Below, piece after piece: positions 1-45,487 of a stretch of 45,487 nucleotides of DNA. Numbering within the stretch: the stretch's first letter is position 1; each line of letters opens with the position of its first letter. Both the position numbers and the translations under genes were made by a program. A model generated the notes under the pieces. The model saw nothing but the letters and a program-made list of their open reading frames with translations. It did no database searches and was not told the origin of the DNA. Source of the stretch: a virus (taxonomy: Duplodnaviria; Caudoviricetes); IMG/VR virus record IMGVR_UViG_3300027815_000001, positions 1 to 45,487 of that record; one strand, written 5' to 3'.

Positions 1-127
1 CCTCTCCAGCGGGCAGAAGATTTTGGTTGCGTCTGCACGAGAGGCTTTTGAGCCTGCCGCCCCCGACCCCGACCTGATTGCAAACAAGTCCATTGGCGTA
101 GGTCAGAAACAGTATGACCAGTTGATC
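1..127. repeat. Terminal direct repeat, copy 1 (circular-assembly overlap)
   Basis: Identical to 45361-45487. 127 nt is a typical assembler k-mer overlap, and the capsid ORF reads through the join. Confidence 0.95.
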
Positions 128-865
128 TATGCCCGGCTTGCTCAGGCTAACGCCCTGACAGAAGGCGTGGACTTGGCACAATCCGAGCAGTTGGTGGCAA
201 ACACCATTTCCATTACCCCGACAGAGCATGGCATCATTGCCACGCTCTCAAAGCGTCTCATTCGCCGGCAAGGGGACAAGGACGTGGTAGGAACCACTGG
301 CCGCATGATTGGTGCATCTCTGAAGCGTCGTATGGCAAATGACGTGATTGCACTGTACGACACCTTCACCAAGAGTATCGTAGGTGCGTCAGTGGGTCTG
401 GACATTACCTATTTCCGTGGTGCAATGGCCTACCTTCTGACGGACAACAACTCCGCCTATGGCCCGGCTCCCTTGCCGTTGAAGGCGTCCCTGCACATTG
501 AGCAGATCAGCGACATCATGCTGGACTTGACCAACACGACAGGCACGACAGCGGGCAATGCGCCTTTCGCCAACGGTCTGTCTCAGGAATTGGTGCAGCG
601 ATGGTGGAAAGGGTCTGACCGGCTCTACAGCATCCAAATCTGGAACAGCGGCCTTATCAGCAGAGATACCAGCGGCGACTCCAAGGGGGCCATCTTTGCT
701 GAGGAGTCCATGTATATAGTGACGGCCAATGAAGCCGATGCTACTGAGGAGAAGGACAATTCCCTGCGGGCCACGGAGTACGGCATCTTCCAGGAATGGG
801 GCGAGGCGCTGGCCGTTGACCCTCACGGCCTGGAAGTTTACAGCGATACGGCTGCAACGGTCTAA
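1..865 (+). CDS. Major capsid protein, 3' part (full gene is 45326-45360 joined to 1-865, about 299 aa)
   Basis: In frame with the ATG at 45326 across the join. It follows the scaffold-like gene, and its size and C-terminal pattern fit an HK97-fold capsid protein. Call is by position and pattern. Confidence 0.8.
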   Translation, partial: LSSGQKILVASAREAFEPAAPDPDLIANKSIGVGQKQYDQLIYARLAQANALTEGVDLAQSEQLVANTISITPTEHGIIATLSKRLIRRQGDKDVVGTTGRMIGASLKRRMANDVIALYDTFTKSIVGASVGLDITYFRGAMAYLLTDNNSAYGPAPLPLKASLHIEQISDIMLDLTNTTGTTAGNAPFANGLSQELVQRWWKGSDRLYSIQIWNSGLISRDTSGDSKGAIFAEESMYIVTANEADATEEKDNSLRATEYGIFQEWGEALAVDPHGLEVYSDTAATV

Positions 866-867
866 GC

Positions 868-1485
868 ATGACGGCGCAACGTGTAGAGGAAGTCATAGCC
901 CGAGACAACGTGGCGACCTATATCGCCACGACAGATGGGCCGCGTTCTCTACGCATCTGGGATTGCATAGAAAAGCAGTGGATGGAAAGGCCCGTCCCTG
1001 ATTATCTAGCACATCAGGTCACGTTGCGCCAGGTAGTCATCAAATGTTCCGCCTGTGACTTTACCACCACCTTTGAGGGTGGGGTGAAACAACACCTTGA
1101 ACGGTTGCTGAAAGCAGCCAACGAACATCAAGAGGCAGTGATTACGGCACTCCCGCCGCAGCCAGGGCAAGGGATCGGGTCAACGCAATGCTCTGGTTGT
1201 GGGGCGGTGTTCGCAGCACGAAAGAATCAAGGGCAGCGTCATTTGGAAACTGCCCTCGCATTACCCTCTTCCCACACTCGTGTGGAAGAAGTGCGAATAC
1301 AGCGGTACAGCCTGGGGCCGGTGGAGCCAGTCGTCCTGAAGCGCACGGTTATCCTAGAGGCCAAAGCGCCAAAGGCAACGGTTGGGCCTGTCGCTAGCCA
1401 GGTGGTGCGGAGTGAAGTGGCGGCAAAGCGCAAACGCCGCCGCTCACATAATCGGAGACAGAAGCATGGTAACAGCAGTGGCTGA
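868..1485 (+). CDS. Hypothetical zinc-finger protein with basic C-terminus
   Basis: Two CxxC...H motifs (CSACDFTTT...HL, CSGCGAVF...HL) and a KRKRRRSHNRR tail. Confidence 0.7.
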   Translation: MTAQRVEEVIARDNVATYIATTDGPRSLRIWDCIEKQWMERPVPDYLAHQVTLRQVVIKCSACDFTTTFEGGVKQHLERLLKAANEHQEAVITALPPQPGQGIGSTQCSGCGAVFAARKNQGQRHLETALALPSSHTRVEEVRIQRYSLGPVEPVVLKRTVILEAKAPKATVGPVASQVVRSEVAAKRKRRRSHNRRQKHGNSSG

Positions 1486-2194
1486 ACAAGACGTTCAACT
1501 GTCCTGGGATGCGTTTCTTCCCAAAGAGACGCCGCGCAATGTGCGCCAGCATATAGACCGCTTCCGTGAATCGGAGTGGCCGAATATCAAGCGCCAGCTA
1601 GGTCAGGTATTCCACTTGGAAATCCCTGACGGCTTGGAGCCGCATTGGGTTGACCCAGGGCGGGCTATCCTGTGGCAACAGGAAGTGGTACGTCATCGCA
1701 AGGCCACGACTGACAGTGACGGGCGGCAACGCTTCGTTGCTGAAGAGGTAGCAGGCGCATGGAAGCCAATAGGCAAAGGCGTGGCCTTCAATAATGCCTC
1801 TATTATTGCTTCTTATCTGAACAAGGGCCTCCGCTTGCGTCCTCCTGTACAAGGGGTTGATGCTGTTGCGTTAGAGGCTGCCGCACCCTCCATCGTGCCC
1901 CACACTCCAGTAATTCCTGTACGAAAGTTCGTTTGTAGAAGGCATGGCGAAGGCACACATGAGTACACCACATGGAAGGCTTACGCAAGGCATTGCATAG
2001 CCTCTATGGAAACAATGGAAGAAAAGCCGCCAGAAGAAGTCCTAAAGACGATGACGCAGTTCAAGTTTTTCTGCGCTATCCACATGCAGGGCTTCAATTC
2101 AGTCAAGGCAGCACGACAACACATCACCTGGGAGTTGAAGCGTCCAGGCCGTAGCCTGCACCCGACTCTCAAAGACATGGAGGTTTCCCAATGA
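1466..2194 (+). CDS. Hypothetical protein with C-terminal Cys/His zinc-finger-like motifs
   Basis: GGAG precedes ATG 1466, a better start than 1382. Contains CRRH...HC and CAIH...H motifs. Confidence 0.7.
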   Translation: MVTAVAEQDVQLSWDAFLPKETPRNVRQHIDRFRESEWPNIKRQLGQVFHLEIPDGLEPHWVDPGRAILWQQEVVRHRKATTDSDGRQRFVAEEVAGAWKPIGKGVAFNNASIIASYLNKGLRLRPPVQGVDAVALEAAAPSIVPHTPVIPVRKFVCRRHGEGTHEYTTWKAYARHCIASMETMEEKPPEEVLKTMTQFKFFCAIHMQGFNSVKAARQHITWELKRPGRSLHPTLKDMEVSQ

Positions 2195-2688
2195 GCTTCC
2201 CTTATGCAAACGAAGCATCTGTTAGCGTCTCGCACTTCGGGATCACTGGCGCAAGCCTGACTGTTACCGAAATCCTCGGGACGCTTCCCCTTCCCGGCTT
2301 CATGGTAGGCCGTCCCGTGGATGTGACTGGCATGGAAGTAGCCATTGCCATTTCCCTGAACGGGGCTACGACCCATGCTGGTCAGGCCATCGCAAGTGGA
2401 GCTTCCACCACGGTATTCAAGCCCTATGATGGTGGCACGTCGGCATCGGCGGCCACAGGGAATAACCTTCTGGTCAATCTCGCCACCAATTTGGAGTTCT
2501 CTAACTCGGTGACTGGTGGTTGGACAGCACATCAGGCAAAGAAGAACTCGCCCACGTCCACGACCGACCTTGACGCCGACGACTGGGTAAACTTGGACGT
2601 GGCTGCAAACGCTGCTGCCGCTGGGGGCGCAGCCGAGATTGTCATGGGTGCGTTCTTCCTTTACGGAGTCCCAGGTTCAATCGCCTAA
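2191..2688 (+). CDS. Putative capsid decoration or minor virion protein
   Basis: Ala/Thr/Gly/Ser-rich beta-type sequence, GGAGG RBS, ATGA overlap, close to the capsid gene. Confidence 0.55.
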   Translation: MSFPYANEASVSVSHFGITGASLTVTEILGTLPLPGFMVGRPVDVTGMEVAIAISLNGATTHAGQAIASGASTTVFKPYDGGTSASAATGNNLLVNLATNLEFSNSVTGGWTAHQAKKNSPTSTTDLDADDWVNLDVAANAAAAGGAAEIVMGAFFLYGVPGSIA

Positions 2689-2697
2689 AGGAGCGTC

Positions 2698-3348
2698 ATG
2701 GTAGACGAAGAAAAGGCACTGGATGGAGTCTTGCCGCAAACTCTGACCTACCGTTACTATGTAAAGGCAAGGAATGGGAAGAAGCGAGACTTCATCTATG
2801 ATTTCGCAAAGGCACGGAAGTGCCCGCACCCGAACTTGGTGGCTACGGCAATGGGCGGCAACACGTATCGGTGTACGGAGTGCAACTACTTCTACACCAT
2901 CGTGACCGCCTATGCCGAGCCGATGCACTTGGCTACAGTCAAGGCTGCCTACCAACTCTTGCACTTCAGCAAAGAGTTTGGGGTAGAAGCCTTGCAGGAA
3001 GTCCTACGGCAACCTCATGGACAGTCGGACGGTACTCCCCAGAAAGGTGTTCTGCCAGAGGGGATGAACTTTGCTGACGTTCTCGCTGCGTTGGAATCGG
3101 TCAATGTCAATACGCCAGACCGAGGCGCAGCAGAACTAAGAACGTTGGTGGAGTCCACTTGGCCGTCCGAGGTGGAAATGAAACGCCGAATAGAAGCGTT
3201 GCGTGGAAGTGATGCTCCCGGGAAACGGGAGTACGCTGACAAGCTAGAAGGCATGTTGGAGGCTAGAAATGCCCTTACAGGAAGTCATGGGGAAGTGCCC
3301 TCTCTGCCAGAAGCAGCAGAGCCGAATCTACCGCAAGGGGATTCGTGA
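2698..3348 (+). CDS. Hypothetical zinc-ribbon protein
   Basis: AAGGAG RBS; CPH...YRCTEC motif. Confidence 0.65.
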   Translation: MVDEEKALDGVLPQTLTYRYYVKARNGKKRDFIYDFAKARKCPHPNLVATAMGGNTYRCTECNYFYTIVTAYAEPMHLATVKAAYQLLHFSKEFGVEALQEVLRQPHGQSDGTPQKGVLPEGMNFADVLAALESVNVNTPDRGAAELRTLVESTWPSEVEMKRRIEALRGSDAPGKREYADKLEGMLEARNALTGSHGEVPSLPEAAEPNLPQGDS

Positions 3349-4222
3349 AGACCCCGAACGGCTAGTCTACGAATGCGGATTCTGTGGACTGGTCTACCTG
3401 GACAACAGAATAGCTGACCTGAAGGAATACTATCGTTCCGTCTATCGCAAGACGCACGATAGCATCCCAGGTCAGCAACTAACAGCGGAGCAACGGTTTC
3501 ACATTCAGTACGACCTGGCGCGGCCTTCGGTGAGAAAGTTCACCAGTGAAGTGCCGCCTGGTTCGTCTGTGTTGGAAATCGGCTGCTCCGCTGGCGGTTT
3601 TCTGGGGCATTTGGTGCAGAAGGGCTACGATTGTTACGGCAGCGAATGGAATCCAGAAGATGCAGCCTTTGTGCGTGATGTTGGCGAGATTCCTTGCGAA
3701 GAAGGAGACCTCGGCGACATCTACCCTGGCAAGAAGTTCACGGCCATTGTCGCCATAGCGACCATTGAGCACATCGCTGACCCTATGGCCTTCCTGCGTT
3801 CTTGCAGAGAGAAGTTGATAGGCGGCGGTTGGCTTTACCTAGAGACACCCAATCTACAGGACGCCTTGCTGTCCATGTACGAGTGCAAGGCGTATGCCGA
3901 CTTCTGGTTCAGGGAACCGCACATCACCTACTGGAAAGCCGAGACGTTGGGGGCAGTGGTAGCTGCCACAGGCTTTGAGGCCCGTGTGTTCTGGTATCCA
4001 CGGTATGGGCTACACAATCATGTCAACTGGCTCCTCAATGGGAAGCCGATGCAGGACGTAAAGCAGGCCCGTGGCAGGCTTTCACCCGTGCCAAAGACAA
4101 ATCCAGGAGCGGGCGCACTGAACCGCATCTGGGATCAGCTTGATGAGGAATACCGAGTCCAGATGGAGACGCTGTCTGTCGCCGATACACTGACCGTAAT
4201 GGCTAGGAGGCGGGAGATTTGA
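3269..4222 (+). CDS. Class I SAM-dependent methyltransferase with N-terminal zinc-binding motif (glycan-locus type)
   Basis: CPLC...CGFCG, VLEIGCSAG SAM motif, IEHIADP and LYLETPN motifs; GGAGG RBS. Confidence 0.85.
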   Translation: MPLQEVMGKCPLCQKQQSRIYRKGIREDPERLVYECGFCGLVYLDNRIADLKEYYRSVYRKTHDSIPGQQLTAEQRFHIQYDLARPSVRKFTSEVPPGSSVLEIGCSAGGFLGHLVQKGYDCYGSEWNPEDAAFVRDVGEIPCEEGDLGDIYPGKKFTAIVAIATIEHIADPMAFLRSCREKLIGGGWLYLETPNLQDALLSMYECKAYADFWFREPHITYWKAETLGAVVAATGFEARVFWYPRYGLHNHVNWLLNGKPMQDVKQARGRLSPVPKTNPGAGALNRIWDQLDEEYRVQMETLSVADTLTVMARRREI

Positions 4223-5028
4223 GCGACGTTCCTTCTCTTCGCCATCTGATCGTAGAGGAAGACCTGAACAAAGAACTGTTCGGCATACGGGCCTTCCCTA
4301 TGCGTGAACAGTACAGGAACCCTACCGACAACTGGGGCATGGACTTCGGCATGGACATGCCTCTGCCGTGGTTGAAGCAAGTCCATAATGCCTATGCCGG
4401 CAAACGATGCTTCATGCTAGGCACAGGCCCTTCTTTGAAGGCGCAATTAGATTTGTTGCCTAAGCTGGCAGGGGAGTTCACCTTCACCTGCAACCGCATG
4501 AAGCTCTGGGGAGAGTTGCCGTTCAAGCCCTTTGTGCATTGCATTACGGAGCCGAACCCAGTCATAGACTTCGGCCAGCGCATCAAGTCGCTTTATGACT
4601 TCCCAGGGGCCATGAACAAGGTGGCCTGTATCTGGTGGCCCGTGGTGGCTAAGGGCTGGTTGTGGATGCCCAAAGCTAGCGACGATATTCAGGTGCGATG
4701 GAACGGGACGTGGGGGTTGGGTGAGCACTTGCCGCCCGTACCTACGGCATGGGCGTCTCCATTGACCATCACGCAATTGGCCCTATGGATGGGGTTCTCC
4801 GAGGTCTACATGCTGGGGGTGGACACAACGCAGCAGGGGCAAGCGTGGGATGTAGACCAGGGGCGGACAGCGAAGCCTCGGAGCATCCGTTCCATCTTGG
4901 AATGCGCTGAACGGATGAACAGGGACATCAAGCGTAGTGGGCGGCAGTTCTGGGATTGCACACCAGGCGGGCGGCTGAATACAGAGGGGGCCATAGCCTA
5001 CAAATCCCTGGGAGAGGTACTTCTATGA
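4219..5028 (+). CDS. Maf/DUF115-like putative glycosyltransferase, paralogue 1
   Basis: GKRCFMLGTGPSL, FTCN, LALWMGFSEVYMLGVD and DCTPGG match the MAF_flag10/DUF115 pattern. Confidence 0.8.
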   Translation: MSDVPSLRHLIVEEDLNKELFGIRAFPMREQYRNPTDNWGMDFGMDMPLPWLKQVHNAYAGKRCFMLGTGPSLKAQLDLLPKLAGEFTFTCNRMKLWGELPFKPFVHCITEPNPVIDFGQRIKSLYDFPGAMNKVACIWWPVVAKGWLWMPKASDDIQVRWNGTWGLGEHLPPVPTAWASPLTITQLALWMGFSEVYMLGVDTTQQGQAWDVDQGRTAKPRSIRSILECAERMNRDIKRSGRQFWDCTPGGRLNTEGAIAYKSLGEVLL

Positions 5029-5150
5029 CAGAAGCGTTTGCCTACGGTTTGGCCTTTGGGTTGACATTCGGCGGGCTTGCGGGGCTGGTTGTAGGGTCAC
5101 TGGCAGAAGACGCCTTTGACTTCATCAAGTTCTGGGATAAGAGACGTTGA
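5025..5150 (+). CDS. Small membrane peptide (41 aa)
   Basis: MTEAFAYGLAFGLTFGGLAGLVVGSLA is one hydrophobic helix; the ORF overlaps both neighbours by 4 nt. Confidence 0.55.
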   Translation: MTEAFAYGLAFGLTFGGLAGLVVGSLAEDAFDFIKFWDKRR

Positions 5151-5869
5151 TGGAACATCCCAATGCTGCCAATCTTGCCGCCCTGCACAACATAGCCAGT
5201 GGGCGCATCTTTATGCTTGGTACAGGGCCTTCGCTCCTCAAACAGCAGGACTTGCTGCCAAAGTTGCGCGACGAGGCCACTTTTGCCTGCAATAGTCTTC
5301 CCCGCTGGAAAGAGTGCCCTTTTGTCCCAACCTATTACGCCGTCACGGATATTTACGGGGCAGCCTTGCTCAAAAAATATATCTGGCCTAGCCTACAATG
5401 CCCAAAGTTCCACATTGGATGGGATACCGAGGAAAGCATACCTGAGTTCCAGTGGGTGCATAAGGCTCACGATAGCATCCAGGTCTTTTCACAGGGCTTT
5501 GTTGGGTTTGGTGAAAGCCTGCCACCTATCCCCACAGGACGCACGTCGCCGCTGACCATGTGCCAGCTTGCTGCGTGGATGGGCTACCGAGAGTTCTACT
5601 TCCTGGGTATAGAGCAAAGCGACCACGGGTATGTGTATAACCCAGAGGTGAGCTTGGGGCATTCAGGGCGTGGTTTCAATTATGGACAACGGTATCTGTT
5701 GGCGGTGCAGCGGTGCTTTGCACGGGCGCGACTGGACATAGAAGCTGCGGGGGCAAAAGTCTATGACTGTACGCCTGGTGGTTGGTTGAACAACACAGGC
5801 CAGGCAAAGCGCGGGGTAGGGCACAAGGCAGTGCTGGAATATAAGCCATTGGAAGAGGTGCTGAAATGA
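5147..5869 (+). CDS. Maf/DUF115-like putative glycosyltransferase, paralogue 2
   Basis: RIFMLGTGPSL, FACN, LAAWMGYREFYFLGIE, DCTPGG. Confidence 0.8.
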   Translation: MMEHPNAANLAALHNIASGRIFMLGTGPSLLKQQDLLPKLRDEATFACNSLPRWKECPFVPTYYAVTDIYGAALLKKYIWPSLQCPKFHIGWDTEESIPEFQWVHKAHDSIQVFSQGFVGFGESLPPIPTGRTSPLTMCQLAAWMGYREFYFLGIEQSDHGYVYNPEVSLGHSGRGFNYGQRYLLAVQRCFARARLDIEAAGAKVYDCTPGGWLNNTGQAKRGVGHKAVLEYKPLEEVLK

Positions 5870-6879
5870 GTTTCTGGAAAGGCCAAAAGGTCACGGTCAC
5901 AGGATGTTCGGGCCTGATGGGAGCGCCGCTCTGCAAGTTTCTTCTTGAAGAAGGGGCGCAACTCACAGGCTACGACATGGCCGGGGATGGAATGCTGGCT
6001 GAGTATGGGCTAGTGGGCCAGTTCCCGCTACAGGTGGAGGACATCCGAAACCGAGAGGCCCTATGGCAAGCGGTGCGGCGACGTGGATTTGTCTTCCATC
6101 TTGCAGCCGTGAGCGGGGTTGAGGCGTCTCGCCAGAATCCCAAGCGGGCCTGGACGGTGAATTGCTCTGGGACTGGCGTCGTGCTGGACGTGTGTAAATC
6201 GGCAGGGACGGATGGGGCTGTGGTGGTAGCATCCAGTAACCACGTCTATGGGTTCCAGGAGAAGATGCCTGTACCTGAGACGGCGCAGTTGAACCAGTTG
6301 GACACGTACTCTGCCACCAAGATCGCCGTGGACTATATGGCCCGCTCCTATGCCCACAACTACCGTCTCCCAACGGTTATCATGCGGAACACCAACTGCT
6401 TTGGGCCGCACGACCCGCACAGGGATCATATTGTAGGGGGAACGCTCTTCGGGCTTGCGCAGGGGCAACGGCCTGTCATTCGCGGGACTGGGAAAACCAG
6501 CAAATCCTATCTCCATGTGGCGGATGTGGTAAGGGCGTACATGGCGGCAGCTGAATGGGAGGCAGGCTCAGGACGGTGTGGGGAGGTCTTCAATGTCTCG
6601 GACAAGCCCATCACCGTGCTGGACTTTGTGACGCTCATGTGCAAAGCCACAGGGCATCTGGACATGACGCCTACCGTGTTGGGGCAGTCCAACGACCAGA
6701 GCAATGAGTGGCTGGACGATTCCAAGATAAGGACGGTGACGCCGTGGAAGCCACGCTACAGCCTAGAATCCGCAATACAGGAGACGTATCAGTGGGTGCT
6801 GGCCTCACTAGAGACGCTTACAAAGGAGAACGCCTCTTTGTCCTCGGCACAGGGCCTTCGCTCAAAGATTGCAACCTAA
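5866..6879 (+). CDS. NAD-dependent nucleotide-sugar epimerase/dehydratase (extended SDR)
   Basis: VTGCSGLMG Rossmann motif, VFHLAA, ASS, YSATK catalytic YxxxK, RNTNCFGP. Confidence 0.9.
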   Translation: MSFWKGQKVTVTGCSGLMGAPLCKFLLEEGAQLTGYDMAGDGMLAEYGLVGQFPLQVEDIRNREALWQAVRRRGFVFHLAAVSGVEASRQNPKRAWTVNCSGTGVVLDVCKSAGTDGAVVVASSNHVYGFQEKMPVPETAQLNQLDTYSATKIAVDYMARSYAHNYRLPTVIMRNTNCFGPHDPHRDHIVGGTLFGLAQGQRPVIRGTGKTSKSYLHVADVVRAYMAAAEWEAGSGRCGEVFNVSDKPITVLDFVTLMCKATGHLDMTPTVLGQSNDQSNEWLDDSKIRTVTPWKPRYSLESAIQETYQWVLASLETLTKENASLSSAQGLRSKIAT

Positions 6880-7418
6880 AGAAGCTAAAGGGCGAATACA
6901 CCTTTGGCGTCAATGGCTTATGCGCATGGAAGAACGCGCCCAAGCTGACCTTCTACGGCCTGAGCGAGCACGGGTCATGGGAGCGATGGGCGACACTAGC
7001 ACGGGATACCTTTAGCGGGGCTACGTTCATTGGGGCGAATCAGGGCCGCGCTCCGGTGAATGGGTGGTACATCGTGGACAGACGGTTCAGTTGGCCGTTG
7101 CATGGTGGATACTTCGGTGGACGGGATGCAGAGTTCCAGTGGGTGGCGATGTCGTACTCAGTGGTTTACGAGCTTTGCTTGCAAGCAGCTTTTTGGCTTG
7201 GTTTCCAGGAGGTCTATTTGTTGGGCTGCGACCATAAAGGCACGGAGCATGTGTACCAGGGCCACAACAAGTACCAGCCCGCACATCTGAGCACCCTTAT
7301 CCCAGGGGTACAGACGTGCCTTGACGTTTACAGCCAAGCAGGGCGCAAATTGCTGGACTGCACCCCAGACTCGGGGATCGGTATCATACCGCATAAACCA
7401 TTGGAGGCAGTGCTATGA
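6792..7418 (+). CDS. Maf/DUF115-like putative glycosyltransferase, paralogue 3
   Basis: GERLFVLGTGPSL, FGVN, AFWLGFQEVYLLGCD, DCTP. GTG 6792 has an AGGAG RBS, a better start than 6708. Confidence 0.8.
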   Translation: MGAGLTRDAYKGERLFVLGTGPSLKDCNLKKLKGEYTFGVNGLCAWKNAPKLTFYGLSEHGSWERWATLARDTFSGATFIGANQGRAPVNGWYIVDRRFSWPLHGGYFGGRDAEFQWVAMSYSVVYELCLQAAFWLGFQEVYLLGCDHKGTEHVYQGHNKYQPAHLSTLIPGVQTCLDVYSQAGRKLLDCTPDSGIGIIPHKPLEAVL

Positions 7419-8143
7419 ACACCATCGCAATCATACCAGCTAGGGGTGGAAGCAAAGGCATTCCGCACAAGAACATCGTGCCCTGCGCTGGTAAGCCATT
7501 GCTGTCATGGACGATAGAAGCGGCGTTAGCAGCGCACAGCGTGAGTCAGGTGATCGTGTCTAGCGACGACAAGGATATTCTGGATTGCGCCGTGCGTTAC
7601 GGGGCGCTGGCGTTCTTGCGCTCAGACGTGTTGGCGAAGGACGAAACGCCAACAGAGCCAGTGATGCAGGAGGTACTGCAAAGTCTAACGGAAGAACCTG
7701 GCACAGTCGTGCTCTTGCAGCCAACATCTCCTGTGCGTACAGGGCAGCAGATTGACGAGGCCGTGGCGGTGTTAGAGCGTGGTTATGCCTCTGTGTTGTC
7801 CGTAGTTCCAAGCCATGCCTTCCTTTGGAGGTGGCAACCTGGGAGTGCTGTAGCTGAGTACGACTACGCGCATCGGCCCCGGCGTCAAGAGTTCTCCCAG
7901 TTCCAAGAGAACGGGAGCATCTATGTGACCACGTATGCGCAATGGAAGCGTACAAGAAACAGAATTGGTGGGCGTATCGGGCTTTACATCATGCCTGAAG
8001 AATCAGCGCTCCAAATTGACACCCCACTAGACCTCTACTTGGTAGAGAAGATTTTGGAGCGGCAACATGGTCATGCTGGGGCAACGACTGGTAGCGCAGG
8101 ATCAGCCTCCGTATCTGTGCGCGGAGATTGGTATCAATCATGA
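7415..8143 (+). CDS. neuA: CMP-nonulosonic acid (acylneuraminate) cytidylyltransferase
   Basis: IIPARGGSKGIPHKNI, LLQPTSP, ENGSIY and IDTPLD are NeuA/PseF family motifs. Confidence 0.92.
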   Translation: MNTIAIIPARGGSKGIPHKNIVPCAGKPLLSWTIEAALAAHSVSQVIVSSDDKDILDCAVRYGALAFLRSDVLAKDETPTEPVMQEVLQSLTEEPGTVVLLQPTSPVRTGQQIDEAVAVLERGYASVLSVVPSHAFLWRWQPGSAVAEYDYAHRPRRQEFSQFQENGSIYVTTYAQWKRTRNRIGGRIGLYIMPEESALQIDTPLDLYLVEKILERQHGHAGATTGSAGSASVSVRGDWYQS

Positions 8144-8957
8144 CGGGAGCCTTGAACGTGCGCTTTGGCTCATAGACCAGGCGTCGCTTGCAGGCGCACA
8201 TGCCGTCAAGTTTCAGAAGCGCACCCCTGAACTGGCTGTCCCGCGTTCCGAGTGGGATAAGCCTAAAGAGACACCCTGGGGCGAGATTATGCCCTACATT
8301 GAGTACAAACGGCGCATGGAGTTCGGACGGGCAGAGTATGACGCCATTGCCCAACGGTGCAAGGACGATGGGATTGATTGGTTCGCCTCCCCCTGGGACG
8401 AACCATCTGTGGAGTTCCTGGAACAGTACGAGCCAATCGCTTACAAGATAGGTTCCCCCTCTTTGACGGACAAACCGCTCATAGAGCGCATCATCAAGAC
8501 GGGTAGGCCCATCATCCTCTCCACGGGCATGTCCACCATCTATGAGATAGGTCAGGCCGTTTGGTGGCTGCACGACCAGCAACGGCGACTGATTCTGCTT
8601 CACTGCACGTCCATCTATCCTTGCCCGCCGGACAAGATGAACCTGTCTATGCTCAGAACGCTAAGAGAAGCCTTCCCGCACGTCGTTATCGGATACTCTG
8701 GGCATGAACGTGGCACTGACCATGTGGCGGCGGAAGTGGCATTGGGGGCCTGTTTCCTGGAACGCCACTTCACCAAAGACAGGTTCGCTAAAGGCTCAGA
8801 CCATGCAGCAAGTCTAGAGCCGTGGCAGTTCTGCGACCTTGCAGTGAAGGCTAACAGGACGTGGCTGGCGCTTGGCAATGGCGAGAAGCAGGTCTATGCT
8901 GAAGAACAAGCGAATGCTGCCAAGCTCAGGCGGTCACTGTTTCAGGAGGTGCATTGA
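8067..8957 (+). CDS. neuB: Nonulosonic acid synthase (NeuB family), without C-terminal SAF domain
   Basis: AEIGINHDG, KFQKR, KIGS, STGMS, LHCTSIYP, GYSGHE, ERHFT, GSDHAASLEP. Confidence 0.93.
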   Translation: MVMLGQRLVAQDQPPYLCAEIGINHDGSLERALWLIDQASLAGAHAVKFQKRTPELAVPRSEWDKPKETPWGEIMPYIEYKRRMEFGRAEYDAIAQRCKDDGIDWFASPWDEPSVEFLEQYEPIAYKIGSPSLTDKPLIERIIKTGRPIILSTGMSTIYEIGQAVWWLHDQQRRLILLHCTSIYPCPPDKMNLSMLRTLREAFPHVVIGYSGHERGTDHVAAEVALGACFLERHFTKDRFAKGSDHAASLEPWQFCDLAVKANRTWLALGNGEKQVYAEEQANAAKLRRSLFQEVH

Positions 8958-9505
8958 TGTCTCTCTCTAAGTTCACCTACGTTGAGTACGAGCCTGCGCC
9001 TGACCGCTTTGGCCGTACCCACACACATTTGTTACAGATTGGCGATGGTGTCAATAGCATCTATGACACGAACATAGAAAGCGTGGCGGAGGAACTTGCG
9101 GAGACCGTGGCCCGTTGCACAGAGGATAGGCATGAGGGGCATGGCTTCACACACTCAGACGCCGAGGTGGAAGAAGCCTATCGTACTGCCGTCATGCAAC
9201 TGCTGACAAGGGACTACGACAAGGAGCAAGAGGAGATTGAGCGTGGCATACGGCGTCAGAAGAAATGGGGTGGGCCAGTGCCAGAGATGGTGCTTTTCCC
9301 CGATGCTGCCGACCCCAAGAAGTGGAATATCCTTGTGACAGACAAAGAGGGCAATGCCTTTGTCTATCCTGTGCGGAAGGAAGCGCAAGCCCTTTTGCAT
9401 GAGGCATTACCAAGTCCTGACCAGGTGAGGGGTACGCACCCCACCAAGTCTGGGCTTGGATGGAAGGTTGACAGGCGGTTCAAGCCCCGTTATGATGGGC
9501 GGTGA
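8954..9505 (+). CDS. Hypothetical protein
   Basis: AGGAGG RBS, coupled to the neuB stop codon. Confidence 0.7.
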   Translation: MMSLSKFTYVEYEPAPDRFGRTHTHLLQIGDGVNSIYDTNIESVAEELAETVARCTEDRHEGHGFTHSDAEVEEAYRTAVMQLLTRDYDKEQEEIERGIRRQKKWGGPVPEMVLFPDAADPKKWNILVTDKEGNAFVYPVRKEAQALLHEALPSPDQVRGTHPTKSGLGWKVDRRFKPRYDGR

Positions 9506-9526
9506 CTGAACCAATCAGTTTAGGCT

Positions 9527-9556
9527 AAAAGGACGTGCATCTCCGCACGTCCTTTT
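9527..9556. terminator. Intrinsic terminator-like hairpin, possibly bidirectional
   Basis: AAAAGGACGTGC-ATCTCC-GCACGTCCTTTT: perfect 12-bp stem including A and T tails, at the end of the capsid/glycosylation unit. Confidence 0.7.
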
Positions 9557-9594
9557 GCTTTAGCTCCCACTGATGATGATGAAAGGGGGCGACG

Positions 9595-9897
9595 ATGCCC
9601 AACATCCTCGGTCTTGCTGCAATCTCTCTCACAGACGATGCAGCTGCTGGTTTCGCATCTGTCCCTACAGGCACAACGCAAGCTATCTTGAAGTGTGAGT
9701 CCAACAGCGTGCGCTTGGGTGATGCTACTTCTGTCCCAACTGCCTCTACAGGCTACCTGTGGAGCGTTGGTGAGACACTTGCTTTCGTTGGCAACGACTA
9801 TGGCGACTTCCTCCGTAATCTCAACATCATCAACGCTACTGCCGGGAGCAACGGCGTAATCAAGGGCATCTTCTTCAATGGTTTTGACCGTGCGTAG
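9595..9897 (+). CDS. Putative small virion structural protein
   Basis: Beta-rich 100-aa protein immediately upstream of the fibre gene. Confidence 0.55.
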   Translation: MPNILGLAAISLTDDAAAGFASVPTGTTQAILKCESNSVRLGDATSVPTASTGYLWSVGETLAFVGNDYGDFLRNLNIINATAGSNGVIKGIFFNGFDRA

Positions 9898-9906
9898 GAG
9901 AATGAT

Positions 9907-10767
9907 ATGAAGGCTTCCGGTGGGGCCACCGTTTATGTAAACAACGGGGAAGACCTGCGTCTGTACGAGACCGGTAACGCAAACTACGTAGGGTTCAAAG
10001 CTCCTTCGCTTACCGCAGACAAAATCTGGACGTTGCCGACGGGTGACGGCACAGCCAACCAAGTCCTCGTAACCAACGGGAGCGCTGTCCTCTCTTGGGC
10101 GTCCTCTTCTACCACGGGCAACATGGCGGACGGCACTGCGGCGAACCCAGGGTTGCCGTTTGGTTCAGACCTGGACACAGGGTTCTACCTCATTGGCGCT
10201 AACTCGCTGGGGCTATCGTTGGGCGGAGTGGGAAGCGCGGTAGTAAACCTGGGAGCCACACAAACCCTCACCAACAAGACCCTCACCGCCCCAGCCATAA
10301 GCCAAGTGGTCTTCCCCGCCACACAAGACCCCTCGGCCGGGGCGAACACCCTGGACGACTACGAAGAGGGTTCCTGGACGCCTGTCATCCAGGGCGATTC
10401 TACCGCAGGGGCGCAGACGTACAGCGCCCAGGTCGGCAAGTACGTCAAGATTGGGCGACTTGTGACCTGCACCGCCTTCATAGCTATGACAGCCAAAGGC
10501 GGGACAACGGCGGGCAACATACAGGTAGGTGGACTCCCGTTTGCCCACGAAAACGTTACGTCCTCACGATCCTGTGCCGCTGGTTCCTACAGTGCCATAG
10601 ATCTTTCGGCAGGCAAATCCGCCTTCTCTATAATTCTCGTTACCAACACATCCGTGTTGCTTTTGGTTGAGGACGGGGACAACGTAGCCAGTGCGCAGGT
10701 AGTCGCCGCTGCTATATCGGATACCACTAGCATCCACCTGTCCATCACCTACTTGGCTGCGGCCTAA
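9907..10767 (+). CDS. Tail fibre-like protein
   Basis: DGTAANPGLPFGSDLDTG, QTLTNKTLTAP, ANTLDDYEEGSWTP and GKYVKIGRLV are typical of phage fibre proteins. Confidence 0.75.
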   Translation: MKASGGATVYVNNGEDLRLYETGNANYVGFKAPSLTADKIWTLPTGDGTANQVLVTNGSAVLSWASSSTTGNMADGTAANPGLPFGSDLDTGFYLIGANSLGLSLGGVGSAVVNLGATQTLTNKTLTAPAISQVVFPATQDPSAGANTLDDYEEGSWTPVIQGDSTAGAQTYSAQVGKYVKIGRLVTCTAFIAMTAKGGTTAGNIQVGGLPFAHENVTSSRSCAAGSYSAIDLSAGKSAFSIILVTNTSVLLLVEDGDNVASAQVVAAAISDTTSIHLSITYLAAA

Positions 10768-10776
10768 AGGAGAGAC

Positions 10777-11034
10777 ATGGCAATCACAAAACGCACAGAA
10801 GTCGGGGCCATGACGGTGCTGCCCGACAGACAAATCCAGGTCAGGCTTGATACCATCCTAGAGGAGGACGGCAAAGAACTCAGCCGTACCTATTTTCGCT
10901 ATGTGCTTGCGCCTGGGGACAATTTGACGGGGCAGCCTGCATCGGTGTCCAGCCTTGCTAAGATGGAATGGACAACGGCGGTTGTGAACGCTTACAAAGC
11001 GGCACTAGCAAAAATCAAGATAGGAGCTGGCTAG
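10777..11034 (+). CDS. Fibre-associated small protein (possible assembly chaperone)
   Basis: IQVR...EDGKELSRTYFRYVLAPG pattern often follows DDYEEG-type fibres; AAGGAG RBS. Confidence 0.6.
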   Translation: MAITKRTEVGAMTVLPDRQIQVRLDTILEEDGKELSRTYFRYVLAPGDNLTGQPASVSSLAKMEWTTAVVNAYKAALAKIKIGAG

Positions 11035-11036
11035 CC

Positions 11037-11249
11037 ATGCAACAGCATCAGCCTATACAAATCCGCCCCACGGATGAAGAGATTCAAGCCTTCATCAACT
11101 CCAACCCTGCCGTGAAGCAGGCATTAGAGAACATCGTACTAACGCGCATGGTGCGTGAGCGCGACGCCGAGATCGCCCGTTTCAAAGACGGGGCGACGGC
11201 AATGGCCCCGATAGCCAACATGCCTAAAGAGGAGGTTGCCAATGCCTAA
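11037..11249 (+). CDS. Hypothetical protein
   Basis: AGGAG RBS before ATG 11037; predicted helical. Confidence 0.55.
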   Translation: MQQHQPIQIRPTDEEIQAFINSNPAVKQALENIVLTRMVRERDAEIARFKDGATAMAPIANMPKEEVANA

Positions 11250-11349
11250 GCACAGTGAACACATGATGCCTGGGATGCCCAAGCACGAGGGCAACATGCC
11301 GCCCAAGAAGATGCCCAAGAAGCCCATGCCGATGAAGAAGGGCAAGTAG
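11242..11349 (+). CDS. Met/Pro/Lys-rich micropeptide (35 aa; not in ORF track)
   Basis: GAGGAGG RBS; translates as MPKHSEHMMPGMPKHEGNMPPKKMPKKPMPMKKGK. Confidence 0.6.
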   Translation: MPKHSEHMMPGMPKHEGNMPPKKMPKKPMPMKKGK

Positions 11350-11350
11350 T

Positions 11351-12739
11351 TTGGCGACCACGACCTTGCAAGTGGCCCGTCGTGAGTTTGGCCGTCGTCT
11401 TGGCTATGGCGAAATCATGGGCAAGGACGGCGCGGCCTGGACGACTACCACGAACCTTGCAACGACAGCCGTCATTATCTCTACAAACCTGAGAGACTAC
11501 GGTTTTGACGACTTGTTGGCTGCGGGCAGTGGTGATGACATCCTGCAAAACTTGTGGACGATCATCCTGGGGACAAACAACAACGGGACGGTAAGGCGTG
11601 TCAAGTCCTACGATGCTTCTGCGGGTGAAGCTACTGTAGCGGGCACAGTCCTTGCAGCCGAGTCTGGCAACACAGACTTTGAGTTTCATCGGTACTCGCC
11701 CACGTTGCTCCGTGAAGTCTTGAACTCTGCTGCACGGCGGGCTTTCCCCCTACTTCATCTTCCTGTGACCAGGACGCTTTTTACAGCAGGGAATCAGGTG
11801 CGTTACGAAGTCCCAGCGGCCATCATTGGCAAACCTGTACGCATCTACCTGGACACTGGGGTACTCTACACTTTTGCCAACAACATTCTATCCAACGCTG
11901 GGTTTGAGACTTATTCCAGCGGCTTCACGTCCTGGACTGCCGATGCGAATATCACGGTAGCCCAAGAGACAGCAACCACAACGCCTGTGAACTACGCCGT
12001 CTACCGCGATTATTCAGCGGCCAAGCTCACCAATGGCACGACTGGTACGAAGCGGGACTTTGAGCAGACCATCTCTAGCCCTGGTACGCATACGGGGCTA
12101 AGGGTGTCCTTCTCAGTTTGGGTGTACTGCTTGGAGGCGAACAGTATCACCACGCAGATTAGCAACGACTCAGGTGACACGATTGGGACAGCGGCTGGTG
12201 GGGGTGTACATGGCGGCACGGGCTGGGAACTCCTCACGCAGACGATGGACTACATCACGAGCAGCACGACGCTAAAACTTGGCGTGTCCTTCGTTGCAGG
12301 GGCCAGCACTGGGCTTGCGGTGTATGTGGATGAGGCAATCTGCGTGGTTGGGCCTACACAGGAACCTGAACTGCCCGGGGAACCATTGCTGAGTTGGGAA
12401 TATGTCCCGCAGGTGCAAGGCACAACGCTCCGGTCAGAGGTGGTATTCCCTGGCACGTTGCCTGACAAATGCCGCCTTCGCTTTGAAGGCAAGGGGTTCC
12501 TGTCCACGCTCACGGCAGAGACGGACACCATAGAAATCGGGCCACCTCAGACGGATTTGCTCTACGCTTTTGCCAAACAAGAGCTTTACGAACGGCTCTT
12601 GCAAAATGCTCTAGACAACGACTCCAAGACCTACGAGCGGTTGCGTAAGCTGGCAGAGAATCAGATAGCAGACCTCTCGCGCATCTTTGCCATGCCGTCC
12701 CAGAGCCACAGACTACAAGTCCCTGATTGGAGTTACTAG
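11351..12739 (+). CDS. Putative tail adaptor/tubular protein with inserted carbohydrate-binding-like domain
   Basis: Helical N- and C-terminal parts flank a beta-sandwich starting NILSNAGFET (CBM4/9-like); position in the tail module. Confidence 0.55.
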   Translation: MATTTLQVARREFGRRLGYGEIMGKDGAAWTTTTNLATTAVIISTNLRDYGFDDLLAAGSGDDILQNLWTIILGTNNNGTVRRVKSYDASAGEATVAGTVLAAESGNTDFEFHRYSPTLLREVLNSAARRAFPLLHLPVTRTLFTAGNQVRYEVPAAIIGKPVRIYLDTGVLYTFANNILSNAGFETYSSGFTSWTADANITVAQETATTTPVNYAVYRDYSAAKLTNGTTGTKRDFEQTISSPGTHTGLRVSFSVWVYCLEANSITTQISNDSGDTIGTAAGGGVHGGTGWELLTQTMDYITSSTTLKLGVSFVAGASTGLAVYVDEAICVVGPTQEPELPGEPLLSWEYVPQVQGTTLRSEVVFPGTLPDKCRLRFEGKGFLSTLTAETDTIEIGPPQTDLLYAFAKQELYERLLQNALDNDSKTYERLRKLAENQIADLSRIFAMPSQSHRLQVPDWSY

Positions 12740-15115
12740 ATGCCAGGGGCCGGGCAGACACATCATGTCATGTTCAAGGATTCAAGCGGAGGCAACAAAA
12801 CTGGCCTCCGCTTACTTGAAGATGAGGAGGGGAAACTGCTCTACGGCTGGGAGCTTGCGCCGGCGCTGGCCCCTGGCGTGGAGTCAAAGGACGTGCAGTA
12901 CGGGCAGTACGATCCTTCCCAGGAGCTTGTGTGGTCGCAAGACGACTGGCAAGGCGGGGCGCTGCGCTTCTACTACAATCCGCGCGATCCCGCGAAGTAC
13001 GCCGTAGCAGACGGAGTATGGGCGCTTTCCCCGAATGAGTTATCTACTGCGGGATATGCGGAACCGTTGACCTTTGGTGTGCTCAATGGCAGCTTTGAGA
13101 TGGGTGACACCACGGGCTGGTCGCATTCTGGTCTGACTCTCACTGTCGTGACTACAGCACCCTACCGAGGTATCTACCATTTACAAGCTGCTAGTTTTGC
13201 GACATCGGATTACGCCTATAGTACGCTTGCAAATGGGACTCGCTGGGCTGGCGCAGTCGTTATGGTGCAGGCATTCGTGCGTGGCTCTGCTGCCGGAGGG
13301 ACACTGCGAGTACAAATTGTTGAGACGGGTGGCGCTTCCACTCCAACAACTTCTGGAACAGGGGTAGTCCTTACCACAACCTATCAGCAAATCTCTGCTA
13401 CCGTTACCCTACAATCAGACACTACCGGCATTGACATTCGTATACAGATGGAGGACGACGGCGGGAGTGCCCGCACGGTCTATATTGACGATGTGAATGC
13501 CTACGCTGGTGGAACAACGACGCCGCATAGTATTGCAACGCCTGTGAACCTCCGTCAGCTTGTACAGAACGGAAAACTTCTTCTAGCCACAGAGTCGGCA
13601 GTTTGGCTCTACACGGAAATTACCCACTACTGGGCATTGCAGAAGTATTTTGGGCAAGCCATTACGGGGGCGGAGGTTTTTGACGACCGCCTGTTTATCG
13701 GGCAGGGAGAGTCTACCGCTTACCAATACAGTGACGTGGCTGATCCTGCGACATGGACAGTCTCAACCATTGCCAGCACGGGGAAGAACGCCAATTACTT
13801 CGGGAAAACGTTGAATGCTAATGGGAACTGGGCGCTTGCCAAGACGCTGAACGATGATGATGTTCACTTGGCTACCGATCCTACAAATACAGGTTCTTGG
13901 GGATCCGCTATCAATGTGGGTAAGGACGATCATGGTGTAACCAACGTCTATAATCTTGGCGGGACTATCGCTGTAGGAAAACAGGATGGGTTCTACCAAT
14001 TCTTGAGTCTTGACGGAAGCCAATTCGTCAATGTGTACCCAATGGATTCAGCCGTTAATTCACGGAATTTTCGGCGCGGCATTGTGTATGAGAACTTGTT
14101 TTGGACGGTTGTGAATGATACTGGTCTAAGTGTGTTCAATGGTGTTAGATGGCAGTCTATGAACTGGTTATTCAGGACGCCTGGTTTCAGTGAGTTTGGG
14201 AACTCTATCAAAGGCTTTGGGACTGACGGTGAGTGGCTTTACCTTGCACTGGAAGATAGCACTGCCCCAACAACTGACAAGACTTGCTATTTGTTGGCAG
14301 TGCAAAACCAAGAGAGTGCTTGGGTTTGCCATACAATCGCCTCATTTAAGGCCAGTGATGTCATTGACATGGTTATCTGGCGGGATGCTGCTGCCGCTGC
14401 TGCCGCCTTCAACCGCAGGTTTATCTATATTCATGGCAACGATGGATCGTCTGACATTTCCTACCGTTTTCCCTTGCCAGAGCGAAGCAATACTCCCAGG
14501 CGTTCCACCTATCCACTTCTCCCATTGACCAGCACATTCATTACATCTTATTGGGATGGAAATCGCCCACAAGTCCAAAAAGTGGCACATGACCTTGACT
14601 TAATCACCGAGGAATTGACGGCCAATGTATCCATTACTGTTGATTATCAGAAAGACAATGAAACTTCCTGGACTGCTATTAATGCCTCAGATGCAACATT
14701 CAACACTAGTCCTTATGAGACTATCGCTTTCACGGCTGGTACAACCTTCAGGCGTATCAGGCTGAGATTTACTTTCACGTCTAATGTCACGACCGCTACG
14801 GCTGTGCTAAAGGCTTTTGTGCTGCACATGCACTGGCGTCCAGACCGTCTCCAGCAGTGGTTACTAGTTGGTGCCATAGAAGACGGGCTGCGTGGCTTGC
14901 AGGGGGCTGCGCCTGCCTTGCCAGCCAAACAGATGCTTACTCAGTTGGCAACGTTGCGGGACGCAAAGGCCGACGTGACGTTCACCGACATTGACGGCAC
15001 GACCCACACGGGGCATATCGTTGACATGAAGGAGACCCAGGTGAAGGGGCGTGTCGGTTCTGGGGGGCAGGCGGTCTACAGCCGTGGCGTCCAAATCCTT
15101 TTCCAGGAGGGGTAG
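12740..15115 (+). CDS. Putative tail nozzle/tubular protein B with CBM-like insert
   Basis: 791 aa, beta-propeller-like, C-terminal FRRIRLRFTF motif, NGSFEMGDTTGW insert; podovirus gene order. Confidence 0.6.
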   Translation: MPGAGQTHHVMFKDSSGGNKTGLRLLEDEEGKLLYGWELAPALAPGVESKDVQYGQYDPSQELVWSQDDWQGGALRFYYNPRDPAKYAVADGVWALSPNELSTAGYAEPLTFGVLNGSFEMGDTTGWSHSGLTLTVVTTAPYRGIYHLQAASFATSDYAYSTLANGTRWAGAVVMVQAFVRGSAAGGTLRVQIVETGGASTPTTSGTGVVLTTTYQQISATVTLQSDTTGIDIRIQMEDDGGSARTVYIDDVNAYAGGTTTPHSIATPVNLRQLVQNGKLLLATESAVWLYTEITHYWALQKYFGQAITGAEVFDDRLFIGQGESTAYQYSDVADPATWTVSTIASTGKNANYFGKTLNANGNWALAKTLNDDDVHLATDPTNTGSWGSAINVGKDDHGVTNVYNLGGTIAVGKQDGFYQFLSLDGSQFVNVYPMDSAVNSRNFRRGIVYENLFWTVVNDTGLSVFNGVRWQSMNWLFRTPGFSEFGNSIKGFGTDGEWLYLALEDSTAPTTDKTCYLLAVQNQESAWVCHTIASFKASDVIDMVIWRDAAAAAAAFNRRFIYIHGNDGSSDISYRFPLPERSNTPRRSTYPLLPLTSTFITSYWDGNRPQVQKVAHDLDLITEELTANVSITVDYQKDNETSWTAINASDATFNTSPYETIAFTAGTTFRRIRLRFTFTSNVTTATAVLKAFVLHMHWRPDRLQQWLLVGAIEDGLRGLQGAAPALPAKQMLTQLATLRDAKADVTFTDIDGTTHTGHIVDMKETQVKGRVGSGGQAVYSRGVQILFQEG

Positions 15116-15616
15116 GTGGAGAAGCACGAGACGAACCACTGGAAGTACGACGGGAGCACACAGACCTACCAAACAAAACTAGGCCAGGGGCGTCCCGTAG
15201 AGGTGGTTCGCAAGACGGCGGATCAAACCAACAACAGCAATACTCTGGTAGATGACACTGAGTTGAAGCTGGCAGTACGCGCTAACACCGTCTGGTGGCT
15301 ACGGCTTTTCATTAGAGCAACGTCCCCGGCAGCAGAGGACATGAAGTGGGGGTGGACACTTCCTAGCGGAGCAACGATAGAATGGTCTGAACTGGGAGAT
15401 TTTGCATCTGGCTCATTTCTTACCCCAAACACGACTGGGACTGAAGCAGTTTCTACGGCTGGCGGGGTGGACGAGGTCAACATTATTGAGGCGTTGGTTA
15501 TAGTAGGTTCTACGGCAGGGACGATTCAGTTCCAGTGGGCGCAACTAGGTGGGCTTGGTGGTAGCCCCACAACGGTCTACGCCAACTCTGTGCTCTTGGG
15601 AATCCAATGCGCATGA
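15116..15616 (+). CDS. Putative minor tail/virion protein
   Basis: AGGAGG RBS; beta-rich, with GTIQFQWAQ and TTVYANS patterns seen in minor tail proteins. Confidence 0.55.
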   Translation: MEKHETNHWKYDGSTQTYQTKLGQGRPVEVVRKTADQTNNSNTLVDDTELKLAVRANTVWWLRLFIRATSPAAEDMKWGWTLPSGATIEWSELGDFASGSFLTPNTTGTEAVSTAGGVDEVNIIEALVIVGSTAGTIQFQWAQLGGLGGSPTTVYANSVLLGIQCA

Positions 15617-15648
15617 GTGGTATACTAGGCGGAAACGAGGCAAGCAGA

Positions 15649-15906
15649 ATGACGACTGACGAGACTTCCCCTACATCGGAACCACCAAAGGTTCCCAAGA
15701 GGCCGCGTAGTGCCCCACGCAAGCCTGCGCCTCCAACCCAAGAGGAACAGCTTGCCGAGGATATGCGGCTGATTGCTGAGAGTGCTAAGGCTGTCGGTAT
15801 GAAATCGCTAAGGACACTGGCGGAACGGGGCCTCACTTTCCTGGACGCTCTAGGCGACCAGTCAACTCCTGATACCACGAAGAAGCTGCCACTGAAGAGG
15901 AAGTAA
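15649..15906 (+). CDS. Hypothetical protein (Pro/Lys-rich N-terminus, amphipathic helix)
   Basis: ORF coupled to the next gene by TAATG; start uncertain (15607, 15613 or 15649). Confidence 0.55.
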   Translation: MTTDETSPTSEPPKVPKRPRSAPRKPAPPTQEEQLAEDMRLIAESAKAVGMKSLRTLAERGLTFLDALGDQSTPDTTKKLPLKRK

Positions 15907-16127
15907 TGGGATGGCTGACCAGTTCCTTGATGGCAAGCGTGGTAGTCGCAGTTGTAGCAGTCCGAATCTGCGAGTACCTCTTTGGGGGTGTGACCAGCGG
16001 CTTGGGCTGGGGTGTGAGATACGCGGTCTTTTGCCTGACCTGGACGGCAGTTACTACACTAACTGGAATGCACGGTGTTTCTAAACAGATGCGCCGGTTG
16101 AAACAAACAATGATAAGGAGAATCTAA
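15906..16127 (+). CDS. Small two-helix membrane protein (holin-like topology)
   Basis: Two hydrophobic segments and a basic C-terminus; TAATG coupling on both sides. Confidence 0.55.
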   Translation: MGWLTSSLMASVVVAVVAVRICEYLFGGVTSGLGWGVRYAVFCLTWTAVTTLTGMHGVSKQMRRLKQTMIRRI

Positions 16128-16249
16128 TGGGGCCAAAAGAATTTATGTACCTTGGAATCGTTGGCCTTATCGGGCTTGTCCTGGGCGGCGGCCTCACCTG
16201 GCTTACGAAGTTCTTCAAGGGCAAGAATAACACCACGCCAAAGGCATAA
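16127..16249 (+). CDS. TatA-like single-TM peptide (40 aa; not in ORF track)
   Basis: AAGGAG RBS. MGPKEFMYLGIVGLIGLVLGGGLTWLTKFFKGKNNTTPKA has GxxE, a short TM helix, a Gly hinge and an amphipathic FFK segment, and sits directly upstream of tatC. Confidence 0.5.
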   Translation: MGPKEFMYLGIVGLIGLVLGGGLTWLTKFFKGKNNTTPKA

Positions 16250-17073
16250 CCATCTGGACACCACAGGCGCAGGCCGCACTCAAGCGGTTTGCGGGAAGGG
16301 TACGCCGGCGGCTTCTCTGGATAATCATCGCTTGGGCAATAGGTGCAAGCAACACCTGGTGGTTCCGAGAGGCGGTGTTTGCGTTCCTGTTTGCCCCCGC
16401 TAACGGCGCTTTGTCGCCTTACGGGGGACTCCCCATCTTCACAAGCCCAGGCGGGATGATGGGCGTTACATTTAGTCTGGCGGTAAAGGGCGGCTTGGTC
16501 GCTGCGTTCCCCGTTGCAGTAGTTAGCGTCTACACGCTGGTGAGGCCGTTGCTGAGTCCACAGCATCGGCGGATTGTCATCCTCTTCCTGCCTGCTATCC
16601 TCGTGTGTTTCCTCGCTGGGGTAGCGTTTGCCTATTTCGTGATGCTGCCCACAGGGATGAAGTTTCTCCTCAATTTCGGAGAGGGCATCGCAGTCCCGCT
16701 CATCAGCATCACGGAATACATGAGCCTGGTCACATCGCTCATTTTCTGGATTGGCGTGACCTTTGAGTTGCCGCTTGTCATGCTCCTTCTCACGAAGCTG
16801 AGGCTCGTACCATACGAGCGCTTCAAGCGAGCTAGCAAGTACGTTCCTTTCGCGGCAGTTGCCCTAGGCGGGTTTATCACGCCCACGGTTGATGAAGTCA
16901 ATCAGACGTTGATAGCAGTACCAATCATCCTCTTGTATGGGTTCGGGCTGTTCCTGTCGTGGCTGGCACGGGCAAAGCCGGTGGGCCACAAGAGCATCTG
17001 GCAGAAAGCTAAGGCGTGGTTCAAGGGCTGGCTAGACCGCTTGGCTTGGCGGTGGTTCTCATTCTGGCAGTGA
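16246..17073 (+). CDS. tatC: Twin-arginine translocase subunit TatC homologue (divergent)
   Basis: Six hydrophobic segments. GVAFAYFVMLP, ISITEY, FWIGVTFELP and ITPTVDEVNQTLIAVPIILLY match TatC. A TM1-like segment (RVRRRLLWIIIAW) lies in frame upstream of the called GTG 16375, so the true start is near 16246. Confidence 0.88.
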   Translation: MTIWTPQAQAALKRFAGRVRRRLLWIIIAWAIGASNTWWFREAVFAFLFAPANGALSPYGGLPIFTSPGGMMGVTFSLAVKGGLVAAFPVAVVSVYTLVRPLLSPQHRRIVILFLPAILVCFLAGVAFAYFVMLPTGMKFLLNFGEGIAVPLISITEYMSLVTSLIFWIGVTFELPLVMLLLTKLRLVPYERFKRASKYVPFAAVALGGFITPTVDEVNQTLIAVPIILLYGFGLFLSWLARAKPVGHKSIWQKAKAWFKGWLDRLAWRWFSFWQ

Positions 17074-17075
17074 GT

Positions 17076-17204
17076 TCATGGCTTGTGCCTGTGGTTGTAT
17101 AGCCGGAAAGTAAGCATGGCCAACCACACATTGGTCATCACCGACAAAACAAGAATGGCCCTACTTATCCATTCAATCGCAGCAGTCAGTTCTTCGGGTG
17201 TCAT
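17076..17204 (-). CDS. Small membrane protein (42 aa)
   Basis: AGGAG RBS; MTPEELTAAIEWISRAILVLSVMTNVWLAMLTFRL. Confidence 0.55.
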   Translation of the reverse strand: MTPEELTAAIEWISRAILVLSVMTNVWLAMLTFRLYNHRHKP

Positions 17205-17677
17205 CGCTTCACTCCTGTAGGCCCTGGCGACTTCGCAAACGTAGGCCGGGCGTAGGCCCTGGGGATACCCGTGACATTCGCCCCGTTGCCCTCGTTGCGG
17301 TAGTTGTGGCTCACCGCATCCTCCTGGGCCTGCGCGTACTTCTCCGAGCTTATGGCGGCGTGGCCCGTAGCCTCCCAATGCTCCCTAGTCCAGGGAACCT
17401 CTCTTGACTGTGCCTCGCTGCACGACAGGCAGAGCATACGCTCCGGGGGTTGCGCGATCCATTCCTTGCGGACTTCCTTCGGGCTAGGCTGCGCAGGCTT
17501 CTCCCTGGCCCACTGCTGAGCCTTACGCATCTGTTCGGATGTGGTAGCCATGATACGCCTCCTGCACGTCTCTGTGTGTGACCATGTGATGCGTTGGCGC
17601 TCTTCGTAGTCGTTCGCAGCCCGTAGGTTGATGGGGCGGCTACAGTGCGGGCAGACGGCGGGCGTTACGGTGGTCAT
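17201..17677 (-). CDS. Hypothetical Cys-motif protein
   Basis: CPHC and CLSC motifs; a strong internal RBS (AGGAGG) precedes an in-frame ATG at 17551. Confidence 0.6.
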   Translation of the reverse strand: MTTVTPAVCPHCSRPINLRAANDYEERQRITWSHTETCRRRIMATTSEQMRKAQQWAREKPAQPSPKEVRKEWIAQPPERMLCLSCSEAQSREVPWTREHWEATGHAAISSEKYAQAQEDAVSHNYRNEGNGANVTGIPRAYARPTFAKSPGPTGVKR

Positions 17678-18942
17678 GTTGTCTCCAATGAGCGGGTGTA
17701 GCCCTTGTTGCCGAGGCTCAGGTTATCCTCTGCGCCTGGGCGTTTGTCCTTGCGGCGGCTGGCGTTACCGATAGGCCCATTCAGTGGCGAGGCGTTCATG
17801 TCCTGCAAGCCTGTGCCCTCGTATGGTGGCGACGTGATGATGGCGTCTACAGGGCGGGTGTAATCGTATTCTCGTTTTGACCGCTCTGTAAACGGCTTAC
17901 CAGATGCTGCGAAGCGTTGTTCGTCGTTGGCTGAAGTGTGCCCCTCGTATGGCGGGCTAGTTATCACGGCGTCCACACCGTTGCCCTGGCCCTCTGGCTT
18001 CCTGAACGCCAGCACGGTTTCAAACTTCAACCGCTCGTCAAAGGCCGCTGGGTCACGCCGCTGCTGCAAGATGCGCCAGAAGCTCAGGCTCCAAAGCTCT
18101 CGCAACCATTCGTCGTGCTTCACCCAGCCCTCTTCCAGCAGCAGGGCCTCGGTCTGGCTGGGCAGGTCAACGTACTTGCCGTCACGGGTGAAGCCCTTTA
18201 GCACAAGGGCCATGAGGCCACCAGGTTTGAGAACCCTGAAGCACTCACGATACACGGCACTTTGAGCTTCCCAATATGCAGCCCCTCGGAGATTTCCGAT
18301 GTTCTCGCCGCCTCTGGCTTCATGTCCCCTTGTGGTGATGCCGTCTGTGTAGCTATGAAAGTCCTGCTTAGTCAGCGAAAGGTCGTTTACGCCACCGTCT
18401 TGGCGTAACCCCTCGTATGGCGGGCTTGTCAGGATCGTGTCCACCTGGGGGCGGGTGTAGCCTGTTATTCCAAGGGCATGTGCGCTATTCGGGTCACGCC
18501 CAGTTTGGATGGCTTTCTTTTCATTGAAAACCCTATCTTGCATCGCCACAATTCCTTCAAATGGTGGCGATGTAACCACGCCCGTCACGCAGGCATCGGG
18601 CAGCGGCAGCTTCCGTGCATCGCCCTGTAGAATCGTCACCTGGCCCATCGTGTAGCCCAGCATAGGGTGCTGTTTCATCTTCTCCCATGAGGCCCGCATC
18701 GGCTCTACGAAGTGGCTTTCCAGTTCCACAAGAACGACGTTGCGGCCCATAAGCGCCGCTATCATGGACGTTCCGATGCCGCCCATCGGGTCAAGAACGG
18801 TATCGCCCTCTTTGGAGTAGCGCAGCACCATCTCTTCCCACATGGCGATGTGGCCCTTTGCCGGATGCGCCATTGCCCCGTCTACCCAGAGCAGCTTGCG
18901 CTTCGGGCCGTCGTTCTTGAAACGCAAGACGGGGGTGGTCAC
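17674..18942 (-). CDS. DNA amino-methyltransferase (N4-C/N6-A) with four SPP[YF] motifs
   Basis: HPAK, VLDPMGGIGT (motif I), GDAR, ECFRVLKPGG, and TSPPF/TSPPY four times. Confidence 0.85.
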   Translation of the reverse strand: MTTPVLRFKNDGPKRKLLWVDGAMAHPAKGHIAMWEEMVLRYSKEGDTVLDPMGGIGTSMIAALMGRNVVLVELESHFVEPMRASWEKMKQHPMLGYTMGQVTILQGDARKLPLPDACVTGVVTSPPFEGIVAMQDRVFNEKKAIQTGRDPNSAHALGITGYTRPQVDTILTSPPYEGLRQDGGVNDLSLTKQDFHSYTDGITTRGHEARGGENIGNLRGAAYWEAQSAVYRECFRVLKPGGLMALVLKGFTRDGKYVDLPSQTEALLLEEGWVKHDEWLRELWSLSFWRILQQRRDPAAFDERLKFETVLAFRKPEGQGNGVDAVITSPPYEGHTSANDEQRFAASGKPFTERSKREYDYTRPVDAIITSPPYEGTGLQDMNASPLNGPIGNASRRKDKRPGAEDNLSLGNKGYTRSLETT

Positions 18943-19493
18943 GCCGTTGCCCCTTGCGCCATTGGCTTTGCGGGCCGCACACCTGCGAGTATCAGGTCGT
19001 CGTCCATCGTGCTGCTGGCGAAGAAGGCAAGCACATCATCCGGAAGGGTGGGCTGGAAGTATCTTGCTGCATTCCAGAGATACCAACCCGACAACTCTGG
19101 GTATTGTCCTGCGAACTTTTGCACCGCCTCCTGTTCGTCAGGGGTGAGGTCTCCCCAGCGCACCTGCCTGGGCTTCTGTGCTTCCTGCCCCCTAATGAGC
19201 GTAGGCCCCAAGAGCCGCGCCTCTGCTGCACGAATGTCAGCAAGCGTCAAGGGGGATGCTTCGGATCCAACCTTGGCAGAGAAGTCATCAATCATCTGTA
19301 CGCCGTCCAGCCGCAACCCAGGCTGCACGGCCCCTTCCGACAGGGCGGCTATGGCCTTGTCGCACTGAGCAACGGCCAGCAGTTCCACTTTGGCCTCGGC
19401 AATGAGTTTGTCGGCCTTCGCCTGGTGCTGGTCGCGCTGGGCCTGTAGCGACTTGATGATGGTCGCGTTGGCGTAGATACGGGGCTTAGGCAT
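18939..19493 (-). CDS. Hypothetical protein
   Basis: Coupled ORF with GGAGG RBS; coiled-coil N-terminus. Confidence 0.6.
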   Translation of the reverse strand: MPKPRIYANATIIKSLQAQRDQHQAKADKLIAEAKVELLAVAQCDKAIAALSEGAVQPGLRLDGVQMIDDFSAKVGSEASPLTLADIRAAEARLLGPTLIRGQEAQKPRQVRWGDLTPDEQEAVQKFAGQYPELSGWYLWNAARYFQPTLPDDVLAFFASSTMDDDLILAGVRPAKPMAQGATA

Positions 19494-19827
19494 CGGAGTC
19501 CTCCATTGGTTCGTAAGTCACCTCAAAGATGTCAGGTTTGCAGGGATAATGCTCTCCCTTGATGCCTGTGATAATCCAGTCTCCAGGGCAGACAATGTGA
19601 CCGCCTTCCCTCGTATCAATCCAGCCGTGCAGGTGCATTATTTGGCCACACTCCTCACAGGCTCGTTCCCCAGAGTCGTTGGGTCTGCGGTAGTAACGCA
19701 CTAAGAGTCCTTCGTATTCTCCCTCAATCTGCGGGTATCTGGGGGCAAGCGAATCTTGGGGGTGGTCACCGTTCTTCCACCATTGGTTGGCCTCTATCAC
19801 TATGGGCTTCTTGCGAAACTTAGGCAT
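19486..19827 (-). CDS. Conserved phage protein (PGDWII family)
   Basis: FRKKPIVIEA...HGWIDTREGGHIVCPGDWIITGIKGEHYPCKPDIF. Confidence 0.8.
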   Translation of the reverse strand: MPKFRKKPIVIEANQWWKNGDHPQDSLAPRYPQIEGEYEGLLVRYYRRPNDSGERACEECGQIMHLHGWIDTREGGHIVCPGDWIITGIKGEHYPCKPDIFEVTYEPMEDSDA

Positions 19828-20089
19828 GGTCTTGCTCCTTTAGTCCAGCTTCATAGGCAGCAAGTGCTTGCGGGATGCCCATTTGTTCCCGTAGGGTGGG
19901 TGAAGGGACTGTATAGTCATCGTCTAGGAAATAGAGTAAATCTTTCAGGGCTACGTATATTGCCTTGACTTCCGCGCTGTTCATTGCATCCTTGAAACCT
20001 TGCCTGAGACTAAGGAGAGCAACAAGTTCCTCAGGTGACTCACACACCTTATCCTGATACGGTGTCACTGAGTTCCAGACCTTAGGCAT
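19820..20089 (-). CDS. Hypothetical protein
   Basis: GGAGG RBS; overlap-coupled. Confidence 0.6.
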   Translation of the reverse strand: MPKVWNSVTPYQDKVCESPEELVALLSLRQGFKDAMNSAEVKAIYVALKDLLYFLDDDYTVPSPTLREQMGIPQALAAYEAGLKEQDHA

Positions 20090-20399
20090 GAGTGTCCTCC
20101 GCTGCGCCGCTGTCTACCAGGACGGGCAGTAGGGCGTCGGTGATGTCGCGGGACATAGCCAATGCCATGCTCATACCTAAATTATCCATACCCCTGTGAT
20201 AGCCCAGGCCGCTCAGAATTGCATCCTCCACCTGTTCCCGCGTCAGCTTGGGTGCGGCGCGGTAGGCGGCGATGGCTTCTATCACGACCGCCACAGGGCA
20301 TTCGCCAGTCGTGTCCCTGTGATCCAGGTGTTTTAGGGATTCAATCGCCTTCACCAGCGCGTCCAGCGCCTCCAGCCGTGTCTGCTGCTTCATGGTCAT
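20082..20399 (-). CDS. Hypothetical protein
   Basis: AGGAG RBS before ATG 20399, a better start than 20651. Confidence 0.55.
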   Translation of the reverse strand: MTMKQQTRLEALDALVKAIESLKHLDHRDTTGECPVAVVIEAIAAYRAAPKLTREQVEDAILSGLGYHRGMDNLGMSMALAMSRDITDALLPVLVDSGAAEDTHA

Positions 20400-20607
20400 T
20401 GTGATACTCCTAGTTTCTTTCTCGCCCGCAAATGAACTTGGGGGGCGATTTGTTTCTATCGGTCGAGAGTGGCTGAATCGGACAGCCAATTCTTTATTAG
20501 TCGTTGGCCTGCTCGGAATACTGCATCCGTAGCTATAGGCGTTGCAGATACTTGCAGAGCGACCGGAAGAACGCACCAGCCTCCCGTTGTTGTGCCCGCC
20601 GTTGACA

Positions 20608-20802
20608 TCACTCACCCGCTGGCCGGATATCCCCCACGCCTGTGAGGACATGCGTAGTAACGTAATTGCGGTAATGGCGATTATCCTCTGACTCCTTTTT
20701 CAGTTCAACGAGAAACGTATCACCCATGACGGTGGTTTCCACGTCGTCGGCCTCAATGACCTCTGGCGCTCGGTTGTCCTTATAGCTGATTAGGTACTTC
20801 AT
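20608..20802 (-). CDS. Hypothetical protein
   Basis: AAGGAG RBS; first gene downstream of the structured RNA. Confidence 0.6.
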   Translation of the reverse strand: MKYLISYKDNRAPEVIEADDVETTVMGDTFLVELKKESEDNRHYRNYVTTHVLTGVGDIRPAGE

Positions 20803-20884
20803 GGTCTCTCCTTGCTGTTACAAACTATTAGCCCCGTGGCTAAACTTAGCCCGCCGTTGCTGCTTGGCCTGTCACCCAGCGACA

Positions 20885-21336
20885 TGCCGTGCCCGTTCAA
20901 GTGCAGCATCCCCTATGTCTCTCACCTCACCCTCTTGCGAGGGACGGCGGGCCTTGCTGACGCCCAGGGCCTGGCTTTGCCTGTAGTGCAGTAGGCGAAC
21001 TACCCACACTTGATCATCCGGCTAGGCTTCACCCTGGGCGTCAGCAATGACTCCGTGCCGCCTATCCCGCCTGCCTTGCGGCTGTCTACCCTTACGGGCG
21101 GCGGGAAAACTCACATGGGCTAACGTGCCCTCGTCGCTCGTCTTGTCGGCGGCTCCTATGGTACGGTGCTGGCCCTTGTGCATCCAACGGTCTGCGCGCT
21201 GAGTTCACCCCTAACAAGTCCAGGGTAACGCTTCTTGACCCTTTCGGGCCGTCCCAAGCCATTGGTATCTGTCCAGCCACCGCCGCTTGCGCTGCCGCTC
21301 CCCCAGTGGAAGACGCTGGCAGCATTGAACGGTACG
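20885..21336 (-). ncRNA. Large structured non-coding RNA, unclassified (about 450 nt; may extend to about 20828)
   Basis: Long-range closing stems, a perfect 16-bp inverted repeat (20954-20969 / 21032-21047) and four GNRA-capped hairpins on the minus strand. No convincing CDS. Confidence 0.7.
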
Positions 21337-21344
21337 TTACGCCT

Positions 21345-21539
21345 TCACCTTCTTGGGCTTGTTCCATGTAATCGTTCCGCTAAAGAGGGTGTTCCATCGG
21401 TAGCACTAGGAACACTAATCTCTTCCGCTAAGTCCAGCAACCTGTGAATCACATCCCCGTAGGTCTCACGGGGATGCACCTTCAATGGCTCCAACCGTGC
21501 AAAGTCGGCCTCTTCAATAGCGATTGTCTTTAGTGCCAT
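21345..21539 (-). CDS. Small ribbon-helix-helix / antitoxin-like DNA-binding protein
   Basis: KTIAIEEADFARLEPLKVHPRETYGDVIHRLLD fits a beta-helix-helix pattern. Confidence 0.65.
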   Translation of the reverse strand: MALKTIAIEEADFARLEPLKVHPRETYGDVIHRLLDLAEEISVPSATDGTPSLAERLHGTSPRR

Positions 21540-21569
21540 GCCCTGCCTCTTTGTTGTGTGTTGCTAGGC

Positions 21570-21597
21570 ATTATAGCGGGTTGCGATGCGTTGTCAA
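21570..21597 (-). promoter_or_regulatory. Sigma70-type promoter TTGACA-16-TATAAT
   Basis: Perfect consensus hexamers upstream of the RHH gene and the ncRNA. Confidence 0.8.
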
Positions 21598-21944
21598 GGC
21601 TTCTTCCCTTCCTTTGGCGGGTCTGGGATGTTGATGCAGCCATACCAGAGGTGTTCATCTGCTTTCTGCGCCCATTCACCCCAGACCTTGCGGAACCTAC
21701 GGGAACCGTGAAGTCCTGCCCACCAGCAGAACACCAGCACTGCCTCACGGGTAACGGGCGGATAGTCTGCGATGGTCTCTTCTACACCGTCTATCAGTAC
21801 CCTGTCTAACAGGTATTCGCCGCCACCATCCACGGACACGACGCCATGCCGTTGATACCGAGGGTTGATAGTGAGCACGACTCCTTCGCCCTTCTGTGGC
21901 GTTGTGCCCGCCATTTCGCAAGCGAGGCAGTCAAAGGATGTCAT
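21594..21944 (-). CDS. Hypothetical protein
   Basis: Start at MTSFDCLAC with ATGA overlap and an AAGGAGG RBS. Confidence 0.55.
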   Translation of the reverse strand: MTSFDCLACEMAGTTPQKGEGVVLTINPRYQRHGVVSVDGGGEYLLDRVLIDGVEETIADYPPVTREAVLVFCWWAGLHGSRRFRKVWGEWAQKADEHLWYGCINIPDPPKEGKKP

Positions 21945-22387
21945 GCCTTCTCCCCTCCTTCGGTGATGATGATGGTCACGGAGTCGGCAACGCATCCTGT
22001 GAGGTACGGCGCAAAACTGGGGTGCAACCGCTGTGCGCTGTCGTCCACGAGGACACCCGCCGTTACCAGCGCGTCCCTCACCGGTTTCAGGGCGATGTAC
22101 AGGTTGTCCCAATCTCGCCTCGTACGTTTCTTGGCGTGGATGATGATGTGTTCGGTTGCCTGTTCCATCGGCGGGCCGAACCATCCCTGTTCCCTGATAA
22201 GGGCAAGCGCCTCTTCACGGGCTGCGGCTTTGGCCTCTATATGCACCCAGGGCATTCGCTCGTTGCGCCCATTGGTTCCCGCCTTATAGTCAGGCAGATG
22301 GGGCAGGACGATGGTAATGCTGCGGGGCCGTTTCACCTGCAGCCTCTCGGCGACGGCTTGGGCTTCGGGCGATACGAGTCTAGGCAT
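21941..22387 (-). CDS. RusA-like Holliday junction resolvase / endonuclease
   Basis: RRDWDNL...KPVRDALVTAGVLVDDS matches the RusA D-x-D-N...K...D-x-L...DD motif. Confidence 0.75.
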   Translation of the reverse strand: MPRLVSPEAQAVAERLQVKRPRSITIVLPHLPDYKAGTNGRNERMPWVHIEAKAAAREEALALIREQGWFGPPMEQATEHIIIHAKKRTRRDWDNLYIALKPVRDALVTAGVLVDDSAQRLHPSFAPYLTGCVADSVTIIITEGGEKA

Positions 22388-22649
22388 GGGCGTCCTCCCG
22401 TTCCACAACTCCGTGCTGTTCCAAGCAAGCCACACCAACGGCAATGACCTGCAATAACTCTCTCAGTGCATCTTTGTCACCGTTACCTTTGAGCCAACCC
22501 TGCTCTGCCTCTTCCAATTCGCCACGCATAATTAGGAGCCAACCAGGAACATCATGCGGATGTTCAAATGGCGTTCCCCACTTATCGTCTTGATAGGCTC
22601 GCTCACGGGTAATTGCAGCATAAATATCCGCTTGTGAGACATTAGGCAT
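22380..22649 (-). CDS. MazG-like nucleotide pyrophosphohydrolase-fold protein
   Basis: ERAYQDDKWG...ELEEA...ELLQVIAVGVACLE. Confidence 0.65.
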   Translation of the reverse strand: MPNVSQADIYAAITRERAYQDDKWGTPFEHPHDVPGWLLIMRGELEEAEQGWLKGNGDKDALRELLQVIAVGVACLEQHGVVEREDAHA

Positions 22650-23109
22650 GGGTGTTCTCCTTGCCCCATCTGGCTTCACCACGGTCAACCAAACGCTGCA
22701 CGCACCGAGTGCTTATCTGAAGCAGCCACGACTCAGCAGACGGCATCAACACTCCGTTATCCGTCCAATCAGGAACTCCCTTACATTCCATTGTGCCGAC
22801 AGCGTTTTCACCGAACCACTTGAACAGCGCCCAGTACGCCTCTGCGCCCTGCTTCGGTGTCCAGCCACGACCAGCACAACCGCAAAATAGGTGTTCCGTA
22901 TAGAGGCCTCCAGACCCCTTGCACGGGCCAAAGCGCAGGTCAGGAATCAGCGGCACGTAGCCCGTGCCTTCGCATAGCTCACAAGCAACTTCCGTACCGC
23001 CGTACAAAGTCTTACCTACGGCCAGACCTACCTTTGCACCACACATAGTTGATGTGCAGGGCTTCTTGGCCCCTGCTATTCTGGTGAGTTGTTCAAGTTC
23101 GGTTAGCAT
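22642..23109 (-). CDS. Hypothetical protein with CxxCxGxG motifs
   Basis: CELCEGTGYVP and CGCAGRGW; AAGGAG RBS. Confidence 0.6.
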   Translation of the reverse strand: MLTELEQLTRIAGAKKPCTSTMCGAKVGLAVGKTLYGGTEVACELCEGTGYVPLIPDLRFGPCKGSGGLYTEHLFCGCAGRGWTPKQGAEAYWALFKWFGENAVGTMECKGVPDWTDNGVLMPSAESWLLQISTRCVQRLVDRGEARWGKENTHA

Positions 23110-23293
23110 CCTGTTCTCCTTCTGTCCATGTCCAGATACAGCCACAGACCATGCGGAAGCGTTTTGGGAAATCCTCTTCACCTGCCATCCTTAGAATTGT
23201 TACCGTTTCCCTCGCAGGCTTCGGAAATTGTACAGCCCCGTGCACGGGACAATATCCTTCTAGTACGGGGAGTTGTTCAAGCTCGCTCGGCAT
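23093..23293 (-). CDS. Small zinc-ribbon protein
   Basis: CPVH...CGC. Confidence 0.5.
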   Translation of the reverse strand: MPSELEQLPVLEGYCPVHGAVQFPKPARETVTILRMAGEEDFPKRFRMVCGCIWTWTEGEQDANRT

Positions 23294-23300
23294 GGTATTC

Positions 23301-23492
23301 CTACTTCACTATCATGTTGTGAACGTTAGGTTTAGGTTTCAGCGCAAGTTCGGCTTCAAGTTTCGCGATGCGGGCTTGTTGCCTCCTTATTACCGCAACC
23401 GCACAGTCAAAATGCACTTGCCAACACGTATCCCAATGAGTGCTTGGTGTCTCTTTGCGCGTGATAATGAAGTTCTGTTCGTCAGTCGTCAC
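23301..23492 (-). CDS. Hypothetical protein
   Basis: THWDTCWQVHFDCA followed by a coiled coil; GTGA overlap. Confidence 0.5.
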   Translation of the reverse strand: MTTDEQNFIITRKETPSTHWDTCWQVHFDCAVAVIRRQQARIAKLEAELALKPKPNVHNMIVK

Positions 23493-23911
23493 TTTGCGCC
23501 ATCCTGTTGCTTGGCCCATTGCTCTGCCGCCAGAACTACAGCAGTACCCAGTTCAAGGTGTTTAGACCAGTCCACTACACCTGCTGCCGTCACCCACCAG
23601 AAAGTTGAGGATGGGACAGGATGAAGTACATCCATCTTGCACTGCTCAATGAGCATCGTGGTGATGTAACCACGGAGAGCCGCCTGGATTGGGAAGTTGT
23701 CCTCAAAATCCAGTGCCTCCGCCAGCCCCGGGAACAGCGGGACGCGGCCAGTGCCCTTGCAAGCGGGATGTGGTTGGTCTTGGAAACGGCGATACCCGAA
23801 CTCGGTATGCACTCCGTTGACCATCCAAATGCCAAAATCTTGTGAGCGATCATCCGGGCACGGCCCCGTCATTGCCGCCAACCGCTTGACCGCCTCGGTA
23901 AACTCACTCAT
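23489..23911 (-). CDS. Hypothetical protein with CxGxG motif
   Basis: HPACKGTGRVPLFPGL; AGGAGG RBS. Confidence 0.6.
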   Translation of the reverse strand: MSEFTEAVKRLAAMTGPCPDDRSQDFGIWMVNGVHTEFGYRRFQDQPHPACKGTGRVPLFPGLAEALDFEDNFPIQAALRGYITTMLIEQCKMDVLHPVPSSTFWWVTAAGVVDWSKHLELGTAVVLAAEQWAKQQDGAK

Positions 23912-24219
23912 GGTATCCTCCTACCATAAAAAGGCCATTGAATATGAATATGATGCCCACCTTCGCAGAAGTGACAGGTAACTTTCTCACCGCCAGCTTG
24001 ACGAATCTGGCAGTAATCTAGCGGAATATAATTTGAGGGTTCCGAGATGTCGCCTAGACGAGTTATCTTGTGTAAGGGCACTTCCACGGGAATAGTACCC
24101 TCGTACTTGGCCCGCCACATCTCCGCCGCTGGGATTCCTGTGACATTCCTCCCCTCCATCCCCTCTGCAAAAGGAGCACCTAACCCGGTATTTGCATCTA
24201 CAGCAACAATGACACTCAT
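23908..24219 (-). CDS. Hypothetical protein
   Basis: AAGGAG RBS; ATGA coupling. Confidence 0.55.
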   Translation of the reverse strand: MSVIVAVDANTGLGAPFAEGMEGRNVTGIPAAEMWRAKYEGTIPVEVPLHKITRLGDISEPSNYIPLDYCQIRQAGGEKVTCHFCEGGHHIHIQWPFYGRRIP

Positions 24220-24638
24220 GGCTTTGCTCCTTCCGCTTCTAGTGCCTGTTTGAGCACATCACACCATGCTTGCTCCACTGTCAAGTTAGCGGCGTCTACC
24301 CGATAGTGTCCTACCCAGGTCGCATGGCGTACTTCCAGTACAAAGAAACTATTCACCCAAGTGAAGATGAAGTGCGGCTTCCACCGTTGCCGTGCCGCTT
24401 CCAACACGTCGCCGAGGTTCGGAGTAGGGAGCCAGCCGCGACCAGCACAGTTTGCGCATACCCCAAACCCAGAATCGTAAGGAATTGGATTGTCAACATG
24501 TCTAATTTCTCCTCCCGGGTAGGAGAATCCCCTTACGCACGGCGTTCGCAGCCTATCTACACCGTCAGGCCCAAGCAGCACCAACGCAGGTGTGCCAGCG
24601 GAGTTTTTCAACAAGAGTAGGTCTAGGATAGTTGTCAT
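24216..24638 (-). CDS. Hypothetical protein with CxxCxGxG motif
   Basis: CANCAGRGWLP; GGAGG RBS before ATG 24638. Confidence 0.6.
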   Translation of the reverse strand: MTTILDLLLLKNSAGTPALVLLGPDGVDRLRTPCVRGFSYPGGEIRHVDNPIPYDSGFGVCANCAGRGWLPTPNLGDVLEAARQRWKPHFIFTWVNSFFVLEVRHATWVGHYRVDAANLTVEQAWCDVLKQALEAEGAKP

Positions 24639-24886
24639 GGCCGGGGCCTCCACTTCTGGTAGGCCATGCTCAGGTTCGCCCAAACTATTGCGGATGTCCC
24701 AAAGGCAAACCCGATGTGCTCCGCCTGGGAACCAGTGATGCGCCCGCCGTCCAGGATTGCTTGCAACTCAGGCTCTGGTAGCACTGAGTGGTACGCCATG
24801 TCCGTGAGAGACCAGCCGCGCTCCTCCATCTCCTCACGGATGAAGTCACCCGGCGGGAATATCTCTGCGGGGATACGCTCTTTCAT
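24635..24886 (-). CDS. HigA-like HTH (XRE family) protein
   Basis: PAEIFPPGDFIREEMEERGWS...FGTSAIVWANL...Y. Confidence 0.8.
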   Translation of the reverse strand: MKERIPAEIFPPGDFIREEMEERGWSLTDMAYHSVLPEPELQAILDGGRITGSQAEHIGFAFGTSAIVWANLSMAYQKWRPRP

Positions 24887-25653
24887 GGCCTCTCCTTCAT
24901 CGTCCAAATGTCGTCAGGGATGCGCCCCTGTAGGCCAGGGACACGCCCTGAGTCCTGTTTTACCCATACAGGGACGCCCGCTGCCCTGCACTGCCCCACA
25001 GCGCCTTCCAGGGCAGCAATATCAAGCTCCCGCCGCACACCTTTGGGGCCGCTTTCACCCCCAAAGATCGCCCAGTTCAAGGTCAGGCCCTTGCAGACGC
25101 AAGGCTTCTGCCCGCATCCGCACTTGTAGAGCCACGGCTTGATGTCCAGCGGCCCCAGCAACGGCTCAAAGCTGGCAAACGTGGTGACGCTTGGGTAGAG
25201 AGCTTTGATCTTTGCCAGCGTCCCTAGCCGCCACACGTAGTCCTGGGATTCCACGCTCACCCCTGCCCAAATGTTTGCGCGCCAGGCATTCCCCTTTGCC
25301 CAGGCCAGCATGTTCGCTGGCCGCTTGGTGAGCACCTGGAACGTGAGGTTTGGGCATTGGCGCATGATGGCCCACGCACCATAGCGCCAACGATCAGCGG
25401 CAGGATGGAAGAAGTCCGACCAGGAACAGGTGAACACAAAGGCTTGTTCGCCCTTGCCCGCTGCCTCACGCTGCCATTTGAGGGGCGCTTTGAACGTGGC
25501 ATCCGAGGATCGGTGGATGTCCGCCGGGTCATTGTCGTACCGCGCCATGTCCCGAAACATGTAGCAGTTGTCGCAGCCGGGGCTGACCTTCGCGCAGCCG
25601 ATAAAAGGATTCCACGTCTTGTCAGTCCAGGAAATCGCTGTAGTTTCACCCAT
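24883..25653 (-). CDS. DUF5131 family (phage Gp37/Gp68) protein
   Basis: ISWTDKTWNPFIGCAKVSPGCDNCY, WSDFFH, FQVLTKRP, SFEPLLG, GGESG, VKQ. Confidence 0.9.
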   Translation of the reverse strand: MGETTAISWTDKTWNPFIGCAKVSPGCDNCYMFRDMARYDNDPADIHRSSDATFKAPLKWQREAAGKGEQAFVFTCSWSDFFHPAADRWRYGAWAIMRQCPNLTFQVLTKRPANMLAWAKGNAWRANIWAGVSVESQDYVWRLGTLAKIKALYPSVTTFASFEPLLGPLDIKPWLYKCGCGQKPCVCKGLTLNWAIFGGESGPKGVRRELDIAALEGAVGQCRAAGVPVWVKQDSGRVPGLQGRIPDDIWTMKERP

Positions 25654-25656
25654 TGC

Positions 25657-25848
25657 TCACCTTGCTTCCTCTGCATCTATTTCTTTGTTCGCAGCAATCA
25701 CGTTGGCAAGAGCACCCATGTAGACCTCTTCCCCATATTTAGCACACATCTCATCCATGACCCTCAAAATCACTTGTTGGTATAAGGCTATGTCAGCCTC
25801 TTGCTGCGGCGAGAGTTTCCGCCTCTTCCGAGATGCAATCATGGTCAC
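25657..25848 (-). CDS. Hypothetical protein
   Basis: AAGGAG RBS. Confidence 0.5.
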   Translation of the reverse strand: MTMIASRKRRKLSPQQEADIALYQQVILRVMDEMCAKYGEEVYMGALANVIAANKEIDAEEAR

Positions 25849-25887
25849 TCCTTGTACGGTTCCCTGTACCGCCTGTTCGTTGGGGTG

Positions 25888-26742
25888 TCATAGTCGCGGC
25901 CTCACGTCCAGCCCTTTCATGTAGATATGCTCCACGAGGCTCATATCACTCAGCCTTGAAGCCAAACGTGGCGGGAATGCATCCGGCGAGGGGGCGTTGG
26001 TTGCCAGGATGGTTGTCAGCCTTTCCTGGTAACGGTAGTCCAGAATGGAGTGCATGATCTCACGGGCAAAGTCCGTTGCCCGCTCTGCCCCCAGGTCATC
26101 CACCACCAGAATAGGTTGGCGCTTCAACGCTTCCATGTGAATGACATAGGTGTTGTCTTTTATGGCGGCGATGAGGCTTTCGTAAAGAGTTGGCGCGGTC
26201 ACGTACCGCACGTTCTTGCCTGCCCTTGCCAAGTAGCCAGTGGCAGCGATCAGCAGGTGCGTCTTGCCAAGCCCCTTATCCCCGAACAAAAGAATCCATT
26301 TCCGCAACCCGCCTTCAATCATGCGTTGCACTTCGCGGAAGGCTTCCGAGCAACCAGGGTTCAGGACTTCGGCCCACGTCTGGAAGGTCTGGCGCTCTAG
26401 GCTACCAGCCCCCACGCCGCACTCGGCCACGCAGTAGTCTACCCAATGGTTAGCCTTCCGCATCTCTTGGCACTGACAGAGTTCCAGGCCGGCGTCCTTC
26501 TCTGTCAGAACGCGCCTCATGTAAGCGGCCTGTTTCGCGGCGTTTATAGCGATAGCTTGCAAGCGTTCCTCTTGCTGGGCATTTAGGTGGTAGACCTTGA
26601 TGTGTTGGATGAATCCCTGGTCACGGCAAAGACCGCAACTTATCTGGTTGCTCTCCGGCAGCGGCTCGCTCTCTGGCCCTGCGTTCTGCACCGATGGCGG
26701 CAAGTTCTTGAAACGTTGGAAGGCCGGGGCTAGTGGTTCCAT
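25888..26742 (-). CDS. DnaC/IstB-like AAA+ helicase loader
   Basis: CGLCRDQG...CQC zinc motif, Walker A GDKGLGKT, Walker B LVVDDLG, ATN, RLASRL. Likely start is 26742 or 26754. Confidence 0.88.
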   Translation of the reverse strand: MEPLAPAFQRFKNLPPSVQNAGPESEPLPESNQISCGLCRDQGFIQHIKVYHLNAQQEERLQAIAINAAKQAAYMRRVLTEKDAGLELCQCQEMRKANHWVDYCVAECGVGAGSLERQTFQTWAEVLNPGCSEAFREVQRMIEGGLRKWILLFGDKGLGKTHLLIAATGYLARAGKNVRYVTAPTLYESLIAAIKDNTYVIHMEALKRQPILVVDDLGAERATDFAREIMHSILDYRYQERLTTILATNAPSPDAFPPRLASRLSDMSLVEHIYMKGLDVRPRL

Positions 26743-27475
26743 TGGAGGCTCCATTCTTGGCCTTGTCTCGTCTGCACCAATTCTGCCAGGTGGCGTAAGC
26801 GTCACCGCGTTGCCGTGCGGCGGGCTGGCGCGGCCACCAATCTCTGAGGCCGTAGACCACCGTAAGGGCAAGTTCGTCTGAAATCCCATTAGCCTCTTTC
26901 CATTCGGAAGCCTGGGCGTAGGTCGCCTTCATGCGTGGCAGCCCCCAAAGGAGCGAGTACCACTCCGGCCAAAGACTTTTATCCTCTTCCTGTTCAGGGG
27001 GAGTGAGTGCGGTTTGCGAAGCAACCGCCGTCTCCTCTCTCTCTCCTGTAATGTCCTGTTCTGTAATGTTCTCTACTGTACTCTTCTCTAGGGGCGCACG
27101 TGCGCCTAACGTGTTCTGCACGTGCGCCGCACGTGTTACCTTCATGCGCTGTGCGTTGGCTGCACGTTGCCGAATCAGCTTGCCAACATATTCATCCCAG
27201 TCATGGATGACCAGCGTTTCACCATCCTGGTCAATAAACCTAACGGCTATCATAGCGGCAAGGAACTGTTCTGGATCGCCGTCCCATTCCGCCGCCGCCG
27301 CTAATTCCGTGGCTTCCAAGCCGTCTAGTCGCCCATCTTGCGCGAAGTCCAATGCCCACCACCAGAGATAATGCAGATGACCGACGGCCTCCGCTTTGGG
27401 AATACCCAACTGCCTGACAAGCCGAAGGAGTTTCGGATGCCTGCCAAGTTCTTGGTAGCTGGGTAGCCAAGCCAT
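26621..27475 (-). CDS. Phage replication initiator protein
   Basis: HPKLLRL...AVGHLHYLWWWA...IHDWDEY N-terminal domain, internal iteron-like repeats, directly upstream of the loader. Confidence 0.75.
   Translation of the reverse strand: MAWLPSYQELGRHPKLLRLVRQLGIPKAEAVGHLHYLWWWALDFAQDGRLDGLEATELAAAAEWDGDPEQFLAAMIAVRFIDQDGETLVIHDWDEYVGKLIRQRAANAQRMKVTRAAHVQNTLGARAPLEKSTVENITEQDITGEREETAVASQTALTPPEQEEDKSLWPEWYSLLWGLPRMKATYAQASEWKEANGISDELALTVVYGLRDWWPRQPAARQRGDAYATWQNWCRRDKAKNGASNGTTSPGLPTFQELAAIGAERRARERAAAGEQPDKLRSLP
27041..27170. repeat. Iteron-like repeats inside the initiator gene (candidate origin)
   Basis: CTGTAATGT twice at 15-nt spacing; GCACGTG three times, including the palindrome GGCGCACGTGCGCC. 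Confidence 0.5.
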
Positions 27476-27612
27476 TAGCGTTGCTCCGGCTTAGGCTCAC
27501 CTAGCGGCCAAAACTGAGGGCACTTTGGGTTGGGGCATTGCTTGGGATATTGGACGCGGGGAACCCATTCCCATCCGCAGGTAGGGCACTTAGCCTTTGT
27601 AATCGTAGCCAT
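27475..27612 (-). CDS. Small zinc-ribbon protein (45 aa; not in ORF track)
   Basis: MATITKAKCPTCGWEWVPRVQYPKQCPNPKC...; TAATG coupling to the initiator gene. Confidence 0.65.
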   Translation of the reverse strand: MATITKAKCPTCGWEWVPRVQYPKQCPNPKCPQFWPLGEPKPEQR

Positions 27613-27628
27613 TTCTTACCTCTGTAAT

Positions 27629-27657
27629 AAGATACTACTATCACGCCTTACCATCAA
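27629..27657 (-). promoter_or_regulatory. Putative promoter TTGATG-17-TATCTT for the replication operon
   Basis: Near-consensus hexamers with 17-nt spacing. Confidence 0.5.
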
Positions 27658-27665
27658 GGGGTTTT

Positions 27666-27815
27666 GCCGGCCTTTACCCGGACCGGCGCGGTGGTTGCAC
27701 GGGCCTGGGGGTCATCGCAAGGGGTGAAGGGCATGACTCCGTGCCCCTCGCTCGCCCCAGCCCGTGCGTGGCGTTGTTGCTGCCCTGACAGTACGAGTGA
27801 ACAGGGCCGCATAAC
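27666..27815 (-). ncRNA. Structured intergenic element
   Basis: Nested stems (GCACGGGC-TGGGG / CCCCAGGCCCGTGC; GCCCTG/CAGGGC; GCCGG/CCGGC); shares a 13-mer with the large ncRNA. Confidence 0.4.
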
Positions 27816-27817
27816 TG

Positions 27818-28093
27818 CTACCGATAATGTTTCACGTCCACCGAGCCGTCTTCCCCGTGCGTGATTTCCAACCGTATGTTAGTCCCTCTAGTTCTCTTCA
27901 GAAGCATCCGATAAAAGGCGCAATCTCCTGCTTTACCAGGAAGCCTATGGCACGTCGGGCTTGGGCATTTCTCCCACCTGCATCCGAACCCAGGCGGTAT
28001 TTTCATGGCCCAGTCCAGCGCATCCTTGTAGTAGCCGTCCGCTATGGGGCGACCACGCCGGGCACGGACTGGGGTATTGAGGATACTGGTCAT
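27818..28093 (-). CDS. Hypothetical Cys-rich protein
   Basis: CRWEKCPSPTC...C motif. Confidence 0.5.
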   Translation of the reverse strand: MTSILNTPVRARRGRPIADGYYKDALDWAMKIPPGFGCRWEKCPSPTCHRLPGKAGDCAFYRMLLKRTRGTNIRLEITHGEDGSVDVKHYR

Positions 28094-28362
28094 GGCGTCG
28101 CCTTGGGCGTCTCAAATTGGAACGGTTCTGTCAGGTGTTTTACCATGCGCTCATAGCCCTCTCTGGCATCAGGGTGAAGGCATTGCAGCATGGCCCAAGC
28201 TAGTTCAGGGTTCTTGCAGGCGAACATCATGCCCTGCTGGAATAGGACAGTATCATCCATAAGGCGCTGGTCTACGCCAAGCGCCTGCCTGACTAGGTAG
28301 GCGGCTTCTATAGACCAGTGCATGACAGATTTTTCTTCCAGCGGGACGACAACTTTGTTCAT
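28090..28362 (-). CDS. Hypothetical protein
   Basis: ATGA-coupled ORF. Confidence 0.55.
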   Translation of the reverse strand: MNKVVVPLEEKSVMHWSIEAAYLVRQALGVDQRLMDDTVLFQQGMMFACKNPELAWAMLQCLHPDAREGYERMVKHLTEPFQFETPKATP

Positions 28363-28712
28363 GGCGTCACCTTCGCTTCCTGTTCGGGGTGCGCCAGCTT
28401 GTCGGCGGCGTCATACGGGCAGGTGGGAGCGTGCCTAAGAATTGTCCTGCACTCAACACACATCCACCTCCCAGAAGAATCACTAATGAACGGGTCAATG
28501 ATGTGTTCCAGCGCCCACCGGAGCGCGGCCTGGGTCTTGCTGGCCGTGTCCTCCAACTCTGCGATGCGGGCCAGCATGAAATCGTAGTCCGCCAGAAAGG
28601 CGATCATAGCTATGCTGTCCCTAGTGACCACATCATCCTTGGCCTTTACACCGCCGTAGTATTTTGTCAGTATATCCCGCCGCTGTTTGATGCCTTCCAT
28701 GTTCACGTCCAT
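28359..28712 (-). CDS. Hypothetical protein
   Basis: CVEC...HAPTC motif; start near MDVNMEG. Confidence 0.55.
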   Translation of the reverse strand: MDVNMEGIKQRRDILTKYYGGVKAKDDVVTRDSIAMIAFLADYDFMLARIAELEDTASKTQAALRWALEHIIDPFISDSSGRWMCVECRTILRHAPTCPYDAADKLAHPEQEAKVTP

Positions 28713-28714
28713 TG

Positions 28715-28912
28715 TCACGACTCCCACGTTTCGGGGCTTGGGATGTTGCCAAGCCGTAACTCCCACGGGTCTTTGTGGCCGATGCGGTACGGCAGGGGTT
28801 TCCATTGGGTCATGGGCCTGGCGCAGTTCATGCACCTGTCTGGCTCCCCGTCTCTGTCGGTGACGACCAGCCCGCCGCATCTGGGGCAACGCTGTGCTGT
28901 TAGGTAGGGCAT
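28715..28912 (-). CDS. Small zinc-ribbon protein
   Basis: CPRCGG...CMNCAR. Confidence 0.6.
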   Translation of the reverse strand: MPYLTAQRCPRCGGLVVTDRDGEPDRCMNCARPMTQWKPLPYRIGHKDPWELRLGNIPSPETWES

Positions 28913-28939
28913 GTTCTGTTCCTTCACTTCTTTTGTGTT

Positions 28940-29047
28940 GGCCCCTGGCCCGCTTCTATCAATTTGGGCCAGGGGCCGCTTGCCCTCTGAGGAAGCAGGT
29001 GCGCCCCGCCTCAGAGTCGGTTAGCAGCGCACCCAGCTTCGGCAAGC
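28940..29047 (-). ncRNA. Pseudoknot-capable intergenic structure plus strong hairpin
   Basis: GCUUGCC/GGCAAGC outer stem encloses crossing GGUGCGC/GCGCACC and CUCUGAGG/CCUCAGAG pairings, followed by a 12-bp hairpin. Confidence 0.45.
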
Positions 29048-29059
29048 CCTTCTAGAAGG

Positions 29060-29269
29060 CTAGGGTTTCTCCACTGGGTAACGGGCTTTGAGGGCTGCTA
29101 CCAGTTCATCGGACTCTTTCAGGGCATTCGTCCGAAGCGGCAGAAGGTCTGCGCCTTCGCCGACGGGGAATACAACCTCCACGGTGGCGTCCCAGGTTAT
29201 GACGCCTTTGGTGGTTGTAGCGGTGTTGATGCGATACCGCACCTGTGGCTGGCTAGGATTGGCTTCCAT
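29060..29269 (-). CDS. Hypothetical protein
   Basis: GGAGG RBS before MEANPSQ. Confidence 0.55.
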   Translation of the reverse strand: MEANPSQPQVRYRINTATTTKGVITWDATVEVVFPVGEGADLLPLRTNALKESDELVAALKARYPVEKP

Positions 29270-30203
29270 CGTTGGCCTCCTCGGTTGTGCCTTCTTGTGC
29301 TTGGTTGGCAAGGTAGTTGGAAAGCGTGTTGCTGACGGTCTGCCACTGGTCATGCGTCCATCCCTTATCGGCTAGCGGGATCAATGGGAGGTGGATTTGC
29401 ATCCACTTCTGCCGTTCCGTCGGGGAGAGATTCAGGGCGTCAAAGCCGTCCTTGACCGCCTGGACAAGTTCAGCCTGCGTTTGGCTCACAGGGGCGGGCT
29501 TGTCAACCGGCTTTGCATCTTTCGGCTCGTTGCAATAGAGCCATTTCCCGTTGGCGTCCTTGCCTAACGAGTGGCTGTACCAGACCTTGCCGTCCTTCTC
29601 AAAACGCCTGTGGGCGGTCTTATGGATGGTACAGTAGTGCTCTTGGCCCTGGGCGGGCTGTGCGGCCCGATTTGCTGGCGGATTTTGGGCGCTGGGCAGT
29701 TCTCCCGTGGCGTGGTTGACTGCTACAGGGCGTGCCTCTGGCACGGTGTCCAGTTCTGCCTCATCCAGCAGCCCTAAGCCACAAATAGAGAGTGTCACGC
29801 GCCGCTTGGCCTTTGTCTCCGCCTTCATGTAGGCATTGGCGAGGGCGTCGCCACGCAGGTTCTCTATTGGCACAGCTCCAATGGATTCATCGGTTCGCCC
29901 ATCGGGGAGCGTGGCCTTTGCTGTGACCACGTAGACCCCGTTGGCCGTCTCGCGCCCCGTGATAATCACGGAGACAGAATCGTTACGACGTAGCTGTTCG
30001 GTGCAATCACGGCGGGCGTAGAGCACCAGCTTCCCATTGAGCGTGAGGTACTCAAAGGGTTTCGTCAGCGGGTTCAGGTTGAGTGATCGGCAAAGTTGCG
30101 AGTAATAGTCCAGCCTGTCGGCGGGGCTGAGCTTCGCAAGATCTCCCTGCAAGAGCACCTGTTCCAGCAGGGAGCTAGCTGTAGGTGAGATGGCAAGTGT
30201 CAT
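29253..30203 (-). CDS. RecT/Bet-like single-strand annealing protein
   Basis: GDLAKLSPADR...LNLNPLTKPF...LVLYA, MKAETKAKRRVTL; AAGGAG RBS. Confidence 0.7.
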   Translation of the reverse strand: MTLAISPTASSLLEQVLLQGDLAKLSPADRLDYYSQLCRSLNLNPLTKPFEYLTLNGKLVLYARRDCTEQLRRNDSVSVIITGRETANGVYVVTAKATLPDGRTDESIGAVPIENLRGDALANAYMKAETKAKRRVTLSICGLGLLDEAELDTVPEARPVAVNHATGELPSAQNPPANRAAQPAQGQEHYCTIHKTAHRRFEKDGKVWYSHSLGKDANGKWLYCNEPKDAKPVDKPAPVSQTQAELVQAVKDGFDALNLSPTERQKWMQIHLPLIPLADKGWTHDQWQTVSNTLSNYLANQAQEGTTEEANDGSQS

Positions 30204-30246
30204 GGCTTCTCCTTCTTCTCGTTGTGAATCTTGACCAGTTTGTTGG

Positions 30247-30552
30247 TTATGCGCTCACCCTTACTCTCTTGGCCGTGACCAGGCCCGTAGGCATTGTCAG
30301 CGGCACTACCTGGGCGGCGGTGAAGCTCCCGAAAGGCACGAGCACCGTCACGACGCCATCACCGTCCCAGTCCAGGTAGCCCAGGGCACGCAGGCGGTCA
30401 AAGCCCTCGGTCAGGGCGTCAATAGATAGGGCTTCCACCCCATGCCGTTGTTGGTAATGTGCCCAGATGTCATAGAGGTTGGTAGGAGTGTCCGGCCAGC
30501 AGAGGTTTGTGGCAACCTGCCAGAGGTTGCGGGCCGTGTCGGTGGTGGTCAT
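30247..30552 (-). CDS. Hypothetical winged-helix-like protein
   Basis: GFDRLRALGYLDW pattern. Confidence 0.5.
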   Translation of the reverse strand: MTTTDTARNLWQVATNLCWPDTPTNLYDIWAHYQQRHGVEALSIDALTEGFDRLRALGYLDWDGDGVVTVLVPFGSFTAAQVVPLTMPTGLVTAKRVRVSA

Positions 30553-30779
30553 GGCGTCACCGCCTTTGAGAGCCGCCACCCTTGCGAGAAGAGCAGGATG
30601 CAGTCGTCGCATAGTATAGATTTGTATCTCGTTTTGTCGGGCAGTGAGATCGCCAGCAGTGTCCTATGCGCCTCACAGAACTCCTTCCCACAGTTTACGC
30701 ATGTAGGGAACGCTTCCTGTTGGTAGGACGTACACCCGTTATGGTCGCACTGACGGTGCTGCACTGTTTTGATGCTCAT
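30549..30779 (-). CDS. Cys-rich zinc-finger protein
   Basis: CDHNGC...CVNCGKEFCEAH...CDDC. Confidence 0.6.
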   Translation of the reverse strand: MSIKTVQHRQCDHNGCTSYQQEAFPTCVNCGKEFCEAHRTLLAISLPDKTRYKSILCDDCILLFSQGWRLSKAVTP

Positions 30780-31039
30780 GGCGTCAACCCCCTCTCTTTG
30801 AGGTGGGCCATGACATCGGCGACAATGGCGTCGGTGAGGGCAATCTGCCCCTGGGCCGAGACGATGGTCTGCACTGACTCTGCCGTAGCAAACCAATGGG
30901 TGATGCAAATGGCGATGACGCAGGTCAGGGCCTCTTCGTCAAAGGGCGGCTGGGGCTTGTCCACGTCCGGCAGCGGCGGTCTGCGCATGGCCCCGTAGAT
31001 ACGGTCTAGGCTAGTTGCCAGGTGCTGTTCGGGTGTCAT
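30776..31039 (-). CDS. Hypothetical protein
   Basis: ATGA-coupled ORF. Confidence 0.5.
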   Translation of the reverse strand: MTPEQHLATSLDRIYGAMRRPPLPDVDKPQPPFDEEALTCVIAICITHWFATAESVQTIVSAQGQIALTDAIVADVMAHLKERGLTP

Positions 31040-31242
31040 GCCGTTACCCATCCTTTCAGGGCGTTGCGGTAGTAAAGGCGGTACTCCTCCAGCGTCATCA
31101 CCGTGAGGCCGTGCGCCGTGTCCCACCGCCACCAGCAGGCCATAGCGTCGTCGCAGGCAATGTACCTAGTCCCCCAACGGTTGACGGTTTCTGAAACATC
31201 GGGGCCGGTGTGCTTGCAGTGGCCGCAGGTGAGGTTAGGCAT
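31036..31242 (-). CDS. Hypothetical protein
   Basis: CGHC...CDDAMACWWRW. Confidence 0.55.
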   Translation of the reverse strand: MPNLTCGHCKHTGPDVSETVNRWGTRYIACDDAMACWWRWDTAHGLTVMTLEEYRLYYRNALKGWVTA

Positions 31243-31409
31243 TAGTACCCCCCTCTTAGCACCCTAGCAATTAGCTGCAAGGCAGCGAGATCACCCGTGA
31301 GAGTAGGCGGCTGCACCGCGTCTCTTTTGTCCTTCACCGTCTGGGCGATGGACTTTTCCGCCCCTGCGCGGATACGAGCGATGCGTTCCTTGTCTTTACG
31401 ACTAGCCAT
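31242..31409 (-). CDS. Small basic protein (55 aa; not in ORF track)
   Basis: AAGGAGG RBS; MASRKDKERIARIRAG...; TAATG coupling. Confidence 0.5.
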   Translation of the reverse strand: MASRKDKERIARIRAGAEKSIAQTVKDKRDAVQPPTLTGDLAALQLIARVLRGGY

Positions 31410-31680
31410 TGGTGGCCTCCTTCCGTGCCTGGGAATCAGTAATGGCCTGCGCGATGTATTGCTCTACGGGAAAGTGCCAGTGACCCTCTGCTCCGTCAAT
31501 GGTCACTATAATGTCGTTCTGAATAGAAACCGTGCCCTTGACTGGCCCATTCTGCCAATCAGCAGGGTAAAGGAGCAGGTGCATGTGCCTAGTAATGCCG
31601 CTACCGTCTGGCTTGGGTGTAGGGCCGTGATATTCCATACTAGCTGCCACGGGTGGCCTCCTCGTTCTTGCACGTGCCAT
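31402..31680 (-). CDS. Hypothetical protein
   Basis: ORF in the coupled minus-strand array; start uncertain. Confidence 0.5.
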   Translation of the reverse strand: MARARTRRPPVAASMEYHGPTPKPDGSGITRHMHLLLYPADWQNGPVKGTVSIQNDIIVTIDGAEGHWHFPVEQYIAQAITDSQARKEATNG

Positions 31681-31752
31681 TGGGGTTGATGTGTGCGGCC
31701 CAGGCGATTAGGCCGGCGAAGTGCCTACGGCAGCGGGAGCAATGGATGGTGC

Positions 31753-32043
31753 TCACGATGCGCCGCCTTTCTTCGCCAGGGCAAGGGCCGTGCGGATGCG
31801 TTTGATGTTGCGTTCCAAACATCGTTGGCCCTGAATAGAGGGATTTGCAATCATCCCCGTCTCCATATCGGACAGCGTTTCTTCCAGCGCCTTGACCAGG
31901 GCGTCAATCATGGGCTGCTGGTCTGCAACCCCTTTGCGATATGCGGCTGTTTGCAGACGACAGGCGTCTATAATTAGGATAGACCCTGTTTGACCTCCCT
32001 TCGCTAAAAGGGCGTCATAGGGCGTCTTGGGGTGCGTGGTCAT
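31753..32043 (-). CDS. Hypothetical protein
   Basis: GGAG RBS; ALVKALEE...IRTALALAK pattern common in phage early genes. Confidence 0.55.
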   Translation of the reverse strand: MTTHPKTPYDALLAKGGQTGSILIIDACRLQTAAYRKGVADQQPMIDALVKALEETLSDMETGMIANPSIQGQRCLERNIKRIRTALALAKKGGAS

Positions 32044-32064
32044 GGCTACTGTGCTCCCCTGGCC

Positions 32065-32232
32065 CTAGCGGGCCGCTTTCTCATCGCGTTCCACCTGTGC
32101 CCGTAGCGCCCGCACGATGTAGGCGTTGACGCTGCCGCCGGTGATTTTCTCCGCCTGTGCCTTTGCCCTGTCCCATAACGTCTGGGGCAGGTCAAGGTTG
32201 GTTGGGTGCTTCCCTTCCGTCGTTGTTACCAT
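32065..32232 (-). CDS. Arc-like ribbon-helix-helix regulator (55 aa; not in ORF track)
   Basis: GAGGAG RBS; TNLDLPQTLWDRAKAQAEKITGGSVNAYIVRAL. Confidence 0.7.
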   Translation of the reverse strand: MVTTTEGKHPTNLDLPQTLWDRAKAQAEKITGGSVNAYIVRALRAQVERDEKAAR

Positions 32233-32247
32233 GTTCTTCTCCTCTAA

Positions 32248-32291
32248 TAGGTATGTACCTAACTATATACCTAGCTAGGTAGCACTGTCAA
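32248..32291 (-). promoter_or_regulatory. Promoter (TTGACA...TATAGT) with TAGGTA/TACCTA palindromic operators
   Basis: TACCTAGCTAGGTA (32268-32281) lies in the spacer and TAGGTATGTACCTA (32248-32261) covers the start site. Confidence 0.7.
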
Positions 32292-32317
32292 GGTATTGTT
32301 ATTCCTCTTCTTTCTTT

Positions 32318-32384
32318 GCCGCCATTGCCTCATCGGTCAACGATAGGCGGCTGTACATTGGGACGCCCCGAAGGGCGTTTCGGC
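32318..32384 (-). ncRNA. Hammerhead ribozyme, type II, CCGAUGA core, with pseudoknot
   Basis: GCC-GAAAC-GCCC(UUCG)GGGC-GUC-stem I-CCGAUGA-GGC; loop I GCCGCC can pair with downstream GGCGGC. Confidence 0.75.
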
Positions 32385-32385
32385 G

Positions 32386-32568
32386 CTACGATTCCACCTC
32401 CATGCCCTCACTCTCCAGATCACCAAGCCAAGCGGCCTTGTGCTTGCCAAGTTCGGCAACTGCGCCCTTTATTACCCATTCCTCCACTTGCTCGGCCCGT
32501 TTCTGCGCGAGTTCCTCATTCCCCGCCGTGATACTAATAACTAGGGGTATCCGCACGTTGTAGTCCAT
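32386..32568 (-). CDS. Hypothetical protein
   Basis: AAGGAAGGA RBS before MDYNVRIP. Confidence 0.55.
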   Translation of the reverse strand: MDYNVRIPLVISITAGNEELAQKRAEQVEEWVIKGAVAELGKHKAAWLGDLESEGMEVES

Positions 32569-32759
32569 TAGAGCATCCTTCCTTGTTTGCTTGGGTGTTG
32601 TCCGGCCAGCACCAAGTCGGTAGTTGGCGGTTCCTTGCCGAATGCACGTTCCACGCAGGGGTAGCAGAGCTGGGTATCGCCCACTTCCGCGCCTACTGAA
32701 CGGTAGTCGTACCGGGTGAGCCGTGTGCCGCAAAGGGCGCAACGTTCAGGCGCTTTCAT
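32568..32759 (-). CDS. Small zinc-binding protein
   Basis: CALCG...CYPC. Confidence 0.55.
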   Translation of the reverse strand: MKAPERCALCGTRLTRYDYRSVGAEVGDTQLCYPCVERAFGKEPPTTDLVLAGQHPSKQGRML

Positions 32760-32917
32760 GGCTTCTCCCCCTCGTATGGTACTTGGAGTAGGATTTCGGA
32801 GCATTGGAGCAAGACGACCAGACGCCTTGCCCACTCGTTTGCCTCTTTGTGCTTGCCCACTTGCTTGTAGGCGATGGCCTTTGCAAGGGCGCGGGATACC
32901 TCTTGGCGGTCAATCAT
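32756..32917 (-). CDS. Hypothetical protein
   Basis: MIDRQEVSRALAKAIAYKQVGK...AREWARRL-type conserved small phage protein pattern. Confidence 0.55.
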   Translation of the reverse strand: MIDRQEVSRALAKAIAYKQVGKHKEANEWARRLVVLLQCSEILLQVPYEGEKP

Positions 32918-32919
32918 GG

Positions 32920-33192
32920 CTATTCCTCGTCGTGGGATTCTAGGATTTCCTGCCAATCAACCTGGTCGGTGGCCCATCCCAAGAGGTCGCCGGCCAGGGA
33001 ACCGCCCAAGTCTGGCAGAATCTCGCTAACCAGGTCTTTCAGGGCGTCTACGCGCCGATGCATGGCGCGGCTGTCCCGATGCGCCAGGTTGTGGAGTTCC
33101 TTTGACAGGTACTCGTCATTGTCCATCCAGAGCGCAACGGCCCAAGTTGCATAGTTGGCATACCCCTGGTACGTGGTGTCCTTAGTTACCAT
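32920..33192 (-). CDS. Conserved phage early protein
   Basis: YQGYANYATWAVALWMDND...VDWQEI; AAGGAG RBS. Confidence 0.7.
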   Translation of the reverse strand: MVTKDTTYQGYANYATWAVALWMDNDEYLSKELHNLAHRDSRAMHRRVDALKDLVSEILPDLGGSLAGDLLGWATDQVDWQEILESHDEE

Positions 33193-33206
33193 TGTGTTCT
33201 CCTTTT

Positions 33207-33278
33207 CCTAGACTTGGCTCATCGGTACGGGCATATCTCCCGTAGACGCCCCTGCAACGGGGCGTTTCGCCGTCTAGG
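33207..33278 (-). ncRNA. Hammerhead ribozyme, type II, CCGAUGA core
   Basis: CCUAGAC-GGC-GAAAC-GCCCC(GUUGCA)GGGGC-GUC-UACGGG(AGAUAUG)CCCGUA-CCGAUGA-GCC-AA-GUCUAGG; all three stems pair. Confidence 0.85.
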
Positions 33279-33402
33279 ACTGTTGCCATGCTCCCTTACG
33301 CCCCTTAGCGATGCAGAGACGTTGAGCATTCGTCTTATGATGAGCCAGTTGTGCCTGGCTCATAAATATCTTTCCGCATCTATCGCACCAATGGCTAGCC
33401 AT
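33274..33402 (-). CDS. C2H2-like zinc-finger micro-protein (42 aa; not in ORF track)
   Basis: AGGAG RBS; MASHWCDRCGKIFMSQAQLAHHKTNAQRLC... Confidence 0.65.
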   Translation of the reverse strand: MASHWCDRCGKIFMSQAQLAHHKTNAQRLCIAKGRKGAWQQS

Positions 33403-33536
33403 TGTGTTCTCCTCTCTTGCTCTTGGCCCGCACTTAGCGGCGGCGGGCATGGCCGGTGGGGTGTGCCCCTGTAGGTGTCATTAGCGTTCCCCTTCTCTCT
33501 TGTCTCCCGTCAAGTGACTCTCACCTGACACTCACT

Positions 33537-33565
33537 ACTATATACCTACCTACCTACCTAGTCAA
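33537..33565 (-). promoter_or_regulatory. Early leftward promoter TTGACT-17-TATAGT with a TAGG-repeat spacer
   Basis: Near-consensus hexamers; the spacer is four tandem TAGG units. Confidence 0.7.
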
Positions 33566-33647
33566 GAGGGCGCAAGTAGAACAACCATACGTGGTTTTAG
33601 AACAAACACCACGACTTACTTTTACTGTTCGGTTAGGTTGCTGTGCC

Positions 33648-33676
33648 TTGCACACGCTATCAGACACAGGTACACT
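33648..33676 (+). promoter_or_regulatory. Rightward promoter TTGCAC-17-TACACT
   Basis: Near-consensus, divergent from the leftward promoter, upstream of ORF 33714. Confidence 0.5.
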
Positions 33677-33713
33677 ACAGGTAACCTATGAGAGTACCTA
33701 TGGAGTAACCGCT

Positions 33714-33911
33714 ATGCCGATACAGCATCTATGCATAGATGGGCAACGACGCTACATACGTGGTCTATGGCTCCACAATGGACGCAAGTGCAATTGGATT
33801 CGTTGCGCCTGGCTCTGCCATGTCTGTGGCGTCCAGTGGGAGCCGGGGCACGAGCCACTTGCCGAGCAGCTACGTCGTAGTGGCGAGATAGATGCAGCAG
33901 CGCTCAGATAG
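33714..33911 (+). CDS. Small Cys-rich protein
   Basis: GGAG RBS before MPIQHLC...; WLCHVCG motif. Confidence 0.55.
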   Translation: MPIQHLCIDGQRRYIRGLWLHNGRKCNWIRCAWLCHVCGVQWEPGHEPLAEQLRRSGEIDAAALR

Positions 33912-34186
33912 ATATCTCTATCCTCTAAGGCAAAGCTGCAGTCTTAGCTGTTGCGGATAGCTTGCTGCTTGGTATGACCAGTGGTAGCACCGTCGCTGCA
34001 ACGGAGAGAGTCGGTTGAGGGAGACGCCACGTCTACTGAGCAACTGGGTCATGTAGACTAATACGTGCGTGTAGCGTCTCTGTTGCTGGGGTGCTTCTAG
34101 TGCTTCTTAGCGAGAGAAGCTAGGAACGGGGGTGCTGAGACGTTGGGGACGCCCTCTCCGTAGGTTCTCCCGTAGTATATATAGTG

Positions 34187-34280
34187 TCGTTACAAGGTTT
34201 TTTAGATAGGAGCCAGATACGAAAAGTGTTACATTTTAGGTGTCACGAATGGTGTTACAGGAATTACGTATTGTGTTACA
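34187..34280 (+). repeat. Array of GTGTTACA-like direct repeats
   Basis: Exact copies at 34226, 34252 and 34273; variants near 34187, 34240 and 34262. Confidence 0.55.
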
Positions 34281-34305
34281 GAGATTTAGGGTATAGGATA
34301 GGATT

Positions 34306-34614
34306 ATGGGAAGGACGAAGGAACAGAACAGGGTATACATGAGGGCGTATCGTGCGGAGAAGGCGGCGAGGCTGAGTCGTGCGGAGAAGGAAGCGAACAG
34401 GCAGTGGTGGGAGAGGTGGTTGGGGAGACAGCCGTGGGTAGCGGCGATAAAGGAAGGTTTGTGGTCGGATGAGGGGGAAGTGAAGGCGGCGAGGGCGGTG
34501 TATCGGAGGGAGTTGAGTGGGTTAGTGCCGCCGATGGAGGAAGAGATGAAGGCGTTGAGGGGGAAGAAGCTGAGGTGGTCAAAAGTGACGCATGAAAAGG
34601 CAGGAGGGCGATAA
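34306..34614 (+). CDS. Basic hypothetical protein
   Basis: AGGA RBS; Arg/Lys/Glu-rich helical sequence. Confidence 0.6.
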   Translation: MGRTKEQNRVYMRAYRAEKAARLSRAEKEANRQWWERWLGRQPWVAAIKEGLWSDEGEVKAARAVYRRELSGLVPPMEEEMKALRGKKLRWSKVTHEKAGGR

Positions 34615-34934
34615 TGATTCTGCATTTCTTTGACGCAAGGACAGAGGTCTCGGTGCGGGAGTGGGGCATGAAGGAAGTTTTGCCTATTCCGCGAGTTGGG
34701 GATCAGGTGTGTTTGGCTTATGGGGATAAGAAGGAAGGAGCCAGCGGGATGTGGGTAGTTGTGGACGTGACGTGGAATCATTGGAATAAGGATGATCCTA
34801 GAGACCTTGTTGTTGACATTGGGCTGAAGCCTTATGAGGAAGGTGATTGGGTTGGAACTGCGGATGAGCAGTTGAAGGCAGATGGGGTGTACGGACTTCG
34901 GGTTGGCAAGGTTTCCGAGCAAAGGGGCGGGTAA
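34614..34934 (+). CDS. Hypothetical protein
   Basis: TAATG coupling; PIPRVGDQV motif. Confidence 0.6.
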   Translation: MILHFFDARTEVSVREWGMKEVLPIPRVGDQVCLAYGDKKEGASGMWVVVDVTWNHWNKDDPRDLVVDIGLKPYEEGDWVGTADEQLKADGVYGLRVGKVSEQRGG

Positions 34935-34960
34935 AGGCATGGAAGCTAAGGAGTAGGTTT

Positions 34961-35242
34961 ATGGCTTATCCAATAATAGGCAGTATAACGGCTGTGTCCG
35001 TATTTCTTGTTGGCTTGTTTGTCTTTTACAAGATGTACCGTTATAAAGGTGAGGAAATTTCCCCAAATGTGGTTTTGGAGGAGGTTGACCTACGTGTAAT
35101 TTTAGAGGACATGATTCCATTAGTAGTGATTTCTCTTTTTAGTTTCATGGCGTGGCCTGTGATTCTTTTCTGTGGGATAGTTCTCATGGTGGCCTACGTC
35201 TTTAAGTGCATATTGGCCGTGAGGGTAAAGCATGGAAGCTAA
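34961..35242 (+). CDS. Membrane protein (2-3 TM helices)
   Basis: AAGGAG RBS; hydrophobic and AT-rich. Confidence 0.6.
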   Translation: MAYPIIGSITAVSVFLVGLFVFYKMYRYKGEEISPNVVLEEVDLRVILEDMIPLVVISLFSFMAWPVILFCGIVLMVAYVFKCILAVRVKHGS

Positions 35243-35738
35243 GGCGTTGGTGCTTATTGAGGAGTCGCTGAAGGTAAGGCGCGGCATGAAGGGGCGTGAA
35301 CTGGTGGAGGCGGCGTACCTGGACAGTGGGGAAGGCGTCAAAGAGGGCTGGCACTTGCTCAGGGAAGAAGAACGCGGAGTTGTTGCCCAGATGGTGCGCT
35401 ACGCGGGGGAACTTGGGAAAGTGGGAGAGGCTTTGAGATTAGAGCCTGAGTACATTCAAAAGATGATGGAAGTGAGGCCGTGGGTGAAGCGGGCCATAGA
35501 CTACTACATGGAGGTTGGGGTAGAGGCATTGAACAGGGCCGTAGTGCAGCAGCATGTGAGCGAGGGCTTGTTGGACACCGTGCCCGCTGTGCTCCGGGGG
35601 AAAGAGGTGGCAGCGGAGACGAAGCGGAAGACGGTGAGGGACATGATGGAGGCCGGGGGATACTACCCGAAGATGGGCGGGCCGATGGTGGCGAACCAGG
35701 TCAACGTGAAGGTTGAAGTCCCTGACTGGAAGAAGTAA
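35232..35738 (+). CDS. Putative terminase small subunit
   Basis: Helical protein with a C-terminal beta strand (QVNVKVEV), directly upstream of terL. Confidence 0.55.
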   Translation: MEAKALVLIEESLKVRRGMKGRELVEAAYLDSGEGVKEGWHLLREEERGVVAQMVRYAGELGKVGEALRLEPEYIQKMMEVRPWVKRAIDYYMEVGVEALNRAVVQQHVSEGLLDTVPAVLRGKEVAAETKRKTVRDMMEAGGYYPKMGGPMVANQVNVKVEVPDWKK

Positions 35739-35742
35739 GGCG

Positions 35743-37167
35743 ATGCAGCAGCGGATGCAGATAGCGCCTGAGTACAGACCGAGGGGGTGGGCGTTGCCCG
35801 TGCATAGGAGCAAGGCCAAGAGGAAGGTCTTGTGGGTGCATCGGCGTGGTGGGAAGGGATGGTTCGGCCATCACGAGGGGTTGGCGGCGTATGTGCAGAG
35901 GCTAAGTGAACCGCCGCCGAGCATGAAAGTGCCCAAGTTCCATGCGTGGACGGTAGTGCCGACGTTCCCACAGGCGCGGCAGGCGGAAACTGAACTAGAG
36001 CGGTTCATCCCCGATTGGGCAAAGCCTGAGCCAACGTGGAACGATACGAGCAGGGGGTATAACAGGGCCGACCATACGTTCAAGCTCGTGTACCCCAATG
36101 GGCACGGGTTTTGGGAAGTGAAGTCCGCGCATGATCCAGAGGGCTTGCAGACGGTGGGACTGGACTATTTGCACGTCCAGGAGTGCCAGGACATCACAGA
36201 GGCGGCATTCAACAAGCTGTTGCCCACGCTAAGAGACCCAGACCGTCTGGGTCTTTCTGTTTGGGAGGGGATACCGCCTGACGACCCAAGCCATTGGTTT
36301 GCCAGGATGATGACGGCGGCGGAAGCGGATAAGAACGGGAACAGCTTGGCGGTCAAGGTCAACTACGAGGATAACAAGGACTTGGCCCCTGATGTCCGGG
36401 TGTTGATAGAAGAAGACATGGGCGTGATGCTGGAGCGGGACTGGCGGCGGATGTACATGGTGGAACTCCCAGAAGGGACAGGCAGTTTTCTTGGGAACGT
36501 GGCCGGCTGCATAGGCGGGCAAGAGGTGAATGGGCCAGAAGAGGGGCATCGGTATGTCATGGGGGTAGACCTTGCAAAGAAGGTAGACTTCACTGTGCTG
36601 GTGGTTATGGACATGGCGAATAGGCAGGTCGTGTGGCAGCGTCGGTTCGGCGGCATGGACTGGAATGTACAGGAAGAGGCCATTATCACGGCGTCGGCGG
36701 ATTTCCACGTAAGGCGCATCATGCTGGACTCTACAGGCGTGGGCGACCCTATGTACGACAAGTTGCTGTTCAAGGGCCTCCCAGTAGAGCCTTTCCTGTT
36801 CACGAATGAAAGCAAGTACCGTCTGCTTACCGAGTTAGCTGTAGCGATTGAGAAGAGGACTGTACGTTATCCGAACATTCCTGTTATGCTACGGGAAATG
36901 CAATCGTTGCGGGCGGAGAAGTTGCCGAGTGGTCGGAGCCGAGTAGAAGCGCCCGATGGACAGCATGACGATTACCCGATGGCGTTGGCGTTGGCGCTCT
37001 CTGTGTGCGATCCGCCGCCTGAAATGATGATTGTGGGGCGATTGGGCAGCAGGAGCTACATTGAAGAGGCAGGGCAGCCAGCTAGATACGGCGGGGGCGC
37101 GTGGTTGGCACGGCAGCGAATGCTTGATAAGATACGGGCACGGCAGGACGCCTTAGAGGTAGCCTGA
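35743..37167 (+). CDS. terL: Terminase large subunit
   Basis: HRRGGKG Walker A-like, VPTFPQA, KSAHDPEGL, and nuclease motifs GVDLAKKVD, LDSTGVGD and HDD. Confidence 0.9.
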   Translation: MQQRMQIAPEYRPRGWALPVHRSKAKRKVLWVHRRGGKGWFGHHEGLAAYVQRLSEPPPSMKVPKFHAWTVVPTFPQARQAETELERFIPDWAKPEPTWNDTSRGYNRADHTFKLVYPNGHGFWEVKSAHDPEGLQTVGLDYLHVQECQDITEAAFNKLLPTLRDPDRLGLSVWEGIPPDDPSHWFARMMTAAEADKNGNSLAVKVNYEDNKDLAPDVRVLIEEDMGVMLERDWRRMYMVELPEGTGSFLGNVAGCIGGQEVNGPEEGHRYVMGVDLAKKVDFTVLVVMDMANRQVVWQRRFGGMDWNVQEEAIITASADFHVRRIMLDSTGVGDPMYDKLLFKGLPVEPFLFTNESKYRLLTELAVAIEKRTVRYPNIPVMLREMQSLRAEKLPSGRSRVEAPDGQHDDYPMALALALSVCDPPPEMMIVGRLGSRSYIEEAGQPARYGGGAWLARQRMLDKIRARQDALEVA

Positions 37168-39011
37168 TGACGCTTTCGGCTGATAGGAAAAGCGGCCTTT
37201 GGGTGGCAGGATACGATGAGGGTGCGCCCAAATTGGACGAGGTGCTTACCCTTTTTGACGACTACAAGCAATACTATCAGCAGTTCCATAAGCAATGTAC
37301 GGACGACGAGGCGTATTACTTCCGCACGTTCAATGTGGATACGGCTGCGGGATTCCAAGCCGTTATTCCTGCCACTGCGAAGGCCATTGTGGACGTGGCA
37401 ACCGACCACGTTGACGTAAATAACATCGCCATTGATGTGCCCCTTGCCTCCCCAAGAGCCGCTGCGAAGGCGGAACGCATCCAGAAGTTCCTCATTGGTG
37501 CTTGGGCGCAGACCAAAGACCCAGTGCTTCGGACAGCCGTTCGCCATGCTTTCATGTACGGCATTTCATGGCGCAAGCGCATGTTCGCCCCCGAACTCTG
37601 GCCCGACGCCCCCAAGTACGACGACTTCAACTCGGATGAGGCGTACAAGGATGCGCTGTCTACCTTCATGGACAAACGCAACCTTGCCTATCCGCTTGTT
37701 TCTAAGAACGTTAACCCTAAAAACTTGATATGGGACGACTCAAGAGCTGGACGCAAATGGGCCATTGAGTTTTACGAGCAGGACGCGAGGGACATACACA
37801 GGCGTTTCCCAGAGTGGTTGCCCAAATCCGACAACAGGATGGCAACGTGGGTGGAATACTGGGATGAAGAGTGGTGCATGTACCTGGCTGACCAGCAAAT
37901 CGTCTGGGGGCCATACCGCCACGGCTACGGGTTCCTTCCCTATGTTTCGTTGATTCCAAACAACGCACTGGACTTTGACGACGGCCCTCCTGAGAAACGG
38001 TATCAGGGGATCATCCACTCCATAACGAGTCTCATAGAGGCTGAGGCGCGGCTTATCAGCCAGTACGAGGCTATTATCCGGCAATCGGCATGGCGCACCC
38101 TGGACTTCTATGGGCCTCAGCAAGTGGCTGAGAAGGTCGCTAGCGAGTACAAAATCTTTGGCGGGCTGAACATCATTCCGCCTGGGGTTGAGGTCAAGCC
38201 GTCTCCGAGTATTGCCCCCCCGCAAGAGCTTCTACAGCATCTTGGGACAATCCAAAATCTTATAGAGCAAGCTACGTTCCCTAACGTCGTGCGCGGCTTG
38301 CGGCCTACCGGCGTGAGCACAGGCTTCGGCGTCTCCGTGCTTGCGGGCATGGGGCGGCTCGTGTTTCAGGGCATTGCCGATGGACTGGCAAGGAGCATTG
38401 AGGCGGAAAACAAGTGCATCTTGCAACTGGTAGAGAACAAGGTTCGTGGGCGGCTTACCGTTCATGCCAGGACGGACGTGCATACCTTTGACCAGTCCAT
38501 CGGCCCTGACGACATCAACGGGTACTATGAGTCCTCGGTCAAGATAAAGGCTGAGGCCCCAGAGGAACGGGAGCGAGAGGCTTTGTTGGCGTTGCGTCTA
38601 TGGAACGGCGGTCAGGGTATCATTGACCTCTACGAGGCCCAGCGCCGCTCCGGTGTGACGAATCCGCTGGAAATGCAGAACCGCCAGGCGGCGGAACGTA
38701 TCCTTGCCGATCCAAATATGCAGATGGCATTGGCGCAGCAGGCTATGGCTATGCTTGGCTTGCCGCAACAAATGGCTGACGTTGCCTCACAGTCAGGCAC
38801 AGGGCCTGACCAGGTTGGCAATATGAACATAGGGGGGGCGCAGTTGCAACGTCCTGGTGAGCGGAACGTTCAAGAGGCTCGTGTTGCCAGCAATCAGGGC
38901 CAGCCTAGCGTCTTCCCGCAAGGAATGGGCGGTATGGATGCTTTGGGTTCTCAACTTGCATTGCCAGGCGGCGGCGCAACGGGTATGCCGAATGGGAGGA
39001 CAGTACCATGA
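37167..39011 (+). CDS. Portal protein
   Basis: 614 aa directly after terL; HGYGFLPYV pattern and a low-complexity Q/G/M tail. Confidence 0.8.
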   Translation: MTLSADRKSGLWVAGYDEGAPKLDEVLTLFDDYKQYYQQFHKQCTDDEAYYFRTFNVDTAAGFQAVIPATAKAIVDVATDHVDVNNIAIDVPLASPRAAAKAERIQKFLIGAWAQTKDPVLRTAVRHAFMYGISWRKRMFAPELWPDAPKYDDFNSDEAYKDALSTFMDKRNLAYPLVSKNVNPKNLIWDDSRAGRKWAIEFYEQDARDIHRRFPEWLPKSDNRMATWVEYWDEEWCMYLADQQIVWGPYRHGYGFLPYVSLIPNNALDFDDGPPEKRYQGIIHSITSLIEAEARLISQYEAIIRQSAWRTLDFYGPQQVAEKVASEYKIFGGLNIIPPGVEVKPSPSIAPPQELLQHLGTIQNLIEQATFPNVVRGLRPTGVSTGFGVSVLAGMGRLVFQGIADGLARSIEAENKCILQLVENKVRGRLTVHARTDVHTFDQSIGPDDINGYYESSVKIKAEAPEEREREALLALRLWNGGQGIIDLYEAQRRSGVTNPLEMQNRQAAERILADPNMQMALAQQAMAMLGLPQQMADVASQSGTGPDQVGNMNIGGAQLQRPGERNVQEARVASNQGQPSVFPQGMGGMDALGSQLALPGGGATGMPNGRTVP

Positions 39012-39193
39012 ATAAGCCACGTGATCCCGTAAGAGAGCCTGTGAATCTCGCTGTGCAAATGTTCCAGGCAAAGCTAGAGCATTTCCGCCAGCAGGTTATT
39101 GTGCCTCAGCAGCCCCAGAGGATTGCACGGCTTGGCGAAATGCCAGCCGAGCCTATTGTCCAGCAAGTAGCAGACTTGTTGGCAAAGGAGTAG
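39008..39193 (+). CDS. Hypothetical protein
   Basis: GGAGG RBS; ATGA overlap. Confidence 0.55.
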   Translation: MNKPRDPVREPVNLAVQMFQAKLEHFRQQVIVPQQPQRIARLGEMPAEPIVQQVADLLAKE

Positions 39194-39196
39194 CTC

Positions 39197-40576
39197 ATGC
39201 CTGCGATTACAGACCGTGGTGTTCCTGTAACAAAGACTCCTTCTCCTGATGAAACGCAAGATCCATTTGATGAAACGGGGTTGCCTGTCATCGGAATGCC
39301 TGTGAAGCAACTGGTGCAATGGCAAGCACAGAATCCAATGGCGGGGACTGACCAACCAACGGCCTACGCGGGAACAGACCCGCTTTCTCAGTTCCTGTTT
39401 AGGGGACATCCGTTCTCTCTTCCTACATTCATAGGCCCTGGAGGGACAGCAGGAGCTACGCCAGCCCCCTTCAAACCGACTGGTATGCAATACGCTACAA
39501 TCGGGCAAGGAGGCGTTGGTACGGGTGGAGCTGGTGGTATGGGCGGCGTGCCCACTGGATGGGATACTGCCCTGCAAAATGCTGTAGCAGGAAACACACT
39601 GAATCAGCCGGCGCCCACAGGCGGGACTCCTCCCGGTGGGACGACGCCCACTGGTGGCGGCACGGGCGGGACTACGCCCACGGGTACACCCTCTGGTGGG
39701 ACGACACAGCAACAGCAAGGCGGAGGGCAGGGGGTTACGCCACAAGATGTGCAGCAGGTCTACAATGCTGCGCCGCCGCCAGGTATAAACGACATCCCCG
39801 AAAGTTCCTTTGCAAGCCTTATTGCCGAAGCAATGAAAGGCTCTAAGGGGACATTCAATCTGTCCGCTCTTGCCCCTTATGTGATGCAGGGGCATTTTGA
39901 GTTCCTGAAAGACCCTACCACGGGCGCAGTCGTTTATGAGAAAGACCAGTTCGGCAATGACACGTCTACCCCAAAGTACATCTGGCAAGGGGGCGGGCCT
40001 ACTGCGCGGGCTAAGTTCTTGCAGGACATCTACCAGAATGCCCTGGACATAGAGCGGGAGGACATGATTCGCGGGGAACAGGCAAAGGCCCAGGGCGAAC
40101 AGCAAAAACAGCAATTCGTTACGCAGATGCTGCAAGCTGCACTGCAAAATCCATCGGCCTTTGCCGCCCTGAACTACCTGAAACAAGGCCAGCTTAGCCC
40201 GCTGCTTGGCGGGTTGCCTGGTATCGGGATGCAGTTGCCAGGAGCGCCGGGGGGACAGAACCTCTTTCCCGGCGGCATCCCAACGCTTGGGCAACTGAAC
40301 AGTGCTGGGCCAGAAGGCCAGGGCTTCCTTACGTCGCTTCTCAACTACAGCGGTATGCCAACCTCTGAGATCGCACGGACGGCAGGTTCGGTGACGCCTG
40401 GGGCCTTTGGTGGGATAAACCGCCCGTTTGCAGGCGGAACGGAACGGGCCGTCTCGCCGTTCATGCTCCCAGACGCGCCGCTTCAAGGCTTTGGTAGCAT
40501 GGACGATACCCAAAAGCTAGGGACAATGCCTGAACTCCCGCCGTGGATGGGCCAGTATTGGGGCCTTACCGAGTAG
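39197..40576 (+). CDS. Putative internal virion/ejection protein (G/P/Q/T-rich)
   Basis: Low complexity, GGTTPTG repeats, located between portal and the large internal protein. Confidence 0.55.
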   Translation: MPAITDRGVPVTKTPSPDETQDPFDETGLPVIGMPVKQLVQWQAQNPMAGTDQPTAYAGTDPLSQFLFRGHPFSLPTFIGPGGTAGATPAPFKPTGMQYATIGQGGVGTGGAGGMGGVPTGWDTALQNAVAGNTLNQPAPTGGTPPGGTTPTGGGTGGTTPTGTPSGGTTQQQQGGGQGVTPQDVQQVYNAAPPPGINDIPESSFASLIAEAMKGSKGTFNLSALAPYVMQGHFEFLKDPTTGAVVYEKDQFGNDTSTPKYIWQGGGPTARAKFLQDIYQNALDIEREDMIRGEQAKAQGEQQKQQFVTQMLQAALQNPSAFAALNYLKQGQLSPLLGGLPGIGMQLPGAPGGQNLFPGGIPTLGQLNSAGPEGQGFLTSLLNYSGMPTSEIARTAGSVTPGAFGGINRPFAGGTERAVSPFMLPDAPLQGFGSMDDTQKLGTMPELPPWMGQYWGLTE

Positions 40577-40579
40577 TAG

Positions 40580-43500
40580 ATGATGCAGCAGCCACAGCCG
40601 ACGTATGCTGACCTGCTTCTTGCCCGTCTTGAAGCCAAGAGACAAGCAAGGCGGCAAGGTGTGCCTTCCGACGAACCCACGATGCTGCAAGGGCCTATGC
40701 TTTCCAGCCCAACGAGTGCGCTCTTTCAGCAAACCGCTGGGGCTATCGCTAGCCCGCCTACCCCTTTCAGCCACAACTTGAATCCCCAGACATTCCCTGC
40801 CCCGCAACCCTCTCTGGGTGAACGCATCATGCAGCGTATCGGGGCGGCCACAAAGCCCGTAATGGACTTGCCGCTCACAAAGAAAGGGCCTCTTGGCGGG
40901 GAAGATGTGACGTTAGGGCAGGGGCTTGGGGCACTCGGCGAACTCACGACGCAAGCAGGGCGTCAGGTCGCGGGCAGGATGCTTACAACGCCCAGCCTCC
41001 CCTCGGAGCGAGACATCGGGCAGCGAATCCTTGCCAACAAAGCCCCTAGCCCAATTCAGGGCATAGCTGAAAACGTTGGCAGTCTTGCCCTCCCTGGTAT
41101 TGGCATAGGGAAAGGGTTGAAAGCATCCCCAGTTGCTACGAAAGCCGCGCCCGCTGTTACAAAGCAAGTGGCAACGCATCTTCCTGCAAACGCGCCTGCT
41201 GGTATAGCAAGGGCCGCTACTGTAGCTACTGAGAAGGTGGCGCAGGACAAGCCAGGGGCTATCTCCAATTTCTTTGACCACATCCCTGTCGTCAAACAGG
41301 CCCGCCGTGTGCTTCGCCCAGGGCTTGACATGCCCGACAGCGTTCTTGTTGCCAACGTTGCGGAGGGCGACGTTGCGGCTGTGCTCCGCCAGCAGAACTA
41401 TGCGACTGAACAGCAGACTCTGCAAATGTTGGAGCAAGCTTTTGGCAAAGGCTCCACGGCAGAAGGTGGCATAGCCAATGCTAAGTTCATTGGGCAGCAG
41501 ACTGACCTTGCCCCGTGGTCTGGGACTATCAAGGACATTGCGGACAGGCCACATCTTTACGACCTTTCAGTTGAACAGCGCGGGCTGTTGCCCTATCTTG
41601 ACGACTTGTTTGGCGATGCTCTTACTGCAACCAACGCTGAATACGCAACAGAGATCAACAGGTTCTCGGTAGCCAACCCCGGTGGTTGGTTCCTGCCCAA
41701 CGTAGACCAGTCCGACGCCGCGCTGGAAATCTTTGGCGGAGACCTTGTGGCGGCGGCGAAGTCAGGCGGTGCGGCAACCCGCGTATTCGGCACGGCCTTT
41801 GATCGTTGGAAGGCTAACTCTGCCTTCAAGCCCGTCACGAATATCAGCCTTTTGCTCATGCGCATGGGCGAGACGCGGGTGACTCATGCGATGCGCAATA
41901 CATTCAGAGAGGTTTCCGGGGGCAAGACACGCATTCAGGTCATGGATGAACTTCACCCCAACCTTGTTGAGGCAAAGGCCGCACTCACCAAGCAGATTGC
42001 CAGCACAAGGACGCAGATAGAAACAGCTACCCGTCTAGGGGCGACGTTGAAAGGCGCGACCCGTAGCGAACTATCGGCGGCAAAGGCGGCTATGAAGCGG
42101 GCAGAGCCGTTGCTTGACAGGGTTGCAGCACTTGACCCTGAATACGGGCCTGAGCTTTCCTATCTCTCTGGGCAAATCAGGGAGCTACAACGCGCTGCCA
42201 CGATGCTCACCAAAGAGGGGATGGAGCTTTATGACAAGGCCGTTACACAAGGAACCAAGCGCCAGGCTCTTCTGAGCCAACTGAATGCGCTTGCGCCTAA
42301 ACTGGATTCCATTCGTCGTTCCTATGAGGCGGCGGATTTGCGGCCCTACGTGCTTGTTCAGGATGGAATCTTCCGCTACTACCCTGTCGCAGAGGCACGG
42401 GCCATTCAGGACGTGCGGAAGATATCCAATAACGCCGCTGTCAAGTTCGCTCAGAATGTGACGGCGACAAAGCTGAGTGGCGACCTCTCGCCATTGGTAG
42501 GCGTCCAGACGCCAACGGGTTTCCTGATTGACCCAGTTGGCGTGGTGAAGACGTGGATAAAGCAGAATCCATTGGCTCATCTCTCGCCGCAAAAGTTCAG
42601 CGAACTCGTTGCGCAAGACCCTAAAAGCTGGCAAGAGTACGCCTTCTATTCGGGGAAGGCCGTGACTATCGGGGGGACGCCGCAAGAGTTTGCCGGCGGG
42701 TTCCTGAGCATGATTCCTAAAGTTGGGCCGAAATACAAACAAATCAATGACGCCTTGTTCTTGATGGTGGAGATACAAAGCAAGGGCCTCTGGGATCAGT
42801 ATGCCGCCCAGAACCTGAAGGCTGGGATGGGCGATGTTGCCGCAAAGGTCGCCGCCGCCGACATGGTGGGGAAAGTCTATCCCTCTTTTGCGCCGCGCCG
42901 GATGGGGCTTTCTCCTGCGAGTTCTGGATTGCTTCGGGCTGCAACCACCTCAATTTCCTTTGCCACAAAGCCTGCTGAGTTGATGCTGGACGGGGCGCGT
43001 GGCATGGTAAAGCTCGGTTCATTCCAGCGGCTTACAGCGAGAGAGCGTACTGGGGCACAGCTTATGGCGATTCTGGCTGCATCTACAGCCTTTGCCTCCG
43101 TGAGTTCAGCGGCGCTGACGGCCTACTTCAGGGGCACAGACATTGATGAAGCTATCGCGCAGGCGCTGAATCCAAGCAGCCGTCACTTCATGGCGGTCAC
43201 GTTTGCTGATAAGACCGTCCCGATTGGCGGGCCATTCCGAAGTTTCTTGAAGATGGTCTGGCCGCGTGAGGTGGAAGGTTCCCCTGTGCCCATACCCTTC
43301 TGGGGAGTGGCGCAATGGTTGAAATCCAGGGGACAACCCATTGGTGTGGCCGCAATTGACCTGGTACGGAATAAGGATTTCTACGGCAACAAGATTTACG
43401 GCTCCACATTCCCGTGGAACATTGCTGCTATGCTGGAATATGGGGCTGAGAGCGTTCTGCCAATCAGCATTGGGCAAGTCGCCAGTGGTGTGCGTACAGG

Positions 43501-44485
43501 ACAGGAGATTGGTGATACAGGGGAACAGGCGATTGGTGGTTTTGCAGGCATAAACATTCAGGAAAACACAGCGTATCAGGAACGTGACCTTGCCGTGCAG
43601 CGCTGGGCCGTGAGTAGTGGGTTGAGTGCTACATCTTGGGCTGACCTGTCGCCTTCTGAGCAACGGGCCTTTGCAACGGTCAACCCGCAGATAGCAGCGG
43701 ACTTGCGCCGCTACCAAGAGCAGCAGGCCAAGAATGGCGTAGACTGGGCCGTGCGGCAGAAGCAGCGCAACGAGGCAGAGGACAACCGCCTCAAAGCCGA
43801 GACTGCCCTTGAAGAAGAGTTCAAGACCAGGACGATTAGCGCGGAGGCATTCAGGGATCAGTACCAAAACATTCAAGCGGAAGCCGTGATCCGTAAGCAG
43901 CAGGTAGATAAGGACTACGACCTGTTCAAGCAGACAGGGGAGCGGCCCGCCGATCCCAACAAGGCTGCACTGTTTGACTACTACCGTGCCTACGATGAAG
44001 CCAAGACAGTCTCAGGCCGCTTGGATTGGGAAGCACTGGATACTAAATTGGCTGCGTTGCAGGCGACATGGACGCTGGGCCAGCAGAAGTACGTGGACGA
44101 TAACACGTCGCTTGCAGGCCATCCGCCTCTTATCAAGGAGTGGAAGGATGGCAAGGACAGGTTCAGGAATTACTGGAACGCGGGTTCTTTGATTTTGCAG
44201 GGCATGGGCCAGCCAGAGTTGGAGTCTATCTACAACCAGTACAAATCGGCTGATGCTAGGACGCAGTACGCAATAGATAAGGCGAATAAGGGTCTGTTTG
44301 CCCAGGTGCAACGGGCGGAGACGGCGGCAAGGACATTGGCCCGTCGTAAGAACCCACAGCTTGACGCCTTTCTTATTCGCTTTGGCTATGCAAGCAGCCC
44401 AGGGAACGCTGCCAGTGTGAAGCGTATGGCTGCAATTCAGAACCTGAACATGCCCTTGCAAGAGGTAATGGCAACTACTGGTTGA
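40580..44485 (+). CDS. Large putative internal virion/DNA-ejection protein (1301 aa)
   Basis: Ala-rich helical, with hydrophobic stretch and NKDFYGNKI-type motif seen in podoviral ejection proteins. Confidence 0.6.
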   Translation: MMQQPQPTYADLLLARLEAKRQARRQGVPSDEPTMLQGPMLSSPTSALFQQTAGAIASPPTPFSHNLNPQTFPAPQPSLGERIMQRIGAATKPVMDLPLTKKGPLGGEDVTLGQGLGALGELTTQAGRQVAGRMLTTPSLPSERDIGQRILANKAPSPIQGIAENVGSLALPGIGIGKGLKASPVATKAAPAVTKQVATHLPANAPAGIARAATVATEKVAQDKPGAISNFFDHIPVVKQARRVLRPGLDMPDSVLVANVAEGDVAAVLRQQNYATEQQTLQMLEQAFGKGSTAEGGIANAKFIGQQTDLAPWSGTIKDIADRPHLYDLSVEQRGLLPYLDDLFGDALTATNAEYATEINRFSVANPGGWFLPNVDQSDAALEIFGGDLVAAAKSGGAATRVFGTAFDRWKANSAFKPVTNISLLLMRMGETRVTHAMRNTFREVSGGKTRIQVMDELHPNLVEAKAALTKQIASTRTQIETATRLGATLKGATRSELSAAKAAMKRAEPLLDRVAALDPEYGPELSYLSGQIRELQRAATMLTKEGMELYDKAVTQGTKRQALLSQLNALAPKLDSIRRSYEAADLRPYVLVQDGIFRYYPVAEARAIQDVRKISNNAAVKFAQNVTATKLSGDLSPLVGVQTPTGFLIDPVGVVKTWIKQNPLAHLSPQKFSELVAQDPKSWQEYAFYSGKAVTIGGTPQEFAGGFLSMIPKVGPKYKQINDALFLMVEIQSKGLWDQYAAQNLKAGMGDVAAKVAAADMVGKVYPSFAPRRMGLSPASSGLLRAATTSISFATKPAELMLDGARGMVKLGSFQRLTARERTGAQLMAILAASTAFASVSSAALTAYFRGTDIDEAIAQALNPSSRHFMAVTFADKTVPIGGPFRSFLKMVWPREVEGSPVPIPFWGVAQWLKSRGQPIGVAAIDLVRNKDFYGNKIYGSTFPWNIAAMLEYGAESVLPISIGQVASGVRTGQEIGDTGEQAIGGFAGINIQENTAYQERDLAVQRWAVSSGLSATSWADLSPSEQRAFATVNPQIAADLRRYQEQQAKNGVDWAVRQKQRNEAEDNRLKAETALEEEFKTRTISAEAFRDQYQNIQAEAVIRKQQVDKDYDLFKQTGERPADPNKAALFDYYRAYDEAKTVSGRLDWEALDTKLAALQATWTLGQQKYVDDNTSLAGHPPLIKEWKDGKDRFRNYWNAGSLILQGMGQPELESIYNQYKSADARTQYAIDKANKGLFAQVQRAETAARTLARRKNPQLDAFLIRFGYASSPGNAASVKRMAAIQNLNMPLQEVMATTG

Positions 44486-44510
44486 CACCGGAGGGGTTGA
44501 TAACTATTCT
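44482..44510 (+). promoter_or_regulatory. Promoter TTGACA-17-TATTCT for scaffold and capsid genes
   Basis: Consensus -35 with correct spacing; overlapped by an inverted repeat GTTGATA...TATCAAC. Confidence 0.65.
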
Positions 44511-44556
44511 TTATACGAATCGTATCAACATACTTCATCCGAAAGGATAGGAAGCA

Positions 44557-45315
44557 ATGGTTACGGGACAACAGCAAGAAGGCCAAGACGAAGTAAGCCA
44601 AGCGCAGCAGGAGTTGGATGCCCAGCAAGGCAACTTGGGGCAGCAATCGGCTCCTCAGTACGTGACGGCAGAACAGATGCAGCAACTTCTGAACCAGCAA
44701 GCACAGACGTATGAACGTCAGATTTCTGGGTTGCAGAGCAAGCTGGATACTGGGCTGAACGCCATTCGCAGGGATACACAGTCTTGGGCCGAACAGAAGA
44801 TAGCAGGCTTGCAGACCGAGATGGGGCGTCAGCAATGGCTTGCATCGCTGTCGGAGGAAGAAAGAAGGCTTGCGCAACCACTCCTGGAGGCTATCCAGCA
44901 AACACGACCACAGCCAGCGCCGAATCCACAGCCAGCGCCGCAACCTCAGCCTGGTACGGATGTAGCGCAGCAGCAATGGCAGGCGGTTTACCAGATGGTG
45001 CGCAATATGGGAATTGACCCACAAACCCCTGGCATTGACTACCAGGTGCTCACAAATACGGCTCTTGACCAGAATACCCGTGAGCAGAAGTTCTACGCCA
45101 GCGTCTTTGCTGCAAAGGCAAAACCAAATGGCGTACAGGCTGGGGTTCAGCCCCAACAAGCCCGTCCGCAAACACCCAACCCGCCTATTAACTCAGCGGC
45201 TGCGGGCAGAGGTGGCGGGTATCGCACAGTTGACGAAGTGTACGACGCCTACAACACGGGACGCATTGACACTCCAACATTTAGGAAAGAAATGGTTCCG
45301 TTCGGAGGCGCTTAG
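44557..45315 (+). CDS. Putative capsid scaffolding protein
   Basis: Gln-rich coiled coil with a short folded C-terminus, directly upstream of the capsid gene. Confidence 0.7.
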   Translation: MVTGQQQEGQDEVSQAQQELDAQQGNLGQQSAPQYVTAEQMQQLLNQQAQTYERQISGLQSKLDTGLNAIRRDTQSWAEQKIAGLQTEMGRQQWLASLSEEERRLAQPLLEAIQQTRPQPAPNPQPAPQPQPGTDVAQQQWQAVYQMVRNMGIDPQTPGIDYQVLTNTALDQNTREQKFYASVFAAKAKPNGVQAGVQPQQARPQTPNPPINSAAAGRGGGYRTVDEVYDAYNTGRIDTPTFRKEMVPFGGA

Positions 45316-45325
45316 GAGGTAATCT

Positions 45326-45487
45326 ATGGCTACCGGAATCACTCTATCTAGCACAAGCAACCTCTCCAGCGGGCAGAAGATTTTGGTTGCGTCTGCACGA
45401 GAGGCTTTTGAGCCTGCCGCCCCCGACCCCGACCTGATTGCAAACAAGTCCATTGGCGTAGGTCAGAAACAGTATGACCAGTTGATC
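45326..45487 (+). CDS. Major capsid protein, 5' part (continues at position 1)
   Basis: TAGGAGGT RBS; MATGITLSSTSNLSSGQKILVASARE. Confidence 0.8.
   Translation, partial: MATGITLSSTSNLSSGQKILVASAREAFEPAAPDPDLIANKSIGVGQKQYDQLI
45361..45487. repeat. Terminal direct repeat, copy 2
   Basis: Identical to 1-127. Confidence 0.95.

Follow-up and report, generated by a model that had tools for sequence, protein, structure and literature searches.

The closest described relatives of the locus analysed here are cellular TatC and the minimal TatA-TatC translocase for folded twin-arginine cargo. According to the accessible parts of PMC13323110, H12, E15, F94 and E103 (TatC residues are numbered on the E. 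coli protein throughout) form the binding site for the twin arginines and for the consensus Phe, and in simulation TatBC reduces the thickness of the bilayer from 38 to 26 Å. The available text of PMC5201420 reports that the F94A/E103A exchanges in TatC abolish signal binding, that T208 and Q215 bind E8 of TatB or Q8 of TatA, and that E. coli TatC made blind to signals by these two exchanges fails to oligomerise TatA. In the E. coli TatB variant F13Y, by the accessible part of PMC10092561, TatA assembles without substrate even on signal-blind TatC. TatA and some holins have been proposed to act alike (PMC9527704, accessible part).

The window, by which we mean the whole stretch of 45,487 bases analysed, is a complete circular phage record (G000) with a 127-nt terminal direct repeat. 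Pfam and PHROG searches matched a terminase, a capsid protein, a DnaC-like loader and RusA, as well as a NeuB/CMP-transferase/epimerase cluster. The virion operon, on the + strand, begins at about 35.2 kb, crosses the origin and extends to 17073, where the strand switches; the genes past 17201 are on the − strand. Promoter and terminator scans of the window gave results at chance level, and its repeats are unremarkable.

Four coupled genes at the end of the late operon

The preliminary description had noted that the late operon ends with four coupled genes, for an amphipathic protein, a 2-TM protein, a small single-TM peptide and a TatC homologue, and this arrangement was confirmed. TAATG overlaps couple g1, g2 and g3, and the TatC frame (g4, product TatC*) follows them with its stop at 17073, all on the + strand. 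The features referred to below are:

11351..15616, + strand: upstream virion genes of 462, 791 and 166 aa, with weak adaptor and minor-tail matches
15649..15906 (or from ATG 15607), + strand: g1, 85 aa (99 aa from 15607)
15906..16127, + strand: g2, 73 aa, two hydrophobic segments
16127..16249, + strand: g3, 40 aa, one TM helix
16241..16254, + strand: AAGG ribosome-binding-like motif and ATC, a putative site of weak coupled initiation
16252..17073, + strand: g4 (TatC*), 273 aa from ATC 16252 or 275 aa from ATA 16246

Two clusters of the upstream virion genes (c3 and c0) are common to the window and the related genomes G001-G004, G006, G007 and G009; the upstream genes mark the module's place as the end of the late operon and link the window with the comparison phage group. 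In the window, as in G001-G004 and G006-G009, the late operon closes with the module, the head module of G008 being unrelated. A chimeric join, raised earlier as an objection, was ruled out by a single 45,129-nt contig that spans positions 12500-19500 in two runs with 0 differences, these runs possibly being the window's own source. In runs X3 and X4 contig ends fall at 15585-15614 and 17047-17076, and a minor branch of depth 5.4, which carries a diverged g1, departs from the left one; the breaks and the branch would fit a joint movement of the four genes as a single unit.

Both its ancestry and its fold make TatC* a TatC. The g4 product matched PF00902 with E 1.6e-45 and 156 bits (curated cut-off 25.1), and its AF2 model (pLDDT 78) has the six-helix TatC fold, complete with the outer cap and E170. 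A Foldseek search with this model gave seven matches at E≤0.001, all of them TatC; against Aquifex TatC (4b4a) the values were E 1.3e-8 and TM 0.70/0.84, and a BFVD fold search added one unnamed TatC-like match of 418 aa, on which no conclusion is based. TatC* proteins end in a C-tail of median 51 aa (net +9, 3 Trp) that adds a basic, Trp-rich helix, compared with shorter tails in two cellular sets (medians of 16 and 6 aa).

The open TatC frame begins shortly ahead of the g3 stop; its first ATG/GTG/TTG lies at 16375, a start that would remove helix 1. ATC 16252 sits 3 nt past the g3 stop with AAGG 7 nt before it, and is probably the near-cognate start of TatC*, giving weak coupled initiation. 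Across 91 loci, the triplet in this +3 position behind the g3 stop is ATC in 13, ATG in 11, TTG in 9 and GTG in 7. A g3-TatC* fusion by frameshift was considered and rejected, the phase between g3 and g4 varying (56/31/4) across the 91 loci.

The three small proteins are built differently. g1 has a disordered N-tail rich in Pro and charged residues, a helix, a conserved AG turn, an amphipathic helix and a Lys-rich end, with no TM segment; the N-tail is acidic in most relatives, the window's own g1 being net basic. It matched nothing in Pfam or PHROG and is likely, by its predicted build, a peripheral regulator or scaffold. g2 combines two hydrophobic segments with an invariant Gly and a basic amphipathic C-tail (net +7), a holin-like build that belongs to no known family in Pfam or PHROG and whose first match in the ESM Atlas (0.79) was below the chance bar. 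Derivation of g2 and g1 from TatA/B was rejected, with hhalign giving 7.2% and 0.1%, respectively.

In g3 an N-terminal Glu is followed by a single TM helix, a Gly hinge and a short amphipathic helix of basic character; E5 and G22 are at least 90% conserved, and 50 of 50 proteins have E or D among their first 12 residues. The N-terminus of the L007 g3 begins like host TatA. The 40-aa peptide had been called TatA-like at the outset, a label that its shape and position bear out and its profile does not: none of 50 g3 proteins matched the Pfam TatA family, the hhalign value of 69.5% against TatA/B covers 12 columns only, and a TatA/B profile score above 5 bits was reached by 1 of 50 g3 proteins (L007) versus 1 of 37 controls. 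The scores as a whole were shifted weakly above the controls (p about 1e-3, among sequences related to each other). The uncharged run spans 18-26 residues in g3 versus 14-15 in TatA/B, and the F-G-P-x-x-L-P hinge motif is absent from g3. Judged on these sequences, g3 is TatA/B-like in build and position, and a TatA ancestry is plausible.

Spread, origin and likely host

A protein search with TatC* found 728 homologues at E≤1e-5 among 3244 candidates, and the 120 listed were, the window's own apart, 51-73% identical. IMG/VR contributed 13 TatC* loci and the metagenomes at least 474 relatives (27 of 64 parts scanned), of which 80 were kept. From the species-genome collection, 53 of 64 parts of which were scanned and the best 80 matches retained, L094 was the only one of the matches listed with more than 50% identity, followed by Chloroflexota at ≤45%. 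L094 was rejected as host evidence and taken as a binned phage contig: the 29-kb contig on which it lies, part of a Planctomycetaceae MAG, has five virion gene clusters, and the genome with which it was binned has a second TatC elsewhere.

The 95 loci (the window and L001-L094) fall into 53 TatC clusters at 90% identity and 13 at 70%. g3 is present in 91 of them; three of the misses have less than 80 nt upstream, and in L034 no g3 was found despite 261 nt. Where enough upstream DNA is available, g2 occurs in 78 of 79 and g1 in 60 of 61 loci. The search of viral databases for tatC in this synteny, suggested in the preliminary description, yielded, with metagenome contigs included, a module that recurs in about 50 TatC clusters (90% identity) with conserved gene order. 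The g2 proteins form 124 clusters at 50% identity and were found in none of the 401 genomes of the Dehalococcoidia class sample. Virion-gene matches were obtained for 26 of 33 module loci with at least 3 kb upstream versus 0 of 79 cellular loci; in the other 7 of the 33 the module itself is what marks the locus as viral. The median pairwise dN/dS was 0.25 for tatC* (1101 pairs) and 0.43 for g3, and 91 of 92 tatC* frames are free of internal stops; from the tatC* ratio and the open frames we conclude that tatC* is under purifying selection.

The place occupied by the module can be held by something else. A motif scan for the shared tail gene in IMG/VR (47 of 64 parts) gave at least 120 loci, 118 of them confirmed, in 66 clusters; 21 loci (18 clusters) have at least 5 kb downstream of the tail gene, not all of them reaching the operon end. 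In 17 of these 18 clusters the slot downstream of the tail gene holds another, unannotated membrane cassette, in one (L275, the G007 record) the Tat module, and in none of the 18 sister-phage clusters were both cassettes found in one locus. The alternative cassette encodes a membrane-anchored protein of up to 457 aa, in which amphipathic helices at the N-terminus are combined with a predicted beta-solenoid, and to which a 50-59-aa 2-TM protein (11 clusters) and other small proteins are usually added. Its large protein had no PDB match at E≤0.001, the weak rows being beta-solenoids, and its first match in the ESM Atlas (0.76) was below the chance bar. The window's own tail protein matched one identical contig, which ends before the module.

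To the question whether TatC* belongs to a viral clade or was recently taken from a host, raised in the preliminary description, the trees answer with a viral clade nested within Dehalococcoidia TatC. In FastTree (120 rows: 51 phage, 29 class-sample TatCs and 40 of 79 other cellular loci; L013 and L087 left out as short) the phage TatCs form one clade with support 100. In IQ-TREE (LG+G4, 43 hand-thinned rows) this clade received 100/100 and lies within a 97/96 subclade together with 10 Dehalococcoidia TatCs. The class sample is defined as the class of G011, titled Dehalococcoidia (401 genomes, of which G257 enters only the 401-genome tallies for TatC, tail gene and g2), and its rows in the host tree are, except for G122, the best scorers to the phage profile, which matched 335 of the 401 genomes.

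Penicillin-binding transpeptidase (PF00905) was found in 0 of 9 tested subclade genomes, an absence read from incomplete MAGs; G030, outside the subclade, has three, and the control gave 10 of 14. A single loss of peptidoglycan genes before the radiation of Dehalococcoidales and the marine lineages is described in the accessible part of PMC10284905, and an S-layer without peptidoglycan for SAR202 in that of PMC11994032. The tail gene of the phage group (E 1e-207) was present in 1 of 401 class genomes, G122, in an integrated prophage of about 40 kb with its integrase beside a tRNA-Arg gene, which keeps the terminase-portal-capsid-tail order and has host metabolic genes on either side within a contig of 1.36 Mb. 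This prophage has no Tat module and no lysin among the 58 proteins scanned, and its slot contains neither cassette, only 92-aa and 44-aa 2-TM ORFs; a module-bearing prophage was found in none of the 401 class genomes. Taken together with the relatives, from which the window's own host must be read, these genomes point to a wall-less Dehalococcoidia as the likely host, in line with the early suggestion of a host with little or no peptidoglycan.

Loss of the cargo site and candidate functions of the module

In an alignment of 51 phage and 69 cellular TatCs, the substitutions in the window's TatC* are H12F, E15R, F94L and E103H. None of the 51 phage TatCs retains H12, E15, F94 or Q90; 45 of them have also lost E103, which the other six retain, compared with all of H12, E15, F94 and E103 in 61 of 69 cellular TatCs. 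At position 15 the phage proteins carry R (39) or K (9) and at position 94 mostly L (48 of 51); over residues 9-20 their net charge is +5.1, compared with about +0.6 in cellular TatCs. No new invariant pocket has formed at position 103 (Q21, R9, E6, H5), and the F94, G/A98 and E103 positions vary or hold bulky residues. Other parts of the protein are retained: T208, P209 and D211 in 51 of 51, Q215 in 39 and E170 in 42, along with structural Pro/Gly positions, and T208, D211, Q215 and E170 are all present in the window. Y100 is uninformative, being unconserved in the host set too.

A scan for the twin-arginine motif in 492 proteins of the window and eight relatives identified no cargo, helix 1 of TatC* being the only match. 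A standard minimal TatAC translocase for folded twin-arginine cargo, among the roles first envisaged, is not supported by the gene set: with the cargo-binding residues lost clade-wide and no twin-arginine cargo found, the module, as read from its sequences, fails membership in that class.

The first reading of the window had recognised no endolysin or spanin, and broader searches agree. Peptidoglycan hydrolase, holin and spanin families were matched by none of 74 chosen ORFs of the window (Pfam E≤0.1, PHROG E≤0.01) and none of 98 further ORFs of at least 78 aa (Pfam E≤0.001). Nor did a conventional endolysin-holin pair emerge elsewhere in the window or in seven relatives, where no lysin was found in 257 proteins of at least 90 aa (121 + 136) from G001-G004 and G006-G008 (G001 in part), 90 of which were also scanned against PHROG; Amidase_2 was absent from 5 of 5 records. 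As most genes of these phages match no family, this absence is weak for divergent enzymes, and a divergent lytic enzyme could have escaped the family searches.

The reading we prefer, with a probability of roughly one half, is that g1-g4 constitute a candidate cargo-independent module for breaching the membrane at exit. It is supported by the position at the end of the late operon, the lack of a lysin match and the slot swap; by the loss of the cargo site together with the retention of the polar site for TatA/B; and by purifying selection and a host lineage that is likely without peptidoglycan. In this reading the phage-only module, formed around a captured Dehalococcoidia TatC that has lost its twin-arginine site, would make a membrane-thinning complex that breaches the membrane of a host predicted to be free of peptidoglycan and releases the virions. 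TatC* would be made at a low level from its coupled, often non-ATG start, with g2 and g3 more abundant. g3, possibly joined by host TatA/TatB, would dock through its N-terminal Glu at the polar site of TM5/TM6, in an assembly that would no longer wait for a signal peptide. Thinning driven by TatC would then combine with the basic amphipathic helices of g1, g2, g3 and the TatC* tail to open lesions, an event that g1 or g2 may time, and with only an S-layer outside, neither endolysin nor spanin would be needed. We infer every step from docking to lesion.

The fuller account that we would build on this is held more tentatively, at somewhat less than even odds: phages of peptidoglycan-free Dehalococcoidia/SAR202 would have captured the Tat core once and ungated it into an endolysin-free lysis machine, swappable with the beta-solenoid cassette, which would make it the first derivative of Tat encoded by a virus and place it in a new class of phage exit systems.

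Several observations weigh against the exit module. The failure of F94A/E103A TatC to oligomerise TatA means that a further activating change in TatC* must be assumed. TatA profile support for g3 is slight and its uncharged run longer, and the short mismatch helix of TatA/B may not have been kept in g3. The alternative cassette is likewise without an assigned function, and the G122 prophage, with neither cassette, suggests that exit may rest on small membrane proteins alone.

Among the alternatives, the one that survives best, though we consider it unlikely, is that the module inhibits host Tat or remodels the surface. TatC* would be a signal-blind decoy that ties up host TatC and TatA/TatB, so that export of Tat substrates stops and either superinfecting phages are excluded or the envelope is weakened before exit. 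The residue pattern of TatC* copies that of the FEA variant, which binds TatB and TatA and not substrate (PMC5201420, accessible part); the lineage that donated TatC is also the likely host lineage, so its subunits should fit, and the membrane-anchored beta-solenoid of the alternative cassette could work at the surface. A decoy, however, needs neither a single-TM peptide of its own nor two further conserved genes, nor would it call for the entire TatC fold, which is kept with outer cap and E170. The module moreover sits at the end of the virion operon rather than in an early or lysogeny position, and the phage would be left with no other recognised exit function.

Less probable again is a retargeted exporter that still moves folded cargo with a different, possibly acidic signal, for instance the acidic g1 N-tail or one on a phage enzyme directed at the S-layer or its glycans. 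The basic residues at position 15 in 48 of 51 phage TatCs and the charge gained over residues 9-20 would suit such a signal, as would the mostly acidic g1 N-tails and the retained E170 and polar site. Against it stand the variable or bulky residues at positions 94, 98 and 103, with no new invariant pocket at 103, the net basic g1 of the window, the absence of twin-arginine cargo in the 492 proteins and the lack of a conserved candidate enzyme travelling with the module. Virions are far too large for Tat transport.

Non-lytic budding, in which the module bends or thins membrane for release in vesicle-wrapped form, or a virion-carried aid that helps DNA across the membrane of the next host, appears improbable. 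The position of the module suggests co-transcription with virion genes, and non-lytic release has been proposed for another Dehalococcoides virus lineage (bioRxiv 10.64898/2026.09.15.751708, accessible part), but the phages have a head-tail build, with terminase, portal and tail fibres, and sister phages that share the virion genes do without the module, which is therefore not a core virion part. An artefact or a decaying host capture, as the missing ATG/GTG/TTG start in the window and the loss of essential TatC residues could mimic, can practically be set aside, given one contig in two runs, many intact relatives (53 clusters at 90%), a dN/dS of 0.25 and the same residues lost in every member while others are invariant.

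Significance and comparison with known systems

How tailed phages leave bacteria without peptidoglycan is, as far as we are aware, an open question. The dark ocean and groundwater harbour abundant Dehalococcoidia (SAR202, organohalide respirers), and from the phages described here two candidate exit cassettes become available for cloning and testing. To research on Tat the module offers a natural experiment, with about 50 diverged TatC clusters from which cargo recognition has been removed and in which the TatA/B site is kept. Should the modules leak or lyse, they would directly test whether membrane thinning by TatC/TatA suffices to breach a bilayer; should they only inhibit, they would be the first natural Tat inhibitors of which we are aware. 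The module can also serve as a host marker for an unclassified phage group.

The module is real, conserved and phage-specific, and apparently undescribed. The preliminary description knew of no phage Tat system, and this held insofar as full-text literature (few subscription journals) yielded no study of one; it requires amendment in that a viral TatC label exists. The accessible part of PMC10564846 mentions, in the legend of its Fig. 6 and without analysis there, a TatC Pfam match on a circular marine virus with Prim-Pol, a gene that G004 has as well. A 'TatC' text match in PMC9327680 proved to be primer letters. PHROG 36238, matched by the window, is a TatC-like family with unassigned function, and the GenBank phage collection gave eight TatC matches (28-32% identical), four annotated as tatC on records of 98-582 kb and four unannotated.

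With holin-endolysin-spanin cassettes the module shares its place as the last unit of the late operon, small TM proteins, basic amphipathic tails and gene overlaps; it differs in that no endolysin, no spanin and no match to a holin family were found, and we found no description of a polytopic TatC in a lysis cassette. For TatA-like holins of the TpeE type, a membrane weakening common to holins and TatA has been proposed (PMC9527704, accessible part). The residue pattern of TatC* is like that of the E. coli FEA variant, blind to signal peptides and yet able to bind TatB and TatA (PMC5201420, accessible part), and TatB F13Y provides the precedent for TatA assembly without substrate (PMC10092561, accessible part). 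In contrast to these two, the blindness of TatC* would be natural, fixed in a clade and kept under purifying selection, as far as its genes tell.

With cellular TatC, minimal TatA-TatC and the TatBC/TatAC cores (PDB 4b4a, 9dzz, 9e01, 9e07) the module has in common the six-helix fold, T208/D211/Q215 and E170, and, as in minimal TatA-TatC, a small single-TM gene directly before tatC. It is set apart from cellular TatC by forming one clade, by the loss of the cargo residues, and by two extra genes, a long C-tail and a frequent non-ATG start.

Split g2 and the surroundings of the Tat module

In one lineage of module-bearing relatives, g2, the second gene of the Tat module, is broken into two frames at a slippery heptamer of the form X XXY YYZ at g2 codons 28-29:

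L006:9587-9858, split g2 with heptamer
L044, L048, L065, L071, L077, L083, L084 and L091, split g2 with heptamer

The heptamer occurs in all of the split g2 genes of that lineage (9/9) and in none of the intact ones (0/18). Judging from the sequence, the split gene could yield a 49-aa product with a transmembrane helix plus an amphipathic segment, a -1 shift could restore the full 2-TM form, and the two products would then possibly act as a holin/antiholin-like pair. The g2 gene is also split at L085, L090, L009 and L010, but the heptamer is absent there.

Both module ends are assembly-graph branch points in two runs (window 15585-15614 and 17047-17076), where a diverged allele is also present at low depth (5.4); a tatC* of about 85% identity lies on a co-occurring contig of depth 200. 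At L001:9001-9823, a 65-aa ORF and an ORF that we take, from its motif, to be an HNH-like endonuclease are inserted between g2 and g3. In the related phage G003, tatC* is followed directly by an oppositely oriented gene for a DedA/VTT-domain membrane protein (L180:12244-12807).

The end of the late operon in sister phages and a prophage

Sister phages carry a second, unannotated cassette (17 clusters) where the late operon ends:

L231:14841-16788
L233:2906-4985
L272:5308-6754
L290:2604-3974
13 further clusters

Its large protein is membrane-anchored, with amphipathic N-terminal helices and a predicted beta-solenoid (model pLDDT 70) for which no PDB match was found. The cassette further encodes two 2-TM proteins, one of 50-59 aa with a single weak holin match (E 0.034) and one of 107 aa, along with small amphipathic proteins, and is a candidate second exit system.

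An integrated prophage of this phage group was observed in a Dehalococcoidia-class genome:

G122, contig C4, about 784000-824000 (L348-L351), prophage flanked by tRNA-Arg and tRNA-His genes

It carries a HigB/HTH pair and has only a 92-aa and a 44-aa 2-TM ORF where its late operon ends.

The cellular sister of phage TatC

The sister of the phage TatC clade is a cellular TatC (L221:1477-2274, genome G323), which retains H12, E15 and F94, has T at the E103 position and D/N at T208/D211; no tatA was found near it within the 3.7-kb locus.

Other features of the window

17674-18942, DNA methyltransferase in which a TSPP(F/Y)EG motif occurs four times
34001-36000, very strongly positive GC skew (up to 0.47)
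3269-8957, glycosylation cluster within the late operon

The skewed region, upstream of the terminase genes and near the strand switch, is possibly an origin or packaging region. The glycosylation cluster, comprising a methyltransferase, three MptE-like/sialyltransferase-like paralogues, an epimerase, a CMP-transferase and NeuB, may act to modify virions or the surface of the host; the related phage G001 carries a different sugar cluster at a similar location.

Follow-up and report, generated by a model that had tools for sequence, protein, structure and literature searches.

Results

A four-gene cassette ends the virion gene block

The window, which is the whole stretch of DNA analysed here, is an entire IMG/VR virus record, a single phage contig of 45,487 bases. 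Scans against Pfam and PHROGs place a capsid gene at 23-865, tail-like genes that reach up to 15616, and a terminase at 35713-37167. The plus-strand block of virion genes ends in a cassette of four genes, orfX, orfY, a gene encoding a 40-aa peptide and, last, a tatC homologue designated tatC*, whose stops and starts abut or overlap and which is faced by convergent genes (Table 1). This cassette was missed in the initial annotation, which dealt with the tatC* frame from sequence alone. A scan of the window for promoters and terminators gave a signal near shuffle level. A sugar-modification cluster lies between the capsid and tail genes at 3269-8957 and comprises a methyltransferase, MptE-like/sialyltransferase-like genes, a nucleotide-sugar epimerase, a cytidylyltransferase and NeuB. 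Over the tested stretch, contigs from four sequencing runs are identical, and all four runs may be the source of this DNA; among them, a 45,129-base contig from two groundwater runs covers the tested stretch with zero differences, so that these runs may be its source. None of the sequencing runs listed is an RNA dataset holding the sequence.

Table 1. Cassette genes and TatC* residues in the window; residues named first follow E. coli TatC numbering
Feature	Positions	Strand	Basis
orfX: 85 aa, soluble, variable at the N-terminus, with conserved amphipathic helices after it; assigned to no known family	15649..15906	+	
orfY: 73 aa, two hydrophobic segments, basic amphipathic tail; no known family	15906..16127	+	
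TatA-like 40-aa peptide with an N-terminal Glu ahead of a single membrane helix, then a Gly hinge and a short basic helix	16127..16249	+	
TatC*: TatC homologue of six helices, lacking the RR-signal site	16252..17073	+	Pfam/NCBIfam, alignment, model
Former signal site, N-terminal half: H12 to F15 (16288), E15 to R18 (16297)	16288..16299	+	alignment
Former signal site, TM2-3 loop: F94 to L98 (16537), Y100 to S104 (16555), E103 to H107 (16564)	16537..16566	+	alignment
E170 equivalent (FELP), kept as E174	16765..16767	+	alignment
Polar-cluster (TatA/B docking) region: T208 as T212 (16879), D211 as D216 (16891), Q215 as Q220 (16903), all kept	16870..16905	+	alignment; role from PMC13323110

TatC* is a TatC by sequence and fold

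The frame 16246-17073 is open over 275 codons and encodes a single domain of 275 aa. It matches PF00902 with an E-value of 1.6e-45 (155.9 bits, against a cut-off of 25.1) and TIGR00945 with 134.5 bits (cut-off 132.7). An AlphaFold model with a pLDDT of 87.6 matches, at E<=0.001, only TatC chains (7 chains, TMq 0.62-0.69, E 1.8e-9 to 1.5e-6), the first non-TatC structure appearing at E 1.7; the fold implied by the initial annotation is borne out, and TatC* is a TatC by both sequence and structure. The sole significant match in a viral structure library, an unnamed entry of 418 residues, has the length of a TatC-lysozyme construct and was not counted as a viral relative. The C-terminal helix of TatC* is basic and Trp-rich. 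PHROG 36238, to which no function is assigned there, also matches (6.4e-19), and an HMM scan found one TatC frame per phage genome. In the GenBank phage collection 10 records contain a match to TatC*, all below 32% identity and none covering 80%. Two records named Listeria phage, OR848119.1 and OR846728.1, contain unannotated TatC matches of about 30% and are possibly host contigs.

No ATG, GTG or TTG precedes the first helix of tatC*. The likelier start is the ATC at 16252, two bases past the upstream stop, with the ATA at 16246 as the alternative; the ATC is favoured because the +2 offset recurs among relatives. A canonical start lies at exactly +2 from the upstream stop in 21 of 73 junctions, and of the 14 junctions that have no canonical start, seven, this window included, have ATC at +2.

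TatC* has lost the residues that recognise the twin-arginine signal and kept those that bind TatA/B

Residues were placed by HMMER alignment to Aquifex and Myxococcus TatC and by MAFFT alignment to E. coli TatC (NC_000913.3), whose numbering is used throughout. The structure of TatBC with MdoD names H12, E15, F94, Y100 and E103 as key for signal recognition (PMC13323110), and all five are replaced in TatC*. The by-eye reading that E15, F94 and E103 had become R, L and H, and that the twin-arginine (RR) site was lost, holds under formal alignment, with neither position 15 nor position 103 acidic and with H12 and Y100 added to the losses. The N-terminal half of the former site now sits in an amphipathic Arg-rich helix. 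The proposed retention of E170 and of the D211/Q215 region was likewise correct, T208 included, which is one of two residues, with Q215, that bind TatB E8 or TatA position 8 (PMC13323110). P48 is retained as well, and M205, the third residue of the polar cluster, and E227 have both become Gly.

The F94 substitution had been over-weighted as a sign of site loss. The change itself is real, but F94L and E15G, each tested singly in E. coli, are absent from the table of inactivating changes in PMC3712464 (Tables 1-2), which does include E103G/K, and F94A and E103A together block signal binding (PMC5102672). The case for loss of the site therefore rests on the combination of changes. Judged by this set of defining residues, TatC* does not qualify as an RR receptor.

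Loss of the RR site is a trait of the viral clade

At E<=1e-10, 723 proteins matched TatC*, of which the best 120 were listed and 121 rows aligned. Among these best 120 of 723 matches, position 15 is R in 82 rows, K in 15 and G in 4, with 20 gaps, so that none of 101 residues is acidic; position 94 is L in 119 of 121 rows; and no row of 121 has an acid at position 103. Together with the identical contigs from the four runs, these counts show the substitutions to be neither chance nor a sequencing error. T208 and D211 are kept in 121/121 rows, Q215 in 98/121 and E170 in 112/121. Position 205, Gly in TatC*, is Ala in most rows, as in Chloroflexota.

Loci were then compared for 12 viral matches, the best 80 of 564 metagenome matches and the best 80 of 555 GTDB matches; metagenome contigs were taken as viral from the shared cassette rather than from a viral classifier. 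Among distinct viral and metagenome sequences (the latter from the best 80 of 564), an acid occurs at position 15 in 0/86 and at position 103 in 9/91. Cellular TatC, by contrast, retains the site: of the best 80 of 555 GTDB matches, 79 of which are Chloroflexota by title, 79 keep H12, 77 E15, 79 F94 and 76 E103, and one of the E15 exceptions, L019, is a misalignment. Cellular TatC, judged from 79 distinct Chloroflexota rows, conserves twelve positions that the viral set has lost, and eight of these lie in the two signal-binding segments. A further 26 positions, including T208, P209 and D211, are conserved in both cellular and viral TatC, and the periplasmic cap residues are conserved in the viral set. 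In the viral clade, five residues of TM1 are newly fixed.

The median dN/dS of tatC* is 0.29 over 681 unsaturated pairs and ranges from 0.20 to 0.38 in the 19 pairs that include the window gene, and 15 columns are invariant among 62 sequences. Loss of the RR site is thus a trait of the clade under purifying selection, and the substitutions first read in a single sequence extend to its viral homologues. Among 41 disjoint pairs, dN/dS is 0.20-0.22 in TM4-6 and 0.20 in TM5-6 and peaks within the protein at 0.45 in the TM2-3 loop, where 24 cellular pairs give 0.135. In addition, E103 has become Gln in about half of the sequences, and E15 has become Gly in 13 of 75 metagenome loci (from the best 80 of 564). 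The loop pattern looks like release of the signal site rather than fixation of a new pocket, and for this reason the charge-reversed specificity offered in the initial annotation is the weaker of its two readings and is poorly supported.

In a quick maximum-likelihood tree of 34 viral/metagenome rows, 41 cellular rows and E. coli, the viral and metagenome rows form one side of a single branch (SH-aLRT 99, length 0.71). The root of this tree is a midpoint root only, so the branch does not identify the donor of viral tatC*; the cellular row closest to the viral clade is L019, with support of 93 and on a long branch. Ten early-branching members (L139, L140, L143, L146, L147, L153, L157, L159, L161 and L163) have lost both E15 and E103; F94 is kept in all 10 and H12 in 7. 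Members with F94 and without the two acids suggest that the site was lost stepwise, probably acids first. E103 is kept in a separate subgroup (L004, L011, L121-L123, L125, L128 and L133) and in L150.

The partner genes include a TatA-like peptide

All three partner genes were detected in 45 of the 50 loci with at least 900 bases of upstream DNA available, and the cassette, situated after tail genes and before convergent genes, occurs in marine, lake and groundwater contigs. Of 80 loci for which upstream DNA is available, 78 encode the 40-aa peptide directly upstream of tatC*. The polar residue that precedes its single membrane helix is nearly invariant (Glu in 74/78, Asp in 4/78), and by analogy with TatA/B this Glu would be the counterpart expected for the retained T208/Q215. 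Some peptides start like TatA (MFGMGPQELLII in L008). Homology of the peptide to TatA is weak. Profile comparison by hhalign gave a probability of 55 against host TatA, with 4 of 60 block shuffles scoring higher on match columns, and of 78 against TatB over 14 columns. PF02416 was absent among the 25 families listed for 68 members, a K/R-L-P motif occurs in 0/78 peptides, and FG occurs in only 6/78. The helix runs 15 residues to GG in 54/78 peptides, versus 12 in host TatA, and the amphipathic helix is weaker than that of host TatA (0.51 vs 0.74).

The homologues of orfY form 127 clusters at 50% identity, all of 36-103 aa and belonging to no family. Its best score in the ESM Atlas was 0.79, with one structure row, under threshold, named putative holin, and the orfY profile found no match in the genomes searched from a set of 401 of the Dehalococcoidia class. 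In seven loci (L007:5587-5860, L130, L135, L138, L145, L170 and L171) orfY is split at a conserved CCT/CCC-TT(T/C) run. This run fits a -1 slippery heptamer and is a candidate site of programmed frameshifting with two products: the zero frame encodes a 49-aa one-helix product, and a -1 shift restores the full two-helix protein. The orfX family HMM matches the window protein at 4e-14, the window sequence itself being part of the alignment. The idea that orfX and orfY are split-off TatA/B helices was rejected (hhalign probabilities 0.2-2.5). In one locus (L001:5001-5823) an HNH-like gene, its motif recognised by eye, and another small gene lie between orfY and the TatA-like gene.

The cassette shares its slot with an alternative membrane-gene module

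The genes that follow the tail genes were surveyed with a tail protein common to six cassette-bearing phages, the best 80 of 263 relatives being kept; the window's own tail protein falls outside this family, and the resulting counts are not phylogenetically independent. Against viral contigs, the window's 791-aa tail protein matched the identical record only. Among the 23 tail loci with at least 5 kb downstream (from the best 80 of 263), the cassette is present in 4. An alternative pair, a two-helix peptide with a larger, membrane-anchored protein, takes its place in 16; a further 2 have just the larger of these proteins, 1 has neither module, and in no locus do the two occur together. Furthermore, the alternative genes were found in 0 of 104 TatC-bearing loci, duplicates included. 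The cassette and the alternative module are mutually exclusive in these relatives.

The alternative peptide (for example L219:16640-16795) has 50-59 aa and two helices. Five of 16 members match the lambda-S holin family PF05106, the best at 2.8e-4, with none reaching the Pfam cut-off; DUF2878 is matched by 6 of these 16, and PHROG holin 785 by 2 of 5 tested. These weak holin matches lend limited weight to the idea that the slot may be an exit slot. The larger protein (for example L234:11856-12782) has 290-430 aa, is membrane-anchored and mostly beta, and has 2133 homologues and no family match. Foldseek gave no match to it at E<=0.001, VIA a best Z of 5.5 over the N-terminal helices with the beta part barely covered, and the ESM Atlas a best score of 0.76.

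A Pfam scan of 207 proteins, drawn from five relatives at least 90% complete (G003, G004, G006, G007 and G011, with gene calls made in this analysis), the window and three extras, detected neither lysin nor holin families. The scan covered proteins of 75 aa and longer other than two giant proteins, and just 42 of the 207 matched any Pfam family, so a divergent lysin could be missed. PHROGs found no lysin or holin in 59 window proteins, and no cassette protein matched a holin family at cut-off, a search in which small holins are often missed.

The host is predicted to be a Dehalococcoidia-type bacterium without a cell wall

The best GTDB match of TatC* has 44% identity (best 80 of 555), and the nearest cellular TatC is from Dehalococcoidia. 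Among 401 Dehalococcoidia-class genomes, one (G133) contains the surveyed tail family, inside a 1.36-Mb contig, where a 40-kb prophage at about 784000-824000 of contig C4 (L275-L277) has the same tail and portal families and an integrase-like gene. The G133 genome has no murD match and has an intact TatC (L279). Its prophage has neither module, a third set of small membrane genes holding the slot; since the window's tail protein also lies outside the family, the link to this host is indirect, via the shared cassette. Of 14 genomes chosen from the nearest cellular TatC matches, 13 have no murD match over the cut-off, and the one murD-positive genome is the source of L019, the cellular neighbour of the viral clade in the tree. 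Most Dehalococcoidia orders descend from an ancestor in which the peptidoglycan genes were lost, in a single event (PMC10284905). The host is predicted to be of the Dehalococcoidia type and without a cell wall.

Discussion

We propose, tentatively and at somewhat less than an even chance, that the four genes build a phage-private, cargo-independent membrane-thinning complex that breaches the host membrane late in infection. TatC* would trimerise, and the Glu of the 40-aa peptide would dock at T208/Q215 in the way that E8 of TatA/B does in the canonical system. With the signal site gone, assembly would no longer wait for cargo. The thinning produced by such a Tat core, together with orfY and orfX, may weaken the membrane to the point where virions escape from a Dehalococcoidia cell that has no peptidoglycan and for which an endolysin would not be needed, and the near-cognate start may keep TatC* scarce relative to its partners. 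Several precedents are consistent with parts of this scheme. In simulation TatBC thins the membrane from 38 to 26 Å (PMC13323110, section 6); one change, TatB F13Y, gives a substrate-independent assembly that is insensitive to signal-site mutations (PMC10092561); and a TatA-shaped holin, TpeE, exists (PMC9527704). Against thinning, the longer helix and weaker amphipathic helix of the peptide would reduce the mismatch that is thought to thin membranes. A broader form of the proposal, which is possible but on balance doubtful, is that this widespread phage family has turned the Tat core into a cargo-free machine that breaches the membrane for exit from peptidoglycan-free bacteria. Its parts would be a trimer of signal-blind TatC, a shortened TatA and two accessory proteins that are new, and other uncharacterised exit modules could take its place in the slot.

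TatC* could instead act on the host system, joining host TatC trimers as a signal-blind subunit or titrating host TatA, with host RR export blocked or re-tuned. The docking site and the periplasmic cap residues are conserved, as such a role would require; TatC is an obligate oligomer (PMC5102672), RR-dead subunits are known in haloarchaeal heterocomplexes (PMC13673990, section 11), and the putative host keeps an intact TatC. We nevertheless think this unlikely, since the phage comes with a Glu-helix peptide of its own plus two further genes, the five newly fixed residues of TM1, the second TatA/B contact face, fit a new partner, and the end of the virion genes would be a late position for host takeover. 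Moreover, F94R is not dominant negative in E. coli, where cap mutants alone are (PMC5102672, section 6). The suggestion that a signal-independent TatC recruits or sequesters TatA/B therefore fared unevenly: signal independence is the better of the two options first offered, and sequestration of host TatA/B is weakened both by the near-constant presence of the phage's own peptide and by the behaviour of F94R.

It is more doubtful still that TatC* and the TatA-like peptide form a private translocase that exports or inserts a phage protein, orfX or orfY, through a non-RR and possibly acidic signal. A basic residue occupies position 15 in 71 of 86 distinct viral/metagenome sequences, the N-terminal segment of TatC carries a mean net charge of +5.6 in the viral set vs +1.4 in cells, E170 is kept, and 24 of 33 orfX N-termini are acidic (<= -3). 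The basic N-terminal residues of TatC*, however, fit the positive-inside rule. The orfX N-terminus is neutral or basic in 6/33, has a charge of +3 in the window, and shows no motif and a length anywhere between 21 and 71 residues, and the TM2-3 loop is relaxed rather than re-fixed. A simple pattern for an RR-type signal was found in 0 of 445 called ORFs of 8 genomes.

A non-lytic membrane role seems to us improbable, whether in superinfection exclusion, in DNA entry, or in membrane-linked assembly or budding of virions. The alternative occupant of the slot does include a protein that is anchored in the membrane, consists mostly of beta strands and has no lytic match, and in 16 loci a gene of the DedA/VTT domain (PF09335, 3e-10; for example L126:1174-1719, minus strand) is convergent with tatC*, this gene being absent from the window's cassette region. 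Small membrane gene sets, however, occupy the slot of nearly every relative examined and no recognised lysin was found, from which we infer that an exit function is needed somewhere in these genomes. Finally, a captured host gene decaying without function might be read from the lost key residues, the missing canonical start in the window and at other junctions, and a tatC* cut by a nonsense or frameshift change in L152, but this reading is very improbable and is largely refuted by the low dN/dS values, the invariant columns and the conservation of the cassette across marine, lake and groundwater contigs.

The cassette and the alternative that swaps in for it are concrete candidates for the means by which tailed phages leave peptidoglycan-free bacteria, which include most Dehalococcoidia and among them SAR202. 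In addition, a Tat core that has the TatA/B site and no cargo recognition offers a natural uncoupling experiment that asks whether membrane thinning alone can open a bilayer.

Comparison with known systems

We know of no holin system with a TatC scaffold. With holin-like proteins of the TpeE/BhlA and lambda S families the cassette shares its position at the end of a late operon and its small membrane proteins, and its peptide has a TatA-like topology, as does TpeE (PMC9527704). It differs in that no cassette protein passes a holin family cut-off and no endolysin partner was found.

Both an RR-dead TatC and a viral TatC label are already in print. In our literature search, which covered main texts outside subscription journals, the only trace of a viral TatC was a 'TatC' label in the legend of Fig. 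6 of PMC10564846, which shows the genome map of a marine virus, a passage that gives no residue analysis, cassette or function. A 2026 review (PMC13673990) describes second bacterial TatCs, Chloroflexota included, that all keep the RR site; its main text reports loss of the site for haloarchaeal TatCt only and does not contain the words 'virus' or 'viral'. TatCt, like TatC*, has TatC domains without F94 and E103, and these are proposed to be structural subunits of trimers (PMC13673990, section 11). TatCt is, however, a cellular and essential 14-helix tandem fusion with two inactive RR sites that is paired with an RR-competent TatCo (PMC13673990), whereas TatC* is a viral, Chloroflexota-related single domain of 275 aa, in a phage that has no RR-competent TatC.

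With the canonical TatC of the TatABC core, TatC* shares the six-helix glove fold, E170, T208/Q215, D211 and P48, and a gene placed directly after that of a single-helix Glu peptide. It departs from canonical TatC in the replacement of H12, E15, F94, Y100 and E103, in its remodelled TM1 and basic, Trp-rich C-terminal helix, in being phage-borne and often initiated at a near-cognate start, and in its company, a partner that has no FGxxKLP hinge and two extra genes. TatC* is thus a bacterial-type TatC without the RR site.

Follow-up and report, generated by a model that had tools for sequence, protein, structure and literature searches.

The RNA of RNase P is an ancient and near-universal ribozyme that trims tRNA, and the CAA of its J5/15 joint is among the landmarks tied to metal binding, the cleavage site or the CCA end. 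Among the large phage RNAs, GOLLD sits near tRNA islands. The same setting is given for ROOL in the accessible part of its report (10.1101/2024.12.08.627333). The available portions of three RNase P studies tie CR-I and CR-V, the bulged U and the GGU to metal binding, the cleavage site and the CCA end of the substrate, the GGU in the P15 loop pairing with the tRNA CCA end (PMC4919922, PMC11143913, PMC8172020). According to the accessible text of one of them, CPR bacteria naturally carry reduced RNase P RNAs without P12/P13/P14/P18 or most of P15, whose genes score below model thresholds, yet were found by cmsearch with lowered thresholds (PMC8172020). Circularly permuted group II introns occur naturally in bacteria, as stated in the available part of PMC8637638. 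A literature search that largely covered sources outside the subscription journals, some of them in part, found no phage-encoded or naturally permuted RNase P RNA.

Here we describe a locus of about 500 nt on the minus strand of a phage genome (20828..21340; features of the RNA are given on the minus strand, 5' to 3'). It very probably encodes a real, large, structured and unclassified RNA, and with a probability of roughly 50% we read this RNA as a circularly permuted, heavily remodelled derivative of RNase P RNA. The window, the whole stretch of 45,487 nucleotides that was analysed, is bounded by direct terminal repeats and represents a complete virus record of 45.5 kb; it is contained in four groundwater metagenome runs, which may be its source. 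Its genes include terminase, capsid-like, replication, RusA, methylase and sugar-modifying functions, no tRNA gene was found in it, and it has other gaps of 132-272 nt. We infer a Chloroflexota host: a search with the phage TatC gave 21 genome loci, 20 of which carry Chloroflexota titles, and of five genomes tested two small ones matched best, at 42% and 39%.

Several other features of the genome were recorded. The TatC (Tat translocase) gene at 16375-17073 on the plus strand matches Pfam at E 3e-38, and its nearest relatives are Chloroflexota TatC proteins at 31-43%. A plus-strand sugar-modifying cluster 3' of the capsid-like gene (3269-8957) comprises a methyltransferase, three MptE-like genes, an epimerase, a cytidylyltransferase and NeuB, and possibly serves virion or host-surface glycosylation. 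Parts of the late region fold unusually well: the segment 3300-3812 (plus strand), inside a methyltransferase gene, has a folding z of -9.0, and 200-nt windows in late coding or near-coding stretches (201-400, 2700-3280 and 9300-9640 among them) reach z -4.6 to -10.7. An HTH antitoxin-like gene lies at 24635-24907 on the minus strand (phrog_1381, E 6e-8). Terminase relatives at 33-42% identity are common in viral contigs (L043-L122), and one at 75% (L044/L045) has about 11 kb of structural genes in common with the phage.

A sigma70-type promoter is predicted upstream of the RNA at 21570..21597 (minus strand), where the sequence TTGACA-16-TATAAT agrees with the consensus at 12 of 12 positions, as an earlier note on this DNA had held. 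Transcription from it would run through a small gene (21345..21539, minus strand, 64 aa) into the RNA. The product of this gene is a ribbon-helix-helix (RHH) or VapB-antitoxin-like protein and a predicted autoregulator; its match to DUF7557 is weak (E 2.7e-5, 23.9 bits, below the cut-off of 25). It agrees at 84% over 44 aa with a relative, P0002, which was placed in the Atlas VapB cluster (0.91). The last six residues and the stop of P0002 are encoded at 21358-21338, in a different frame and directly 5' of the RNA, so the contig encoding P0002 probably carries a diverged copy of the RNA. A 9-nt direct repeat within the tail region 21338-21432 (minus strand), together with the frame difference from the P0002 tail, suggests a recent duplication or frameshift beside the 5' edge of the RNA. 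Downstream, a gene for a 64-aa viral hypothetical protein (20608..20802, minus strand; codon score 0.28; Atlas neighbours viral, 0.87) starts a run of small minus-strand genes.

The gap of about 500 nt between these two genes had been described as free of any credible gene, and it proved to be so. The frame at issue, ORF 21092-21367 (91 codons), matched nothing in Pfam or PHROG, and none of six candidate protein relatives was confirmed at E<=1. Its codon score of -0.10 is non-coding, compared with 0.05-0.28 in nine scored neighbour genes, a set that excludes the RHH gene, itself at -0.008.

The minus strand carries four GNRA hairpins, with loops at 21245, 21095, 21079 and 20938, compared with a mean of 0.33 in shuffled sequences; four were reached in 1 of 5000 shuffles and in no other 513-nt stretch of the genome. 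A fifth, with an A-G mismatch, lies at 21295-21282 in the 5' leader. Across the genome, no other perfect inverted repeat spaced within 800 nt equals the 16-bp stem 21047-21032/20969-20954, a length that none of 2000 shuffles reached. The UCCCGCC/GGCGGGA junction (21106-21100/21071-21065) has pair probabilities of 0.8-1.0. The four hairpins, the stem and the junction had all been listed in the earlier note and were recovered at these positions. The folding z-score against shuffled sequence, which the note had put forward as a check, was -3.9 for the minus strand versus -1.5 for the plus strand, and -4.5 for the segment 21280-20836. Among 24 control windows, one had a z of -9.0 and two more -3.5 and -3.0, and within the RNA region 200-nt windows reached only -1.8, -1.6 and 0.0 (in a scan of 129 such windows over positions 1-25,800); folding energy alone does not single out this region. 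The hairpin, stem and strand-asymmetry statistics, together with the lack of an Rfam match, support the call of a large structured RNA on this strand.

The minimum free energy (MFE) fold closes the RNA by the helices 21280-21271/20845-20836 and 20953-20944/20857-20848. Two other long-range helices had been proposed, with G-U pairs said to fix the strand. Their complementary strands do exist: CCGUUCAA (21332-21325) and UUGAACGG (20900-20893) form eight Watson-Crick pairs, and CAGCGUCUUC (21318-21309) and GGGGAUGCUG (20913-20904) form ten pairs. Three pairs of the second helix are G-U, and the first helix has none. As both lie outside the MFE fold, cost 4.9 kcal/mol when forced together and have many equally strong competitors, these helices may form but do not stand out.

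The RNA had been called unclassified, and an Rfam covariance scan bears this out, with no match at the gathering score and chance-level hits only (up to E 10), as in scans of its sub-stretches. Searches with the individual models of GOLLD, group I, group II, bacterial and archaeal RNase P, and HEARO returned nothing. The suggested likeness to ROOL and GOLLD was not borne out: neither the GOLLD model (RF02032) nor the ROOL model (RF03087), for which the positive control also gave no match, matched the RNA, and the genome has no tRNA genes. Other candidates were rejected. A group I reading, which had begun from P4- and P7-like words picked by eye, has no RF00028 match, and by eye its required P3 strands do not pair; the partner strands required by an HDV-like reading do not pair either. 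Group II domain 5/6 (RF00029) was not matched, nor was HEARO/omega RNA (RF02033), and no nuclease partner occurs among 49 Pfam-scanned ORFs. A tRNA-like domain and tag frame, as in tmRNA, were not found.

Landmarks resembling those of RNase P RNA, of which the earlier note had none, are present. Once the ends are joined, P3, P4, P5, J5/15, P7, P15, J15/16 and CR-V follow the RNase P order. From 21154, a P2-G-P3-like word is followed by the P3 arm, a 4-nt linker, a 9-nt P4-like strand with AGUC, P5 and AGGGUG (P7); then come a 60-nt insert with GGCAAA, the partners of P7 and P5, CAA, GGCC (P15), an insert, ACAUAGG, GGGU, the P15 partner and the closing helix; and across the joined ends lie ACAGA, the 9-nt P4 partner and a P1-like helix.

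The predicted mature RNA of about 445 nt (20836..21280) would be closed by the 10-bp MFE helix 21280-21271/20845-20836, which, if the RNA is read as permuted, is predicted to stand where P19 would be. It is preceded by a 5' leader (21281..21340), whose strands 21332-21325 and 21318-21309 can pair with 20913-20893 and which may thereby act on the fold. At the 5' end of the mature RNA, the CR-V-like ACAGA (21272-21268) and the P4-like 3' strand (21264-21256) were picked by the descriptor introduced below, with 2-nt and 1-nt insertions needed (21256..21272). A P1-like helix with one mismatch (21255-21249/21166-21160), found in the MFE fold and by the descriptor, closes a putative linker domain with the GAAA hairpin (21160..21255). 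The P3-like arm (21153-21148/21062-21057), with a three-way junction and two GNRA hairpins, spans 21057..21154, its pair probabilities being 0.8-1.0. It is followed at 21041..21057 by a degenerate J3/4-like linker (CACG), the P4-like 5' strand with AGUC (21053-21045) and a P5-like 5' strand (21044-21041), in the 4+9+4 nt spacing of 30 rnpB genes. The 16-bp stem would represent P5, an extension and P7 (AGGGUG at 21035) around a shrunken, S-domain-like insert of 60 nt with GGCAAA at 20981 (20954..21047). The P5 3' strand, the J5/15-like CAA (20956-20954) and the P15-like 5' strand GGCC (20953-20950) occupy 20944..20960, and a P15-P16-like domain with a GCAA hairpin insert, the J15/16-like ACAUAGG (20918) and GGGU (20877-20874) covers 20848..20953. 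Two partners compete for P15, one of 4 bp at 20869-20866 and one of 10 bp at 20857-20848. The spacings P3-J3/4-P4-P5 and P5-CAA-P15 need no indel.

This arrangement was scored with a circular descriptor built from 30 Chloroflexota rnpB genes; the descriptor, its allowed indels and the windows were chosen after the candidate had been seen, other families having been tried by eye first, and the scores are to be read accordingly. The core score of the candidate was 59.5, versus 43.9±3.9 in 342 shuffles (maximum 57.5), and topped 174 genome windows. With optional motifs it reached 76.8 versus a maximum of 67.2 in 215 shuffles, and controls run on this version gave at most 59.4 in 37 LSU rRNA windows, at most 54.4 in 10 tmRNAs and 49.0 on the reverse strand. 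The final descriptor yielded 83.7 versus 48.7±4.1 in 250 shuffles; two sets of block permutations never attained this value (0/145 and 0/127, maximum 79.2), and real rnpB genes score 150-172. Seven decoy alphabets, in which the letters were relabelled, gave z from -0.5 to 1.9 versus 7.4 for the true alphabet, and eight coding control windows scored 64.3 or less. The candidate uses both insertions that the descriptor allows.

The energetic cost depends on the variant. A fold without P2, with both P4 strands free and the 10-bp P15, lies 11.4 kcal/mol above the MFE, inside the range of 3.4-13.2 kcal/mol found in 10 real rnpB genes, and 28.3 kcal/mol, above that range, is needed once P2 is included and the 4-bp P15 is set beside GGU. 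The P2 assignment shifted between descriptor runs and comprises at most 4-5 bp, compared with 7 bp in RNase P.

Every RNase P test that was not tuned to the candidate is negative. The covariance models RF00010 and RF00373 and nhmmer with an rnpB HMM gave no match to the RNA, and a sequence-only alignment to an rnpB profile stayed at the null level in 6 of 6 parameter sets. A P15-P18 covariance model gave 15 hits, none on the expected segment, and a reciprocal model gave 37 weak hits, 5 of them inside rnpB and none of these in register. The absence of tRNA genes from the phage also weighs against the RNase P reading.

The individual elements are unevenly kept. J5/15 CAA, between P5 and P15, scores 16.7, equal to real rnpB genes. 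CR-V retains ACAGA and GCUU with 2+1 inserted bases and scores 19.1, versus 27-30 in real genes. CR-I keeps AGUC, but the four bases of J3/4 and the first base of P4, invariant in 30 of 30 rnpB genes, read CACG and G; one of the five is unchanged, and the element scores 0.8 versus 15-18 in real rnpB. The P4-like 9-bp helix (21053-21045/21264-21256) has a predicted energy of -9.0 kcal/mol, and its U faces an extra G and is not bulged; the exact partner of the P4-like 5' strand, with the U bulged, lies elsewhere, at 21327-21321 of the leader. GGGU precedes the 4-bp P15 partner, with which the 10-bp partner competes. CR-II and CR-III of the specificity domain and the conserved J18/2 linker were not picked by the descriptor. 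The 5' and 3' ends, joined in P1 in RNase P RNA, are here held at 21280-21271/20845-20836. The RNA thus fails membership of the RNase P family, and the claim is therefore one of descent and likeness, at about even odds.

These same negative tests favour another, rather unlikely, explanation, in which the RNase P landmarks are coincidental and the RNA is an orphan from a new family of large ornate RNAs. It would then serve as a scaffold made of RNA only or as a sponge for proteins, roles that have been proposed for ROOL, GOLLD and OLE. The GNRA and stem statistics, the several long crossing helices and the strong promoter would all suit such an RNA. The descriptor signal, in contrast, depends on the order of the elements and is flat in the decoys, and the RNA has neither a ROOL or GOLLD match nor a tRNA array beside it.

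No homologue of the RNA was found in viral, metagenome or genome scans. The first viral pattern scan gave 38 loci, none confirmed by nhmmer, the second none, and the third 119 loci (all examined by nhmmer and 100 of them by model R1), none a true relative; the top hits of this third scan proved to be hammerheads or other short hairpin pairs. A viral scan with the RHH gene gave two spurious tail matches and one with the downstream gene none. Neither 80 terminase loci and 27 virus records, nor 80 recombinase-like loci, nor 67 virus records searched with model R1 (overlapping the 27) held a homologue, and 100 loci searched with model R3 gave one hit at E 0.59 that was no true relative. A metagenome scan with the RHH alignment returned the identical copy only. 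Among 401 Chloroflexota genomes there were 27 short hits, none of which extended in nhmmer, and those inspected sat in genes. A set of 401 genomes from the class of G388 gave one hit, within a gene, a set of 401 from the class of G029 queried with the RHH gene one weak hit at nhmmer level only, and 151 genomes searched with model R3 four hits, all over long open frames. Altogether about 950 genome searches were made with the RNA or its model, in overlapping samples. Named phages and plasmids held no relative. No RNA data set was among the runs listed as containing the stretch. Four small-share runs yielded, as contigs, only short pieces at depth 2-6, two of which reach into the RNA (21252-21500 and 20783-20913, agreeing at 95-99%); one, at depth 2, has an extra base at 20897, in the 8-bp helix 21332-21325/20900-20893, possibly an error.

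The scans also turned up structures of separate interest. In a 345-kb phage (L283), a stretch of some 300 nt rich in hairpins (minus strand, about 700-1010) lies between tRNA-like genes and a cspA gene; a sub-threshold cspA match overlaps its end only, and it is unrelated to the RNA described here. Type II hammerhead-like ribozymes occur in L320/L349/L356, L367 and L266; one exceeds the Rfam cut-off, and three fall slightly short of it or are weaker. The LSU rRNA match of L416 (G091) extends over 3.7 kb versus the usual 3.0 kb or so, which suggests an intron or insertion.

The failure of every search to find a homologue would fit the view that there is no functional RNA at all, the locus being a decayed gene or a mobile-element relic whose GC-rich sequence folds by chance. 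Coding windows of the genome that fold equally well or better, the ORF 21092-21367 spanning the 5' half, and the frameshifted RHH tail, by which the locus may be decaying, point the same way. We consider this quite improbable in view of the GNRA cluster (1/5000) and the stem (0/2000), the strand asymmetry, and a reading frame with a non-coding codon score and no protein relative. Least likely of all is a cis-acting leader, an antitermination or attenuation switch for the downstream small genes in which exclusive pairings decide read-through at 20843-20828: the RNA does lie between the promoter with its RHH gene and the next start at 20802, and it has two global folds within 5 kcal/mol and a weak terminator-like hairpin (20828..20843, minus strand) overlapping the 3' strand of the closing helix, but such sites occur at chance level (2 found, 2.4 expected), about 500 nt with four GNRA loops exceed what leaders of this kind usually need, and no riboswitch matched.

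If the RNA does derive from RNase P RNA by permutation, its working can be sketched. Transcription from the promoter at 21597-21570 would pass the RHH gene and then yield it as part of a precursor, whose unit of about 445 nt has its new ends held by the 10-bp helix at the place of P19, the ancestral ends (P1) being joined by the linker domain. Pairing between the two linkers of the central loop would form a P4-like pseudoknot of 9 bp that stacks on P1 and P5. The landmarks kept would be AGUC of P4, ACAGA/GCUU of CR-V, the J5/15 CAA and the GGU before the P15 strand, and the T-loop reader (CR-II/III) would be lost. With the landmarks for the substrate end retained and the T-loop reader gone, a binder or cutter independent of the tRNA elbow is likelier than a normal pre-tRNA maturase, all the more in a phage without tRNAs to mature; the RNA would hold on to the ends of tRNA-like hairpins and possibly cut them. 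More speculatively, 5' leader strands complementary to the P4- and P16-like segments could hold the precursor in another fold. That the RNA is catalytically active is doubtful, and we give a similarly low chance to the full proposal of a natural permuted RNase P-type ribozyme without the T-loop reader, cutting host tRNAs or hairpin transcripts of the phage, with the leader blocking P4 until it is removed.

Were the derivation from RNase P true, a small phage would have repurposed the catalytic domain of RNase P with new ends and without the tRNA-elbow reader, in a form invisible to standard models, and the RNA would allow one to test directly what the ribozyme can do without. Should it fail, the stretch would still likely be a new large phage RNA.

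Compared with the described systems, the RNA resembles ROOL (RF03087) and GOLLD (RF02032) in size class, in its location in a phage, in its many helices and in its possible pseudoknots; it differs in having neither a model match nor a tRNA island. Permuted group II introns, as described in the available text of PMC8637638, are an earlier case of a large bacterial ribozyme whose order is permuted, but their domain 5/6 (RF00029) is not matched in the phage RNA. The CPR RNase P RNAs, in the accessible part of PMC8172020, likewise show loss of helices and sub-threshold model scores; they are cellular and still found by cmsearch, and permutation is not described in that part of the source. From type A RNase P RNA (rnpB, RF00010) the phage RNA differs by a rotation that puts its new ends at a P19-like helix, the changed CR-I linker, a weak or absent P2, large GNRA-rich inserts in P1 and P3, and the missing CR-II, CR-III, P8/P9, P13/P14, P18 and J18/2. 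It shares with type A the predicted arrangement of P3, P4, P5, P7 and P15 in native spacing, the words AGUC in P4, CAA in J5/15, GGCC in P15 and AGGGUG in P7, and further GGCAAA, the ACAUAGG linker, and ACAGA and GCUU around the P4 3' strand.
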